A stretch of DNA of 56,025 bases from Fibrobacteria bacterium (GCA_039917895.1 JBDSIO010000409.1:1-56025); one strand, 5' to 3'; numbered from the stretch's first letter, positions 1 through 56,025 are shown. Translations and numbers: made by a program. Notes: generated by a model from the sequence alone, not told the origin.

Positions 1-2
1 TG

Positions 3-641
3 CATACCAACGCCTATGACGAGGCGGTCACCACGCCCACGGAGGCTTCGGTGCGCCGGGCCATGGCCATCCAATTGATCATCAACCGCGAGCTGGGCCT
101 GGTGAAGAACCAGAATCCCATGCAAGGCAGCCATTTCCTGGGGGAACTCACGAACATGGTCGAGGCCGCCGTCCTCCGCATCTTAGGAGAACTGGACGCG
201 CGCGGCGGCGTGCTGGGCGCAATGGAGGCCGGCTATCAGCGCAGCCGCGTCCAGGAAGAGTCCATGGTGTATGAACGCCGCAAGGCGAGCGGCGAAATGC
301 CCATCATCGGCGTGAATACCTTCCTGAAACCCGCATCAGGAGAAGTCGCTGAGGCTGCCGGCGCGGCGGAAATAATCCGGAGCACGGAAGAAGAGAAACG
401 GGACCAGGTGGAGCAGGTGCGCGCCTATGGCAAGCGCTTCGCGAAGGAAGCGGTACCGGTTTTGGAGCGGCTTAAGGCGGCGGCCCGGCATGGCGATGCC
501 GCGAAGGGTGGAACGGGCGGAACGGGCGGAAGGGGCGGAAACCTGTTCGCGGAATTGCTGGAGGTTTCCAAGTATTGCACGTTGGGGGCCATCTCCAAAG
601 CCTTGTTCGAAGTGGGCGGCGCCTATCGCCGCAACACCTGA
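3..641 (+). CDS. B12-dependent acyl-CoA mutase family (methylmalonyl-/isobutyryl-CoA mutase large subunit), C-terminal part; 5' end lies outside the window
   Basis: The frame is open from base 3 (HTNAYDEAVTTPTEASVRRAMAIQLII...). It ends ...LGAISKALFEVGGAYRRNT*, the conserved terminus of mutase substrate-barrel subunits. It contains a Gly-rich insert GGTGGTGGRGG. Confidence 0.8.
   Translation, partial: HTNAYDEAVTTPTEASVRRAMAIQLIINRELGLVKNQNPMQGSHFLGELTNMVEAAVLRILGELDARGGVLGAMEAGYQRSRVQEESMVYERRKASGEMPIIGVNTFLKPASGEVAEAAGAAEIIRSTEEEKRDQVEQVRAYGKRFAKEAVPVLERLKAAARHGDAAKGGTGGTGGRGGNLFAELLEVSKYCTLGAISKALFEVGGAYRRNT
510..536. repeat. 9-bp tandem repeat x3 (ggaacgggc ggaacgggc ggaaggggc) inside the mutase CDS
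   Basis: Read directly from the sequence. It encodes the GTGGTGGRG insert and keeps the reading frame. Confidence 0.7.
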
Positions 642-673
642 TAACCGGCCTGCGTTGTAAGTAGGCCGGTTAG

Positions 674-1216
674 TTATTCCGCATCGGGCGAAAGGGTGAC
701 TTTGAACTCGTCGCGGCGGTTCTGGGCCCAATCGGTTTCCTCATGGCCGATGGCATTGGGCTTCTCCTCGCCATAGCTGATGGTCTTCAAACGCGACGGG
801 TTGATGCCGTAGTTCGTCAAATAAGCTTTGACCGTGTTGGCGCGCTTCTCACCGAGGGCGAGATTATACTCGTCAGTGCCGCGTTCATCCGCATGCCCGT
901 CGATTTGAACGGTGACCCCCGGCGCTTGCTTCATCAACTCCGCGGCTTTGGCCAGCAAATCCTTGGCCGTTTCGGGAAGCGTCGCCTGATCATACGGGAA
1001 ATACACGGGCTTGAACGCTTCGGCGAGCAAATCCTGGATCCGCACCTTGGTTTCCTGCGGCGTCGGGGCCATCGTTACGGCCTTCGGCTCCTGAAAAACG
1101 GGCGCCTTCGGCTCGGCGCGGGCTTCCTGCTTGGGCTTCTTGGAGCAGGCCGAGAGCGAGAGCGAAAGCGCGAACGCTCCCAATATGGAAACGGATAGGA
1201 ATGACGTATACTTCAT
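674..1216 (-). CDS. pal: Peptidoglycan-associated lipoprotein, OmpA-family C-terminal domain
   Basis: Lipobox LSLSAC follows the signal peptide. OmpA_C motifs are present (VQIDGHADERGTDEYNLALGEKRANTVKAYL...YGEEKP). A GGAGG RBS lies upstream of the ATG. Confidence 0.85.
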   Translation of the reverse strand: MKYTSFLSVSILGAFALSLSLSACSKKPKQEARAEPKAPVFQEPKAVTMAPTPQETKVRIQDLLAEAFKPVYFPYDQATLPETAKDLLAKAAELMKQAPGVTVQIDGHADERGTDEYNLALGEKRANTVKAYLTNYGINPSRLKTISYGEEKPNAIGHEETDWAQNRRDEFKVTLSPDAE

Positions 1217-1407
1217 GGAAAATCCTCCGAAAGGAACATGGGCGTTACCGGGATAAAAATAATTATCCGCATCGTCCTTGAGTTAGTCCAAAGTCGCCTC
1301 ATTTTCCCAAGATCCTTTTTGCTATTTTGGGTCCTGTCCGCCGGATCCCACAGCCGAGATACCTGCCAATGCCTCTGCCCCCGCAATCCCCACCCGCCCG
1401 GGCCATC

Positions 1408-2934
1408 ATGGTGCTGGGGACCTCCTCCCATGCGGGTAAAACCACGGTGGCCGCCGCCATCTGCCGATCGCTGTTCCGCAAGGGATACCGGGTCGCGCCT
1501 TTCAAGGCACAGAACATGTCCCTGAATTCCTGGGTCACCCCGGAAGGCGCGGAAATCGGGCGGGCCCAGGCCTTGCAAGCGCGCGCTGCCGGCATCGAGC
1601 CCCATGCCGACATGAACCCCATCCTGCTCAAGCCCGCCGGCGGCCAGGTCATGCAGGTGGTGGCACTGGGCAAACCGATTGGCGTTGTTTCCGGCCGGGA
1701 ATACTATCGCCGCAAGGCGGAAATGCGATCTCTGGTCCATGCCGCCTATGATCGGCTGGCGAGCCGGTTCGAAGTGGTGGTACTGGAAGGCGCGGGCAGT
1801 CCGGCGGAAATCAATTTGCGTGCGGAGGATCTGGTCAACCTGTCCATGGCCGAGCATGCCGGAGCGCGGTGCTTTCTGGTGGCCGATATCGAGCGGGGCG
1901 GCGTTTTCGCCTCCATCCTGGGAACTTTGTCGCTGATCGAACCGCGGCACCGTTCTCTGATCGCCGGGGTTCTCATCAACAAATTCCGCGGCGACGAATC
2001 CCTGCTGGATTCCGGAATACGGGAAATCCAATCCCTGACCGGCGTGCCGGTCTTGGGTGTGTTGCCCTATCTGGAAGGATTGGTCCTGGAGGAAGAGGAT
2101 TCCCAGGGATTGCGCGATTCGGAGGTCCAAGGAGAGGCGCGGATAGATATCGTTGTGATCCGTTTCCCCTTTCTCAGCAATTTCACGGATTTCCAACCTT
2201 TTATAGGAAAAAAAGGCGTGCGGCTCCGCTATGTGGACCAGGCCGAATCCGTGGGGAATCCGGATTTCATCATCTTACCCGGAAGCAAGAATGTGCGCCT
2301 GGATGCCGATTTCCTGCGAAGCAAGGGTTTGGACAGGGTGTTGTCCGCAGCGGCGGAAAGAGGGATTCCCCTGTTCGGGATCTGCGGCGGATTCCAAATC
2401 CTGGGAAAACGCATCCGCGATCCTTTCGGGATCGAAGGCGAGCCCGGGGAAACCGAGGGGTTGGGATTGTTGGCGATTGAGACGGTTTTGGAAAAGGAAA
2501 AAGAGGTAAGCCGCGTGGATGCGGAGAACGTGGGCCTGCCTTTCCTGGATTCGGACGCCGTCTGTACCGGCTACGAGATCCATATGGGACGCACCGAATC
2601 CCTGGAAGAGGCCGCTCATGCTTCGGATGCGAACACCCGGCAGTCCTTGCAGCCTGTGCTCCGCCTACTCCGCAAGAACGGAGCGGTTTGCGAGGGATTT
2701 TCCGGTTTCAAATCGCTTTCCCAGCCGGTAAGCGGATGCTATCTGCACGGTTTATTCGATCGGCCCGAAGTCCTGCAAGCCTTATTCCGCTGGCTTTCCA
2801 GCCGCAAAGGCCTGGATTGGACCGATTCGCATCCCTCGCCGGCGGATGCCGGCAATCGGGCCGAACCCGATGAGTTGGAACGTATAGCCGACTGGCTGGA
2901 GTCTCGTTTCGATCCTGCCACGCATTTGCGATAA
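1408..2934 (+). CDS. cobQ: Cobyric acid synthase
   Basis: MVLGTSSHAGKTTVAAAICR (P-loop-like CobQ N-terminus)...KAQNMSLNS... The C-terminal GATase domain shows GICGGFQILG and CYLHGLF. The ORF track starts at 1327, but the conserved N-terminus begins at ATG 1408. Confidence 0.85.
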   Translation: MVLGTSSHAGKTTVAAAICRSLFRKGYRVAPFKAQNMSLNSWVTPEGAEIGRAQALQARAAGIEPHADMNPILLKPAGGQVMQVVALGKPIGVVSGREYYRRKAEMRSLVHAAYDRLASRFEVVVLEGAGSPAEINLRAEDLVNLSMAEHAGARCFLVADIERGGVFASILGTLSLIEPRHRSLIAGVLINKFRGDESLLDSGIREIQSLTGVPVLGVLPYLEGLVLEEEDSQGLRDSEVQGEARIDIVVIRFPFLSNFTDFQPFIGKKGVRLRYVDQAESVGNPDFIILPGSKNVRLDADFLRSKGLDRVLSAAAERGIPLFGICGGFQILGKRIRDPFGIEGEPGETEGLGLLAIETVLEKEKEVSRVDAENVGLPFLDSDAVCTGYEIHMGRTESLEEAAHASDANTRQSLQPVLRLLRKNGAVCEGFSGFKSLSQPVSGCYLHGLFDRPEVLQALFRWLSSRKGLDWTDSHPSPADAGNRAEPDELERIADWLESRFDPATHLR

Positions 2935-3087
2935 CCGACGCTAAGAACGCAAATCCCATGCTTTTAGGACCCAAAAGGACCCAAAAAAATTCCCCCCTAA
3001 GGAGGAAAAGTTTAATTAGGGGGTAGGGACGACCCTGCTTGGTGGGTCCGGACCACGCCCGTGGTTTTCCCGTGAAAAGGGGTGACG

Positions 3088-3945
3088 ATGAACCGCTTCT
3101 CTGGGGCCGAACCCGTCAATACCGATGCGACTTCTCTCGCGGCTTACTTGAGGGAGATAGGCCGGAACCGGATTCTCTCGAGGGAAGAGGAGCGTAGCCT
3201 TATCGATCGCATCGCCCAAGGCGACAAGCTCGCGTACCATGAGTTGATCACTGCCAACCTCAAGTTCGTCGTTTCCGTGTGCCGCCATTTCCAGAACCAG
3301 GGTTTGCCGTTGATCGATCTGATCAGCGAAGGTAACCTCGGGCTCATCAGGGCAGCCCAATGTTTCGATGGCACGCATGCCTGCCGCTTCATCAGCTATG
3401 CGGTGTGGTGGATCCGCCAGCGCATCCTGCGCGCGCTCGCCGAGCAATCACGGTTCCTGACCATCCCAGTCGCCAAAGCAGCGGCCATGCGCAGGATTGC
3501 CGTGGCCGAAAAGATCCTGGCACAGAGGAACTCCCATCCCGCTTCGCCGGATGAGGTGGCTTCCTATCTGTGCCTGCGTGAGAAGGAAGTCCAGGATCTG
3601 CTTTTGATTGGGCAATTCTCCCTGCCCCTGAATGAACCTGGCGAAAGCGAAGAAGACGGAGCAAACGGCGACGGACTGGGCGAGGCAAACGGCATGGCTA
3701 CGGATGCCGCGGCGGTGATGGACAGCATGAAACAGGGCGTATGGGAGGCCTTGGAAGGCCTGCGCGAAGTCGAGCGGGAAGTGCTCCGCTTGCATTTCGG
3801 GTTGGGCGCCGCGAACCCCATGAGCTTGGAGGAGATTGGCAACGCATTGGGAATGTCGCGGGCGAAGATCAGGAAGATCCGCGACGAGGCCATGAACCGT
3901 TTGCGGCATCCTGTGCGCAGAATCCGTATTGGGGAATTAATCTGA
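3088..3945 (+). CDS. Sigma-70 family RNA polymerase sigma factor (regions 1.2-4 present; group 2/3-like)
   Basis: YLREIGRNRILSREEERSLIDRI (region 1.2), LITANLKFVVSVCRHF / DLISEGNLGLIRA (region 2), FISYAVWWIRQRI, and SLEEIGNALGMSRAKIRKIRDEAMNRLR (region 4.2). ATG 3088 follows AAGGGG; GTG 3082 is an alternative start. Confidence 0.8.
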   Translation: MNRFSGAEPVNTDATSLAAYLREIGRNRILSREEERSLIDRIAQGDKLAYHELITANLKFVVSVCRHFQNQGLPLIDLISEGNLGLIRAAQCFDGTHACRFISYAVWWIRQRILRALAEQSRFLTIPVAKAAAMRRIAVAEKILAQRNSHPASPDEVASYLCLREKEVQDLLLIGQFSLPLNEPGESEEDGANGDGLGEANGMATDAAAVMDSMKQGVWEALEGLREVEREVLRLHFGLGAANPMSLEEIGNALGMSRAKIRKIRDEAMNRLRHPVRRIRIGELI

Positions 3946-4014
3946 GAGGGGCATCCCGCTCCAGGGATGCTTAGCGAATCCACGCATGAGGCAGTCAGGA
4001 ACCAGGGGACAATT

Positions 4015-4407
4015 ATGGACTCGAAAAAAACCATTTTGATCGTGGACGACAATGACGAAATCGTCGAACTCGTCAAATGCATGCTTTCGCTGCAAGGCTA
4101 TGAAACCATTGATGGATGCAGCGGGGAAGACGCGCTTTACCTCAATGAGCGGTACCCTTTTTCGATCCATCTTCTCATCACCGACATTCGCATGAGCCCG
4201 AACATGAACGGCTGCGATCTCGCCCACGCGATGCGCATCGTCCGGCCCGGGATCAAGGTGGTTTACATGTCGGCCTTCACCGAAGACAAACGCGTGGAGG
4301 AGGAAGTATGCGCCGGCCAGGCCCATTTCCTCCGCAAGCCCTTTTTCAAGAAGGATCTCCTCAAGGCCGTGGAGGCGGTGATGGAAGAGGCCGCGGCGCC
4401 CCATTGA
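4015..4407 (+). CDS. Single-domain response regulator (receiver only)
   Basis: ILIVDDNDEI, LLITDIRMSPNMNG and FLRKPF are the receiver Asp pocket, phospho-Asp and Lys motifs. ATG 4015 follows an AGGGGA RBS. Confidence 0.8.
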   Translation: MDSKKTILIVDDNDEIVELVKCMLSLQGYETIDGCSGEDALYLNERYPFSIHLLITDIRMSPNMNGCDLAHAMRIVRPGIKVVYMSAFTEDKRVEEEVCAGQAHFLRKPFFKKDLLKAVEAVMEEAAAPH

Positions 4408-4628
4408 CTCCCGCAACGCCTCAGCGTCGTTTCCCGCCCTCCGGATTTGGTTTCAATAGCCGGAGGATGGATTTCCCGTTGAGGTTTTTTCGACTTTAGC
4501 CCCTATTCCCAAGGCCAAGGCCCGCCCCGCATTGTCGCAGGCCAGAAAGGATATTATCTTCGGAAGAGCCCTTTCCCGGAGCTTTTCTGAACGACACGCA
4601 AGATTCCGCCGGCCTCTCAGCGTCCCTG

Positions 4629-4787
4629 ATGGAACTGCATCACTCCGTCACCAAATTGATCAAGGTGATCCAGGAAAACGCAGCCGACATGGATCGCGGA
4701 GGCCAAGTGCTTGACAAGCTTCCGATGCTGGATTTCTACAATGACGAGTTGCTGCGCAACATCAACGCCATGCGGACGGGCAGCTAA
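4629..4787 (+). CDS. Possible 52-aa protein, below the ORF-track length cut-off
   Basis: ATG..TAA frame: MELHHSVTKLIKVIQENAADMDRGGQVLDKLPMLDFYNDELLRNINAMRTGS. Third codon positions are G/C-rich like neighbouring genes. I see no clear RBS and recognise no family. Confidence 0.25.
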   Translation: MELHHSVTKLIKVIQENAADMDRGGQVLDKLPMLDFYNDELLRNINAMRTGS

Positions 4788-4826
4788 AAACCGGCGTTCG
4801 GCCCGGTCGCCGGGTCTTCCGCCTCG

Positions 4827-6134
4827 CTACAACCCGGTATTCACCAAGGTCGGCAGGGTCATCCGGACCTTCTGCATCTTCTGCCCGTCCATCTCCAGGA
4901 TCTCGAAGGTGAAATCCTTGAAGCGGATCAGGTCGCCTTTCTCCGGCACTTTTCCATGCACGAAGAGGATGAACCCGCCTAAGGTGTCGATCTGTATGTC
5001 AGGATCCTCCGGCTTCAGCGAGAGGGAAAGCTCCGCATTCAGATCGGACAATGAGACTATCGGATCCACCAGGTAAATGCAGTCATCGATCTTGCGGATC
5101 TTCAGGGTCTCGGTCTCATCCTCATCATGGATCTCGCCCACGATCTCCTCGAGAATGTCCTCCAGGGTGATGAGCCCGGCGGTGCCGCCATATTCGTCCA
5201 CCACGATGGCCATGTGGATGTGCTTGCGCCGGAACTCGCGCATCAGCTCGCCGATCTTCTTGGTGCGCGGCACGAAGTAGGCTTCGCGCACCAAGGTCTG
5301 CAGACGGAAACCCGGCCCGCGGATCTCGTCCCGCATGTTGATCAAATCCATGGTATGCAGGATGCCCTGGATGCTGTCGATGGAATCCTTGTACACGGGA
5401 ATACGCGAGCATTTCTCATCCGCGATCAGATCCCGCACCTCGCGGAAGGAGGCCCCGATTTCCAGGGCGGCGATGTCCACCCGCGGAGTCATGACTTCCT
5501 TCACCTGGGTTTCCCGCAGGTCGAAGATGCTGCGGATCATCTCCTTCTCATCGTCGCGCAGGCCGCTGCGATCGGGATTCTCGTCGTCCACCGGCGGCGC
5601 CAGCTTTTGCAGGTTGGTCTCGCCCAGGAAGCTCAGCTTTGGATCAATGCCCAGCTTGCGCAGGGCCAGGTCATGGGTCTGGAACAGGAGTTCGCCCAAT
5701 TTTCCCATGAAAAAGAAGCTATACAGCTTATAGGCGCGCAGCGCCCATTTGCCCAGCGAGGGGGAAAAAGCCTGGGCCAGGACTGGGAACAGCCAATGCG
5801 CGATGGCGAACGCGAATAGGATGCTGACGAATCCCAGGGTGATCAAACTGGCTTGCGGAAACAGAAAGGCCAAATAATGGGCGCCGGCCAAAAGCGCGCA
5901 GCCGTCGAGCAGGAACCGGCCCACGCTCAAGGATTCAAAAAAACCTGGTTTTTCCCACAGGGCGATCGACCTTTCCACGATGGCCTTGGTCAGCGTCGAC
6001 TCCCCGTTCAGGGAATGCACCGAGTTCTGCCCGCGGAAGAATCCGGTTACGGTCTTAATTCCGCTCAGAACACCGCTGGCCGCTGCCGCGAGGAAGAAAA
6101 ACAGAAGGCATTTAAGGGGGGAGGTGGGGTCCAC
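4827..6134 (-). CDS. HlyC/CorC-family membrane protein (TM region + CBS pair + CorC_HlyC domain)
   Basis: The N-terminus is hydrophobic. The CBS region includes VMTPRVDIAALE...RIPVY...IQGILHTMDL. The C-terminal region includes HMAIVVDEYGGTAGLITLEDILEEIVGEI. It lies downstream of ybeY, as in the common ybeY-corC arrangement. Confidence 0.8.
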   Translation of the reverse strand: MDPTSPLKCLLFFFLAAAASGVLSGIKTVTGFFRGQNSVHSLNGESTLTKAIVERSIALWEKPGFFESLSVGRFLLDGCALLAGAHYLAFLFPQASLITLGFVSILFAFAIAHWLFPVLAQAFSPSLGKWALRAYKLYSFFFMGKLGELLFQTHDLALRKLGIDPKLSFLGETNLQKLAPPVDDENPDRSGLRDDEKEMIRSIFDLRETQVKEVMTPRVDIAALEIGASFREVRDLIADEKCSRIPVYKDSIDSIQGILHTMDLINMRDEIRGPGFRLQTLVREAYFVPRTKKIGELMREFRRKHIHMAIVVDEYGGTAGLITLEDILEEIVGEIHDEDETETLKIRKIDDCIYLVDPIVSLSDLNAELSLSLKPEDPDIQIDTLGGFILFVHGKVPEKGDLIRFKDFTFEILEMDGQKMQKVRMTLPTLVNTGL

Positions 6135-6189
6135 TGTGTGCTGATTTTTGGTGAATCGAGGCGATCACACGGGTTCAATATAGATCATT

Positions 6190-6633
6190 TCAGGGTTTGA
6201 GATAGAAGTCTTCCCGGATCCGCATGGCTTTCCGGTCCCTGGCGTTCATATGGTCCATTCCGGCCAAATGCAAAGCTCCATGGACGACCAACCGCCGCAA
6301 TTCATCGAAAAAGGAGTTTTTCCAACGGGGCGCCTGTTTCTGCGCTTTCAGGGTCGCAATGTAAATCTCGCCGAAAACGTCGCCCTCTTCATTTTCCTCT
6401 TCGTAGATGAAGGATAGCACGTCCGTGGCTTTATCCAGGTTCCGAAACCGGCGGTTCAAATCCCGCATGTACGCATTGTCGCAAAAGACCAGATTCACCG
6501 AACCGGGCGTTTTCGGCAACTCGGCGCGCAACACCTTTTCGGCCAGACGGACCAGTTCGCGGAGATGGGGCGGGGGAAGGGGGCCGATATCGGCCCCGGC
6601 GACTTTAAGGCCGCCTTTAGGCGAACGCGCCAA
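6190..6633 (-). CDS. ybeY: rRNA maturation endoribonuclease YbeY
   Basis: Zinc motif VVHGALHLAGMDH. The size (147 aa) and the position upstream of the corC-like gene both fit. Confidence 0.85.
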   Translation of the reverse strand: MARSPKGGLKVAGADIGPLPPPHLRELVRLAEKVLRAELPKTPGSVNLVFCDNAYMRDLNRRFRNLDKATDVLSFIYEEENEEGDVFGEIYIATLKAQKQAPRWKNSFFDELRRLVVHGALHLAGMDHMNARDRKAMRIREDFYLKP

Positions 6634-6638
6634 CCGGC

Positions 6639-6962
6639 CTAGTCCTCGCCGCCGGCGTCACCGTCGTCGCCGGCTGCATCGGCGGTCCACTTGTTCAGCA
6701 CTTCCAGCACCTTCTTGGCCTGGGCCACGGAAGAGATGTTGAACTTGCTTTTCTGCTTGTACTCGCCGTTCTGCTTCTGGTAACGGCGGATGGAAATCTT
6801 GGTCGCCTTGAAGCTGTTGGTGGCCTTGTCCAGCTCCTGGTATTTGAACATGATCGTGGTCCAGCCGCCCTTGGTCAGGACTTCCTTTTCCAGTTCCTTG
6901 ACGAGCTGTACGCCCTCTTCCTCGTAATTGATGGTGATCTCTTCGACAGTGCTGGCGGCCAT
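6639..6962 (-). CDS. Hypothetical 107-aa protein with an acidic tail, possibly PC4/YdbC-like
   Basis: The ORF sits 5 nt upstream of ybeY on the same strand. The core TKISIRRYQKQNGEYKQKSKFNISSVAQAKKVLEVLNKW is followed by DAAGDDGDAGGED. The family assignment is a guess. Confidence 0.55.
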   Translation of the reverse strand: MAASTVEEITINYEEEGVQLVKELEKEVLTKGGWTTIMFKYQELDKATNSFKATKISIRRYQKQNGEYKQKSKFNISSVAQAKKVLEVLNKWTADAAGDDGDAGGED

Positions 6963-7131
6963 AAATCCTTTCGCTTAGCCCGATTCCGGGGAGGTTAAGT
7001 ATAGGTAGGAACCGGGGGGGATGCAAAGACTGCGAGGGATTGGGAAGGAGTTGAGTGGGAGGGAGAGGGGCTTTTTGCGGCATTTCGTCGGGTCCTTGGT
7101 CCCTACGCCATCCCTTCGTACCTTTGCATTT

Positions 7132-8253
7132 ATGTCTCCGAATTCCGTTTCCGCCGAATCCGTCGACCCCGTCCTGCTCCAAATCGAAGCCAAACTGGCA
7201 CGGGGCGAACGCCTAACCGGCGAGGACGGATTGTTCCTGTACCAATGCGCGCCGCTTCCCTGGCTGCAAGTCCGGGCCGACGCCGCCCGCCGGTCCCGCC
7301 ATGGGGAAGAGGCCTACTTCAACCGCAACATCCACTTCGAACCCACCAACAAATGCGTCTACGCGTGCAAGTTCTGCGCGTTCTACCGCCCCCCCAAGGC
7401 CACCGAAGCCGAGGGCGCGTGGGATTATTCCTTCGAGGACCTGAATCGCAAGCTCGATGCCTATCCCGTCGGCAGCCTCACGGAAATCCACGTTACCGGC
7501 GGGGTGCATCCCGATCGCGGTGTCGAGTACGGCGAGGCGCTTTGCGCGTTCATCAAATCCATCCGTCCCGAGTTGCACGTCAAGGCCTTCACCGCCGTTG
7601 AGATCACCTACTTCGCCAAGAAAAGCGGCATTCCGCTTTCCGTAGCGCTGGAACGCCTGAAGCGCGCGGGTTTGGATTCCCTGCCGGGCGGAGGCGCGGA
7701 GATTTTCGATCCCGAGGTCCGCAAAAAGATTGCCGGAGGCAAGGCCCCGGCCCATACCTGGCTGGAAGTGCACGAAGCCGCGCATCGCCTCGGCTTGCTG
7801 TCCAATGCCACCATGCTTTACGGCCATGTGGAGGAATACCGCCACCGCATCGATCACATGCTGCGCCTGCGCGACCTTCAGGATCGCACAGGAGGATTCA
7901 AGGCTTTCATCCCCCTGCGCTACCGCAACGAGGCCAATGCCTTGAGCCATATCCCCGAAGTGCCGCCGGAAGAGGACCTGCGCAACTATGCCGTGGCCCG
8001 GCTGTTCCTGGACAACATCCCGCATCTCAAAGCCTACTGGGTCATGCTGGGGCTGGAGATGGCCGCGCAGGCGTTGGATTATGGCGTGGACGATCTCGAC
8101 GGAACCGTGGACGATTCCACCCGCATCTATTCCATGGCTGGGGGCATGGAGCACCCCGCGGTGACCTCCACGGAGCTCGGACGCATCATCCGCGCCAAAG
8201 GACGGGCGCCGGTGGAGCGCGATTCGGAGTACGAGAAGCTGCGCGCGGTGTGA
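7132..8253 (+). CDS. mqnE: Futalosine-pathway radical SAM enzyme (MqnE/MqnC, CofH-like family; MqnE-like by motif)
   Basis: CxxxCxxC cluster NKCVYACKFCAF; TEIHVTGGVHP; KAFTAVEI; SLPGGGAEIFDPEVRKKI; NATMLYGHVE; DLQDRTGGFKAFIPLRY; LKAYWVMLG; DDLDGTV; PVERDSEY. The MqnE versus MqnC call is from memory of family motifs. Confidence 0.75.
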   Translation: MSPNSVSAESVDPVLLQIEAKLARGERLTGEDGLFLYQCAPLPWLQVRADAARRSRHGEEAYFNRNIHFEPTNKCVYACKFCAFYRPPKATEAEGAWDYSFEDLNRKLDAYPVGSLTEIHVTGGVHPDRGVEYGEALCAFIKSIRPELHVKAFTAVEITYFAKKSGIPLSVALERLKRAGLDSLPGGGAEIFDPEVRKKIAGGKAPAHTWLEVHEAAHRLGLLSNATMLYGHVEEYRHRIDHMLRLRDLQDRTGGFKAFIPLRYRNEANALSHIPEVPPEEDLRNYAVARLFLDNIPHLKAYWVMLGLEMAAQALDYGVDDLDGTVDDSTRIYSMAGGMEHPAVTSTELGRIIRAKGRAPVERDSEYEKLRAV

Positions 8254-8315
8254 TTTAAATAGACTGCGGCCCGGCATTCGATTCGCCTGCGGCTGGGTTG
8301 TGGGCGACCCGATTT

Positions 8316-8846
8316 TCAGGGGCGTCCGGCGCGCAAGGTTTTCCCCGTCAGGTATTTGATTTCCTGCTTCAAATCTTTCGTTTCATAGGCACCATCGGCG
8401 GCGATGGCATAGCGCTTCTCCTCCTCATTCCAGGTCAGGAAGACGATGAAGGTGTCGCGCTTTTCGACCTGCTCGGTCCTCGGTTCGTAAAAATCCAGAA
8501 TGGGGGATTTACTGTCGCCTTCCAAGGCGTGCTTGCGATCCACCAAAAGCAGGCTCGCATCGTGGGCTCCCAGCGCTTCGATTTCCGACCCCGGAGCGGG
8601 TTTCGTTTCAGGCTCGTCCTTGATGATCTCGATGATTTTATAACGGTACCACGGGCTTTGATGGGGAGGGTATTTCCCGGATTCATCCAACGGGATGTCC
8701 TCCACGCGGGAATACGGCGTGGCCTTCTGGACGACGAATATGCAATCGGACTTGTCGACCAAGGCCTGCAAGGTGATTTGCTTGGGGTGGACTTGACCCA
8801 CAAAAGCTTCACTGATCAATAGGAGCATGGCCAGGGTTGTTTTCAT
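8316..8846 (-). CDS. Hypothetical secreted protein
   Basis: MKTTLAMLLLISEAFVGQ is a signal peptide starting at ATG 8846. The longer track ORF (to 9062) would overlap the next gene. Confidence 0.55.
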   Translation of the reverse strand: MKTTLAMLLLISEAFVGQVHPKQITLQALVDKSDCIFVVQKATPYSRVEDIPLDESGKYPPHQSPWYRYKIIEIIKDEPETKPAPGSEIEALGAHDASLLLVDRKHALEGDSKSPILDFYEPRTEQVEKRDTFIVFLTWNEEEKRYAIAADGAYETKDLKQEIKYLTGKTLRAGRP

Positions 8847-8937
8847 CGACATAATATCAAAACCTTGCATCACCGGAACCTCCCTTTTCAACCTGGGCAT
8901 GTAGATTTCCGCGCCCTGTGGGTGAAATCCGCCCGGG

Positions 8938-9741
8938 TTAAGAATACCGGTCGTTGAACCAAGGCTCCGCTGTATTGGAGTATCCGCGCAGTTCCCAGAA
9001 CCCCAACAGATCCTGGGGAATGAACAGGATTTCCTTGATCCATTTCGCGCCTTTCCAGGCATACTTGCGGGGCGTGATCATGCGGACGGGGCCGCCGTGT
9101 TCGCGGGGCAGGTCGATGCCTTCCCAGCCATGGACCAGGAGCACATCGTCGTCCAGGCATTCGGAGATGGGGAGGTTGGTGGAGTAGCCGTCGTAGGCCT
9201 TGATGTGGACATGGGTGGCGTTTTTCTTGAGAATGGCTTTTTCGGCGAGAGTGCGGAAGCGGACGCCGGTCCAATGGTTGTCCATGCGGCTCCAGGAGGT
9301 GACGCAATGGAAGTCGGAGACGTCTTCCACCTGGGGCAGGGCCATGAAGTCCTTCCATTCGAGGACGTAGGGTTGTTCGACGTAACCTTTGACGGTCAGG
9401 GACCACATATCGCGGGGGATGGCGGGTTGCACGCCGAGATCGAGGACGGGCCAGTTCTTGACTTCATGCTGACCAGGAGGGAGTTGGGGCATGCCGTGGC
9501 GGTTGGCCGGGCCGGTTCCCTGCACTTCGGCTTCATCGGCGGCGCGACCGCCGGCCATCAGGCGCATGGCCTGGTCTTTTTCCAGATCCTTGGCATGTCC
9601 CTTCGCGGCGATGCGCATCTTGCCGCGGATCAAGGCCTGGTTGAAAGCGGGATCGGCGGCTTCCGGCGCATCGACCGAGTCGTTCGCGGCGTCTGCTCCA
9701 TTCGTCTTCGGCTCGGGATTTTCAGGCTCTTGGGATTCCAT
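8938..9741 (-). CDS. Sulfite-oxidase-like molybdopterin oxidoreductase
   Basis: SDFHCVTSWSRMDNHWTGVRF, DLPREHGGPVRMITPRKYAWKGAKWIKEI and GFWELRGY are typical of the molybdopterin-binding oxidoreductase domain. Confidence 0.8.
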   Translation of the reverse strand: MESQEPENPEPKTNGADAANDSVDAPEAADPAFNQALIRGKMRIAAKGHAKDLEKDQAMRLMAGGRAADEAEVQGTGPANRHGMPQLPPGQHEVKNWPVLDLGVQPAIPRDMWSLTVKGYVEQPYVLEWKDFMALPQVEDVSDFHCVTSWSRMDNHWTGVRFRTLAEKAILKKNATHVHIKAYDGYSTNLPISECLDDDVLLVHGWEGIDLPREHGGPVRMITPRKYAWKGAKWIKEILFIPQDLLGFWELRGYSNTAEPWFNDRYS

Positions 9742-9818
9742 ATGCGGCCTCCATGGCTGGGCAACGGGTGGCTATCCAATCTAGCAATACCCCGGGAGTT
9801 CCTATCTTTCCCAACCAA

Positions 9819-12110
9819 ATGAAACCGAACCGATTCCTGGAACGCCTCAAAGCCACAGGCGGCGGTAGCCTGCATTCCGCCGCGGCCTATCTGCTGGCCG
9901 TATGGTCGACCCATGCCCTGGTGCGGCTGCTGACGATCTTCCGCGATGACGCGTACGGATTTCCGTTCGTGGGCAAACCCGACTGGTACATTTTCCATGC
10001 CTTCTGCATCGACATCCTGTGGATCATGGGATGGTCCCTGCCGTTCCTGGCCTCCATGCTCCTGCTGCAGGGGATGGGACGGACACGGGGCGCGCATTGG
10101 GCATTGCTTGCCTTGGTTGGGTTCCATTCCGTCTTGCTGCTCTTCGCCGTTTTCGATCAGGAGACCATGCGGTTCCTGGGCATGCATCTAGATCTGGGGC
10201 TGATGTCCACTTATGGGAACGCCTCGTCGATCCGGGAGGTTTTCAAGTTCATCGCCTCCGATGAATCCGTCCGCTATCTGCCTTACCTGATATTCCTCGG
10301 CTGCGTTCCGTTTTCGTTGCTGCTGTTCCGTCTCTTCGCGAAACTGTCCTGGGCCCGGCGGCCGCGCTTCGAAGCCCGCGTGCCCATCATCGTGGCCGCC
10401 GTGGTATTGATCGCGTACGTGTTCCTGAACTTCATCTGGACGGGGGGATTCCGGATGCAGAAACTGAAGCCGTTCACGGCCACGCTGATGGAAGGCCTCA
10501 AACGCAAGCGCGGCAAGCCGCCGGCGCCCATCGCCTTGGCCGCTATGGGCGGCAAGTTCCAAAGGCAATGGCAATTGGAGCAGGGCGACAGCGCCTATGT
10601 CTTTCCCTACCTCGCGCTTCCGTTTTACAAGGTGCCCTTGCAGGCCTACTGCGCCGACGCGGCCACGAGGTCGATTTCCGCAACCGGGAACGCGGCGGCC
10701 AAACAATCCCCTGCCACGGCCGCAACCCTGACGGCAGAATCCGCTTGGACCGATCCGACGGCGCGATGCGCCCGTGATGCCGACGGCGATGGCTCGCTTC
10801 CCGACGTCGATTGCGACGATGCCGATCCCCGTTCGCATCCCGGCGCCAAAGACGCCCCTGGCAACGGGGTGGATGAGGATTGCGACGGCCTCGATGCCAA
10901 CCCCGTGAACATCGTGATGATCCTGATGGAATCCCACCGCGGCGTGAACGCCGGATACCTGCGGCCCTTCGGCGCATTGAAAGGCTTCACCGGTCCCACC
11001 CCGACCCCGGTCCTCGACAGCCTGGCCAATGGACAGTCGCATGCCTGGACCCGCTTCGCCTGTTCCGGCATTCCCACCATCAACGCCCTGATGAGCACGC
11101 ACCTGTCCATCCTGGCGCATCCTACCCGCTACATCGCCAACGATTTCACCACCCTGCGGCACCGCTCCTTCACCGAAGAAATGGGCCGCCACGGCTACCG
11201 CACGCATTTCTTTTCCGCCGCCGATCCCGCCTGGGACGGCCAGGTCCCGTGGTTGCGCCAATGGTACCAGGACATCACCTATGATCGGAGCCGCGAAACC
11301 GACGACGCCATGCTGCGGAACATGGCCGGTTGGATGCGCGACAGCCTGAAAGGCGATCGGCCCTTCCTGGTCACGGCCATGACCAAGACCAACCATTACC
11401 CGTTCAACCCGGAACCCGGCGTACCCGCGACCCCGGACGGCGCCGGGCTGCAGGAAAAGATGCGCGCCACCATGAAATACGCGGACGCGTCGGTGGGCCG
11501 CTTCATCGATTCCCTGCGCAACCAACCCTGGTTCGCGAACACGGTGTTCATCATCCTGGCCGATCACGGCTTTCCCTTGTCCGAACACGGCTCTTCGACC
11601 ATCGGCTTCGGCCTGTATACGGAATCGGTGTGGATCCCCTTCGTGATCGCAGGCACCCATCCCAAATTGGGTCCGGCGGCATTGCATGATTATCCCGCCT
11701 GCCAATTGGACATAGGCCCAACGGTTTTGGACCTGGCCGGAATCCGCGCGGCCAACAACTTTCTGGGCCATAGCCTGGTGCGTCCCGCCACGGGCTTGAA
11801 CAGTGTCAGTTACATCGTACGGGGCGAACAGGGGACTCTGGAGCATGGCGGTTACCGCATCCATGGACCGCTGGGCGAGCAACCTCGGGAGCAGGGTTCC
11901 GAAGTGTTCAACACCTTGGGCGATCGGGTGGAGGCCAATAACCTGTACCCGACCACGGGACAAGCCGTTTACGACTCCTTGCTGCCCTTGCTCCGGAATC
12001 TCGGAGCCTTGAATACCTATGCCGTGGAGGCCAATATCCTGTGGCCGGATTCGACCCGCACAAGCCCTGCGGTCAGCGGTCCCCCGACCGGCTCTCCCAC
12101 CCGCGAATAG
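9819..12110 (+). CDS. LTA-synthase/sulfatase-family membrane enzyme with a Cys/Asp-rich insert
   Basis: The N-terminus is polytopic. The sulfatase core shows NIVMILMESHRG..., TNHYPF and ILADHGFPLSEHG. A DxDGDG...DCDD...PGA...NGVDEDCDG motif lies between the TM region and the catalytic domain. Confidence 0.8.
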   Translation: MKPNRFLERLKATGGGSLHSAAAYLLAVWSTHALVRLLTIFRDDAYGFPFVGKPDWYIFHAFCIDILWIMGWSLPFLASMLLLQGMGRTRGAHWALLALVGFHSVLLLFAVFDQETMRFLGMHLDLGLMSTYGNASSIREVFKFIASDESVRYLPYLIFLGCVPFSLLLFRLFAKLSWARRPRFEARVPIIVAAVVLIAYVFLNFIWTGGFRMQKLKPFTATLMEGLKRKRGKPPAPIALAAMGGKFQRQWQLEQGDSAYVFPYLALPFYKVPLQAYCADAATRSISATGNAAAKQSPATAATLTAESAWTDPTARCARDADGDGSLPDVDCDDADPRSHPGAKDAPGNGVDEDCDGLDANPVNIVMILMESHRGVNAGYLRPFGALKGFTGPTPTPVLDSLANGQSHAWTRFACSGIPTINALMSTHLSILAHPTRYIANDFTTLRHRSFTEEMGRHGYRTHFFSAADPAWDGQVPWLRQWYQDITYDRSRETDDAMLRNMAGWMRDSLKGDRPFLVTAMTKTNHYPFNPEPGVPATPDGAGLQEKMRATMKYADASVGRFIDSLRNQPWFANTVFIILADHGFPLSEHGSSTIGFGLYTESVWIPFVIAGTHPKLGPAALHDYPACQLDIGPTVLDLAGIRAANNFLGHSLVRPATGLNSVSYIVRGEQGTLEHGGYRIHGPLGEQPREQGSEVFNTLGDRVEANNLYPTTGQAVYDSLLPLLRNLGALNTYAVEANILWPDSTRTSPAVSGPPTGSPTRE

Positions 12111-12204
12111 TTCGTTTTAACGGGTTCTAGACGGTTTTTTGGCCTTCTGGAGCGGCCAGCGACCTTGAATTCCCAACGGCTTTATCTATCTTATGCCCCG
12201 CCTT

Positions 12205-12277
<73 letters not shown>

Positions 12278-12290
12278 CCCTTTTCCAAGG

Positions 12291-12322
12291 TCGCCCTCTC
12301 CGGGAACGGAGGGGGCGATTTT
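12291..12322 (+). terminator. Rho-independent terminator after tRNA-Ala
   Basis: Stem tcgccctctccg / cggagggggcga (1 mismatch), loop ggaa, followed by tttt. Confidence 0.6.
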
Positions 12323-12356
12323 GCTTTCCCCCGCTCCGTTCATAACCGCAAACGAA

Positions 12357-12635
12357 TCATAAGCGCCATGGCGCCCTTGTCCGCCTTGAGGGCCGCCTGA
12401 TTTCTGGATGTGTAAGCATCACGCGAGCCAGCAACTCAGCAGGCGGATCGATGGGAAATCGACCAGCTTCCCACCCTTCCAAAGTTCTCTTGGATACTCT
12501 AAGAGCCATGGCCATTTTTTCTTGAGCTAATTTTAAATCCTGCCGTAGCGTTTTGAACTCAAGCGCTGCTCCTCGGCCTAATCCGGAAAACCCGGATTCA
12601 GAATTAAACAAGCGGACATGGGGTGAATTGCCCAC
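12357..12635 (-). CDS. XRE-family HTH protein, antitoxin-like (COG2944/YiaG-like)
   Basis: EFKTLRQDLKLAQEKMAMALRVSKRTLEGWEAGRFPIDPPAELLARVML is the HTH plus the 'WE.GR..P' signature seen in small antitoxin-type regulators. Confidence 0.6.
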   Translation of the reverse strand: MGNSPHVRLFNSESGFSGLGRGAALEFKTLRQDLKLAQEKMAMALRVSKRTLEGWEAGRFPIDPPAELLARVMLTHPEIRRPSRRTRAPWRL

Positions 12636-12865
12636 AACCCTCCTAACCCACCCATTGCAAAAAGGTTACGTATTGAATTAGCGAATTGTGTGGCCAACTG
12701 CGGGGTGAATGCACCCCAGCAGTATGTCACCCCGTAAAAGATTATTGTGCGATTTCCCTTGATTTCGGGGAAGAATACGATTGGCGTCCCTCTTGCTTTA
12801 TACTCTACCAAGTTCATCTCCCAAATTTCTGGAAATGAATGATATCCATTATCTATATCCTCCAT
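12578..12865 (-). CDS. Hypothetical 95-aa ORF, possibly a degenerate HigB/RelE-like toxin remnant
   Basis: It lies upstream of the HTH gene and overlaps it by 58 nt. Only a weak resemblance exists (VFFPEIKGNRTIIFYGVTY versus the HigB 'VFNIKGNKYRLI..V.Y' segment). The N- and C-terminal parts do not fit. Confidence 0.3.
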   Translation of the reverse strand: MEDIDNGYHSFPEIWEMNLVEYKARGTPIVFFPEIKGNRTIIFYGVTYCWGAFTPQLATQFANSIRNLFAMGGLGGLWAIHPMSACLILNPGFPD

Positions 12866-12882
12866 TTTCGAAAGGGATCAAC

Positions 12883-13242
12883 GTGAAATTTCTCAAGTCT
12901 GTTCTCGGTCTCAGTTTGGCTTTGGCCTCAGGTACTCTCACTGGTTGCCTCTCATCGGAAGGGGAAGCCATGGATAGTTCTTCCGACGCATCCCTGCGCA
13001 CACAGGGGAATGTCAATGAGAGCCAGGGTGGAGAGGTGGGCAAAGTGACGATTTGCCATCTTCCTCCGGGCAACCCTGCCAATGCCCACACGCTTTCGGT
13101 TGGATCTCCAGCCGTGAAAGCTCACCTGGCTCATGGTGATTATCTCGGAGCCTGCGTCGAAGTCCCTCCCGTCGACAACGTCCCTCCCGTCGACAACGTC
13201 CCTCCCGTCAATAACGTCCCTCCCGTCGATAATTTGAACTGA
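12883..13242 (+). CDS. Small lipoprotein with an ICHxPPGNP...AHLxHGDxxGxC motif and a VPPV(D/N)N x4 tail
   Basis: GTG 12883 follows AAAGGGA. The signal plus lipobox is KFLKSVLGLSLALASGTLTGC. The core reads VTICHLPPGNPANAHTLSVGSPAVKAHLAHGDYLGAC. Confidence 0.65.
   Translation: MKFLKSVLGLSLALASGTLTGCLSSEGEAMDSSSDASLRTQGNVNESQGGEVGKVTICHLPPGNPANAHTLSVGSPAVKAHLAHGDYLGACVEVPPVDNVPPVDNVPPVNNVPPVDNLN
13162..13233. repeat. 18-bp tandem repeat x4 (gtccctcccgtcgacaac and variants) encoding VPPVDN/VPPVNN
   Basis: The units are 13162-79, 13180-97, 13198-215 and 13216-233. The first two are identical. Confidence 0.9.
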
Positions 13243-13294
13243 AGGAACCCATTTCCTCTCTCTATTGCTACTGGCAATAGCCTAAGACTCAAAT

Positions 13295-13322
13295 GAAAGC
13301 CGGCTCTCGCCGGCTTTCACGT
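13295..13322 (+). terminator. Stem-loop terminator after the lipoprotein gene
   Basis: gaaagccggc-tctc-gccggctttc is a perfect 10-bp stem. It is followed by acgtttctt, a weak T tract. Confidence 0.55.
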
Positions 13323-13629
13323 TTCTTATCCCGCTAAGATCTTGGCCTCAGATAAACCCTAGAGAATGTAGGGTCCCTCCTCCTACAACCTTCTTTTCTT
13401 ATCCCCGGACTCTCCCGGTGGATCCCCAAACTCAACAATTGGGATACTCCAAGCAGTGAAGGGGGATTGGGTCCCTTTGCCCCCAATCCCTATAACGAAT
13501 GGTGGGATGGCCACTTGCGTCGGTTAATGCAAACGCTATTTACGGTTTATGGGGGCATCCCACCCCAAGGTCTAGGCCAATGAGGAAATGAAAGAGGCTG
13601 AATTAGGGCGCGTTCGAGGAATAACCAAC

Positions 13630-13645
13630 TGGCACTCTGATTGCT
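13630..13645 (+). promoter_or_regulatory. Sigma-54 (-24/-12) promoter
   Basis: cTGGCACtctgaTTGCTt has GG and GC separated by exactly 10 nt. It matches the TGGCAC-N5-TTGC consensus and lies about 75 nt upstream of ATG 13720. Confidence 0.6.
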
Positions 13646-13719
13646 TTATAACAATGCAAGTTCGTTTCTGAATACAAGAGAAGCGACTGATGTCAACCAC
13701 TCCTTTGAAAGGGACAAAC

Positions 13720-14139
13720 ATGAAAAATCTCATCTCCGCTCTCGGACTCAGCTTGGCCTTGGCTTCCGGTGTACTCGCTCAAGGTAAGCCCACCAATCCC
13801 GGTGCTCCCCATGACAGCACCGGTAAGGCTATTTCCGCAACCAAGTATGCCGATGCGATGAGCCACCTTCCCGCAGGCGTAGCGGAAAAAATCGCGGCCG
13901 CCCGTGAAGCCGCCAAAGCCGCCAAGGCCGATGTGGATGCCATGAAATCCCAGGGCAAGACGCCCGAAGAAATCCAAGCCATGATCACGGAAAAGAAGGC
14001 CGCTGCCTTGCTCAACCTGCAGAAGGCTCTCGATGCCCTGGACGGTCTGCCGGACGGCGCCAAGGACCGCGTCACCAAGGCTAAGGACGTAGTCACCAAG
14101 CGCCTCGATGACCGCAAGGCCGACGCTAAGAATCCTTAA
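13720..14139 (+). CDS. Small secreted helical protein (Ala/Lys/Asp-rich), unknown family
   Basis: MKNLISALGLSLALASGVLAQG is a signal peptide resembling that of the 12883 lipoprotein. An AAGGGA RBS is present. This is the first gene after the sigma-54 promoter. Confidence 0.6.
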   Translation: MKNLISALGLSLALASGVLAQGKPTNPGAPHDSTGKAISATKYADAMSHLPAGVAEKIAAAREAAKAAKADVDAMKSQGKTPEEIQAMITEKKAAALLNLQKALDALDGLPDGAKDRVTKAKDVVTKRLDDRKADAKNP

Positions 14140-14151
14140 CGGAACTTGGAT

Positions 14152-14183
14152 ATAGGGCGCCGCTCGAAAGGGTGGCGCCCTAT
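14152..14183 (+). terminator. Intra-operon hairpin (possible attenuator or partial terminator)
   Basis: atagggcgcc-N12-ggcgccctat is a perfect 10-bp stem located 13 nt after the stop codon. No T tract follows. Confidence 0.35.
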
Positions 14184-14254
14184 CCGGCTTCCTATCGGGA
14201 ATTGAATCACGGAGGGCGATCATATCGCCCAATTGTCTTACCCGGAGAAGATGT

Positions 14255-14671
14255 ATGTGGAAACCGCGCGACTTACTGTTCATACTTCCTTGCCTACTTC
14301 TCATAGGTTTCTCGGTGGCGCAGGATAAACCGAACGGGCAGGAAACCTCATCGCCACCGAAAGCGAAAATCGATCCGCCATCCGCAAACCATAAGGCGTA
14401 TGATGCTTTATACTCAGATATCCTCATGTCCTTGCCCCGGGATGGCAAGCTAAAAGTTGATTCCGCGAAATACCATGAGCCCAAAGCGAAACCCGCTCAA
14501 TCGGCCAATCCACTTACAGTGGATGAACTGAAAAATAATGCGGCTGAAAAACGCAAAAAGGAGATGGACGAATTATCACCCGAGGTTAAAGGCCGGGTTG
14601 ACAAGATTCTCTCAGACCTTGATAATAGAAGGAAAGAAAAGCAAACGGAATTCAAGGAGCTGAAAGAATGA
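14255..14671 (+). CDS. Small secreted Lys/Glu-rich protein, unknown family
   Basis: Signal peptide LLFILPCLLLIGFSVAQD. A GGAGA RBS is present. The stop overlaps the next start (ATGA). Confidence 0.55.
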   Translation: MWKPRDLLFILPCLLLIGFSVAQDKPNGQETSSPPKAKIDPPSANHKAYDALYSDILMSLPRDGKLKVDSAKYHEPKAKPAQSANPLTVDELKNNAAEKRKKEMDELSPEVKGRVDKILSDLDNRRKEKQTEFKELKE

Positions 14672-15360
14672 AATGGGCAATGCTTGGATATACCATCCTT
14701 TCCCTTACGGTCTCCGTTTTCTCGGGGACTGTTTCAGATCCCAATCTTGGATATGCAATCACCCTGCCTTCAAGTTGGGTCCAGTTGAAAACAAAACCCG
14801 AACAACACTATTTCCGGGACGGTGCGAAACAATACCGTAGCCAGATTTCCATCCTTAAGTATGCCATAGACAATGCCTCCTACCCAACCCCGGAAAGTTG
14901 GACCCAGGCCCAATTCATTGCCTATAAATTGAGTGTCGAGACGTCTTCCTATCCGTTTGGAGCAATTGCTTACTTCGACTCCACATCTACGGAAAAGTTG
15001 GGTACAGCTTGGGCGCCGGAAGCCTTTTCAGTGCTTTATCCCGCCGATGGAACTCCCACCTATTGCGAGTATATGCGATACTGCGCCGTTGGGAGCACCG
15101 GCTATGAAATTTATGCCATCGGCGATTCCACGGACATGACCACGAATGTGGATTTTTACGCAAGCATTATCTCAACCTTGCAATTTTCGACGCCGAACGT
15201 CAGCATCGCGCCACTCATATATGCAAACCCCATCCTAAAAGGGAACGAAGTTCATTTCAATACCTTCGATCTCTCGGGCCGGAAAATCCCGAAATCAATG
15301 CTTTCGCAGGGCTTCCGTACGCTTGCCTCGCAGCGGTTTATTTCTAAAGTATCGCGCTGA
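14668..15360 (+). CDS. Secreted protein, unknown family
   Basis: Signal-like N-terminus MKWAMLGYTILSLTVSVFSG. It has a 4-nt overlap with the upstream gene. Confidence 0.6.
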   Translation: MKWAMLGYTILSLTVSVFSGTVSDPNLGYAITLPSSWVQLKTKPEQHYFRDGAKQYRSQISILKYAIDNASYPTPESWTQAQFIAYKLSVETSSYPFGAIAYFDSTSTEKLGTAWAPEAFSVLYPADGTPTYCEYMRYCAVGSTGYEIYAIGDSTDMTTNVDFYASIISTLQFSTPNVSIAPLIYANPILKGNEVHFNTFDLSGRKIPKSMLSQGFRTLASQRFISKVSR

Positions 15361-15396
15361 ATTCCTGCATTTTGAAGTGGTATAATTAGCTCTATC

Positions 15397-17007
15397 ATGA
15401 TTTTTAACCAACGGAGCGCCCTGTGGGCGTTTCCGATTATTTTTGGATTTCTCTTGTTCCGGTCCGGGTCCGCCGAACCGGATTCCTTTTCCGGCTCTCC
15501 TGCCATTGATCCAGATGGATTTCAAGCTATTGCCATACAGGGAGCGCTTGCCCTCGAAGAAAATAGGCCGGACACCGCCCTGGAACTTTTCATGGAAGCC
15601 CAACGACGTGGTATGTCGAAGGATAGCCTCTACTACTTCCTGGCTGAAGCCGCTCTCACGCACTCTGCCTTAGACACGGCCATGGCATTCAATCTTTCCA
15701 TCCATCCCCCAAAGGAAGGTCCGTTCCGTGAATCGGTTTTGAACCAGAGATATAGGCTATATACGCAAACCGGCTTGAGCAAGGACGCAGAAGCGATTGC
15801 CGATTCCCTATTAAATAAACCGACGCGAGTTTCAAAAAAGAACCATGAGTTCAACATCCTGTTTTCCTCTGGATATAATCGGGAGGACAATTACTCCGCG
15901 ACCGACTATCCATTCGGCACCGACCTTGGCGGCTTCCTCTCCAAGGGGCCGCAATACCGTAACCGAGCCCAACTTCTTTGGCCTCTTCTGCAAACCTGGA
16001 AAATCCCATGGAGCGGAGGCATCGAATACGACTTGATCAAATCCTACGCCAAAGATTCTCTCGACTACCGAGTTGGACTGATATTAAAAGCGGACAATTT
16101 CTTCTACGAGGGAGTAACTCTGGCATTTGCCCCGGAACTGGGAAAGATAACAGGTACGGGATTGGTTTCAGCATACAAGATCGAGTCCTCATACCTTTCC
16201 CTTTCCGAGATTTATATCACCATGATCCAAGGCGGATTTGAATCGGAATGGAACAGCGATTGGGGAAACCGATTTTCCGGATTCTGGGTGTCCTTTTATC
16301 AGGATCGCTCCTTGAGGACAGGAAGGGGAATCAATTATTCGCTTTCCCTTTCGGGTATCCTGGTCGATCCGGTTCACGAAGCAAATACCCAAAAAGTCCT
16401 GTATGTGGATGACGTGACAAAATCGAAGCCTACGCATTACCGCGACAGCAGCTTTCAGGATACCTTGCCGAGTAATGGAATCTCGACCTTCCTCAGGTAC
16501 ACGTCCAACACCGGGCTCAGTCAATCTTCGACGCTATCTCCGCAAGGAGTCCTGACGTTCCTTCCAACTTTCGGATATAGCTTTCCCCTTCCATTTTCAT
16601 TCTCGTGCGAAATTGGAAGCATGTATGCGCTGAATGTTTATCCCAACGACTACGAATGGACGGAAGCCGCCTTGCCGGATAGCTTCGCGGCAGCCTCCGC
16701 AGGCTTCCGGGGATTTGCCAAGAACAAAACCGATGGTAAAGAATATGCGGCGGTTATTATCCAAGAAAACGGAGGCTTCCAAGAGCATTACGGCCAATCT
16801 CCGGCTAGCGCCAAGACACGACTGCGAATCGACCATCAATTAGGCGCTGACTTTTCATTGCGTCGTAAACTTTCGAAATGGGGAACAATCTCCATCGATG
16901 GAATGGCGAAGAGGAACTGGTCGACCCTTGCGGGTTCCACTCCAATCTGGATCCCAAGGTGGGATCTGGGAGTAGCATTCAAATGGCGCCGGGGTTGGAA
17001 TTGGTGA
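15397..17007 (+). CDS. Putative outer-membrane protein: N-terminal TPR-like helices plus a beta-rich C-terminal region ending in an aromatic residue
   Basis: A signal peptide is present. The helical region includes ALELFMEAQRRGMSKDSLYYFLAEAAL. The rest is long and Y/S/G/F-rich with alternating character, ending ...GVAFKWRRGWNW*. Confidence 0.55.
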   Translation: MIFNQRSALWAFPIIFGFLLFRSGSAEPDSFSGSPAIDPDGFQAIAIQGALALEENRPDTALELFMEAQRRGMSKDSLYYFLAEAALTHSALDTAMAFNLSIHPPKEGPFRESVLNQRYRLYTQTGLSKDAEAIADSLLNKPTRVSKKNHEFNILFSSGYNREDNYSATDYPFGTDLGGFLSKGPQYRNRAQLLWPLLQTWKIPWSGGIEYDLIKSYAKDSLDYRVGLILKADNFFYEGVTLAFAPELGKITGTGLVSAYKIESSYLSLSEIYITMIQGGFESEWNSDWGNRFSGFWVSFYQDRSLRTGRGINYSLSLSGILVDPVHEANTQKVLYVDDVTKSKPTHYRDSSFQDTLPSNGISTFLRYTSNTGLSQSSTLSPQGVLTFLPTFGYSFPLPFSFSCEIGSMYALNVYPNDYEWTEAALPDSFAAASAGFRGFAKNKTDGKEYAAVIIQENGGFQEHYGQSPASAKTRLRIDHQLGADFSLRRKLSKWGTISIDGMAKRNWSTLAGSTPIWIPRWDLGVAFKWRRGWNW

Positions 17008-17696
17008 AATCAAAGCGCGGAAACGGGAATAAAGGAAATCGGAGTTGCGTTGTTGCGACGGTAGCGTTATCTCTGGTACTACTTGCGTGCGACCAGAACG
17101 AAATCGAAAAAGGCCGGATCAGTCTGAGTCTAGGGGATTATCCCATGGCTACCCGGTTCTTCCAGACGGCCGTGGAAAGGAGTCCCTAACTCTATGACGC
17201 TCGATTGGGACTTGGCCAAGCTTTGCTCCAAAAAGCCTTCGCGGAAGGCGATAGCGCCGCCTTCAATTATGCACTTATCCAGCTCGAAGCCTGCCGCAGC
17301 CTTGCGCCTTCGCAGGATCTTTCCGAACTCCTTACCGACGCTTATTATGAGCACGCACGTTACCAATTGAAGAGCCGGGACACCGTTTCCGCCCTAATCT
17401 CATTATCCAAAGCCATTGACCGTGGGCCACTGAATCCGCGCCCCTTGAATCTGGTCGGAATAGTATACGGAAAGCTGGGGGAAGCGGAGAAAGCGGAAGC
17501 CATATTCCAAAAAGTCCTGCGGCTGGACAGCTCGGACGCTTCCGCCAATTTCAACTTAGGCATGATCCATTGGCAAGCAGGAGAAACGAGGCCTGCGCAT
17601 GAACAATGGCTTAAAGCCCTTAAAGCGCTTCCCAACGATGAGGATGTCCTTTATTGGTTCGCCCTTTCGGAGAAAAAACTGAGGGAAACGCAATGA
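17004..17696 (+). pseudogene. TPR lipoprotein interrupted by a single in-frame TAA (17187-17189)
   Basis: A GTGA overlap with the upstream stop gives the start VKSKRGNGNKGNRSCVVATVALSLVLLAC (lipobox). Track ORFs 16878..17189 and 17205..17696 are in the same frame. Reading through gives ...FFQTAVERSP*LYDARLGLGQALLQKAF..., a continuous TPR sequence. Confidence 0.6.
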
Positions 17697-19063
17697 TCCC
17701 TAAGCTGCCGAAAGCATTTTCCCACCCTATGATCATCGGAGAAGGATCGTTTTCATCCGTATACCGGGTCAGGCAAAAGAGCTTGGACCGCTGGGTAGCC
17801 GTAAAAATAATCAACGAAAAAAACGCGGCGCGCAGGCATGAGGTATTAAGCGAAGCCAGGAACCAGGCGCAAATGCCTATCGCCTGTATTCCCTCCGTAT
17901 TCGATGCTTTTCAGCTAGGTCAGCGGGTTTTCATCATCATGGAGTGGGTCAAAGGCGCGACATTGTTATCGCTTTTGGAAAAAGGCATCCCAAACAAGGC
18001 TGACCGCGCTGCTATTGGCTTTGGCATCATCTCGGCATTGGCTGGATTGCACAAACTCGGATTTGCACATAGGGATTTAAAACCCGCCAATATACTAGTC
18101 ACCCCTGAGGCGGGAATATACCTGGTCGACTTTGGGTTCTCCAAAAAAATCGGAGAGAGCGGCCAGTCCATAGTGGGCATGGTCAAAGGGACACCGGCTT
18201 ATATGGCGCCGGAAATCTGGCAGGGAGCGGGAAGTCCTGATTTCATGAAAGCGGATCTTTTCGCTTTGGGGAAAATCCTGCAAGAGCTTGATCCGGCACC
18301 GGAATGGAAAGGGATTTCCCAACCGCTCATGTCGCTCGATCCGAACCACCGCCCGGATTCCGCCGTGGTTTTGTGGGATCGATGCCAGTCCTTACCCATT
18401 TCCCGGATGACTCAGGAAGGAAAGGCTTCAGTCAATTGGATCTCTTCCGAATTACTCTCGCGGCGCCTATTGCAGGCCGCCAAACAACTGCTTTTTGCGA
18501 AGCGTAGTGAAGAGGCCTATTGGCTTCTGGCTGAATGCCTTCAAGAAGACCCGGATGCCGCGGAAGCTATGCAATTGCTGGAAACCTTCCCGGCACTCTC
18601 CAAGGAGAAAAAGCGGCGGCAATGGGTGATTTCAATGGCAACGGCCGCCGGATTTATTGTCGCGATGCTTTTGGCTTTCCATTACGGAAAAAGCTCCGAG
18701 AGGGGCAAACGGTACGTCTCAGTCAGCGCTGAAGAAAATTCCAAAATCCTCCTGCTTCCCGGTATGAAAGATGGAAAGCGAGCCGTGAAAGGTGCGGCTA
18801 AATTCCTGGAGTTGGCCACCGTAGAAAACAGCCTCATGGGGCTGATATTCATTGAAGGCGCGGAACAATGCGATAAACTTTCCCTGGATGGGCGAGTAGT
18901 CCGCACACCCGCACCTAGTGGGTTGCCCACGGCTTCCGGCGAACACGTCCTACTTTGCAACGACCGCTTCGGGTCCCTTAATTACCGGGAAAAGTTGACA
19001 ATACTTCCCTTCCAGCGGAAAATCATCCGCATTCACGACAAGGTTTCAAAAAAGGAGGCGTAG
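17693..19063 (+). CDS. Hanks-type Ser/Thr protein kinase with one TM helix and a C-terminal extracytoplasmic region
   Basis: IGEGSFSSVY, WVAVKII, HRDLKPANILV, DFGFSKK and GTPAYMAPE. The TM helix is WVISMATAAGFIVAMLLAFHY. There is an ATGA overlap with the TPR gene. Confidence 0.85.
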   Translation: MIPKLPKAFSHPMIIGEGSFSSVYRVRQKSLDRWVAVKIINEKNAARRHEVLSEARNQAQMPIACIPSVFDAFQLGQRVFIIMEWVKGATLLSLLEKGIPNKADRAAIGFGIISALAGLHKLGFAHRDLKPANILVTPEAGIYLVDFGFSKKIGESGQSIVGMVKGTPAYMAPEIWQGAGSPDFMKADLFALGKILQELDPAPEWKGISQPLMSLDPNHRPDSAVVLWDRCQSLPISRMTQEGKASVNWISSELLSRRLLQAAKQLLFAKRSEEAYWLLAECLQEDPDAAEAMQLLETFPALSKEKKRRQWVISMATAAGFIVAMLLAFHYGKSSERGKRYVSVSAEENSKILLLPGMKDGKRAVKGAAKFLELATVENSLMGLIFIEGAEQCDKLSLDGRVVRTPAPSGLPTASGEHVLLCNDRFGSLNYREKLTILPFQRKIIRIHDKVSKKEA

Positions 19064-19064
19064 A

Positions 19065-20882
19065 ATGCCCCCCAACACATTCCCTCTTTTACGAAATGAA
19101 GAAGACCGCTCGGAAACCATCATATCCGGCAGGATATTCACTTTCGGCGGTTCACAAGATTGCGGCCTGAAGTTGCACGGCAAAGGCCTTCCCGCAATTA
19201 TCGGGCATTTCCTTTTCAGGGAAGGAGGATACCACGTCCAGGCTCTGACCCAAGGCTTCCGAATCAAACTGAATGGCCGCGAGATTACCGGCGCCGCCGA
19301 TTTGCACCATGGAGATCGGCTACAATTGGGTCAAACCGTTTTTCTATTTCTCCAGGGTCCGTTTGAAGAAGGTAAGGCAGATTTTGAAGGAGGAACCGAA
19401 ACTCAGGCTTCGGAACCCCTCACGGACCTTATCAATGCCGTTGTGACATTACTCCGTGAACGGGACTCGGATGTATTCCACTCCCTAGTCCTTTGCGTGT
19501 CGCGACTTCTAAAATGCGATGCGGCTCGTGTGGTGGAAGAAGACCCGGAAACGAACGCAAGATCCACGATCGCGAGGTATCCGGCCCATTCGGGTCTGGA
19601 ACGATTTTCGGATCGAGCAATTGATTGGTCCAAGGCTTCACCCCATGCCGTGCTTATGAAAGAAACGGATTGGGAAGATCAGAATTCAATCAGTTCCCTC
19701 CACAAAAATGCGGTAGCTTCGGTTTTATGCGTCGCATTACGCGAAGCGGATAACATAATCGGTTACCTCTACATGGACCGACTGGGCGGTAACCTCCCAT
19801 TCTCCGAGAGGGAACGCGAACTATGCGACTCGCTAGGGAGGCTTTTCGGGGAAATTCTTTCCCATAGACTGGCCCTAGGAAGGCAGAAGGACGCAATCGC
19901 CCGATTGCAAAGCAATAGCCTTGCTACCGGATCAGGCATCATCCATTCCAGTCCCGTTATGGTCAAGGTCCTGGATCTGGCCCTACGAATAGCCCGAACC
20001 GACGGAACCGCAATCATTAGAGGAGAAACCGGAACCGGAAAGGAAGTATTGGCGAGATTTGTCCATATGAATTCCATGAGGGCGAAAAAACCGTTCCATG
20101 CGCTTAACTGCGGAGCCATTCCGGAAAACCTGATCGAATCGGAATTGTTCGGGCATGAGAAAGGCGCCTTCACCGGGGCGGATCAACGTAAGATAGGCCT
20201 GTTCGAATCCGCTAATGGGGGTACCCTTTTCCTTGATGAAATCGGCGACCTACCCTTAAACCTCCAGGTCAAACTCTTGAGGGTGTTGCAGGAGTCGGAG
20301 ATAACCCGATTGGGGAGCCCTAATCCTATCAAGGTTGATGTCCGAATCCTGTCCGCAACCCACAGGATCCTCGCCACCGAAGTGCGGGAAGGCCGTTTTC
20401 GACAGGATCTTTTTTTCCGCCTTTCGGTTTTGGAGCTGGAATTGCCGCCATTGCGCGAACGGGATCAGGATGTGCTGCTGCTTTCGGATTTCTTACTCAA
20501 AAAATACTTGCAACAGTTTGGCCTACCCGCTAAATCCTTTTCGGTTGCAGCGCGCAATAAGCTTCTGGGGTATGCCTTTCCTGGAAATGTCAGGGAGCTG
20601 GAGAACGTCATCCAAAAGGCCATTCTGCTTTCCAATTCCAAGCAAATCAACGTCGAGGATCTTCAATTGGAGGTTAGTGGGAATTCGGAAGGACGAATGA
20701 GCAGTTCCATTAAGTCCTTAAAAGAAATCCGGTTTGAAACGGAAAAGATGGCTATTGACGCGGCTTTAACCAAGACTAAGGGAAATGTGTCACTTGCGGC
20801 GAAGATGCTGGATATCGACCGTAAATGGCTGATGAAATTGATGGAAGAAGCAGGGCTGCAGGCCGATGAATACAGAAAATAA
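19065..20882 (+). CDS. Sigma-54-dependent transcriptional activator with N-terminal FHA and GAF domains
   Basis: FHA-like N-terminus (IFTFGGSQDCGLKL...HGDRLQLGQTVFLF); GAF-like middle region; AAA+ GETGTGKEVLA, ESELFGHEKGAFTGA (GAFTGA) and RQDLFFRL; a Fis-type HTH at the C-terminus. The start is 1 nt after the kinase stop and has an AAAGGAGG RBS. Confidence 0.9.
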   Translation: MPPNTFPLLRNEEDRSETIISGRIFTFGGSQDCGLKLHGKGLPAIIGHFLFREGGYHVQALTQGFRIKLNGREITGAADLHHGDRLQLGQTVFLFLQGPFEEGKADFEGGTETQASEPLTDLINAVVTLLRERDSDVFHSLVLCVSRLLKCDAARVVEEDPETNARSTIARYPAHSGLERFSDRAIDWSKASPHAVLMKETDWEDQNSISSLHKNAVASVLCVALREADNIIGYLYMDRLGGNLPFSERERELCDSLGRLFGEILSHRLALGRQKDAIARLQSNSLATGSGIIHSSPVMVKVLDLALRIARTDGTAIIRGETGTGKEVLARFVHMNSMRAKKPFHALNCGAIPENLIESELFGHEKGAFTGADQRKIGLFESANGGTLFLDEIGDLPLNLQVKLLRVLQESEITRLGSPNPIKVDVRILSATHRILATEVREGRFRQDLFFRLSVLELELPPLRERDQDVLLLSDFLLKKYLQQFGLPAKSFSVAARNKLLGYAFPGNVRELENVIQKAILLSNSKQINVEDLQLEVSGNSEGRMSSSIKSLKEIRFETEKMAIDAALTKTKGNVSLAAKMLDIDRKWLMKLMEEAGLQADEYRK

Positions 20883-21049
20883 GCGGATGCCAAGGAACGA
20901 GCATTGCATAAGTTCCAATACCCCGTTTTTCGTTAGTTTTCGCTCCAGTGGCGTTAGTTTGGGCCTTTGTTGAGTGCCAATTGGAAAAGCCTGGATAAAT
21001 CTTATTGGGTCCTATATATTAGACCTTATGAGGCTTTAAAGCTTCATAT

Positions 21050-21397
21050 ATGGAGCCTTATATGCGTTCGAGAGTTACCGATGTTTTGCCTTCCATTGTA
21101 AAACGTTCGTTAGCCAAGTTCGGCAGCGATCTCGCAACTGCGCGCCGGAAGCGCAGGCTTACAACAATCGCCGTCGCCAGGCGCATGGGTGTGGCGAAGA
21201 ACACCTACCTTCGCGTGGAAAAAGGCGACGCCAGGGTTGGTTTCGGAATATACGGCATGGCGCTGTTTGTACTCGGCTTCGGCGATCCATTCAGCTCGCT
21301 CATCGATGTAAGTCGTGACGATACGGGTCTCCTACTTGATGAAGAGCGACTGCCCAAGCGGGTGCGTATGAAGAAGTCACGGATGCCTCCGCCATGA
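21050..21397 (+). CDS. XRE-family HTH regulator, HipB-like antitoxin
   Basis: RRKRRLTTIAVARRMGVAKNTYLRVEKGD is an HTH. The stop overlaps the hipA start (ATGA). Confidence 0.7.
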   Translation: MEPYMRSRVTDVLPSIVKRSLAKFGSDLATARRKRRLTTIAVARRMGVAKNTYLRVEKGDARVGFGIYGMALFVLGFGDPFSSLIDVSRDDTGLLLDEERLPKRVRMKKSRMPPP

Positions 21398-22671
21398 AAC
21401 GCACCATTGAAGTTATTGTGGATAACGGTCCGCAGATCGGCATTATGCGCTATGACCTCCAAGGTAGGCGCGAAAATGCCGCCTTCGAATACGGCGCGAG
21501 CTGGCTCAGCGCCGAAACCCGTTTTGCGCTAGGGCCGACGCTTCCGCTCACGGCCGGGCTCCAATTCCATCGTAAGACGAGTGACGGTTCCATTTTTCAT
21601 GCGGCAATCGCCGATACCGAACCTGATGGTTGGGGCCGGCGGATCATCATGCGCGATCACGCAAAGCGCAGGCATGAGACCCGACCCGGTGGCAAAGAGA
21701 AAAGCTCCCAGCCCCTAAATGCGCTTGATTATCTCCTCGCCGTAGATGATTTCAGCCGAGTCGGGGCCCTGCGTTACCGCGATGAAGGAGGATTGTTCCA
21801 GCGCGCGCCTGAAGCAGGCCGCCGCACGGCTCCGCCTCTAATCGAGTTGGGGCAAATATTGAACGCCTCCCGTGCCGTCGAGTCCAACCGGGAAACAGCG
21901 GCCGACCTCGCCTATTTGCGCGTACGAGGCACATCGCTTGGCGGATTGCGCCCAAAGTGCACAGTCATTGACAATGACGGCGCGCTGGCAATCGGCAAAT
22001 TCCCGAGCATCGCGGACGAGCGTGCCGTTACGAAAGGAGAGGTTCTCGCCCTGACGCTTGCGGGAAAGGCTGGTATCAACGCCGCCAATGCGCGAATAAT
22101 TGAAAGCGAAAGCTCGCCCGTCGCCTTGATACGCCGCTTTGACCGACGAGGCGGCAGGCGCATTATGTACATCTCTGCTGCAACCCTGCTCGGGGTCGAA
22201 GCGACGGAGCCTGGGGACCATTTCTATACGGAGATTGTGGATGCTATCCGGGTGCATGGTGCAGACGTACAAGCGGACATCGAGGAATTGTGGCGGAGAA
22301 TCGCCTTCTCCATCCTCATCACCAATGTCGACGATCATCTGCGCAACCATGGATTTCTGCATGAGGATCGCGGATTCTGGCGGCTTTCGCCCGCTTTCGA
22401 CATCAATCCCACGCCCGAACGATCGCGCGAATTGAAAACTTGGATATCAGAGGATACAGGGCCGGAAATGAATGTTAACGCGCTGATGTCGGTGATCCCT
22501 AAATTCGGAATCACGCAAGTTCGCGCCAAGGAGATTTTACGCCAGGTCGAGCGCGCGGTGGGAGACTGGCGTAAAACAGGAAGGGAGATCGGCATGACCG
22601 ATGGGGAACTCGAGGCATTTACGGATGCGTTCGAGCATGAAGAACGGGCCACGGCGAAAAGGTTGATTTAA
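21394..22671 (+). CDS. hipA: HipA-family Ser/Thr kinase toxin
   Basis: GTSLGGLRPKCTV, GKFPS..DE and NVDDHLRNHGFL...LSPAFDINP are HipA N- and C-domain signatures. Confidence 0.85.
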   Translation: MKRTIEVIVDNGPQIGIMRYDLQGRRENAAFEYGASWLSAETRFALGPTLPLTAGLQFHRKTSDGSIFHAAIADTEPDGWGRRIIMRDHAKRRHETRPGGKEKSSQPLNALDYLLAVDDFSRVGALRYRDEGGLFQRAPEAGRRTAPPLIELGQILNASRAVESNRETAADLAYLRVRGTSLGGLRPKCTVIDNDGALAIGKFPSIADERAVTKGEVLALTLAGKAGINAANARIIESESSPVALIRRFDRRGGRRIMYISAATLLGVEATEPGDHFYTEIVDAIRVHGADVQADIEELWRRIAFSILITNVDDHLRNHGFLHEDRGFWRLSPAFDINPTPERSRELKTWISEDTGPEMNVNALMSVIPKFGITQVRAKEILRQVERAVGDWRKTGREIGMTDGELEAFTDAFEHEERATAKRLI

Positions 22672-22925
22672 CACCAAGGGGAGGAACTCAGTGAATTCCA
22701 CCAGGAAGCGGCCATCGCCGCCGAACATTGTTCAGCCGCGGATTTCGAATCCACCCGCTGGGAGGCCATCGACCGCATTTATGCCGCACTGTCCGGGATG
22801 AAAGACAATCCCATCTGCAAATCGGGGAGACTGCGACCGCTCGGGATTACCTGTCCCGCGCCGCCGGCATGACGACCTCCAAAACCGAGATCGATTTCCT
22901 GAAGGGAAAAATGGGAGTGAATTAA
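22672..22925 (+). pseudogene. Remnant of the C-terminal domain of a COG4941-type ECF sigma factor, internally deleted and frameshifted
   Basis: Frame 1 from 22672 reads ...QEAAIAAEHCSAADFESTRWEAIDRIYAALSGMKDNPI. Compare the family pattern LQAAIAA.H......TDW..I..LY..L...SPV. The frame then shifts to ...GETATARDYLSRAAGMTTSKTEIDFLKGKM*. Compare G...A...Y.RA..LT.N..ER.FL. No sigma regions 2 or 4 lie upstream. Confidence 0.5.
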
Positions 22926-22939
22926 CGCGGTGCTCCGGT

Positions 22940-23905
22940 TCAGAACCCGAATTGCATTCGATATCTTTCGAAGCAGCGCGCCCCCGCTCTTAAGCGCATC
23001 AACGCGCCTTCGGCGATGGCCCTGGCCACCCATGGGTTGCCCTCTACCAAAGGAAGGATGGCTTCCGCATTCCAGCTTGCGGAATGGATCTGGTCAAGGC
23101 CGGCATGCAAAGCGAAATAATGGCGGCCACCTGAGGAAACGCGGAGACGTTTGAGGCCCTCATTGACGAGGGAAACACGGCCGGGAGCTGTCATCTCAAT
23201 GGCTCCCAGCGCGCCCAGGGAGTGATAGGCATATCGGCGGTTGAATGCGAGCCCGACCATCAGGTTGGAAAGCGCCAGCGATTCCCAGGTTGCCTCATCG
23301 CGCGCCGGCTTGATGGCCAACTCTTCGATGGTCTTTTCCAGCAAAGCCCCGTGCATGCCCTTTGGCTGTCCCCGTCCCATTTCATCCCAGTAGTTGCGCG
23401 CCAATTCCAGTTTGGCGCGCGCGGGAAGCTTTACCTGGGTCACGGCCACGAGATCGTCGAACCCGGCTTCGCCCGCCACTTCCTGGGCCAGAAACCACCG
23501 CATCTGCTCCAAATCCGCCGTGGTAGCGAGCCAGGGAAAGAGGGCATCCCCTTGACCTGGTCCCGATGCCCGCAGGTCCACGAACCATTCCATAAACTCA
23601 TGCACCGATACCGGGACCCTGGCCGCTTGCTTCCGGATGGAATCGCGTTCCGCCTCCAGGTAACGGCCCTCCATTATCGCGAACCGGGTATCCCGTTCCA
23701 AGGCGCCTTCCCATTCGGTCGTAGGAAAGGCGGGCTCCAAACGAATTTTATTCCATTGGCTCATCACGCGGTGGAGGTTTTCCGGATGAATAGGCTTTGG
23801 TTGAATATGCTCGGGATGATCGGCGCCGCTGGTTTCAGCCCTTCCAAGCTCGACGCTTAGCGAGGGTAAGACACCCCGATCCCCCATTTCCATAACCGAT
23901 TTCAT
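22940..23905 (-). CDS. Iron-containing redox enzyme family protein (heme-oxygenase-like di-iron fold)
   Basis: ARNYWDEMGRGQPKGMHGALL and RHYFALHAGLDQIHS match the paired E/D..H ligand helices I associate with the Haem_oxygenase_2/CADD-like family. A GAGGA RBS is present. Confidence 0.65.
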   Translation of the reverse strand: MKSVMEMGDRGVLPSLSVELGRAETSGADHPEHIQPKPIHPENLHRVMSQWNKIRLEPAFPTTEWEGALERDTRFAIMEGRYLEAERDSIRKQAARVPVSVHEFMEWFVDLRASGPGQGDALFPWLATTADLEQMRWFLAQEVAGEAGFDDLVAVTQVKLPARAKLELARNYWDEMGRGQPKGMHGALLEKTIEELAIKPARDEATWESLALSNLMVGLAFNRRYAYHSLGALGAIEMTAPGRVSLVNEGLKRLRVSSGGRHYFALHAGLDQIHSASWNAEAILPLVEGNPWVARAIAEGALMRLRAGARCFERYRMQFGF

Positions 23906-24124
23906 AAGCTGTCCTCATGGGATTGCATGCCCATCAGAGATACGTTTTGAACGGCGCCCAAGCAAAGGCAGGGGGCCTCCGAAACGCATCCTCTGTTCCT
24001 GCGGTTGATGAAGGAAAATCCATGGGAGTGTCGGGTAAATTGTAATTTGCCCCGAAGGGTGACCGGCAAGCGTAGGGATAAAAGGGCCATGGTCAACGTT
24101 TCGGATAAGGACATGGTTTCGTAA

Positions 24125-25138
24125 ATGGACAAGGCTTCTGAAAAGGTTTCGGAAACCGAAACGGCATTGGTTGCCATCGGCAGATTCCTGGAAGCTTCCG
24201 GATACGCGTTCACGGCTATCACACCGGCGAGCCATGCATTGGTCAATGCCAGGGTAAGGATGGAAAACGGTGGAAAGGCCCGTTCCCTGCGGGATATATT
24301 CGGATGGAGCCTGCCCTTCAGCGCCGATGCGCTACCATCCCATTTACTGGCATGGTTGGAAAAATCCGGGGAACTGGAAAAGTTGGAAAACGCGGGGGGA
24401 TTCGCAAGCGGATTGGGCAGGTTGCGGAGCAAAATCCGCTTCTCCACCCTTAAGGGTTGCCTATACGTGCACTCCGCTTTCCCGACCGTGGAAGCGGACT
24501 CGGTATTCTTCGGGCCGGATACCTATCGGTTCGCCGATCTCATCGACCGGGTCCTTTCCGATCACATCGGCCGCCTCGGCCACCCCGGCGGCCCGGTCCG
24601 GCGCGTACTGGACATCGGTTGCGGGAGCGGAGCAGGCGGGCTGTTCCTGGCAGGAAATCGGCTTTGCCAAACTGCGCGGGTTTTCCTCTCCGATATCAAT
24701 TTTCGGGCCTTGCGCTATGCGCGGGTCAACGCGCTCCTGGGCCGCAAGGGAAACGTCTCGGTGCTCTTGGGCGATACGGTCCGCGCCTTCAAGGGCCAAA
24801 TGGACCTCATCGTTTCCAATCCGCCATATCTGGTGGATGCGGAAGCGAGGCTTTACCGCGACGGCGGCGGCGCTTCGGGTTGCGATCTTTCCATCCGGAT
24901 CGTGCGGGAATCGATCCCGTTGCTGGCGCCCGCCGGCCAGCTGATCCTTTATACCGGTACGCCAGTCATGGAGGGGCGCCACGTTTTCCGGGAAGCGGTG
25001 GCCCCCATCCTCGATGCCTCGGGCTTGGCATACGAATACGCGGAAATCGATCCGGACGTTTTCGGGGAGGAGTTGGCCCATCCGGCATACGCGTCCACCG
25101 AAAGGCTGGCGGCGGTATCACTGGTGTTGCGTCGCTAG
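24125..25138 (+). CDS. Class I SAM-dependent methyltransferase, HemK/PrmC-like (NPPY) with a ~140-aa N-terminal extension
   Basis: VLDIGCGSGAGG (motif I), DLIVSNPPY (motif IV). It is divergent from the redox enzyme gene. Confidence 0.8.
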   Translation: MDKASEKVSETETALVAIGRFLEASGYAFTAITPASHALVNARVRMENGGKARSLRDIFGWSLPFSADALPSHLLAWLEKSGELEKLENAGGFASGLGRLRSKIRFSTLKGCLYVHSAFPTVEADSVFFGPDTYRFADLIDRVLSDHIGRLGHPGGPVRRVLDIGCGSGAGGLFLAGNRLCQTARVFLSDINFRALRYARVNALLGRKGNVSVLLGDTVRAFKGQMDLIVSNPPYLVDAEARLYRDGGGASGCDLSIRIVRESIPLLAPAGQLILYTGTPVMEGRHVFREAVAPILDASGLAYEYAEIDPDVFGEELAHPAYASTERLAAVSLVLRR

Positions 25139-26439
25139 CTCCTTAGGTATCCAAGCTTTCGCAGGCGGTCCAGATCTTCCCGGACAAGCCGATCCCCGAT
25201 GTCGTTCCGGTACCGTTTGTTGGGCACGAACACTTTCCGCGCCCTGGCATAAGCCCGTTCCCGGGCGGCCTCGATCGAGGCCCCTGCGCCGGTTGCGACC
25301 AGGGTATAGCCTAGGGAACCGCTCGTGACCAAACGGCCTTCGGACAAGGCCACCTCCCCGAAATGCAGGTTCTCCCGATCCTCCGCCGTCAGTCCGGGGT
25401 GGAAAAAAACCGGCATTCCTTTGGACATCCTCGCATATCCATCCGCATGAGGAAAGGGCGGAACCGTCACCACCACGCCCACGGCGAACCCGTCTGATGT
25501 GGGCAGGCCGCCGTCTCCGCGGGCGGTCATCCTCCGGAACACCCCGTCCCATCCTTCCGGATGCAGGGCGTCGCAAATGGCGAAGCCGGGGTAACCGAAC
25601 CGGCTGGTGAATTCCAATGGCCAAATGCCTTCGGCATTGACGATGGTATTCAGGTTGAGATAGCCGCAATGGCGGGCGCGACGCAGGTTTGCCGCCATCT
25701 TGGACAAGGTGAGATCGAAAATCCTTTCAGCTCCCCGGTAAGTGACGACCGTCCCCATTTCTCCCGTGAGTTCGCCCAGGTCGCCGGGGAAAAAACGCTT
25801 ATGCTCCCAATCCAGTAAGGCCGGCATCAGGAATTTTTCCCCGTCGAAGTAAGCGCCTACCCCGACCTCGATCCCCGAGAGGTGTTCCATGAGTACGAAG
25901 TTCGGCGGCTCGGGGGACTTCCATCGAGACCCGTTGAAATCCAGAAGCGAGAGGATGTCCGTTCCGTCTTCCGCTTCTCCCACGTAATTCTCCGTGGACG
26001 GGGAAGCGCTGCCGTTGTTCTTGTAAACATAACGGCGCGGATTGGAGCGGACGAATTCCGCCGCCGTAGCGAAGTCCCCGAAGGCATGGGTTCCAGCGGT
26101 CCGAAGTCCGATTTGCCGCAGCACTTCCTGGCCGAACATCCGATCACTTTCCAACCGGTCTCCATAGGCGCTTCCGCCTATCACCTGGAATCCGTCCGAG
26201 CGGAGCGAGTCCTGGAGAATGCCGCGGTCGGCGGATTCGAACAGGATGATCCCGTCCTTTCCGGCCGCCTTCACCCAATCCAGTTCGGATCGCCAATCCG
26301 CCACCCGGTCCACCATGCCACCGAGGACATCGTGGCCATCGGGTTCACCGATGAAAACCTTTACCTCATGGCCTTTGGCAGCGAGGCGCAAATACATATC
26401 ACCTAAGCTGTTCCAATCCCCGATCCCCAAGAACCGCAT
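25135..26439 (-). CDS. ATP-grasp enzyme, non-canonical PurD-like (glycinamide ribonucleotide synthetase-like)
   Basis: MRFLGIGDWNSLGDMYLRL..., FPGDLGELTGEMGTV and the ATP-grasp middle and C-terminal regions resemble PurD. The canonical GSGGREHA N-terminal motif is absent. The stop overlaps the methyltransferase stop (CTAG). Confidence 0.65.
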   Translation of the reverse strand: MRFLGIGDWNSLGDMYLRLAAKGHEVKVFIGEPDGHDVLGGMVDRVADWRSELDWVKAAGKDGIILFESADRGILQDSLRSDGFQVIGGSAYGDRLESDRMFGQEVLRQIGLRTAGTHAFGDFATAAEFVRSNPRRYVYKNNGSASPSTENYVGEAEDGTDILSLLDFNGSRWKSPEPPNFVLMEHLSGIEVGVGAYFDGEKFLMPALLDWEHKRFFPGDLGELTGEMGTVVTYRGAERIFDLTLSKMAANLRRARHCGYLNLNTIVNAEGIWPLEFTSRFGYPGFAICDALHPEGWDGVFRRMTARGDGGLPTSDGFAVGVVVTVPPFPHADGYARMSKGMPVFFHPGLTAEDRENLHFGEVALSEGRLVTSGSLGYTLVATGAGASIEAARERAYARARKVFVPNKRYRNDIGDRLVREDLDRLRKLGYLRS

Positions 26440-26531
26440 ATTATCCCGGTGTTCCGGCCCGGATTGGCCATAGCTATAATCGGACGCCCGGTTTTGTCTT
26501 TGAATCTCCTGGCGCATAACAGCTGCGCCGG

Positions 26532-28670
26532 TCAGGCGTGAACGCCGACCGCCAGGATTTCGCGCACCTTTGAAATCAAATCGGCAGGCGAAAAGGGTTT
26601 CTGGAGGAATGCGATTTCCGGATTCCCGCTTTCCTTAGAAACCAAGGCGTCCCTGGTATATCCGGAAATGAAAAGCAATTTTACCTTCGGGTGGATGAGC
26701 TTCAATTCCCCTGCCAGGAATCCCCCATTCATATTGGGCATGATCACATCGGTAATGAGCAAATCGAGGCGCTCGGTTTGGCCCGCCAACTTTAGCGCTT
26801 CGACGCCGTCACCGGCTTCAACCACCTTGTAACCGTGGTTCTTCAGGGTCATGCTCAGGAATTTCCGCACGGCGGGTTCGTCCTCCGCAAGCAGAATGGT
26901 TTCGGCCTGGAATGACCTTCCCGCAACCGCCGGCGCCTGCTCCTCCTTGTTGGGCATCCCTTTCCGGTTCACCAACGGGAAGTATAGCTTGAAGCTGGTC
27001 CCCTTCATGGGCTTGCTCGTAACCTCGATGCTTCCTCCGCTCTGCTTGACAATTCCGTAAACGCTGGAAAGCCCGAGCCCGGTTCCCTTGCCGATTTCCT
27101 TGGTGGTGAAGAAGGGTTCGAAAATCTGGGCCAGTATTTCCGGAGTCATGCCCACCCCGCTATCGGAGACGCTGAGCATGGCATGGGGGCCGGGCGAAGC
27201 ATCCGGATGATCTGCGATATGGCCGCTTTCCAGGTTCACATTGGCGGTTTCAATGCGGAGAGAGCCCCCGTCGGGCATGGCATCCCGCGCGTTCAGGACC
27301 AGATTCATGATGATTTGCTGGATCTGCGCGGGATCCGCCCGCACCGGGCCGATCAATGGATCAAGCAGAGTGTAGAAAAGGATATCCTCTCCAATAAGCC
27401 GACGGAGCATTTTTTCGATCTCGGTAATGCATCCGTTCAAATCCAGGATCTTGGGGGCGAGGATTTGTTTGCGGCTGTAGGCCAGCAATTGCTGGGTGAG
27501 CGCGGCGGCCCGTTTTCCCGACTTGCCGATTTCCTCCAGGTATTCAGCTACCGTGGAATCCTTGGCGGTTTCAGCCAGCGCCATTTCCGTGAAACCGTTG
27601 ATCGAGGTCAGGAGATTGTTGAAATCATGGGCAATGCCTCCCGCCAGCCTTCCCACGACTTCCATTTTTTGCGCCTGACGCAGCTGCTCTTGGGCGAAAT
27701 TGATATCCGTGATATCCCTGGCGATTTTGGAAGCGCCCACAATTGTGCCATTGGCGTCTTTGATGGGTGAAACAGTCAGGGAAATCTGGATGAGCGAACC
27801 GTCTTTCCGGCGCCGGACGGTTTCGTAGTGATTGATGGTTTGCCCCCGTTGTATGCGTCCCAGGATTTCCGGTTCTTCATTCTGGTGGTTTTCCGGGATG
27901 AGGACGGTGATCGGTTTACCGATCATCTCCTCCGCGGTATATCCGAACATGCGCTCAGCGGAAGCGTTCCAGCTCATAACGATGGAATTCAGGTTCTTGC
28001 TGATAATGGCATCGTTGGAGGATTTGACGATAGCGGCGAACTTCCGCGCGTCTTCCTCCCTTTGATTGCCCACCCTGATTTCCTTCTGCAGGGAATTATA
28101 AAGTTCCGCAGTCTCTATCGACACCGTCGCTTGGGAGGCCAGGGCTATGAGCGATTTTTCCGCCTCCTTGGTGAAGAAGGCGGGTTCCCCGTGGCAATAG
28201 AAAAGCCCGCCCAGGATTTCGCCGGATCGGGAAACCACCGGAACGGCAAGACAGCTGCGCATGGGAATATCTCCCTGCTGCAGACATTGGGGGAGAGTGG
28301 AATCCTCAAGCGGCGGTTGGAGCGCCAAGTCATCGATTCTCAGCGATCCCTTGCCATTGAAGATGCGGATGAACATCGAGGGTTCCAATGTCTCGACGAA
28401 ATCGGCGCATACCTCACGGGCCATGCCTGAGAGCGCATGCAGCACGATGAAATTCCCGGTATCCGCTGAAATCGCGTAGAAAAATGCACCGCTATAGGCG
28501 TGGGAGATTGCCTTTCCGGCATCCGTGACGGTTTCGGCGATTTTTCGGAAATCATGCTCGGTAACAAGGGCTTCGGCGGTTCTTCTCAGGATTTCAACGC
28601 TGTCGGCATACTCTTGATACTTTTTTTCCGCGGCTTCGAGGCGGGCGACTAAAGAAGCTGAATCAGGCAT
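26532..28670 (-). CDS. Hybrid sensor histidine kinase (GAF-PAS-HisKA-HATPase-REC)
   Basis: PAS (SWNASAERMFGYTAEEMIGKP...DGSLIQISLTVSPIKD); H-box GGIAHDFNNLL; N/G boxes (LNARDAMP, DSGVGM, GTGLGLS); receiver LLITDVIMPNMNG...LQKPF. Confidence 0.85.
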   Translation of the reverse strand: MPDSASLVARLEAAEKKYQEYADSVEILRRTAEALVTEHDFRKIAETVTDAGKAISHAYSGAFFYAISADTGNFIVLHALSGMAREVCADFVETLEPSMFIRIFNGKGSLRIDDLALQPPLEDSTLPQCLQQGDIPMRSCLAVPVVSRSGEILGGLFYCHGEPAFFTKEAEKSLIALASQATVSIETAELYNSLQKEIRVGNQREEDARKFAAIVKSSNDAIISKNLNSIVMSWNASAERMFGYTAEEMIGKPITVLIPENHQNEEPEILGRIQRGQTINHYETVRRRKDGSLIQISLTVSPIKDANGTIVGASKIARDITDINFAQEQLRQAQKMEVVGRLAGGIAHDFNNLLTSINGFTEMALAETAKDSTVAEYLEEIGKSGKRAAALTQQLLAYSRKQILAPKILDLNGCITEIEKMLRRLIGEDILFYTLLDPLIGPVRADPAQIQQIIMNLVLNARDAMPDGGSLRIETANVNLESGHIADHPDASPGPHAMLSVSDSGVGMTPEILAQIFEPFFTTKEIGKGTGLGLSSVYGIVKQSGGSIEVTSKPMKGTSFKLYFPLVNRKGMPNKEEQAPAVAGRSFQAETILLAEDEPAVRKFLSMTLKNHGYKVVEAGDGVEALKLAGQTERLDLLITDVIMPNMNGGFLAGELKLIHPKVKLLFISGYTRDALVSKESGNPEIAFLQKPFSPADLISKVREILAVGVHA

Positions 28671-28848
28671 TTTTTACCCACATTTAAACTGGATCCATAG
28701 CAAATTAAAAGTTCCGGATTCATCTCCTAGATTTTTATCGGAAATTTTGGGAATTTGGCAGGAAATTAATAGGGCAGGATATTTAAGGAGGGTGTCTCAT
28801 GGGGTCTGGGGAATGTCCAGGTGGGTGACCGGTTCCGCCCGGTTTCCT

Positions 28849-30549
28849 TCAGTTCATAGGGTTATGAATCGGGCGGTTTCTTTGCGGTGCTATATAATCC
28901 GTTGGTCTGGACAGGATTTCCCGCACCTTTTTGGCGAGAATCGAGGGCGCAAACGGCTTTTGCAGGAAATCGACGGTTTCCTGTAGGATGCCGTGGCGGA
29001 GGACCGCATCGTCGGTATATCCGGAGAGAAAAAGGACCTTCATTTCCGGGTACAGGATGGCCATTTTATCGGCGAGCACACGTCCGCCTCCCCCCGGCAT
29101 TACGACATCCGTTACCAGAAGATGGATCCGCTTAGGGTACTGCGCAGCAGCGCGAATGGCCTCTTCCACTCCTCCCGATTCAATTACGGTATAACCGCTA
29201 TCCTGCAGAACCGTTTTGATCAACGCGCGTACGGTCGGTTCGTCTTCGGCCAGCAGGAGGGTCTCGGTGCCCCGGGAAGCTTGCTTCACGCCTGGAAGGA
29301 CTTCCGTCTCCTGTACCGGAGCCTCTATCTGCGGCAGGTAAATCTTGAACGAGGTTCCTACGCCGCGTTCACTATACACTTCGATGCAGCCTTCGCTTTG
29401 CTTCACCACCCCGTAAATGACGGCAAGGCCAAGACCTGTGCCCTTGCCGGTCGTTTTGGTCGTATAGAAGGGTTCGAAAATCCGCTCCTTCACTTCCGGC
29501 GTCATGCCCTCGCCGGAGTCCGTTACGGCCAGCATCACATAGCGTCCGGACCGCATTTCCGTGTGGGCATTCATATCATCGGGTCCCAGTTCGACATTGT
29601 CCGTTCTGATGGTGATTTTTCCACCCCTGGGCATGGCGTCCCGGGCATTGATGGCCAGATTCAACAGGACCTGCTCAAGCTGCCCGACATCGGCCTTCAC
29701 GTTACCCAAGCGGGGGTGGAGTACGCTGGTGAGGACGATGTCTTCGCCGATGATGCGTTGTAAAAGGCTGTCGGTATCCCTCACCACCGTGTTCAGATTG
29801 ATGATTTTCCAGGCCGGCTCCTCCTTCCTGCCGAACGCCAGGAGTTGGCGCGTTAACGAAGCCGAGCGTTCACCGGCCTTTTTGATTTCCTCCAGCCCTT
29901 TGCGGGAGGCATCGTCCAGGCTCAGCGATTGGAGCAAAAGTTCGCTGTAACCGGTGATGATGACGAGAAGGTTATTGAAGTCATGGGCGACCCCGCCGGT
30001 TAATTGCCCAATCGCTTCCATCTTCTGGGATTGGCGAAGCCGGTCCTCATCCTTCAGGCGATCGGTAATATCGAAAAATGCCACCACCACGCCGACCATC
30101 ACCCCCTCGCGACGCACCGGATAGCACCAGTATTCGACGTCGAAGCAGGTTCCGTCGACGCGGCGGAAACATTCGCCTAATACATGGGCGCCAATGCCCG
30201 ATTGCAAGGTCCGGGTGATGGGACACTCTTCGGGAGGATAAGCCGTGCCATCCTTCCGGGTACCATGGATAAGGGTGTGCATGTTGCTTCCCAGCAACTC
30301 CTCCGGATGGGAATAGCCCAGCAGCCTGGTGCACACCGGATTGGAAAGCGTGCAATTTCCTTCCAGATCCATGCTGTATATGGCTTCCGAAGTGGAGTCC
30401 AGCAGGAGTTGGATCAATTCGTCCTTTTCCCGAAGTTTCCTTCCGTTCTCCCCTTGCTCCTGCCGGGCCGTATCTTCCGTATTGAGATGGGAAATCCACC
30501 AATCAACGCGTTTGGTTTTGAAATCTCGGGTGGCCGGTTTACTTTTCAT
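28849..30549 (-). CDS. Hybrid sensor histidine kinase (PAS-HisKA-HATPase-REC), paralogue of the preceding gene
   Basis: PAS (LLDSTSEAIYSMDLEGNCT...); GGVAHDFNNLL; INARDAMP; DSGEGM; GTGLGLA; receiver LLVTDVVMPGGGG...LQKPF. Confidence 0.85.
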   Translation of the reverse strand: MKSKPATRDFKTKRVDWWISHLNTEDTARQEQGENGRKLREKDELIQLLLDSTSEAIYSMDLEGNCTLSNPVCTRLLGYSHPEELLGSNMHTLIHGTRKDGTAYPPEECPITRTLQSGIGAHVLGECFRRVDGTCFDVEYWCYPVRREGVMVGVVVAFFDITDRLKDEDRLRQSQKMEAIGQLTGGVAHDFNNLLVIITGYSELLLQSLSLDDASRKGLEEIKKAGERSASLTRQLLAFGRKEEPAWKIINLNTVVRDTDSLLQRIIGEDIVLTSVLHPRLGNVKADVGQLEQVLLNLAINARDAMPRGGKITIRTDNVELGPDDMNAHTEMRSGRYVMLAVTDSGEGMTPEVKERIFEPFYTTKTTGKGTGLGLAVIYGVVKQSEGCIEVYSERGVGTSFKIYLPQIEAPVQETEVLPGVKQASRGTETLLLAEDEPTVRALIKTVLQDSGYTVIESGGVEEAIRAAAQYPKRIHLLVTDVVMPGGGGRVLADKMAILYPEMKVLFLSGYTDDAVLRHGILQETVDFLQKPFAPSILAKKVREILSRPTDYIAPQRNRPIHNPMN

Positions 30550-30761
30550 TAGGGACCTCTAAGTCGCGCGGACAGTGGGCAGATCACCTAATTACCTTTA
30601 AATGTCATCTCCGTAACGTTTATTTTTGATTTTGGTTCGGTTGGGCCAATCGTCGGAATGAGCGTACAAAGTGCACGCGACAATCGGAAGATTTATCCCC
30701 AGTTTCACCATTGACCATGGGCGGATGGGATTTCGAATCCGGATTTCAGCTGGAAAAATAA

Positions 30762-30817
30762 TCAACCAGTTGGTTGACAATTGAGCGAGTGGGATATATA
30801 TTCAACTATATGGTTGA
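30762..30817. promoter_or_regulatory. Two TCAAC(C)-N-GTTGA inverted repeats, candidate ArsR-type operators
   Basis: tcaacca-gt-tggttga (30762-30777) and tcaac-tatatg-gttga (30802-30817). The second overlaps ATG 30810. Confidence 0.35.
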
Positions 30818-31202
30818 TAAAGTTGATAAAGTTGATAAAGGTTATAAATCCGATTCCAGGTCCGAAACCCTGGACACCGTTCTGATGGCATTGGCGGACC
30901 CCACCCGCCGGGCCATCCTCAAGCAACTCTCCTTACGGGAGAGCACGGTCAACGAAATCGCCAAGCCCTACGACATCTCCCTGGCCGGAGTCTCCAAGCA
31001 TATACAGGTGCTGGAAAAGGCGCGGCTTGTGGTCAAACGCAGAGAGGGGCGGATCCAGCATTGCCGCCTCAACCCGAAGCCTTTGGGAGCGGTCGCCAAT
31101 CTGTTGATCGAATACAAGCATTTCTGGGAGAACCAGTTGGACGCTTTGGAAAAGTTCCTTCAAGAAACCGAAGCGAATAAATCGGATAAATCGACACGTT
31201 GA
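30810..31202 (+). CDS. ArsR/SmtB-family transcriptional regulator
   Basis: LMALADPTRRAILKQLSLRESTVNEIAKPYDISLAGVSKHIQVLEKARLV is the wHTH signature. TTG 30774 is an alternative start. Confidence 0.8.
   Translation: MVDKVDKVDKGYKSDSRSETLDTVLMALADPTRRAILKQLSLRESTVNEIAKPYDISLAGVSKHIQVLEKARLVVKRREGRIQHCRLNPKPLGAVANLLIEYKHFWENQLDALEKFLQETEANKSDKSTR
30813..30848. repeat. 9-bp tandem repeat gttgataaa x3 plus ggttataaa (encodes VDKVDKVDKGYK)
   Basis: Read directly from the sequence. Each unit repeats the GTTGA operator half-site. Confidence 0.8.
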
Positions 31203-31259
31203 ACCATTAGTGCCACTAGAACCATTGAATCAAACCGACCCAATCGAAAGGAAAATCTT

Positions 31260-31715
31260 ATGGAAAGCTTGCGAACCCCAGCAACCCCGCCCCTGGAAAA
31301 AACCGCTGCCTTGGTGGTGAAACGGACCATGCCCTACCCGCCCGAGGTCCTCTACAAGGCTTTTTCCGATCCGAAAATCATGAGCCAATGGTTTTTCGGC
31401 GGCAAGGGCTGGTCGTCCGAGGTGAGCAATGATTTCCGCCAAGGCGGCGCGTTCGCCATCGCGATGCGGTCGGAAAAGGGCGAGGTCGTTCCGCATCAAG
31501 GGATTTACCAGGATATTGTTCCCGGCGAGAAGCTGGTCTTCACCTGGAACAGTCCCTATGCCAAGGACACCGTGGTGACGTTGTTGTTCCGCAAGGTGAA
31601 CGAAGGGACCGAGTTGAGCCTGACCCATGAGTTCCTGCTGGAGACCCAGCGTGAAAATCACAGGGGAGGGTGGAACACCTGCCTGGACAATCTGGAACTC
31701 CATTTCAAGCAATAG
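31260..31715 (+). CDS. SRPBCC/AHSA1-family protein
   Basis: The size (151 aa), motifs (DPKIMSQWF...GGAF...GEKLVFTW...GTELSLTHE...GW) and pairing with arsR are typical of this family. Confidence 0.7.
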   Translation: MESLRTPATPPLEKTAALVVKRTMPYPPEVLYKAFSDPKIMSQWFFGGKGWSSEVSNDFRQGGAFAIAMRSEKGEVVPHQGIYQDIVPGEKLVFTWNSPYAKDTVVTLLFRKVNEGTELSLTHEFLLETQRENHRGGWNTCLDNLELHFKQ

Positions 31716-31782
31716 CCCAAGCCCTGAAATTTGGCTCCAGTGGGCTGAATGCGTATCTTGGGGCAATCGGGGCCTGAAAGCC

Positions 31783-32883
31783 ATGTCCCGATTGGAGGGC
31801 ATCCGGATGAAAAGCAACCCGTCGGCCATCATTGCCCTGGGTACCTCTGCCGGAGGCATGGATGCCTTGAGCCGGCTCGTGCCGCAACTTGCCGCGGATT
31901 TCCCCTCGGCTATCCTGATCGTTCAGCATATGTCGGCCGATTCCACCGGGGATATGCTGGTCAAAACCCTGGCGGAAAAGGGGAAGCTCCCATGCAAACA
32001 CCCCGAGGACGGGGAGAAAATCAAAACCGGACACATCTATGTCGCCCCTTCCGATCATCATATGCTGGTGGAGAAGGGCGTAATCCTGGTCACGAAGGGC
32101 GCGCGTGAAAACCGATCCCGGCCCTCCATCGATCCCTTGTTGCGATCGGCTGCGGTCGCCTATGGAAGCGGAGCCATCGGAGTGGTGCTCACAGGTTACC
32201 TCGATGACGGTACTTCAGGGATGATGGCCATCAAACGATGCGGCGGCACCTGCATCGTGCAGGACCCGAGGGACGCGGCGTTTCCGGATATGCCCCAAAG
32301 CGTCCTGAACAACCTTAAAGTCGATCATTGCGTCCCCTTGGCGGGAATGGGGGCGCTCCTGGTATATCTCGTCCAGAGGTTGCCTAAAAGTACTTCGGGC
32401 GCAATGGGAGCTAAGGGAGCTAAGGGGGATAAAGGTGCAAGCGGTGCCATGCGGAATGGGATTCCGGAGGACATCGTCATCGAAGCCAAAATCGCCAAAC
32501 GCGTCCTCAGCGACCTTAGCGCGGTGGAAGCGCTCGGGGATCAAGTCCCTTTCAATTGCCCCGAGTGCGGAGGCGTGCTATGGCAAATGGCGAAGGGGAA
32601 TCTGGTCCGGTACCGGTGCCATACGGGCCATGCCTTTACCTCGTCCGTGCTACTTGCCGAGCAGACCGCGAAGATCGAGGAGACGCTTTGGGTTGCCTTG
32701 CGGATGTTCGAGGAAAGGCGCAACCTGCTGCATACCATGGCGGTTTCGAAGGGTGGTGCACCTGGAAACGGAGCAAAGTCCGCTTCCGAACGCGCCAAGG
32801 ATTCCGAGATCCATATTGAGCGGATCCGCGCCATGCTCTTGTCCAGCGACAAGGCCACCAACGATGCCGTCCGCGAGGGCTGA
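31783..32883 (+). CDS. Stand-alone CheB-type methylesterase domain protein with a C-terminal Zn-ribbon/helical domain (no receiver)
   Basis: IALGTSAGGMDAL, ILIVQHM, GHIYVAP and VVLTGYLDDGTSGMMAIKRCGG are CheB catalytic Ser/His/Asp contexts. The C-terminus shows FNCPECGGVLW...YRCHTGHAF. Confidence 0.75.
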   Translation: MSRLEGIRMKSNPSAIIALGTSAGGMDALSRLVPQLAADFPSAILIVQHMSADSTGDMLVKTLAEKGKLPCKHPEDGEKIKTGHIYVAPSDHHMLVEKGVILVTKGARENRSRPSIDPLLRSAAVAYGSGAIGVVLTGYLDDGTSGMMAIKRCGGTCIVQDPRDAAFPDMPQSVLNNLKVDHCVPLAGMGALLVYLVQRLPKSTSGAMGAKGAKGDKGASGAMRNGIPEDIVIEAKIAKRVLSDLSAVEALGDQVPFNCPECGGVLWQMAKGNLVRYRCHTGHAFTSSVLLAEQTAKIEETLWVALRMFEERRNLLHTMAVSKGGAPGNGAKSASERAKDSEIHIERIRAMLLSSDKATNDAVREG

Positions 32884-33122
32884 ACCTCCCAAGCTGAAAT
32901 CAAAGGGAATTCCGAGGACCAGGCGGATGTGAGGGCGCCTCCGACGCCTGAACGTTCGGTGGGAATCCGCCCTATTCTCCCCGCGTGAACGCGCCGTCCT
33001 GGAGTCGCAGGTGGCCCTGGACCAGGATTGGGGTCTCGATCACGGGACCTGGACCGTGCTACGGCACATGTACTCCGAGGCGAACGAGCCGGACTTGGCT
33101 CACCCACCTGGGACCTTGAAGC

Positions 33123-36100
33123 TTAAAGAGGGATACCCTTGAAGTTTCCTCTACCCCCCTCACCCTTGAATAAATCGTCCCTCTCAAGATACTGAACCGA
33201 AGTGGAAACGTCCAGATTACCTTCAAAGTAGATTAGGAAGTCCAGCTCAAGCCCGGGCATGTTCAAATTCCCCGTGAGGTTCAAGGTTCCATTCGGGAAG
33301 ATATGGATCGGCATGTCATTCGGATCGGTATTGTCGGTGCATCTGCCTCCGTTCCATGTCACCGTCGCTCCCCCTGCCACGTGCAATGCGCCCGTACCTG
33401 ACCCGGTCAGTTCGAAGTTGTTCAGGGTCGTTGTTCCCGACGCGATGTTAACCAGGTTTTTTCCTTGGCAATTCCGGAAGGTCGCGTTGCTGTGGTAGGA
33501 CTCGAGGCTTCGGTTAAACCGAACGCCGTCCCAGATGGTGGCTTGGGAGCCCGAGACTTGAACCGACCCCAGGATGGTATTGGTTGTGGTCCGGTTCTGG
33601 TCATTGGTCGGGAAGCTGCCCGCATTGAAGCCCCCGAGGACCGTGCACCCGTTCATCGTCAAGGTGAGGGTCTGGGAGGAATAATCTCCCGAAGCCAGCC
33701 ATAACTGCTTGTTCGCCGTCTCTCCGGCGGTGATTTGCAGGATGCTCCGGGCGTTTTCCCAACTGGAACCGTCTGCGGCTCCCGCGGCGACGGGCTTGAA
33801 GAAGATTACTCCGGAACGCAGCCAGATGGTGCGCGAAAAGGTCGAGGAATTGTTCGCGGCATCGGTATTCACGGGGGATGTACAGCTTTTGGAACTGTTG
33901 TTGATCAACGTGCAGGTGAATTCCTTGGGAGACCCATCCGCCAGGTAGCTGATGGTCAGGGAAGCGTCATTGGTGATGTAATTATCCCTCAAATCGAAAG
34001 TAGAACCCTTGACCCGGACCTGGGTAAAGACCGGTCCCGTCCGATCCAACTTGATGGTGAAAGTTCCCTCCGGACCCCATCGCCCAAGATCATCCTGCTC
34101 GGTGACATGGATGGTATAGGTCCCGTCCTTATCCTTGTCGGATGCGCCCAGGCTGAAGGTCGTCTGGACGCCGCCATTTACCCGCGGAGTGGTTTCGGCA
34201 TTCACCTTCACGATGTATTTCCCATTGCCGCCGCCTCCGGATTTCCAGGTGAAACCAGGATTGTTGGTCGTTTCGCTATTGGCCAAGTCGGGCACCGCGC
34301 TCTTCACCGTGGGTGCCGCGGGCGGATCCGAATCCACCTTGTAGCTGAACGACTTCGGGGTTCCGGCCACGCCCGGCACCTGGTCCTTTTCCTTGACCGT
34401 CAAGGTATGGGTGGCATTGTCCGAAAGCGGTGCGGTGGGGGTATAGGAGGTCGCCGCACCGCCGTCGAACTCCGCGCCGGCATCCAGTTTCAGGATATAG
34501 CTGCCGATGCCGCCGTTGCTCGCCGAAGGCGTCCACGTCCAGGTCGGTGTGGCGTCCGCGGTCAAGGTCCCGTCCACCCCTACGAAGGTGACCGCGGCCG
34601 GGGCCTTGGTATCCAAAGCCACCGTGCCCGTGAGGGCTTCGGACCAGTTGCCGGCCTTGTCCTGCTCCTGCACGGAAAAGGTGTTGGGTCCTTCCGCGAG
34701 AAGCACCGTGGGGGCTGAAGCCGCATTCGTCTCCGTCCAAGTCCCGGTATTCAGCTTCCAGCGGTACTTCCCGCTCAGGCCGCTGCCGGAGGCGCCGTCC
34801 GCCCCGGCCGACCAGGTCCAGGCTGACTGGGCGACGTTGGTGGGCGAGGCGGGCTTGAGCAGGGCCGTGGGGGGCAAGGGTGGATCGCTGTCGCGCATGA
34901 TCTGCAGCACCGCCTCGCCGGTATTCCCCAGGTTGTCGGTCGCGATCACCTTGACACTGGTGGTCTTCGCGTTGGGGACCTTCAAGGCGGCCAGGGTCCA
35001 GGCTCCATTGGCCCCGGCGGTGAGGGGAGCGGCGGTCCCCGCATCCATGGCATATTCGAGCTTGGCGATGCCGTTCGGTCCCGTGACCGTTCCCGCGAGG
35101 GTGACGGTGTCCGCGGCCGTGACAAAGGTGCCCGAAGGCTGTGGCAGGGTGATGGCGACCGAAGGCTTAGTCACGTCATACTTGATGGCGAGGCTCACGG
35201 GCTTGGACCAGTTTCCGGCCAAATCACGCTCCTGCACGAACAAGGTATAGGTGGTCCCGCTGACGGCGCTGGCCAGGGCATACGCGGAATCGCGCGACTC
35301 CGGAGCATTGGCGGGAAAGCTTGCGTCGACCAGGCGGAACCGGAAGAAGCCCGCGCCACCGTCGCCTCCCGTGGTCCAGGTCCAACGCGGCAGGCTGCTG
35401 GTCGGGGAGGTGCCGGTGACCTTGGGATCTCCCGGTCCGGTGATGTCGATATCGACTTGGGCGGACCCCGCTGCGGACCAATTTCCCGAAGCGTCCCTTT
35501 CGCGGACGTAAAGGACATGCAGTCCCCCGGCGAGATCGACCGCCGGCTTGAAGACGGTATCCGACAAGGACGTGGCGGCCGTGTCGAAGGTCGGCTTGTC
35601 GAGGGAGATCTGATAGGCGCCCGCGCCGCCTCCCCCGGTTTTCCAGGTCCAGGTCGGCCTCCTTTCCTGGGTAGGGCCGGCGGGTATTACGGTCACGGTC
35701 GGCTTGCCCGGGGGCGTGGAATCGTTCGCCACGGGCGCGGCGATGCGCACAATCAATTCGTCCACGATGGCGGGGTTGGAGGCCGAAGCCGCGGTTACAA
35801 TAATCCGCCCCTCCGCCTTGCCCGTTATCCTGCCGTTCTGGATGGAAGCCTTGGCCGGATCGGAAAGGGTGAAAGTTACTGCGGGGTTGGCTCCTTCGGG
35901 CAACACCGAAACCAAGAGGCTCTCGGCCGCGGCTCCCAGCAGGAGATTGAGCGAGTCCTTGGAGAAGGCGACTTTTTCCACGACCAGGACAGCGCCGACC
36001 GTCACACTCGCCATGGCGCTCACGCTGGGCCGCAACAGGGAGGCGGCCGTAATCCGGGTTTGTCCCTGGCGCCGGCCCTGGACCCGGCCGCTCGCGTCCA

Positions 36101-36905
36101 CGGTTGCGATCAAGGTGTCCGCCGAGGACCAGGCGACGGCGGCGGAAGACCCCAAAGGGGCCGCGGCGACGGTGAAGGCGCCGGGCATGCCACCGGCCGC
36201 CACTTGCAGGCTTTCCGGCAGGATCGAGATGGATTCGGGAGCCGGGCCCGAGGCCGAAACGGTCACCGGAATGGTCAAGGTGACATTGGGATTCGCCTGC
36301 AACCGGACCATGAGTTGCCCGGAACCCGCTTGGCGGGCCTTGAGAAAACCAAGGCCCAGATCGAGTAACCCTTCGGGCGCCGCGCTCCATTGCAAATTCT
36401 TATTCACCAAGTCCGCAGGGGAAACCGCGATCACGGGCAGGGCCAGGGAATCACCGACCAAAAGGCTCAAGGACGGCGGGAGAGAGGAAAGGGAAGCATA
36501 AGGGGAAACAACCACCTGGGTTTCACGGGCATTGGACTGGGCGTTCATGCGAGTGTCCACCTGGTAAACCTTGACGCCGGCCTTGGTGCCGGTGATGGAG
36601 ACGGTGATCTGGCCGCCGTCCCAACGGGAGGCCTTGAGTTTGTGGATGTCGGCGGCCGTCCGGACCTTGCCGCGATAGAGGACCTCCAGGGTGTCGCCGT
36701 TCAGCTCCTTAAGGACGATGGACACCTCGTCGAATTGAATCAGGGAATCCGCGATGCGATCGAAGGAAAGGGTATTCTCCACCTTTTCCTCATTGTCGAA
36801 ATAGCATCCCGCAGAGAGCAGGAGCAGGATGGACGCCAAGCCGAGGGGCTTCAGTAATCGAGCGAAGGAAGCGAACTTTCGGCTGGAACGATCAAGGGGG
36901 CTCAA
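33123..36905 (-). CDS. Large cell-surface lipoprotein: Big_2-like Ig domains, five 'xWTW...GGxG' modules and a beta-helix-like C-terminus
   Basis: The TTG start at 36905 overlaps the upstream stop (TTGA) and follows AAAGGAAG. Lipobox LLLLSAGC. The repeated modules include RRPTWTWKTGGGGAGAYQISL..RERDASGNWS, LPRWTWTTGGDGGAGFFRFRL..QERDLAGNWS and others. Confidence 0.75.
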   Translation of the reverse strand: MSPLDRSSRKFASFARLLKPLGLASILLLLSAGCYFDNEEKVENTLSFDRIADSLIQFDEVSIVLKELNGDTLEVLYRGKVRTAADIHKLKASRWDGGQITVSITGTKAGVKVYQVDTRMNAQSNARETQVVVSPYASLSSLPPSLSLLVGDSLALPVIAVSPADLVNKNLQWSAAPEGLLDLGLGFLKARQAGSGQLMVRLQANPNVTLTIPVTVSASGPAPESISILPESLQVAAGGMPGAFTVAAAPLGSSAAVAWSSADTLIATVDASGRVQGRRQGQTRITAASLLRPSVSAMASVTVGAVLVVEKVAFSKDSLNLLLGAAAESLLVSVLPEGANPAVTFTLSDPAKASIQNGRITGKAEGRIIVTAASASNPAIVDELIVRIAAPVANDSTPPGKPTVTVIPAGPTQERRPTWTWKTGGGGAGAYQISLDKPTFDTAATSLSDTVFKPAVDLAGGLHVLYVRERDASGNWSAAGSAQVDIDITGPGDPKVTGTSPTSSLPRWTWTTGGDGGAGFFRFRLVDASFPANAPESRDSAYALASAVSGTTYTLFVQERDLAGNWSKPVSLAIKYDVTKPSVAITLPQPSGTFVTAADTVTLAGTVTGPNGIAKLEYAMDAGTAAPLTAGANGAWTLAALKVPNAKTTSVKVIATDNLGNTGEAVLQIMRDSDPPLPPTALLKPASPTNVAQSAWTWSAGADGASGSGLSGKYRWKLNTGTWTETNAASAPTVLLAEGPNTFSVQEQDKAGNWSEALTGTVALDTKAPAAVTFVGVDGTLTADATPTWTWTPSASNGGIGSYILKLDAGAEFDGGAATSYTPTAPLSDNATHTLTVKEKDQVPGVAGTPKSFSYKVDSDPPAAPTVKSAVPDLANSETTNNPGFTWKSGGGGNGKYIVKVNAETTPRVNGGVQTTFSLGASDKDKDGTYTIHVTEQDDLGRWGPEGTFTIKLDRTGPVFTQVRVKGSTFDLRDNYITNDASLTISYLADGSPKEFTCTLINNSSKSCTSPVNTDAANNSSTFSRTIWLRSGVIFFKPVAAGAADGSSWENARSILQITAGETANKQLWLASGDYSSQTLTLTMNGCTVLGGFNAGSFPTNDQNRTTTNTILGSVQVSGSQATIWDGVRFNRSLESYHSNATFRNCQGKNLVNIASGTTTLNNFELTGSGTGALHVAGGATVTWNGGRCTDNTDPNDMPIHIFPNGTLNLTGNLNMPGLELDFLIYFEGNLDVSTSVQYLERDDLFKGEGGRGNFKGIPL

Positions 36906-37639
36906 AATTGAACTTCCTTTCCAGTTACGGTTGATTGGGGCTCGGCGCTGAAGATGAAATATGCGCCGACTCCGGCCGCGACCGCGGTAACGGCGACGCC
37001 GGTCCAAACCCACTTCTTCCCGCTGGAGGCGGATTCTTTCGTCGCCCGTTGGGGACGAGGTCGCGCCACCTCAGGTTCCGGTTGGCTTTCCCGGACCGGC
37101 ATGCTGTCGGCCCGGGCATGCTTACGACCCCTATCCGGGGTAGGCTTCCGGTTCTGTTCGAATTCCTCCTGGATGTTCTTGAAGATCATGTAAATCATAT
37201 CGCTGGCGTACATATCCATGATTTTTGCCGTTGGTTCCACGGACAGGAGCTTGTGCATGTAATACTTCCCCTTCTCCCGCGTCTCGTTTTGCGCCGCGTA
37301 CATCACTCCCAAATGCTTGAAGATGAAAATGCTGTCCTCGTGCCGGTATGCCCGGGTCTCCTTGAGGTTGTCCTCCAGGATGGCGATGGCCGCGTCGAAA
37401 TCGCCATCAAGGTAGAGACGGTGCACCCCGGCGGAATCGAACCGTGGAGAGCCCGAGCCGGAGGCAGCAGGGGCCGCAGCCTGAGCCGATTGCGCAGGTA
37501 TGCCGGATTTGGTGGAAGGCTTGGACCATGCGACTCCGAGAGCGAGCAGGATCAGGGTAATGACCCGGCCGGGTGAAAATAGGCGGAACGGCCGACCCGG
37601 GGCCTGGGGAGAATGGGAGGCGATGAAGGGTAAATACAT
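36902..37639 (-). CDS. Hypothetical envelope protein (signal/anchor, TPR-like segment, C-terminal TM)
   Basis: N-terminal hydrophobic VITLILLALGVAWS; C-terminal WVWTGVAVTAVAAGVGAYFIF. It is translationally coupled to the surface-protein gene. Confidence 0.55.
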   Translation of the reverse strand: MYLPFIASHSPQAPGRPFRLFSPGRVITLILLALGVAWSKPSTKSGIPAQSAQAAAPAASGSGSPRFDSAGVHRLYLDGDFDAAIAILEDNLKETRAYRHEDSIFIFKHLGVMYAAQNETREKGKYYMHKLLSVEPTAKIMDMYASDMIYMIFKNIQEEFEQNRKPTPDRGRKHARADSMPVRESQPEPEVARPRPQRATKESASSGKKWVWTGVAVTAVAAGVGAYFIFSAEPQSTVTGKEVQF

Positions 37640-38022
37640 GCAGGTTTCCTCTTGGTTCGCCCAGGTGGCGGAAAAGCCAATCCTCTAAATTAGACGTTCG
37701 GTGACGATGATTGCGTCAGTTGGAAAAGGTAATGCGACGACTTCCAAAATAGTTTGTTCCCCGTCACACTCTACTCTGGGAAGGGAAAAACAGGGCCGGA
37801 AGGAGACCGTTAAGGTCTCGAGTCCGTTTTCAGGGAAGAATGCCTCAAATTGCTGAAATCAGCTTCGGATTGGACTACGGGATCCTGGGATGAGGACGGG
37901 AGAGCCTTCCGCGAGCATTTCATGGTATCCGGTGGATCCAATTGCGAGCCTGAACGAGGGCTATCTCGTTTTCCACCACGGGGCCTTTGCTATGAGCAGC
38001 TTCGTCGGGGATACGGGGCGCT

Positions 38023-39705
38023 TCAGTCGCGGATGAACTTGACCATGCGGTACCCATCGGCCGTTTTCACGGATAGGAAATAGACACCGGGCATTCGCAC
38101 TTCTTCCAAGGAGACCGGGGCGGGGCCCTGGGCCGACTTGGAAATCACCGGACGGCCGCGCAGGTCGAGGACTTCCAACGCGAAGGCGGAGGAGGTGGCC
38201 ACTTTTACGGATAGACCCGAAGCGCGCAGGAATTCCACAGTAGGACCGGAAGCAGTGGGGGATATCCCCTGGACGATGCCGGTGCTTACCGTTTCCAGCT
38301 TCGGCAGATTGGGGCGGCAGGGACCCGAATACTCGATGCGGATGATGCCGGTCTGCGCCGTGCGGGTGCGATAGCCCGCGTAATTGTTCACGTATAGGGC
38401 GCCGTCCGGACCGAACTGCAGATCCAAGGGAGCGTGCAACCGCACCGCTGAAACCACCTGGTCGGTGCCGGTGATGGCGGTGCCGTCCTCGTTGAGGGAG
38501 AAGGCGTTCAACTTGTTGTTGTCGCCGTTGAAATCGGTTACCAGCCATTTGCGGTGGAGATGGGGCGGGAACTTGATGGACGAATTCAGGTCGCCGTCAT
38601 AGCGGTAGATGGGGCCCGTGATGGCGCAGGCTTTCTTGTAGGCGTAGATGGGCGCTATGGCCTTGGGCAAAGTGGTCATGCCCGGCTGGGCGCCCTCCCA
38701 GGCATAGCCGTTGGGCATGGCCGGGGCGTTGGCGTTTGTGCCGGGCTTGGTGGCGAAGTCCCCGGCGAAGAACGGGTACCCGTAATTACCGGGGGCCTTG
38801 GCCAGGTTGTATTCCTCGGTCTTCTCGGTCGCCCCGGCCTGGTTCATGGGCGCGCCGTCGAAGTTCTTTCCATCCGGGCCCACATCGCCCCAGGTCAGCC
38901 AGCGGCGGATCGGGTCCACATAGAGGGTGTAGGGATTGCGATTGCCCATGATGTAGATCTCGGGCCGAGTGTTGGCGGTGCCCGCCTGGAAAAGGTTACC
39001 CGCCGGGCTGGTGTATTTACCGTCGGCAGTGGGATGGATGCGCAGGATTTTGCCTCGCAGATCATTCGTATTCGGGGAGCTGTAAAGCGGGTAATCGGAA
39101 CCATCTTTGTAATCGTTGCCGGTAGTGATCCACAGATCGCCGTAACTGTCGAATTGCATGGCTCCTCCGGGATGCTTTGAACCGGAATTGATGGGGATCT
39201 TGAGGACCGGGATTTCCGTGGCCAAGTCCAGGTTGGTATGGGCGGCATTGAGAGTGAACCTTGACACGCGCCAGGTCTTCTCAGAGGCGGACACGAAGGT
39301 GTAATAGATGAATACCTGGTGGTTCGCCTTGAAGGCCGGGTCGAGCGCGATCCCCAGCACGCCATCGGAAGATCCGCCTTCATTGATGTTGAGGGGGATG
39401 GTAGCCAAGGTCAACACCGATCCGGTCTTGGAATCGAACTTGCGCACGCGGCCGAGCCGTTCCGTGAAGTACACGTCCACCTTGTCCTTGGCGTCTTCCG
39501 TAGGTGAGGCCATCAGGTCGAATGCCATTTTCATGGGTTCGTTGACATCGTCCTTGCCGCGGGTAGCGATATCAGTCGCCTTAAATTCCGTGGCCGCCAT
39601 ATCCGCGCAGTCGGACCACTTGACGTCCGCATGGGCGCGGGGAACGGCGATGGAGGCGGAAATCATCAATAACGCGAATGAGATTTTGGGAATCATGCTG
39701 TGCAC
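38023..39705 (-). CDS. Secreted PQQ-dependent sugar dehydrogenase-like beta-propeller with a T9SS-type C-terminal sorting domain
   Basis: GVLGIALDPAFKANHQVFIYYT and HPGGAMQFDSYGDLWITTGN are SGDH-type motifs. The CTD-like tail reads LEVLDLRGRPV...MPGVYFLSVKTADGYRMVKFIRD. Confidence 0.7.
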   Translation of the reverse strand: MHSMIPKISFALLMISASIAVPRAHADVKWSDCADMAATEFKATDIATRGKDDVNEPMKMAFDLMASPTEDAKDKVDVYFTERLGRVRKFDSKTGSVLTLATIPLNINEGGSSDGVLGIALDPAFKANHQVFIYYTFVSASEKTWRVSRFTLNAAHTNLDLATEIPVLKIPINSGSKHPGGAMQFDSYGDLWITTGNDYKDGSDYPLYSSPNTNDLRGKILRIHPTADGKYTSPAGNLFQAGTANTRPEIYIMGNRNPYTLYVDPIRRWLTWGDVGPDGKNFDGAPMNQAGATEKTEEYNLAKAPGNYGYPFFAGDFATKPGTNANAPAMPNGYAWEGAQPGMTTLPKAIAPIYAYKKACAITGPIYRYDGDLNSSIKFPPHLHRKWLVTDFNGDNNKLNAFSLNEDGTAITGTDQVVSAVRLHAPLDLQFGPDGALYVNNYAGYRTRTAQTGIIRIEYSGPCRPNLPKLETVSTGIVQGISPTASGPTVEFLRASGLSVKVATSSAFALEVLDLRGRPVISKSAQGPAPVSLEEVRMPGVYFLSVKTADGYRMVKFIRD

Positions 39706-39920
39706 CCCTATCGGAATGGGCCTTTGCCGCTGGATTCCCCCGGTGGAGGAATCCTCGTAAGAGATTTCCCCAGGGCGAAATCACCCGAGCATAAGTAATT
39801 CTAAAATATAGCATAGGTAACTCGAACGCCCTATTCAATATTGGAACCCCGCGCCTTGCCTCAAATACCGGTCTTTCCCCCTTTTCAGCATCCCCATTTC
39901 ATCTAATTAGAGGGCTGGCC

Positions 39921-40368
39921 GGGAACTCCGGGGGAATCACCTATGAATCGTCTTTCCAATCCGTTTTTGGCAATTGCCGTTCTTGTCGCCTTCTTCCGGG
40001 CGCCTTGGAACAACCCGGAGAAGCCTTCCCCGTCGCAGGCCTGTTATTGGCCACCATGACCCTGCCTAACACCATGGCCCTGGCCAATGTCTATACCGGG
40101 GACGCCGAAGGCGCGCAGCGCTGGAGGAAAGCCGTATTCTGGTGCGATATGGGTTTGGCCGTTACGGCGGCGGGCCTGGGCACTTACCTGCTTACTTCGC
40201 CCTGGACCAGTCCGGGATCCGTTGACCGCCGGAACGATCGGCTCATAGCGGGGGGCTTCCTCTTAGGAGCCTATGCGCTCCCCCTATTCGGATCCGCGTA
40301 TCTGGATCGTAAGGCCTTTCATATGGAGACCGCGTCCCACCTCGCGCCCGACCTCGGCGTGGGCCTCG
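39921..40368. repeat. Copy 1 of a dispersed direct repeat (partner 43127-43671), carrying a 97-bp deletion relative to copy 2
   Basis: Hand alignment gives about 22 substitutions over ~448 aligned bases. A further short match is 39824-39855 versus 43018-43049. Confidence 0.85.
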
Positions 40369-40469
40369 AACCCAACCGTAGTGGTCGGGCTTGGCTGGCA
40401 TGGATAAGCCTTCTCCAAAGGTTTGGATGGACGCCCTTCTCCCGGCATTCGCGATGTGGCATGGACTAA
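39943..40469 (+). pseudogene. Truncated and frameshifted paralogue of the 43149..44192 membrane protein gene
   Basis: ATG 39943 (MNRLSNPFLAIAVLV, as in copy 2) runs into a stop after about 38 codons. The 97-bp deletion puts the conserved body (track ORF 40005..40469) out of frame, since 62 nt is not a multiple of 3. Confidence 0.6.
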
Positions 40470-40554
40470 GACTAGTGGCATTCGATCGGGGTTTTGAGTC
40501 GTACCGTAAAAAGGGGCTCGACCTTCAATTGCTGAGATCCAGCGCCGTCCGGAA

Positions 40555-41910
40555 TTAGGGCTCGGGTCCCGATTCGCGACCGAGAGCATCCTTACCGGCA
40601 TTCCCAACAGGGAAGAGCAACCTGGGCGTACTGGCCGTTCGGCCGCGCCTGTCCAGAGGCGCGGAAGTTGGGGAGAATATTCCGGAGCCCTGTCGTTCAT
40701 TGAAAAACACGAAGGTTCCGCGGCGGCGCGCGACCAGGATATCCGGCGCGCCGTTACCGTCCACGTCCGCGAGGGTGATCTGCGTTCCGATGCCTGCCTC
40801 GGAATCGATGAGGTAGGGCGTAAACTTCGGGGGTTGATCCTGCGGCCGCGTGAGGCGGAACCAGTACAACACCGCCGGGGAATCCACATCGCTGACGCCG
40901 TTGCCGTGAGCCCCTTTGCGTTTACCGGTGACCAAATCCTTTAACCCATCGCCGTCCAAGTCGGCGATCGCGAGCGCGTGTAATTGCGAAAAGGCGACTC
41001 CGTACTTTTGCTTTTCGCCGGGCAGGCCGACGATAGGATGCGCCGTGAAGGTTTCGCCTGCGCCCTGGTTCTCGAACCAAGATAACCCGAAGGCGTGGGC
41101 TTGGAGGCTGCTCACCACGTCGCTGTCCCCGTCGCCGTCCACGTCAAAGGCGAGGATTTGCGCGCCCCCGGGTCCTTCCCCGGCAGTCGTCTGGCTCCAG
41201 AAAGCTGCGGCATGGGACTTCCAATTCATACTGGACGAGGGCAGGGGCTGTTCCCACCATCCGGTTGGAAAGATCAGATCGGAACGGCCGTCGCCATTCA
41301 GATCACCGGCGCCGATGCCGTGGGTGAATTCCCCCCAAGTGCCTTTGTCGGTAACGGCGCGGAAGGTCCAGGCCGATGCCGGGCGGGCCCAGTCAGGCGC
41401 GGCCCAACCGCCGAAGCCGCCGGAGTTGGTGATCAGTACTGGCTTGCCGTCGTTGTGGATATCGAGAAGGGCGGCCGATTCGTTCTGCACCGCCGCGAAG
41501 GCCGCATGCTCGGGCCAATATCCCGCCGCGCCCTTGGGGTTCTCATACCATACCGCTTCGGCGCCTCCGTCCTTTCGCGTGGAGAGCAGATCGATCCAAC
41601 CGTCCGCATTGAAGTCGAAGGGGAAGAGCGAGTAGCAGTCGGAATCGCCGGCGCTATCGAATGGCGCGCTGCGCGGAAGGCGGAAGGCGACCTTGCGCGC
41701 AAAGTCGGGGCCGGGATAGTAGTAGGGTCCGGCCGCGATGTCGGGCTTGCCGTCATGATCGAAATCACCGGCATTGATGCCTTCGGAATAGAATTGGGGA
41801 TTGAGGCGGAACTTGCGGAACGGCACGGGTCCGTCCCCGGCCATGATTGGGAGTGAGGGGAGTATGGCGAAGGCCACGACCAGAATGGAGACGGCGCGGA
41901 ACGATTGCAT
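40555..41910 (-). CDS. FG-GAP/VCBS-repeat beta-propeller protein, secreted
   Basis: A signal peptide is present. Seven DxDxDG-type repeats are visible: DFDHDGKPDI, DFNADGWIDL, DIHNDGKPVL, DLNGDGRSDL, DVDGDGDSDV, DLDGDGLKDL and DVDGNGAPDI. Confidence 0.75.
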   Translation of the reverse strand: MQSFRAVSILVVAFAILPSLPIMAGDGPVPFRKFRLNPQFYSEGINAGDFDHDGKPDIAAGPYYYPGPDFARKVAFRLPRSAPFDSAGDSDCYSLFPFDFNADGWIDLLSTRKDGGAEAVWYENPKGAAGYWPEHAAFAAVQNESAALLDIHNDGKPVLITNSGGFGGWAAPDWARPASAWTFRAVTDKGTWGEFTHGIGAGDLNGDGRSDLIFPTGWWEQPLPSSSMNWKSHAAAFWSQTTAGEGPGGAQILAFDVDGDGDSDVVSSLQAHAFGLSWFENQGAGETFTAHPIVGLPGEKQKYGVAFSQLHALAIADLDGDGLKDLVTGKRKGAHGNGVSDVDSPAVLYWFRLTRPQDQPPKFTPYLIDSEAGIGTQITLADVDGNGAPDILVARRRGTFVFFNERQGSGIFSPTSAPLDRRGRTASTPRLLFPVGNAGKDALGRESGPEP

Positions 41911-42194
41911 GGATCCTCCGCATGAATGTTAAGGAATTTACCCGGTTTTGGCTGGACACTTTTCAGCGCACTGGCGGATCCATGAAAACGTAATGCGGAC
42001 TACGCTCCCTTACCCGAAATCCGTTTGGAAATTGTAATTCGGAATCTGTGCGCCAATCGATATGATGATTCATTCCGGACTCGATTTTTTAATCCATGCG
42101 GATTTGAAGGGGGCCCACATAACCACGGCTTCGATGCGGGACGAGGGTAACGGGATGATTACCGTAACCTTGAAGGAGCTCGGATATTGCGTGA

Positions 42195-42269
42195 GCCCGG
42201 GGGCAGGGCGCCGTGTTCTACGACGGGGACCGGCTGCTGGGCGGGGCGCGGATCCGGGAGACGTTCTAG
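42195..42269 (+). pseudogene. Short remnant of the 3' end of mnmA (tRNA 2-thiouridylase)
   Basis: ARGQGAVFYDGDRLLGGARIRETF* resembles the MnmA C-terminus (..PGQ.AVFYDGD..LGGG.I). It is preceded in other frames by ILREP and ITVTLKE. No upstream mnmA body is present. Confidence 0.4.
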
Positions 42270-42904
42270 GTTCCGCTATCCGGCCTGGCGCGGCCGCTCA
42301 GGGCGACATCCACACTTCGCCGAGGGACTTGCCGGCGATAGCGTCCGCCATACCCCTGGGGGATCCCCGTCAGCAGGAAATCGCCATTGGCATCGCTGAC
42401 GGCGAAATAGGAAGTGCCGGGAATGTACGCGATCACGCCCTCCTCCCCGGCGCCGGATCCCGTCACTCTCCCCCGGATGCCCTCGGAAACCCGCATGGTG
42501 TCCACGCCCACGTCCAGGGCCTGCCCCGGTCCCGCGAATGCCACCTGCGGAACCAAGGCCACCAGGCCTTGAGCCTCCTGTCCGCCGATCAGGTTGTACG
42601 TCCCCGAGTCGAGCCCACGGAATGCATACCTTCCAGATGGGTCCGTAAAGGTGGTTTCCATGGCCGCATCGGGCATGCCGGGCGAGGGCAGGCGGAAGCC
42701 GCCGACCGGCAGAGCCGCAACGCGCGCGCCGGCCATCAACCGGCCGGTGGTGTCCACCAGGGTACCGCGCAGGCCGGCGACATGAGTACCTTCCGTTGCG
42801 GGATGCCCGCGGCCCGGTTTATCGCTTTCGAACAGGCAACCGGCCATGGAAAAAGCAATCATGCCGGAAAGGAGGGATCCGCGGAGCGGCAAGGTCTCAA
42901 GCAT
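42266..42904 (-). CDS. Lipoprotein with two carboxypeptidase-regulatory-like (CarboxypepD_reg) domains
   Basis: MLETLPLRGSLLSGMIAFSMAGC (lipobox); GTLVDTTGRLMAGARV...TDPSGRYAFRGLDSGTYNL and IRGRVTG...SDANGDFLLTGIPQG. The C-terminal 25 aa look atypical. Confidence 0.55.
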   Translation of the reverse strand: MLETLPLRGSLLSGMIAFSMAGCLFESDKPGRGHPATEGTHVAGLRGTLVDTTGRLMAGARVAALPVGGFRLPSPGMPDAAMETTFTDPSGRYAFRGLDSGTYNLIGGQEAQGLVALVPQVAFAGPGQALDVGVDTMRVSEGIRGRVTGSGAGEEGVIAYIPGTSYFAVSDANGDFLLTGIPQGYGGRYRRQVPRRSVDVALSGRARPDSGT

Positions 42905-43126
42905 GTTCAATCTCCCGGGCTGGATGGAAGGAATGGGGGGTATAGATAATGATGTCCGAAGCAAGCATGGGCATAAAGTAGTCGGCGGAGGGGATTGCCA
43001 GGTTCGCATCCCGCAAGGAACGCCCTATTCAATCTTGGAACCCCGCGCCCTCCCTTCGAGGCTGAAATAACGGAAACGGCGGGAAGCACATTGTCCGGCC
43101 CGATCGTCTTATTACCAGACCATTTC

Positions 43127-43671
43127 GGGAACTCCGGGGGAATCACCCATGAATCGTCTTTCCAATCCGTTTTTGGCAATTTCCGTTCTTGTCGTCCTTA
43201 GCGCCGATACCCTTTCCCAGGCTCTGGAAATGGACGGGCATGATGTGCTGCTCTCCTTGCCCTATGCCGCCAAGGCGGCCCTCCCCTTGGTCCTTCTTCC
43301 CGGCGCCTTGGAACAACCCGAAGAAGCCTTCCCCGTCGAAGGCCTGTTATTGGCCACCATGACCCTGCCTAACACCATGGCCCTGGCCAATGTCTATACC
43401 GGAGACGCCGAAGGCGCGCAGCGCTGGAGGAAAGCCGTATTCTGGTGCGATATGGGTTTGGCCGTTACGGCGGCGGGCCTGGGCGCTTACCTGCTCTCTT
43501 CGCCCTGGACCGGTCCGGGATCCGAGGACCGCCGGAACGATCGGGCCGTAGCGGGGGGCTTCCTCTTAGGCGCCTATGCGCTCCCCCTATTCGGATCCGC
43601 CTATCTGGATCGTAAGGCCTTTCATATGGAGGACGCGTCCCACCTCGCGCCCGACTTCAGCGTGGGCCTCG
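43127..43671. repeat. Copy 2 of the dispersed direct repeat (partner 39921-40368)
   Basis: See copy 1. This copy lies within an intact gene. Confidence 0.85.
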
Positions 43672-44192
43672 CACCCGCGGGGAAAGGCCATGCCATGCTC
43701 GCGACTTCGGACTGGTTGCTTTCATCCCCTTACGCCCTCAAGGCCATCGTCCCTCTGCTCCTTCTTCCCGCGGCCATCATGGATCCGGATGGACTGCCCG
43801 TCGTGGCGGCTTTGATGGCCGGAGTCTCCTTTCCCAATTCCATGGTATTGCATCGCTTAACCGATCATGATCCCGCCGGAACCCGGAAATGGAGGAAAAT
43901 CGCGTTCCGATGCGAGCTGGGTATGGCAGCCGCCCTAGCCGCATACGGCACTTATCTCATCGTATCAAGCAAGTTGCGGACTCGGGGTCCCGGCCTGGGC
44001 TGGGACGCTTTCGCCGGATCAGTCATCATCGTTTTGGGCGCCATACCCTTGGCCGCCTTGAGCCTCATCGATCTGGCTCCCTTCAAGTTGGAGGACTATC
44101 CGGCCCATTTCACCCTGGGCTTGAAAATCCCGCCGCCGGGTTCGGTCTCGTATGTACCCGGCCTTGCCGTGGGTCTGCGCCTGTCCATCTGA
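43149..44192 (+). CDS. Polytopic membrane protein built from two homologous halves, unknown family
   Basis: Half 1 reads LSLPYAAKAALPLVLLPGA...RWRKAVFWCDMGLAVTAAGLGAYLL. Half 2 reads LSSPYALKAIVPLLLLPAA...KWRKIAFRCELGMAAALAAYGTYLI. Confidence 0.65.
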   Translation: MNRLSNPFLAISVLVVLSADTLSQALEMDGHDVLLSLPYAAKAALPLVLLPGALEQPEEAFPVEGLLLATMTLPNTMALANVYTGDAEGAQRWRKAVFWCDMGLAVTAAGLGAYLLSSPWTGPGSEDRRNDRAVAGGFLLGAYALPLFGSAYLDRKAFHMEDASHLAPDFSVGLAPAGKGHAMLATSDWLLSSPYALKAIVPLLLLPAAIMDPDGLPVVAALMAGVSFPNSMVLHRLTDHDPAGTRKWRKIAFRCELGMAAALAAYGTYLIVSSKLRTRGPGLGWDAFAGSVIIVLGAIPLAALSLIDLAPFKLEDYPAHFTLGLKIPPPGSVSYVPGLAVGLRLSI

Positions 44193-44366
44193 ATCTGTCC
44201 CAGCGACCGGCCTCGTTCTCGGCACGCCGGTTCCATATGATCCTAATTCGTATATCCAGGTGTACAAGTACGGTTACATCACGCTCGAAACGATTTAAGC
44301 ACGGATTAAGCCCAAGGCGGCCGGCTCAAGAGCGAGTCGGCTGCGTAGACGTGGCGAGGGGAAGCG

Positions 44367-44402
44367 CTAAACGCTTCTCCTTCTCTAAACGCTTCTCCTT
44401 CT
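44367..44402. repeat. 18-bp perfect tandem duplication (ctaaacgcttctccttct x2) in a convergent intergenic region
   Basis: Read directly from the sequence. It overlaps a short hairpin, gaagcg-ctaaa-cgcttc. Confidence 0.8.
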
Positions 44403-44423
44403 CTATGTCATCGATCCGTTGGG

Positions 44424-45308
44424 TCAAGGGGGCAATACTCTCCGCTGGGCATGGAGCCTTTTTCCCGGATGCATCAGGGAATAGGCTTCGGCCATATAGA
44501 GGTAGTGTCCGCCCTCCCTGGCGCCTCCGTTCCATTCCACCTGCTCCATGCCGGCTCCGGAAGTCCGTGAAGCCAGGCTGGCCAACCGCTTTCCGCTCAC
44601 CGAGTAAATCGAGACCCGAATCGAAGCCGGCTCCGAAAGCGCGAACCGCAAGATCCGCGTTCCAAGCGAACGGCTCAGGCTCATGGCATTCACCTGCGAG
44701 TTACGGGCGGGTGCGTCGATGCGAACGGGATGGGCCGGCAAGGTCATCTCCCATAATCCCAGATCGAAGAGCCCGGCATAGAGACGCCCCTCCGAAACCA
44801 GCAGGGATGTCAAGGTCTTGCTGGGCAGACTGTCTCCTTGCGCAAGCCAGGGGGTGCTGGACGCGGACGGGAAGAAGATTCCGTCCAAGGATGCGGCCGC
44901 GAGAAACTCGCCTTCTCCGCTCACCAGGCTTATAGCCCCGGCCCCCGGCGCGTCCCGCTTTTGCCAGGTAGCGCCCTTGTCCGCGGATACCCATAAGGAA
45001 CCGTCCGGGGAAAGGCGGAGAGAGTCCCCTGCCAGGGGGATGATGTTAAAGAAGTATAGATTGGTCGGCGAAGCCGCCGGCGTCCAGGTTCGACCCGAGT
45101 CCGAGGAGCGCATCAAGTCCGGACCGATGGCCTGGAACCGGACGGATCCGATGCGGGCCTGACACCGCCATACTTCGAGGGCGGAATTGATCCGCCAGGA
45201 CGCGCCTCCATTCTCTGATACATTGAGCCTGGCCCCCCCATCGGGTCCCGGGCCAGGATATCCACGGGCGGGGACGGGAGAAGCCGCCATTCCGCCTTGG
45301 CTTGGCAT
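44424..45308 (-). CDS. BNR/Ycf48-like repeat protein with a T9SS-type CTD; no signal peptide visible, so possibly N-terminally truncated
   Basis: SxDxGxTW-type repeats (SENGGASW, SDSGRTW, ADKGATW). The CTD-like tail reads LRFALSEPASIRVSIYSVSGKRL...GGHYLYMAEA. The track ORF N-terminus overlaps the upstream gene. Confidence 0.5.
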   Translation of the reverse strand: MPSQGGMAASPVPARGYPGPGPDGGARLNVSENGGASWRINSALEVWRCQARIGSVRFQAIGPDLMRSSDSGRTWTPAASPTNLYFFNIIPLAGDSLRLSPDGSLWVSADKGATWQKRDAPGAGAISLVSGEGEFLAAASLDGIFFPSASSTPWLAQGDSLPSKTLTSLLVSEGRLYAGLFDLGLWEMTLPAHPVRIDAPARNSQVNAMSLSRSLGTRILRFALSEPASIRVSIYSVSGKRLASLASRTSGAGMEQVEWNGGAREGGHYLYMAEAYSLMHPGKRLHAQRRVLPP

Positions 45309-45336
45309 AACAGCAGTCCTATAAGGCTCGCAAGGG

Positions 45337-47136
45337 CTATGGGGACTCCAGCGCAGAAAGGTTCTCCCTGGGATGGCCATAGGCGGAGTCCAGGGCCAGG
45401 GATTTTAGGTAATACCTGCGAGCCAGATCGGCATTCCCGTTGGCCTGCTCAACCATGCCCAGGTAATTCCAGGCTTTGGGCTGGTCCGGATCGAGTTCCA
45501 GCGTGCGCTCCAGGAAGGGCTTGGCCTGGAGGCCTTTCTTCATCTGCAAGAAAGTCCATCCCAGTCCGTACTGGTATGCCGGATTATCCGGAGCCTGTGC
45601 CGCCAGGAACCGGTATTCCGCCTCCGCTTTTTCGTACTGCCGGGTGCGCAGGTAGAGCCCTGCTAGATCCGCCCGCACGGTCTCGTCCCCTGGAAGGGCG
45701 GCCTTGGCTTTTTCAAAATGGAGGATGGCTCCATCCGCATCGTCGGAATCCGCTTTCAACCTGGCGATCAGCAGATGGGCGAATTTGTAGTTGGTATCGT
45801 TACGTATGGAACGTTCGTAATAGATAACCGCCGAATCCGCCTTACCTGCGGACCGCAGGCTCGAGGCTTTCATGAAATTCGCGTAACCGCTGGCGGGGAC
45901 GAGATCCGCCAGGTTTGCGGACATGGACCCCTCCCGTGTCCCATTCCAATGGAAATATTCCGAAGCGCCCAGGCAACCGATGGCGACGGAGAAGAAAGCC
46001 ACGAGAACCCAATGCCTGGCGTCCCGGCGGGCGCCATAGGAATCCGCAGCCTGCAGGCCCGGGCCCAGGCCAGTCGGCGCATCCGGTTGCAGGCCCAGAT
46101 CGGCCCGCACCTTCCCGTCGCGGATCTTCCAGATGAATCCGTCCAGGTAGAAGTGGATCAAGGCGGAGGCGGTGAAGACGTTGCCGGCCTGGTACAGGAG
46201 ATTCCGGTAGGTTTCCATGTTTTCGTAGGTATTCAGGACGTCCTGGGTCAAAAGTCCCACGCTGCCGTAGGCGGCGATGCATAAGGCGTAGAGGCCCAGC
46301 CTTTTCCAGTCGGCCTGGAACAGGAAGCGCTCTATTCCGCTCTCGGAGAGGCCCCGGCGGACGCGGCTGTGGTTGTAATTCCAGACGAAGACGTTGTACT
46401 GCAGGTCGTGGAAGACTTCCCACAGGATAAGGCCGAGGATGAGTTGGTCCACCCCTATCAGGCAATAGGCCCAGAATCCGATGCCGGAAGCCATGCAAAG
46501 CAGTTTCGGAAGATTCAAGTATCCGCGACGGAACCTGTTGTAGGCCAGTTGCCCCCCATAGGCGACGGTCACCGCGGCCGTCAGGACCCACCAACCTTTC
46601 TCGAAGGCCTGGGCCCAGGCGACCGGAATCAGGGGACCGCCGGACAGGTAGAAGATGCTGAGTACCGATGCCAGCTTGGCGGGCGACCAAAGTATCACCT
46701 GGACGAACCAGGTCAGGCACATCCAGAAATCGAGCCTGGCGGTGGACGCCGAAATGAACTTCGCCTTGGCGTCGTATATCCTGAGGAAACCGAAAACCTG
46801 CATGCTGCCGTGCCAGGCGCTCCAGGCAACGAGCACGTAGAATATCAGGCTGAGCTTGAAATACGCGGCCGCGATGGCGAACAAGATGATCAGGGAAGGG
46901 ACCAGGATGAGCCTGGGTTTGAAGTTCAGGAATACCTTCCTGTCCGTATAGGCGCGGATGAAACCTGGCAGATGATGGCCGGTGGCGCTGACGGACAGGA
47001 CCCCGAGCTTCAGCAGGTTCATGGAAAGGTAACCGGAAAGAAAATGGAAGGCCGGCAGGATGAGCAGGGGGGCCGCGAGGAAGAACGAGAAGTCCATGAA
47101 CGGATTGATGATCCAGGAAATCTTGAGGGTCTTCAC
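45337..47136 (-). CDS. Polytopic membrane protein with conserved His motifs fused to C-terminal TPR repeats, unknown family
   Basis: About 380 aa are hydrophobic, with GHHLPGFIRAYTD, AWHGSMQVFGFLRIYDAKA, FHDLQYN and HFYLDGFIW. TPR repeats follow (...AIYYERSIRNDTNY...). It is a paralogue of 54283..>56025. Confidence 0.75.
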   Translation of the reverse strand: MKTLKISWIINPFMDFSFFLAAPLLILPAFHFLSGYLSMNLLKLGVLSVSATGHHLPGFIRAYTDRKVFLNFKPRLILVPSLIILFAIAAAYFKLSLIFYVLVAWSAWHGSMQVFGFLRIYDAKAKFISASTARLDFWMCLTWFVQVILWSPAKLASVLSIFYLSGGPLIPVAWAQAFEKGWWVLTAAVTVAYGGQLAYNRFRRGYLNLPKLLCMASGIGFWAYCLIGVDQLILGLILWEVFHDLQYNVFVWNYNHSRVRRGLSESGIERFLFQADWKRLGLYALCIAAYGSVGLLTQDVLNTYENMETYRNLLYQAGNVFTASALIHFYLDGFIWKIRDGKVRADLGLQPDAPTGLGPGLQAADSYGARRDARHWVLVAFFSVAIGCLGASEYFHWNGTREGSMSANLADLVPASGYANFMKASSLRSAGKADSAVIYYERSIRNDTNYKFAHLLIARLKADSDDADGAILHFEKAKAALPGDETVRADLAGLYLRTRQYEKAEAEYRFLAAQAPDNPAYQYGLGWTFLQMKKGLQAKPFLERTLELDPDQPKAWNYLGMVEQANGNADLARRYYLKSLALDSAYGHPRENLSALESP

Positions 47137-47332
47137 GGGGCTTCACCCCGGCCAGGCATGATCATAGGCTAATCTATCCCCGACCCGCGTGAAGGGGTGA
47201 ACTCCATTTTCTGCCTTAGGCGGTCAGAAATACAAGATAAACGGAAATAACCAAACCGCACTCCGCCCGACCTCCAGGTTTTAAATTTTGTCGTACCTTT
47301 GTCGGAATTGCGGGATTTTTGGCCTTTGAGAA

Positions 47333-48574
47333 ATGGCTGGAGGGGAAAGTTTGAGAACGCTTAACCATCTGATTATCCCCGCTCTATTGCTGGCTTCCGC
47401 GGCCCAGGGCCTGGAATTGGGGATAGAGGATATCAAGGTATCCGGCTACGTGGATGAAGGCCGTTTCCAGCTCAAGGATCCGGAAGTCGACGGCGAGCTG
47501 GTGAGCCGCATGGGCGCCAAATGGCGCATCGAAAAGGCGTTCAACGAGAACTGGTCCTTGTTGGCCAAGCCCCATTGGATGTTCTGGCGCAACCAGGCTA
47601 CCGATAGAGGGCTCTTCCATATAGCCGGCATCAAATTCGACGCCGACCTGCAGGGAGCCATCCTGTATAAGTCGGGATTCCACCGGGCAAAAGCGGGACT
47701 CTACGAGTTCAAGTACAATCCGGATTCAAAGAACCTCGGCGAATACCTGCTGCGCAGCGGCGCCTATCCCACCATCCTCGAAAGCGCCCAGGGCAAGGAC
47801 ATGATGGGCTTGTCCAATACCAAGGTGATGGGAACGGAATACGGGCAGGACTTCAGGCTCTTCCGGCATACCGCCTTGCTGTATCTCGAGCAGATCAACG
47901 TCCCGGTGAACGACCTGAGCGCCGCCTACCTTGCGGCCGTGGGCCCGGAACGGGCGGAAGCCGAGCTAGGGGTTTCCTTTTACCGGTTCTTCAAAACGGG
48001 CACGCCCATGAAGGACGATCTCGTGCCCCAACAGATGCAGGACTATATCCGCGACCAAGGCCTCACCACCAAGGCGTTGAAATTCAGCCTCCGCGCCAGG
48101 ATGGACATCTCCGCCTTCCTGGAAATGGAAAGCCCTTGCAAAATCTACGGGGAAGCGGCTCTGTTGGGCTTGAAGAACGACACCCTTTTCTACCGGAAAA
48201 CCATCCAGCGCGTACCCGTCATGATGGGGGCGGAGATTCCCACCTTCGGGATCCTGAACGCCTTTTCCGTCGAGGCGGAGTATTTTCAAAACCCCTACCT
48301 GGACAAGAAATATCCCATGCAGGACGCCACGGGAAGCAAGTTCTCGCCCTTGCCGTATATCCCCAGCTATTCCGACGTGCCCAATTTCACCCAGGACGAT
48401 TGGAAATGGAGCGTTTACCTGCACCGGGCCTTGAACCGCTGGATCGACCTCAAGGTGCGCATAGCGAGCGATCATCTCCGCCTCCTGGATTGGGAGTCCG
48501 ATTACCGTCCCGCGCCCCTTACCCAAAGGGCCCAGGACTGGTATCTGCTGGCCAGGATCGAATACCATAACTGA
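47333..48574 (+). CDS. Putative outer-membrane beta-barrel protein, unknown family
   Basis: Signal peptide ...LLLASAAQG. The composition is beta-rich and the protein ends WYLLARIEYHN. It is a paralogue of the next gene. Confidence 0.6.
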   Translation: MAGGESLRTLNHLIIPALLLASAAQGLELGIEDIKVSGYVDEGRFQLKDPEVDGELVSRMGAKWRIEKAFNENWSLLAKPHWMFWRNQATDRGLFHIAGIKFDADLQGAILYKSGFHRAKAGLYEFKYNPDSKNLGEYLLRSGAYPTILESAQGKDMMGLSNTKVMGTEYGQDFRLFRHTALLYLEQINVPVNDLSAAYLAAVGPERAEAELGVSFYRFFKTGTPMKDDLVPQQMQDYIRDQGLTTKALKFSLRARMDISAFLEMESPCKIYGEAALLGLKNDTLFYRKTIQRVPVMMGAEIPTFGILNAFSVEAEYFQNPYLDKKYPMQDATGSKFSPLPYIPSYSDVPNFTQDDWKWSVYLHRALNRWIDLKVRIASDHLRLLDWESDYRPAPLTQRAQDWYLLARIEYHN

Positions 48575-48627
48575 TGGACAGTCCCCTCCGCGAATTCGCA
48601 AACCGCCTAAATGGAAAGAGTCGGATC

Positions 48628-50022
48628 ATGAATAATCGGGTCATCGCCTTTGGGTTGTTTGCCCTGGCCGTCGCATTCGGGGAAGGGAAGAGGGACCTCA
48701 GCCTGTTTACCGCCATCGATTTCGGCCGGTTGGAGAACGGGTATGACATGATCAAGAAGTACGATCCTTCCGGATTGGCCTTGAACCGCACCTATGTAAA
48801 CGTGGGGTTCAACGAGGAGCTGGAAGGCAACTACCTGCTCAGCGTTGGCGTAGGCGGGATCTTCTGGAAGGCGTTCGAAGGGGATGGCGGTGGCCCCGCG
48901 GACAAGGTGATCAAATTCGGCCCGGGCATTTCCAATGCCTTCATGAAATGGTCTCCCAGCGAGCAGTGGAACCTTACCTTCGGATATTTCCCCTACCGGT
49001 ACAACGAGGCCGCGAGGAACCTGGGGGAATACCTTTTCCGGTCCGAAGCCTATCCCACCATCATCTATACCGGTGGATGGAGCTGGATGAACGACATCGG
49101 CTACAATACGGTAGGCGCCAAGCTGACCTGGAACCTGGCGGAGGGGAGGTTCAGGCAGGACCTTGGGCTTTTCGGCGAGTATTTCAATTCCCCCATCTAT
49201 GACATCACGCCCGCCTATATCGCAACCTTTAAACCGATAAAAGGACTCACCTACGGCGGCGCGGTTTCCCTGCACCGGTTCATTTCGCCCACCCCCAAGG
49301 TCAAGCAGGAGCTTACGAAATCCTATGTCTACTACGAGAACTTCTATTTCCCGGCCGTGGCCGCAGACTCGGCCGTCGGCGTCACGGGGAGCCCGGAACA
49401 GCGGGTCACCATGCTGAAGTCCGACATCGACTTGAAGATCGGCCAACTGGGCGGGGATTCCGCCACCTATTACGGCAACGCGAACAATGCGGGCAAGCGT
49501 CCCCAAACGGTCGCCTTCGACCTTGCCGCGGTGATGGCCATGGCCTTCTTCGAATTGGATTTCAACGGGCTGCTCGGCCTGGATGAGAGCGCCCTGGGCA
49601 AATTCAACCTCTACGGAGAGGTAGCCCAACTGGGGTTCAAGAACTACCCTATTTTCTACACCGATATGGCCCAAAGAAGGCCGGTGATGCTAGGCGCCAG
49701 CCTCCCGACCTTCGGGCTCTTGAAGCATCTGTCTTTCGAATTGGAATACCTCCAGAATCCCAATATCGAAAGCATCGCCAGCACCTATGACAAGCTGGAT
49801 TTGCCTCCCGACGAGAATTTCCGGTATCGGGTGTTTACCCGGGACGACTATAAATGGTCGATCAACGCGGCGCGGAGCTTTTCCGAATTCCTTTCCATCC
49901 ATGTCCAGGTGGCCAATGACCATATCCGGCTCAAGGACGGGTTTGCGAGGCCCCAATACATCCCGGTTACCCAGGAGCCCGGGCATTGGTATTGGTTGAC
50001 CCGCATCCAGTGGATGATCTGA
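48628..50022 (+). CDS. Putative outer-membrane beta-barrel protein, paralogue of 47333..48574
   Basis: MNNRVIAFGLFALAVAFG is a signal peptide. The track start 48574 overlaps the upstream stop and remains possible. Shared blocks: YL(L/F)RS.AYPTI, R.PVM.GA..PTFG.L, DD(W/Y)KWS, A(S/N)DH(L/I)RL, and the ending WYWLTRIQWMI. Confidence 0.6.
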   Translation: MNNRVIAFGLFALAVAFGEGKRDLSLFTAIDFGRLENGYDMIKKYDPSGLALNRTYVNVGFNEELEGNYLLSVGVGGIFWKAFEGDGGGPADKVIKFGPGISNAFMKWSPSEQWNLTFGYFPYRYNEAARNLGEYLFRSEAYPTIIYTGGWSWMNDIGYNTVGAKLTWNLAEGRFRQDLGLFGEYFNSPIYDITPAYIATFKPIKGLTYGGAVSLHRFISPTPKVKQELTKSYVYYENFYFPAVAADSAVGVTGSPEQRVTMLKSDIDLKIGQLGGDSATYYGNANNAGKRPQTVAFDLAAVMAMAFFELDFNGLLGLDESALGKFNLYGEVAQLGFKNYPIFYTDMAQRRPVMLGASLPTFGLLKHLSFELEYLQNPNIESIASTYDKLDLPPDENFRYRVFTRDDYKWSINAARSFSEFLSIHVQVANDHIRLKDGFARPQYIPVTQEPGHWYWLTRIQWMI

Positions 50023-50050
50023 GTTTCCTTCCGATTTTCCGGGGAGGAAT

Positions 50051-50080
50051 GGAAATCGGCGAAAATCGGCGAAAATCGGC
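50051..50080. repeat. 10-bp tandem repeat x3 (ggaaatcggc gaaaatcggc gaaaatcggc)
   Basis: Read directly from the sequence. It is intergenic, just after the OMP gene stop, and is preceded by the imperfect inverted repeat ccgattttcc...ggaaatcgg. Confidence 0.8.
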
Positions 50081-50218
50081 GAGAGGCGCGCATACCGAAA
50101 TATCGCGCGGTAAATTCCGGACCCCCGCCTTAACTTTCCCCTACTGACAGCGTCTTTTTTCATCCTGATTGCGGGCGCCTGCACCTTAAATGCCATCTAA
50201 CCGGAGAACGGGTCAAGT

Positions 50219-51574
50219 ATGAAGATGTTGATGGATTGGAGCATGAGAACGGTCGGAATTTTCCTGCTGTCGGCCGCCAGCGCCTATTCCCAAGGGGCTA
50301 TGCGCAAGCCGGCGGCAAGGGAGCATGTGAAGAAGCTGGAGGACGGCTCCTTCGCGAAGTTCACCTCCAAGCTGACGACGGTCGTGGAGCTGAATTTCAC
50401 CATGAACAACGGCCACCAACCGGGCAAGAAGGTCATCACGGATGCCTTGACCCGCATCGCGACCAATTACGGCGGCATCAAGGTGAACAAGTTCGCCACG
50501 GCTTCGGACGGCTCGGTCAAGGGAACCGTCCCGGAATTCACCGTGACGGATCTCATGGCCGGAGAAGTCATCGTCTCCAACAACATCAGCTCCATCGGCA
50601 GCACCGCCATCGGAACGGCCAAGCATTCCGCCATCCAGACCACAATCGAAACCAACGGACGCGGTTACCTCGCCTTCCACGGATCGGGCGACGAGGGGAC
50701 CAACAGTTGGCCTTGGTATACCAGCACCCTGCATCCCATGAGCTACAAGGGCCATGAAAACAGGTCGGCCGCCCCGGTCTACAAGCATCCGGACATGGCG
50801 AACCATGTCATCCTCGACAGCATCCTGACGGCCAAGACGGTCCCGCTCGCCGTTCCGAACGGAGTCAATGCCTCCGGCGCCGAAGTGATTACCCCCAGCC
50901 CGGTGCCCACGCGCGCGATGAAGAACGAATGGTACCGTTTCGGACGGGATATCTCCACGGACGCGGCCTTCAAGGACAAGGTGACCGTCCTTTTGAAGTA
51001 TGATCCCCGCGCGCTCGGCGCCAACGACCTCGACGCGGAGTACAAGCGCAAGGGCGGGAACATGTACACCTACATCCTGCAAGTAGGCAAGGGCCTCACT
51101 TCCTATATCCCGGCCGGCCATGAGAACGACGAGCTCCTCGACCCCAATACCGGGTTCGACGGCGGCGCGGGCGACTTCGATCGCTATGTGGCGCAGTCCC
51201 TGTTCTTCCTGGCCGGTTACAACCAGGTTCCCTGCGACGCTTCGTGCAATGGCCTTCCCATCCTCGACGCAAACAACCTGCTGACCGGTGAGAAATATTC
51301 GGGATCGAATTCCGTCGGAAGGGCCGTGGCCATTAATCCGGAACTCGCTTTTAATGCCGGGACCCTCGGTTTTTCGTCCACTTTCGAAGGGAAATTCGAG
51401 GCCCGGGTGACCGACTTACAAGGCCGTTTGATTTTCCGGAAAAGCGGAGTGGGTAGGGTCAATCATGAGTTCGACACGTCCGTGCTCAAGCGGGGCGTCT
51501 ATTTCCTCAGCGTCCGCATCGGAAAGGCCCAGGCCAAAGTCAGGCGCTACGCCCTATTTTCCTCTGCCCATTGA
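50219..51574 (+). CDS. Secreted ThuA-like domain protein with a T9SS-type CTD
   Basis: Signal peptide. GYLAFHGSGDEGTNSWPWYTS, NEWYRFGRD and YIPAGHEND resemble ThuA-family blocks. The CTD-like tail reads FEARVTDLQGRLIF...RGVYFLSVRIGKAQAKV. Confidence 0.6.
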   Translation: MKMLMDWSMRTVGIFLLSAASAYSQGAMRKPAAREHVKKLEDGSFAKFTSKLTTVVELNFTMNNGHQPGKKVITDALTRIATNYGGIKVNKFATASDGSVKGTVPEFTVTDLMAGEVIVSNNISSIGSTAIGTAKHSAIQTTIETNGRGYLAFHGSGDEGTNSWPWYTSTLHPMSYKGHENRSAAPVYKHPDMANHVILDSILTAKTVPLAVPNGVNASGAEVITPSPVPTRAMKNEWYRFGRDISTDAAFKDKVTVLLKYDPRALGANDLDAEYKRKGGNMYTYILQVGKGLTSYIPAGHENDELLDPNTGFDGGAGDFDRYVAQSLFFLAGYNQVPCDASCNGLPILDANNLLTGEKYSGSNSVGRAVAINPELAFNAGTLGFSSTFEGKFEARVTDLQGRLIFRKSGVGRVNHEFDTSVLKRGVYFLSVRIGKAQAKVRRYALFSSAH

Positions 51575-51584
51575 TCGGAGTAAC

Positions 51585-53357
51585 ATGCGCCCTTCATCAA
51601 GCCTTTGGCTGATCATTGCGATCACAACGATTCCCTTGCGCGCGCAATTCACCTCGTCCCTGTGCCCGAATGTCCAATTGGGCGATGCGGATTTTGAGGC
51701 CACGGATCTCTTCAACCGGAAAGGTACCGGTGGGGCTGCAAAAGACGCCGACCTGGTCGAACCCGTACAATTCGACGTGCTGGTGGTGAAGAACGCCGGC
51801 GGAAAATACGATCATAGCGACATCGTCTTCGTGGAGCGGACCGGGAATGTGAAATATTTCGATGGGGCGGCCAAGACCGTCAAGGAGATGGGCACCATCG
51901 AGGTCCATACTGCTCCGGGCGCCCAGGACGACAACGGCCTGATGGGCGTGGCTTTTGATCCCGGCTTTGCGACCAACCGCTGGATCTACGTGTGGTACAG
52001 CCCCAAGCAGACGTTCAACCAAGCCATGACGGGCACAGGCCAGAACCGGCAATTGCGCCTCACGCGCTTCCAGGTCAAGCCGGATAACACTCTGGACATG
52101 GCCAGTGAGAAGATCCTCATCAAGATCCTCGGCAGCAAAACCGATCAATGGCACAGCGGCGGGCCGATGCAATTCGACGCCTACGGCGATTTATGGGTAG
52201 CGGTCGGCAACAACTCCATTGATCTGAACCCCAGCTCCTGCAATACGGGGGGAAGCGTACTCTCGCAGACCGACAGCACGCAAAGCTCGGAATGGGGACC
52301 CTCCAACACCCATAGTCTGCGTGGGGGCTTTTTCCGCATCCATCCCGATGATGCCGCCCCCAAGGGTTACACTATTCCCCCCGGAAATTTCGGCGCGTAT
52401 TGGGCCGACCAATTCGAAAAGCAGGGAAACGCCACCTTGGCCGCGCAATACCGCGACACCTCCAAAGTGCTTCCCGAAGTGTACGTGAAAGGCGAGCGGA
52501 GTAATTACTCCTGCGCGGTGCATCCCACCAAGCGCTGGCTGGCCTGGGGCACGGTGAACTACGCCAGCAGCAACGACGAATTCAACATCACCAAATACCC
52601 CGTTTTCACCGGCTTTCCTTACTTCCACAACAACAACCTTCCTACGTGCAGCCACGGAAAGACAGTGGAAAAACCGACCAACAATTCGAAGTTTAATAGC
52701 GGCGTCGTCGATCTGCCTCCCGCCTTTCCCGGAGCCATCAATAACCTCGTTAACGTCGCCATCGGCGGCCCCATCTATAACTTCGATCCGTCCCTCGACT
52801 ACGAATTCAAGTTCCCGCCGCATTTCGACAATAAGTGGTTCATCGGGAGCTTCTCAGCCAGCCGTTACTTCGCAGTCGCAGTGGATACTTCCGGGCCCAA
52901 CCTCAAGGCTTCCGGCACCCCGGTGCGCTTGGATCAAACCGGCCTCTTCAAGAACGTGTCCATCCGCAACTACATGCATAGCATCTTTGGAAAGGACGGC
53001 GCGCTTTACATCCTCAATTACGACGGGGGACAGTACAGCTCATCCCCCGCAAATCCCGGCGTGGTACGCGTGATCTACAAAGGGGCTTGTCAAGTTCCCG
53101 TCTCCGCCCGCACCCTGACGCCGCCTTACCAAAGCATTTGGATCGACCCAACCGGCATCACGGTCAAAGAAGCCGGGCCGCATATCGTCACCCTATTCGA
53201 CTTAATCGGGCACCAGGTCTGGCGCGACCAAGGCTTAGGCCCCCGCGTTTATCGGTTCAGGGATTTCCAGGCCCGGGCGGGCATGCGGTCGGGGATCTAT
53301 CTGGCGAGGGTCCAAACCCCCGTAGGAGAGGTTTCCAGCCGCGTATCGCTATTCTGA
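51585..53357 (+). CDS. Secreted PQQ-dependent sugar dehydrogenase-like protein with a T9SS-type CTD, paralogue of 38023..39705
   Basis: MRPSSSLWLIIAITTIPLRAQ is a signal peptide at ATG 51585. Motifs: GLMGVAFDPGFATNRWIYVWYS and HSGGPMQFDAYGDLWVAVGN. Tail: IVTLFDLIGHQVW...SGIYLARVQTPVGEVSSRVSLF. Confidence 0.7.
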   Translation: MRPSSSLWLIIAITTIPLRAQFTSSLCPNVQLGDADFEATDLFNRKGTGGAAKDADLVEPVQFDVLVVKNAGGKYDHSDIVFVERTGNVKYFDGAAKTVKEMGTIEVHTAPGAQDDNGLMGVAFDPGFATNRWIYVWYSPKQTFNQAMTGTGQNRQLRLTRFQVKPDNTLDMASEKILIKILGSKTDQWHSGGPMQFDAYGDLWVAVGNNSIDLNPSSCNTGGSVLSQTDSTQSSEWGPSNTHSLRGGFFRIHPDDAAPKGYTIPPGNFGAYWADQFEKQGNATLAAQYRDTSKVLPEVYVKGERSNYSCAVHPTKRWLAWGTVNYASSNDEFNITKYPVFTGFPYFHNNNLPTCSHGKTVEKPTNNSKFNSGVVDLPPAFPGAINNLVNVAIGGPIYNFDPSLDYEFKFPPHFDNKWFIGSFSASRYFAVAVDTSGPNLKASGTPVRLDQTGLFKNVSIRNYMHSIFGKDGALYILNYDGGQYSSSPANPGVVRVIYKGACQVPVSARTLTPPYQSIWIDPTGITVKEAGPHIVTLFDLIGHQVWRDQGLGPRVYRFRDFQARAGMRSGIYLARVQTPVGEVSSRVSLF

Positions 53358-53423
53358 ACGCCAACCACTCTGTGTTGAAACCCTTTCCTACTATTCCGAA
53401 TACCGACAGGAAAAGGGGTCCCT

Positions 53424-54251
53424 ATGGATAGATTTCGGATCATCGGTGCGGTCCTTTTCGCCGCGGCAGCAGCCGCTTCCAGCACTTTCGCGCAATCGGC
53501 CGCCTGCTCCGATTCATTCGCCGTCGCCGAAGTAGGGGAAGGGAAGACTTGGCGCTTGGCCGCCTTCGACAAATCCGCCTTCGGCGCAGCCACGGTGGCC
53601 GACGGCAAACTGACCTTGGCCGGCAGGGGCGGGGACATCTACGGGACGAGGAACGAATTCGTGGCCGTTTATCGGAGCGATATCCAGGGCGACTTCGATG
53701 TCTCTGTCGAATTGGTAAGCCAGGACAGCGTTCATGAATGGTCCCAAGCCGGAATCGTAGCGGCTACCGACCTCACCAATCTGGCTAAAGGCGGATACGT
53801 GGCGGTGGATCTCAGCCCCGGTCACGGCTACACCGTTTTCTTTGATCAGAAAGCCCCGGTAGGCCAATTGGACGGCAACTCGGGAGTGGGCAAAACGGCC
53901 TATCCCTCGTGGCTGAGGTTGGCTAAGAAGGGAATGCAATACACGGCCTGGTACATGAACATGGAGGGCGCGGCCTGGATCCCGCTTCCGAACCCGCCCC
54001 AAAGCCTGAATACCCAGGCTAATGCACAAATCGGTTTGTTCACCGTCAGCCATAACGCAGGGGAAACGGGAAAGGCCGTGTTCGATAACTTTACTTGCAT
54101 GCATACGGCTACGACCCACCTATCCAAAGGCGGAAGCAGGTTCCCTCAGGGATTCCCAAGTCTCTTGCCTTCCCTAAGTACCGATGCCCTGGGGAAGGTA
54201 AGTCGGGAAACGGCGGGAATCGCGATACCCGTTCGGATATTCGAGCGGTAA
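53424..54251 (+). CDS. Secreted concanavalin-A-like/LamG-type domain protein (tentative)
   Basis: Signal peptide ...AAAAASSTFAQS. The beta-rich core (DFDVSVELVS..EWSQAGIV..WLRLAKKGMQYTAWY...IGLFTVSH..AVFDNF) resembles DUF1349/LamG-like jelly rolls. Confidence 0.45.
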   Translation: MDRFRIIGAVLFAAAAAASSTFAQSAACSDSFAVAEVGEGKTWRLAAFDKSAFGAATVADGKLTLAGRGGDIYGTRNEFVAVYRSDIQGDFDVSVELVSQDSVHEWSQAGIVAATDLTNLAKGGYVAVDLSPGHGYTVFFDQKAPVGQLDGNSGVGKTAYPSWLRLAKKGMQYTAWYMNMEGAAWIPLPNPPQSLNTQANAQIGLFTVSHNAGETGKAVFDNFTCMHTATTHLSKGGSRFPQGFPSLLPSLSTDALGKVSRETAGIAIPVRIFER

Positions 54252-54282
54252 CACCTTTTTTTTCGAGTCGTGAGTGGAACGA

Positions 54283-56025
54283 ATGGCCGTTAAATTAAAC
54301 CTTCCGAATAACCGGCTTTGGATTCTCGATCCTTGGCGTGACCTGGCCCTGTTCGTGCTGGTTCCGCTCTGGATCATCCCCGTGGTATGGTGGGCCAAGG
54401 CCAACTTCAACTTCACCAGTTTCGGAGCCATCGCCCTGGCGCTGGGAGGGGTGGGGCATCACCTGCCGGGCTTCATTCGCGCTTACACCGATCCCGTGCT
54501 ATTCCGGCGCTTTCGCACGCGCTTCGTCGTGGCCCCGCTTTTTTTCCTGACAGTGTTCGCCGCGTTTTCCCTGCGGCAGCTTCACGGTCTCGAGGTAATC
54601 GTGGTGATGTGGGGCGCGTGGCACGGTGCTATGCAGGTAAACGGGTTCCTTCGCATTTACGACGCGAAGGCGGGATCGGTTTCTCCGCTCACGGCCAATC
54701 TGGACCGGGCCATGTGCATTGCCTGGTTCGCCGCCGCCCTGCTGCATTCAACTTCCCGCGCCACCGCCATTCTCATGAACTTCTACAGCGCCGGAGTGCC
54801 GGCGATCGATCCCGGAGTTTTCGGGGCGTTTCGCGTTGCCTGGGATATTTTCACGGGCTGCATCACCGCGGCATTCCTGATCAACGCGTGGAGGCAGGCG
54901 CGCCTGGGGGTCACGCCCAGCCCGATCAAATTTCTGCTGATGGCTTCCAGTTTCGGATTCTATTGGTTTGCCATGGTCACCGTGTATAATCCCATCCTGG
55001 GGCTCCTGCTTTTTGAAATCTTCCACGACATCCAATACAACACTTTGGTATGGGCCTACAACCGGGCACGGGTGACCCGTCACCTGGGAGCCAGCCGTCT
55101 CGAGGCATTCCTGTTCAGGCCAGGTGCCTTCCGCGTCGTTCTGTATGCGGTTCTGGTGCTGGCATACGGCACCTTGGGGGTTTTCAGCGGCTACTCCGCC
55201 GCGCTGGTTCCGTCCATCCTGGGGCCCGCCCCGGGAAGCATCCGGTTTTGGACCGGCCTGTTCACGGTTTCGGCCTTCCTGCATTTTTATTTCGACGGAT
55301 TCATCTGGCAGGTGCGCGAAAAAGAGCTCCGTCAGAGTTTGGATATCGCCGGACGGAAAGAGGAACGAACCGCCGTCATAGGAACTGCTCGTGCGTTGAA
55401 CGGGCCTTTGCCAGCGGGATGGAAGTGGGCCTTCTTTATCGTTCCCGCCGTGTTTCTCAGCGCCCTGGAACTCCGGAGGAACGTTCCGCCGATGCTCGAA
55501 CAATTCCGGAACATCGTCGGCATTCTGCCGGAAAGTTGGTCGCTCCACTACATGATTGGCCATCTGGAAAAGGCCGACAAGCAGTATGAACGATCCATGG
55601 AGGACTATGCACGTTCAATCTCCGTAAATCCCGACTTTCAACCGGCGCATGCCGAGCTGGCGGACGTTCAGGCCCATGTCGGCCGGGACGATCTGGCTTT
55701 GCCCCACTACCTCCGCGCAGCGGAGCTGGATTCCCTCGACTACGATACCCGGGACCACCTTGCGACCACGCTTTTGACGGCCAATCGCGTCCGGGAGGCT
55801 CTGCCGCACCTGCTGGCGACGGCGGCGCGAAAACCCAATGACACGAACCTGATCTACCTGACGGGAGCGGCTCTGATGCACGAGAACCGCCCCGAAGAAG
55901 CGGTTCCGTATCTGAAGCGCACGCTGAGTCTGGATCCCGGTCAGCCCCGGGCCTGGAGCTACCTCGGGGTGGCGGCGCATATGCGTGGCGATTCAGCGTC
56001 TGCGGACGAGTATTACCACCGCGCC
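54283..56025 (+). CDS. Polytopic His-motif membrane protein fused to TPR repeats, paralogue of 45337..47136; 3' end lies outside the window
   Basis: This frame is not in the ORF track because no stop occurs in the window. I translated 581 codons without a stop: MAVKLNLPNNRLWILDPWRDLALFVLVPLW... Motifs: GHHLPGFIRAYTD, AWHGAMQVNGFLRIYDAKA, FHDIQYN and HFYFDGFIW. TPR-like repeats follow from about 55540. Confidence 0.75.
   Translation, partial: MAVKLNLPNNRLWILDPWRDLALFVLVPLWIIPVVWWAKANFNFTSFGAIALALGGVGHHLPGFIRAYTDPVLFRRFRTRFVVAPLFFLTVFAAFSLRQLHGLEVIVVMWGAWHGAMQVNGFLRIYDAKAGSVSPLTANLDRAMCIAWFAAALLHSTSRATAILMNFYSAGVPAIDPGVFGAFRVAWDIFTGCITAAFLINAWRQARLGVTPSPIKFLLMASSFGFYWFAMVTVYNPILGLLLFEIFHDIQYNTLVWAYNRARVTRHLGASRLEAFLFRPGAFRVVLYAVLVLAYGTLGVFSGYSAALVPSILGPAPGSIRFWTGLFTVSAFLHFYFDGFIWQVREKELRQSLDIAGRKEERTAVIGTARALNGPLPAGWKWAFFIVPAVFLSALELRRNVPPMLEQFRNIVGILPESWSLHYMIGHLEKADKQYERSMEDYARSISVNPDFQPAHAELADVQAHVGRDDLALPHYLRAAELDSLDYDTRDHLATTLLTANRVREALPHLLATAARKPNDTNLIYLTGAALMHENRPEEAVPYLKRTLSLDPGQPRAWSYLGVAAHMRGDSASADEYYHRA

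Follow-up and report, generated by a model that had tools for sequence, protein, structure and literature searches.

The stretch of DNA analysed here (56,025 nt of a Fibrobacteria bacterium contig, hereafter the window) carries a short sequence at 13630–13644 that resembles a sigma-54 promoter, upstream of closely packed genes ending in a Ser/Thr kinase and an enhancer-binding protein. This arrangement raises the question of whether the element and the genes form a single self-regulated unit, and what such a unit would do at the cell envelope. As a whole, the locus is best explained as a Fibrobacterota-specific eight-gene envelope module under its own sigma-54 activator, a reading to which we assign a probability of about 0.6.

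Extent and conservation of the cassette

The genes of the cassette, designated G0 to G7, and their surroundings are as follows:

12204–12280: tRNA-Ala
12357–12635, minus strand: XRE-type HTH gene
12883–13242, plus strand: G0, 119-aa lipoprotein gene (lipobox LTGC), the eighth cassette member
13294–13319, plus strand: terminator-like hairpin after G0, an 11-bp stem followed by a T-rich tail
13720–14139, plus strand: G1, 139-aa secreted Ala/Lys/Asp-rich protein, predicted helical
14148–14185, plus strand: GC-rich stem-loop directly 3' of the G1 stop codon
14255–14671, plus strand: G2, 138-aa secreted protein
14668–15360, plus strand: G3, 230-aa secreted protein
15397–17007, plus strand: G4, 536-aa predicted outer-membrane protein with a signal peptide, ending in an aromatic residue
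17004–17696, plus strand: G5, TPR lipoprotein gene (lipobox LLAC), interrupted in the window
17693–19063, plus strand: G6, bitopic Hanks-type Ser/Thr kinase
19065–20882, plus strand: G7, enhancer-binding protein (FHA-like, GAF, AAA+ and HTH_8 domains)
21050–22671: HipB and HipA, a toxin-antitoxin pair

The seven genes named in the preliminary description do co-occur elsewhere: the order G1–G7 recurs in about 20 loci, each with different and unrelated flanks, and colinearity persists down to 24% identity for G4. The limits proposed there, 13630–20882, were too narrow, as G0 with its own promoter, together with the enhancer dyads, lies at 12620–13566 and belongs to the conserved unit. G0 is found in two placements: (i) with its own copy of the promoter and dyads; and (ii) within the operon between G3 and G4, without its own promoter (loci L006, L013, and L016). 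Judged from these comparisons of sequence and gene order, the eight-gene cassette is real and restricted to Fibrobacterota.

All junctions are as first described, with ATGA overlaps at 14668/14671 (G2/G3) and 17693/17696 (G5/G6), a GTGA overlap at 17004/17007 (G4/G5), a 1-nt gap at 19063/19065 (G6/G7), and further gaps of 115 nt and 36 nt. The seven genes are not all intact, contrary to the original count. An in-frame TAA at 17187–17189 interrupts G5 in the window only; all relatives are intact and have a sense codon at this position (CAG, GAA, GGN, or GAY). This may reflect a sequencing error in the contig, or this organism may have a module that is partly inactive.

The position of the cassette between tRNA-Ala and the HipBA pair, the neighbouring XRE-type gene, and a G+C content of 0.51 versus 0.59 in the flanks could suggest an anti-phage system or a part of a mobile element. 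Against this, PADLOC matches were confined to the generic kinase and AAA+ domains, with none for G0–G5, a search of the window for a repeat of the tRNA 3' end was negative, and no integrase was found among the ORFs scanned. At other loci, the G+C content of the cassette is close to that of its flanks (a difference of about 0.04 or less in 10 of 11 loci and of 0.05 in L024). We therefore regard cargo of this kind as extremely improbable.

Promoters and enhancer dyads

Two sigma-54-type promoters, each with two upstream dyads, could be read from the window:

12620–12635: distal dyad of P_G0, GGGGTGAATTGCCCAC, one mismatch to GGGG-N8-CCCC, 163 nt upstream of the -24 GG
12702–12717: proximal dyad of P_G0, GGGGTGAATGCACCCC, 81 nt upstream of the -24 GG
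12782–12796, plus strand: P_G0, -24/-12 element TGGCGT-N5-TTGC, predicted transcription start near 12808
13469–13484: distal dyad of P_G1, GGGTCCCTTTGCCCCC, 162 nt upstream of the -24 GG
13551–13566: proximal dyad of P_G1, GGGGGCATCCCACCCC, 80 nt upstream of the -24 GG
13630–13644, plus strand: P_G1, -24/-12 element TGGCAC-N5-TTGC, TGGCACTCTGATTGC, predicted transcription start near 13656

The P_G1 element, reported earlier at these coordinates, is exact, and a search tolerating one mismatch finds no other in the window. In 14 independent Fibrobacterota loci it precedes the G1 start by 56–92 nt (mostly 80–92 nt); the GG-N10-GC spacing is constant in all 14, and the N5 spacer varies freely. ATG 13720, also proposed before, is the conserved G1 start and is preceded by a conserved ribosome-binding site, GAAAGGGA. 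The sequence TTTATA comes after both P_G0 and P_G1, promoters homologous to P_G0 precede G0 in L005, L007, L008, and L010, and hairpins similar to that after G0 are also present in relatives.

The 16-bp dyads conform to the consensus GGGGTG-N4-CACCCC and occur twice per promoter, about 80 and about 162 nt upstream of the -24 GG, with centres near -98 and -180 relative to the predicted start. In 13 of the 14 G1 promoters the proximal dyad is 78–81 nt upstream of the GG, and the distal dyad is 160–172 nt upstream in 13 of 14; the G1 promoter of L016 has no distal dyad, and its second dyad is at 99 nt instead. The G0 promoters have the same layout (80–81 and 161–163 nt). Outliers at 69, 91, 150, and 173 nt are displaced from the norm by about one helical turn. 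Promoter and dyad are combined at two sites only in the window (mean of 0.165 in 200 dinucleotide shuffles), and this combined signature is essentially confined to the regions upstream of G0 and G1 in the window and in all 20-kb flanks. From their co-conservation, the dyads are probably binding sites of the activator G7.

Could the -24/-12 match be coincidental and the genes be transcribed from ordinary sigma-70-type promoters? Shuffled sequence averages 3.9 matches per window at one mismatch, and several sigma-70-like hexamer pairs lie inside the operon. This explanation is nevertheless very improbable, given that the exact motif is unique in the window, recurs at the same place in 14 diverged loci whose surrounding sequence is not conserved, has a second copy before G0 with the same dyad layout, and is accompanied by a GAFTGA activator encoded in the operon. 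With motif and position kept in 14 loci and gene order in about 20, the P_G1 motif on sequence grounds exceeds chance. The view that a sigma-54 promoter heads a conserved operon ending in a Hanks kinase and an enhancer-binding protein has thus held up, although rpoN is absent from the 56-kb window.

Envelope products, kinase, and activator

The products upstream of the kinase had been described as envelope proteins without family assignment, which still holds at family level. G0 has no match in Pfam or PDB; it contains the invariant Cys/His motif KVxICHxPPGNPANxHxxxVGxPAVxAHxAHGDxLGxC and a C-terminal tail of four VPPVDN repeats. G1, which matched no protein family, is among the best-conserved products, with 65–90% identity among closer relatives. 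G2 is a paralogue of G1 (hhalign probability 97.3%, E 1.6e-11) and is likewise predicted to be helical, and neither protein resembles Spy, CpxP, or ZraP at profile level. The stem-loop after G1 is kept in structure, but not in sequence, in 10 of 11 loci; in L003, L006, and L016 it looks terminator-like because of a T-run.

For G3, a fold is recognisable in a model. As modelled, residues from about 20 to 170 have a PsbP/Mog1/DcrB-like fold, matching cyanobacterial PsbP (E 2.7e-8, TM 0.77 normalised to the target, rmsd 3.0 Å) and also DcrB, LpqN, Tsi3, and EagT6. The sequence similarity falls short of the Pfam threshold (13.8 bits for the window protein versus a cutoff of 23.5; the best member reaches 1.3e-4). 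The fold is followed by a poorly structured C-terminal tail of 60 residues with the motif FDxxGR, in which G204 is invariant and R205 and D201 are nearly invariant. The G4 model (mean pLDDT 85.7) comprises a TPR-like helical domain (residues 42–137) and a beta-barrel of roughly 18–20 strands (residues 151–536). According to this model, G4 combines a TPR domain on the periplasmic side with a barrel in the outer membrane; its small family has no match in Pfam or NCBIfam, distant members included.

These features could also describe an export or assembly apparatus, in which the abundant secreted or surface subunit is G1, together with G2 and perhaps G0, G4 and G5 are an outer-membrane conduit and its pilot, G3 is a periplasmic chaperone, and the regulators merely switch on the system; curli, Fap, and the TPR-porin modules of synthase-dependent polysaccharide export would be loose analogues. 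Genes for a major subunit and its assembly are usually arranged in this way, with a stem-loop between the first gene and the accessory genes; the best Foldseek matches of G4 include BcsC, PelBC, and AlgE, with FapF also listed, G4 and G5 are translationally coupled through their overlap, and proteins of the PsbP/DUF1795 fold include the chaperones EagT6 and SciW. We consider such an apparatus unlikely: the TM-scores of G4 are 0.33 or lower to every export porin, no synthase, glycosyltransferase, protease, or ATPase gene is present in the cassette at any locus, the identity among G1 proteins is unusually high for an exposed surface subunit, and the predicted helical G1 and G2 are neither amyloid-like nor pilin-like.

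G6 is a membrane-anchored Hanks kinase, as had been stated (Pkinase, 3.4e-37), with VAVK, HRDLKPAN, DFG, and APE all found, so that the kinase domain is catalytically complete by motif. Its single TM helix comprises residues 311–331 of 456 (nt 18623–18685), and the part outside the membrane has 125 residues rather than about 110 and matches no family. In G7, the AAA+ assignment stands, with Sigma54_activat at 1e-68, AAA_lid_14 and HTH_8, and with GAFTGA (nt 20163–20180), Walker A, and Walker B present.

The N-terminus of G7, described before as FHA followed by GAF (about residues 1–100 and 125–265), is supported at family level only. The window protein is below the Pfam cutoffs (FHA PF00498, 16.4 bits versus 20.7; Yop-YscD_cpl, 20.2 versus 33.2; GAF, 21 versus 22.4), whereas among 16 family members Yop-YscD_cpl matches all, FHA 13, and GAF 15, and the family profile matches the EmbR FHA domain (E 2.2e-6). 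Sequence profiles of the family therefore suggest an FHA fold with GAF next. The role of phosphothreonine reader, suggested earlier for this domain, finds no support in its residues: the GR loop has a variable G/S/A/T in place of the canonical Arg, and HMMER's alignment puts a conserved Pro at the position of the canonical Ser; taking the invariant His as the FHA His instead gives a variable hydrophobic or basic residue there. The GAF domain is highly conserved; three Cys and several Asp and Arg are invariant. Because the canonical pThr-binding residues are missing, the putative link between kinase and activator comes only from the invariant adjacency of their genes.

Alternatively, G0–G5 might be envelope co-sensors upstream of the kinase, with the main targets of G7 elsewhere in the genome, after the model of TagQ, TagR, TagS, and TagT upstream of PpkA-Fha1. 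None of the six envelope products looks like an enzyme; with TPR, PsbP-fold, and small helical proteins among them, all have the look of scaffolds or binders, their genes are inseparable from those of kinase and activator in about 20 loci, and the G6 ectodomain may need partners because it is small and matches no family. The confinement of the promoter-plus-dyad signature to G0 and G1 argues against targets elsewhere, and the large excess of G1 implied by the stem-loop would be odd for a co-sensor. We judge this arrangement improbable as a full account; it is compatible with the envelope-module reading, as CpxP and ZraP act as feedback modulators as well as outputs.

Proposed circuit and comparison with known systems

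In the envelope module that we favour, P_G0 would transcribe the single gene G0 up to the terminator-like hairpin, and P_G1 would transcribe G1, the stem-loop, and the tightly coupled G2–G7. G7 may bind the dyads as a dimer or higher oligomer and activate both promoters through DNA looping. The stem-loop after G1 would stop, or stabilise, most P_G1 transcripts and thereby leave G1 in excess, and read-through would give lower, autoregulated expression of G2–G7. The positive autoregulation postulated earlier fits the dyads as sites of the operon's own activator; it also requires this read-through. Given the T-runs in three loci, the stem-loop may be a full terminator; expression of G2–G7 would then depend on another promoter, and there would be no autoregulation.

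G6 might sense an envelope signal, as suggested before. Given the adjacency of the two genes at every locus, G6 is proposed to control G7; the loss of the canonical pThr-binding Arg and Ser makes direct phosphorylation of G7, or phospho-independent docking, likelier than classical pThr reading. The GAF domain would provide a second, cytoplasmic input and is expected to restrain the AAA+ domain, as in NorR and PexR. Since none of the six envelope products G0–G5 matches an enzyme family and all are scaffold- or binder-like, an inducible envelope complex is favoured, in which G4, G5, and G3 would cooperate across the outer membrane and periplasm with the abundant G1/G2 pair. The regulatory architecture is well supported. 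The physiological role is the weakest step: by analogy it might be envelope maintenance or stress protection, with wiring like that of ZraPSR, Cpx, and Psp and a Hanks kinase substituting for the histidine kinase.

NtrC-like activators with an N-terminal FHA domain and presumed Hanks-kinase partners were reportedly described in Myxococcus xanthus by Jelsbak, Givskov and Kaiser in 2005. Like them, G7 has an FHA-type N-terminus in the receiver-domain position of a sigma-54 activator, in an organism using eukaryote-like Ser/Thr kinases. The present cassette, from the phylum Fibrobacterota, differs in that (i) the kinase gene is directly upstream of, and co-oriented with, the activator gene at every locus; (ii) the FHA-like domain is separated from AAA+ by a GAF domain; (iii) the FHA-like domain is without the canonical pThr-binding residues; and (iv) the target promoters and enhancer dyads are readable from sequence.

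In the envelope stress systems ZraPSR, CpxP-CpxAR, and PspF-PspA of Enterobacteria, an autoregulated circuit has as its first or main product a small helical protein that is abundant and either periplasmic or peripheral, and Zra and Psp rely on sigma-54 and an enhancer-binding protein. G1 resembles these proteins as a small helical first product of a proposed autoregulated circuit. The likeness is one of architecture, not homology, as G1 and G2 have no LTXXQ motifs; in addition, the sensor is a Hanks kinase, and the cassette adds an outer-membrane barrel, two lipoproteins, and a PsbP-fold protein. The TagQRST-PpkA-Fha1 pathway of the Pseudomonas aeruginosa H1-T6SS is a threonine phosphorylation pathway that includes a PP2C phosphatase and acts post-translationally on the T6SS. 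Common to both systems is a bitopic Hanks kinase encoded along with an FHA-domain partner, periplasmic proteins, and a lipoprotein of the outer membrane; in the cassette this domain is part of a transcription activator, and no phosphatase gene is in the cassette and no T6SS genes are present with it.

G4 shares with BcsC, PelB/PelC, PgaA, and AlgE/AlgK the combination of a periplasmic TPR domain, a large beta-barrel, and an adjacent TPR lipoprotein gene, but differs in its low TM-scores and in having no synthase gene nearby; G3 differs from PsbP/Mog1/DcrB (DUF1795) proteins in its additional tail. NorR and PexR are GAF-AAA+-HTH activators in which GAF autoinhibits the ATPase (PMC2831303, PMC2941729, PMC12754779), and G7 likewise has GAF ahead of AAA+. 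Further common features are several dyad-symmetric enhancers upstream of a sigma-54 promoter and conserved Cys and Asp in GAF, although the metal ligands of NorR and PexR may not be among them. Unlike these systems, the cassette has two dyads per promoter rather than three, an extra FHA-like domain, and a dedicated kinase.

Promoters, dyads and transcript layout

The cassette consists of seven forward-strand genes, G1 to G7 (13720–20882), and an eighth, G0. The features on which the argument draws are as follows.

12204–12280: tRNA-Ala(GGC), just upstream of the cassette
within 12204–12635, reverse strand: small XRE-type HTH gene, just upstream of the cassette
12782–12796, forward strand: P_G0, TGGCGT-N5-TTGC, a second sigma-54-type site, before G0
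12883–13242, forward strand: G0, true start GTG at 12883 behind the ribosome-binding site GAAAGGGA, the same as that of G1
13294–13319: terminator-like hairpin after G0; similar hairpins occur in relatives
13630–13644, forward strand: P_G1, the -24/-12 element TGGCACTCTGATTGC, an exact match to consensus
14148–14185: strong GC-rich stem-loop directly 3' of the G1 stop, present in 10 of 11 loci
21050–22671: HipB/HipA toxin-antitoxin pair, just downstream of the cassette

The preliminary description had placed a -24/-12 promoter at 13630–13644, followed by seven tightly packed genes. When GG and GC are required to lie exactly 10 nt apart inside a match to TGGCAC-N5-TTGCW, TGGCACTCTGATTGC is the sole hit in the window of 56 kb, and stays so if one mismatch is tolerated; its position before the G1 orthologues is kept. 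Alignment of the G1 upstream regions revealed that the element is retained in all 7 of the first loci, with the N5 spacer free to vary, and that palindromes upstream of it are conserved. Its -24 GG lies 56–92 nt, mostly 80–92 nt, upstream of the G1 start in 14 loci. The described gene junctions were borne out as well: neighbouring genes overlap by ATGA at 14668/14671 and 17693/17696 and by GTGA at 17004/17007, a single nucleotide separates the genes at 19063/19065, and the other junctions have gaps of 115 and 36 nt.

Both promoter sites are followed by TTTATA and preceded by 16-bp dyads, which are candidate enhancer sites. In the window, (i) the proximal dyads, GGGG-N8-CCCC, start 80–81 nt upstream of the -24 GG at both promoters, and (ii) the distal dyads lie at 162–163 nt, again at both. 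Among the 14 loci with a listed G1 promoter, the proximal dyad is found at 78–81 nt in 13, and the distal dyad at 160–172 nt also in 13, the exception being L016 (one of the other loci with a homologous cassette), in which a second dyad lies at 99 nt instead. Separate G0 promoters have the same dyad layout as the G1 promoters; G0 copies located within the operon lack a separate promoter. The few outlying dyads, at 69, 91, 150 and 173 nt, are displaced by roughly one turn of the helix, which is what a requirement for a given helix face would predict. The dyad consensus read off the aligned sequences is GGGGTG-N4-CACCCC. Promoter and dyad are combined at two window sites only (shuffle mean 0.165), with predicted starts near 13656 (P_G1) and 12808 (P_G0) and dyad centres near -98 and -180. 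The predicted cognate activator, G7, which carries GAFTGA, is encoded in the operon behind P_G1 and would bind the dyads. Two predicted sigma-54 promoters with phased dyads, together with a co-conserved GAFTGA/HTH activator, are well supported by these sequence comparisons. Of the ORFs of the window that were scanned, none is rpoN. A wider regulon scan of metagenome DNA with the pattern GGGG-N8-CCCC-N61-64-TGGCAY-N5-TTGCT was too unspecific for that collection; none of the 80 matches listed had cassette genes downstream, and only generic AAA+ matches were seen.

The G0 unit (12620–13319) lies outside the coordinates of the preliminary description and has its own sigma-54-type promoter, two dyads and the terminator-like hairpin. 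The ORF at 12781–13242 has homologues in most loci. The G0 product is a 119-aa lipoprotein with the lipobox LTGC, a Pro-rich tail and the invariant motif KVxICHxPPGNPANxHxxxVGxPAVxAHxAHGDxLGxC; it matched no family and no structure. G0 is found upstream of G1 in the window and in L001, L005, L007, L008 and L010, between G3 and G4 in L006, L013 and L016, and downstream on the opposite strand in L015. At its C-terminus VPPVDN occurs four times, encoded by four tandem 18-nt repeats (13162–13233), and its relatives have PPxDN-type tails of variable length.

The structure of the stem-loop behind G1 is kept while its sequence differs among loci, and a T-run follows it in L003, L006 and L016. A second hairpin lies beyond it, at 14214–14230. 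The stem-loop probably acts as an attenuator or stabilises the mRNA, so that the output of G1 probably exceeds that of G2–G7, and G1 would be the abundant product of the cassette. Autoregulation of the kinase and the activator depends on read-through of this stem-loop.

Kinase G6 and activator G7

Profile searches agreed with the first reading of the last two genes as a membrane-anchored Hanks kinase and an enhancer-binding protein. G6 matches Pkinase (PF00069, 3.4e-37), its catalytic motifs are complete (the catalytic Lys in VAVK, HRDLKPAN, DFG and APE), and a single transmembrane helix (residues 311–331) leaves 125 residues outside the membrane. This ectodomain matched no Pfam family and no solved structure, and its assignment as PEGA or another known domain was rejected, as nothing matched. 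G7 matches Sigma54_activat (PF00158, 1e-68), AAA_lid_14 and, at the C-terminus, HTH_8 (7.5e-8), and carries GAFTGA and the Walker A and B motifs (GETGTGKE and LFLDEIG). It is well supported that the gene directly before that of the activator encodes a bitopic kinase, predicted to be catalytically complete, and G6 would control G7. A live rival to the envelope-maintenance role that we favour is a sensor-accessory role like that of TagQRST-PpkA.

The N-terminus of G7 had been read as an FHA domain followed by a GAF domain, an assignment that has profile support among 16 orthologues but falls below the Pfam cutoffs for the window protein alone, in which FHA (PF00498) scored 16.4 bits against a cutoff of 20.7, Yop-YscD_cpl 20.2 against 33.2, and GAF 19–21 against 22.4. 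Among the orthologues, Yop-YscD_cpl was matched in 16 of 16 (best 4.6e-11), FHA in 13 of 16 (best 4.8e-8) and GAF in 15 of 16 (best 6.4e-8), and a family profile of the N-terminal region, from an alignment built from the locus translations, matched the FHA domains of EmbR (2.2e-6), Ki-67 and GarA in the PDB. A protein search with the N-terminal 285 residues returned 3 matches, missed known orthologues and was uninformative. Because of the orthologue-wide profile matches and the PDB match of the family profile, the predicted FHA-then-GAF architecture is taken to be real at the family level.

That FHA domains read phosphothreonine, as the preliminary description had assumed, finds no support in G7, whose FHA-like domain lacks the conserved phosphate-contacting Arg and Ser. 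In the HMMER alignment, (i) a variable G/S/A/T (G29 in the window) stands opposite the canonical GR-loop Arg of EmbR, and (ii) a conserved Pro (P43 in the window) stands opposite the Ser of the EmbR SxxH. In an alternative register, in which the invariant H48 is the FHA His, the third position before it is occupied by I, V, R, L or H and in no case by Ser. The invariant residues of the domain are G22-R23, T26, G28, H48 and G54, with G22-R23 located five residues upstream of the canonical GR position. Classical phosphothreonine reading by this domain is not supported by these alignments.

The GAF domain (residues ~125–265, within nt 19065–19900) is very strongly conserved in the 16 orthologues, with invariants that include C151, D152, R155, R180, F181, S182, D187, W203, C222, G233, Y234, Y236, D238 and C254. 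With its three invariant Cys (151, 222 and 254) and several invariant Asp and Arg, it is reminiscent of the GAF domains with which NorR and PexR sense metals or redox state, a likeness of composition, with no ligand residues matched. In NorR and PexR the GAF domain autoinhibits the ATPase (PMC2941729, PMC12754779), and by analogy the GAF domain of G7 may autoinhibit its ATPase.

Envelope products G1 to G5

The small secreted proteins G1 and G2 are paralogues (hhalign 97.3%, E 1.6e-11), each with two LPxGx-type motifs, and matched nothing in Pfam or NCBIfam and nothing similar among solved structures. Spy/CpxP/ZraP chaperones were rejected as relatives, since none appeared among PDB profile matches with E up to 10 and the motifs are LPxGx, not LTXXQ. 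The model of G3, the 230-aa secreted protein, built from 39 sequences (pLDDT 79), has a PsbP/Mog1/DcrB fold (best PDB match 2xb3, E 2.7e-8, TM 0.77 normalised to the target), with further structural matches to DcrB, LpqN, Tsi3 and EagT6/SciW. In its disordered, variable tail (nt 15265–15357), G204 is invariant and R205 and D201 nearly so, forming the motif FDxxGR. The tail was rejected as a T9SS C-terminal sorting domain: the likeness is by eye only, and none of 16 members matched a Por_Secre_tail-type profile, whether in Pfam at E up to 1 or among NCBIfam models at E up to 10.

The AF2 model of G4 from 29 sequences (pLDDT 85.7) comprises a signal peptide, TPR-like helices (residues 42–137) and a barrel of roughly 18–20 strands (residues 151–536), and the protein ends in Trp. 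Identification of G4 as Slam, BcsC or PgaA was rejected, as the similarity is that of barrels in general and distant members are likewise without a Pfam match. Among 1.84 billion proteins, the family comprises 177 cluster representatives with E up to 0.001, whose full-length members are mostly ~500–590 residues long, with some shorter fragments; ten distant members matched no Pfam family beyond weak TPR matches. Export of G1 and G2 through G4 and the TPR lipoprotein G5 is a live rival to the envelope-maintenance role.

G5 (17004–17696), listed in the preliminary description as a TPR lipoprotein gene like the others, is in fact interrupted by an in-frame TAA at 17187–17189. The TPR-like sequence runs on past the TAA, the downstream sequence is still well conserved, and all 18 of 18 relatives have a sense codon at this column (CAG, GAA, GGN, GAY and others). 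The TAA would be either a recent single-base nonsense mutation or a sequencing or assembly error. The six envelope products G0–G5 matched no enzyme family and no PADLOC model. An anti-phage system was rejected, as PADLOC matches only the kinase and AAA+ domains.

Distribution, proposed role and known systems

A protein search with G4 returned 36 relatives, unnamed or annotated only as hypothetical, whose named source organisms are all Fibrobacteres or Fibrobacteria MAGs. L001, L003, L005, L006 and L008 have the same gene order, with products of ~139, 135, 228, 535, 235 (TPR), 455 (Pkinase) and 607 (Sigma54_activat) residues, and contig look-ups revealed wholly different flanks in each locus. 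In L007 (ENA contig_13483) the order is present and G4–G7 are split into many short ORFs, for which frameshift errors in the assembly are the probable cause. With each GTDB species represented by one genome, a further scan yielded 17 loci, every one of them in a Fibrobacterota MAG, from Fibrobacteria, Chitinivibrionales and Chitinispirillaceae. By tblastn, G1–G7 are colinear in these loci wherever the contig reaches, even at a G4 identity of 24–26%. The preliminary description had allowed that the gene set might lack conserved synteny; the reverse is clear, the genes being colinear across loci with unrelated flanks. One MAG, CTOTU41470, holds two different cassette copies on two contigs (L013 and L014), with G4 54% and 51% identical to that of the window, which reflects either duplication or a mixed bin.

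The G+C content of the cassette in the window is 0.51, against 0.59 in the flanks; at the other loci it is within about 0.04 of the flanks in 10 of 11 and differs by 0.05 in L024. A genomic island at tRNA-Ala was rejected, as a search for an att-like repeat of the tRNA in the window gave none and the G+C dip is peculiar to this window. Recent lateral acquisition in the window genome is possible but unproven. Neighbouring genes at 9753–12110, 26532–30549 (reverse strand) and 31627–32883 encode a 785-aa protein with a sulfatase domain and a MopE-type metal-binding motif, a pair of hybrid histidine kinases (whose domains are GAF/PAS, HisKA, HATPase and receiver) and a CheB methylesterase, and not one of these is kept beside the cassette elsewhere.

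By analogy with ZraPSR, Cpx and Psp, which would be wired alike, we favour a role as an inducible envelope maintenance or stress module. The full reading, to which we give about one chance in four, is tentative: the cassette may encode an undescribed, Fibrobacterota-specific envelope apparatus (the barrel protein G4, the lipoproteins G5 and G0, the PsbP-fold G3 and abundant G1 and G2), whose expression would be set in one transmembrane step that leads from the Hanks kinase to the sigma-54 activator. The step would run by way of a degenerate FHA-like domain which would not read phosphothreonine, with GAF providing a second, cytoplasmic signal. If true, this would be a new way to couple eukaryote-like kinases to sigma-54 transcription. 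The cassette is a compact, comparatively validated case, in which a single kinase and a single activator are encoded alongside two promoters and a defined 16-bp dyad, and reconstitution of the kinase–activator pair in a heterologous host would allow a direct test. How FHA-like domains signal once they have lost the canonical phosphate-binding residues is a question that it poses. It further points to six co-regulated, unannotated envelope families, including a rare outer-membrane barrel family, in a phylum known for polysaccharide degradation, whose cell surfaces are poorly studied.

The TPR-porin polysaccharide exporters (BcsC, PelB, PgaA and AlgE/K) share with the G4 model a periplasmic TPR region and an outer-membrane barrel. 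BcsC, PelBC and AlgE were near the top of the Foldseek matches, yet with TM 0.33 or lower, and with no Pfam or NCBIfam match G4 has no family-level similarity to these exporters; nor is there a synthase or glycosyltransferase in or beside the cassette at any locus. FHA-domain sigma-54 activators have been known from myxobacteria for some twenty years; which kinases they pair with, which DNA sites they use and how they are controlled is, to our knowledge, still largely unassigned. Our literature search found no published description of this cassette. FHA-domain activators, GAF-controlled activators, autoregulated sigma-54 envelope circuits and kinase–FHA pairs are each already known; the novelty lies in how they are combined, in the confinement of this combination to Fibrobacterota, in the degeneracy of the FHA-like domain and in the six unannotated, co-regulated envelope families.
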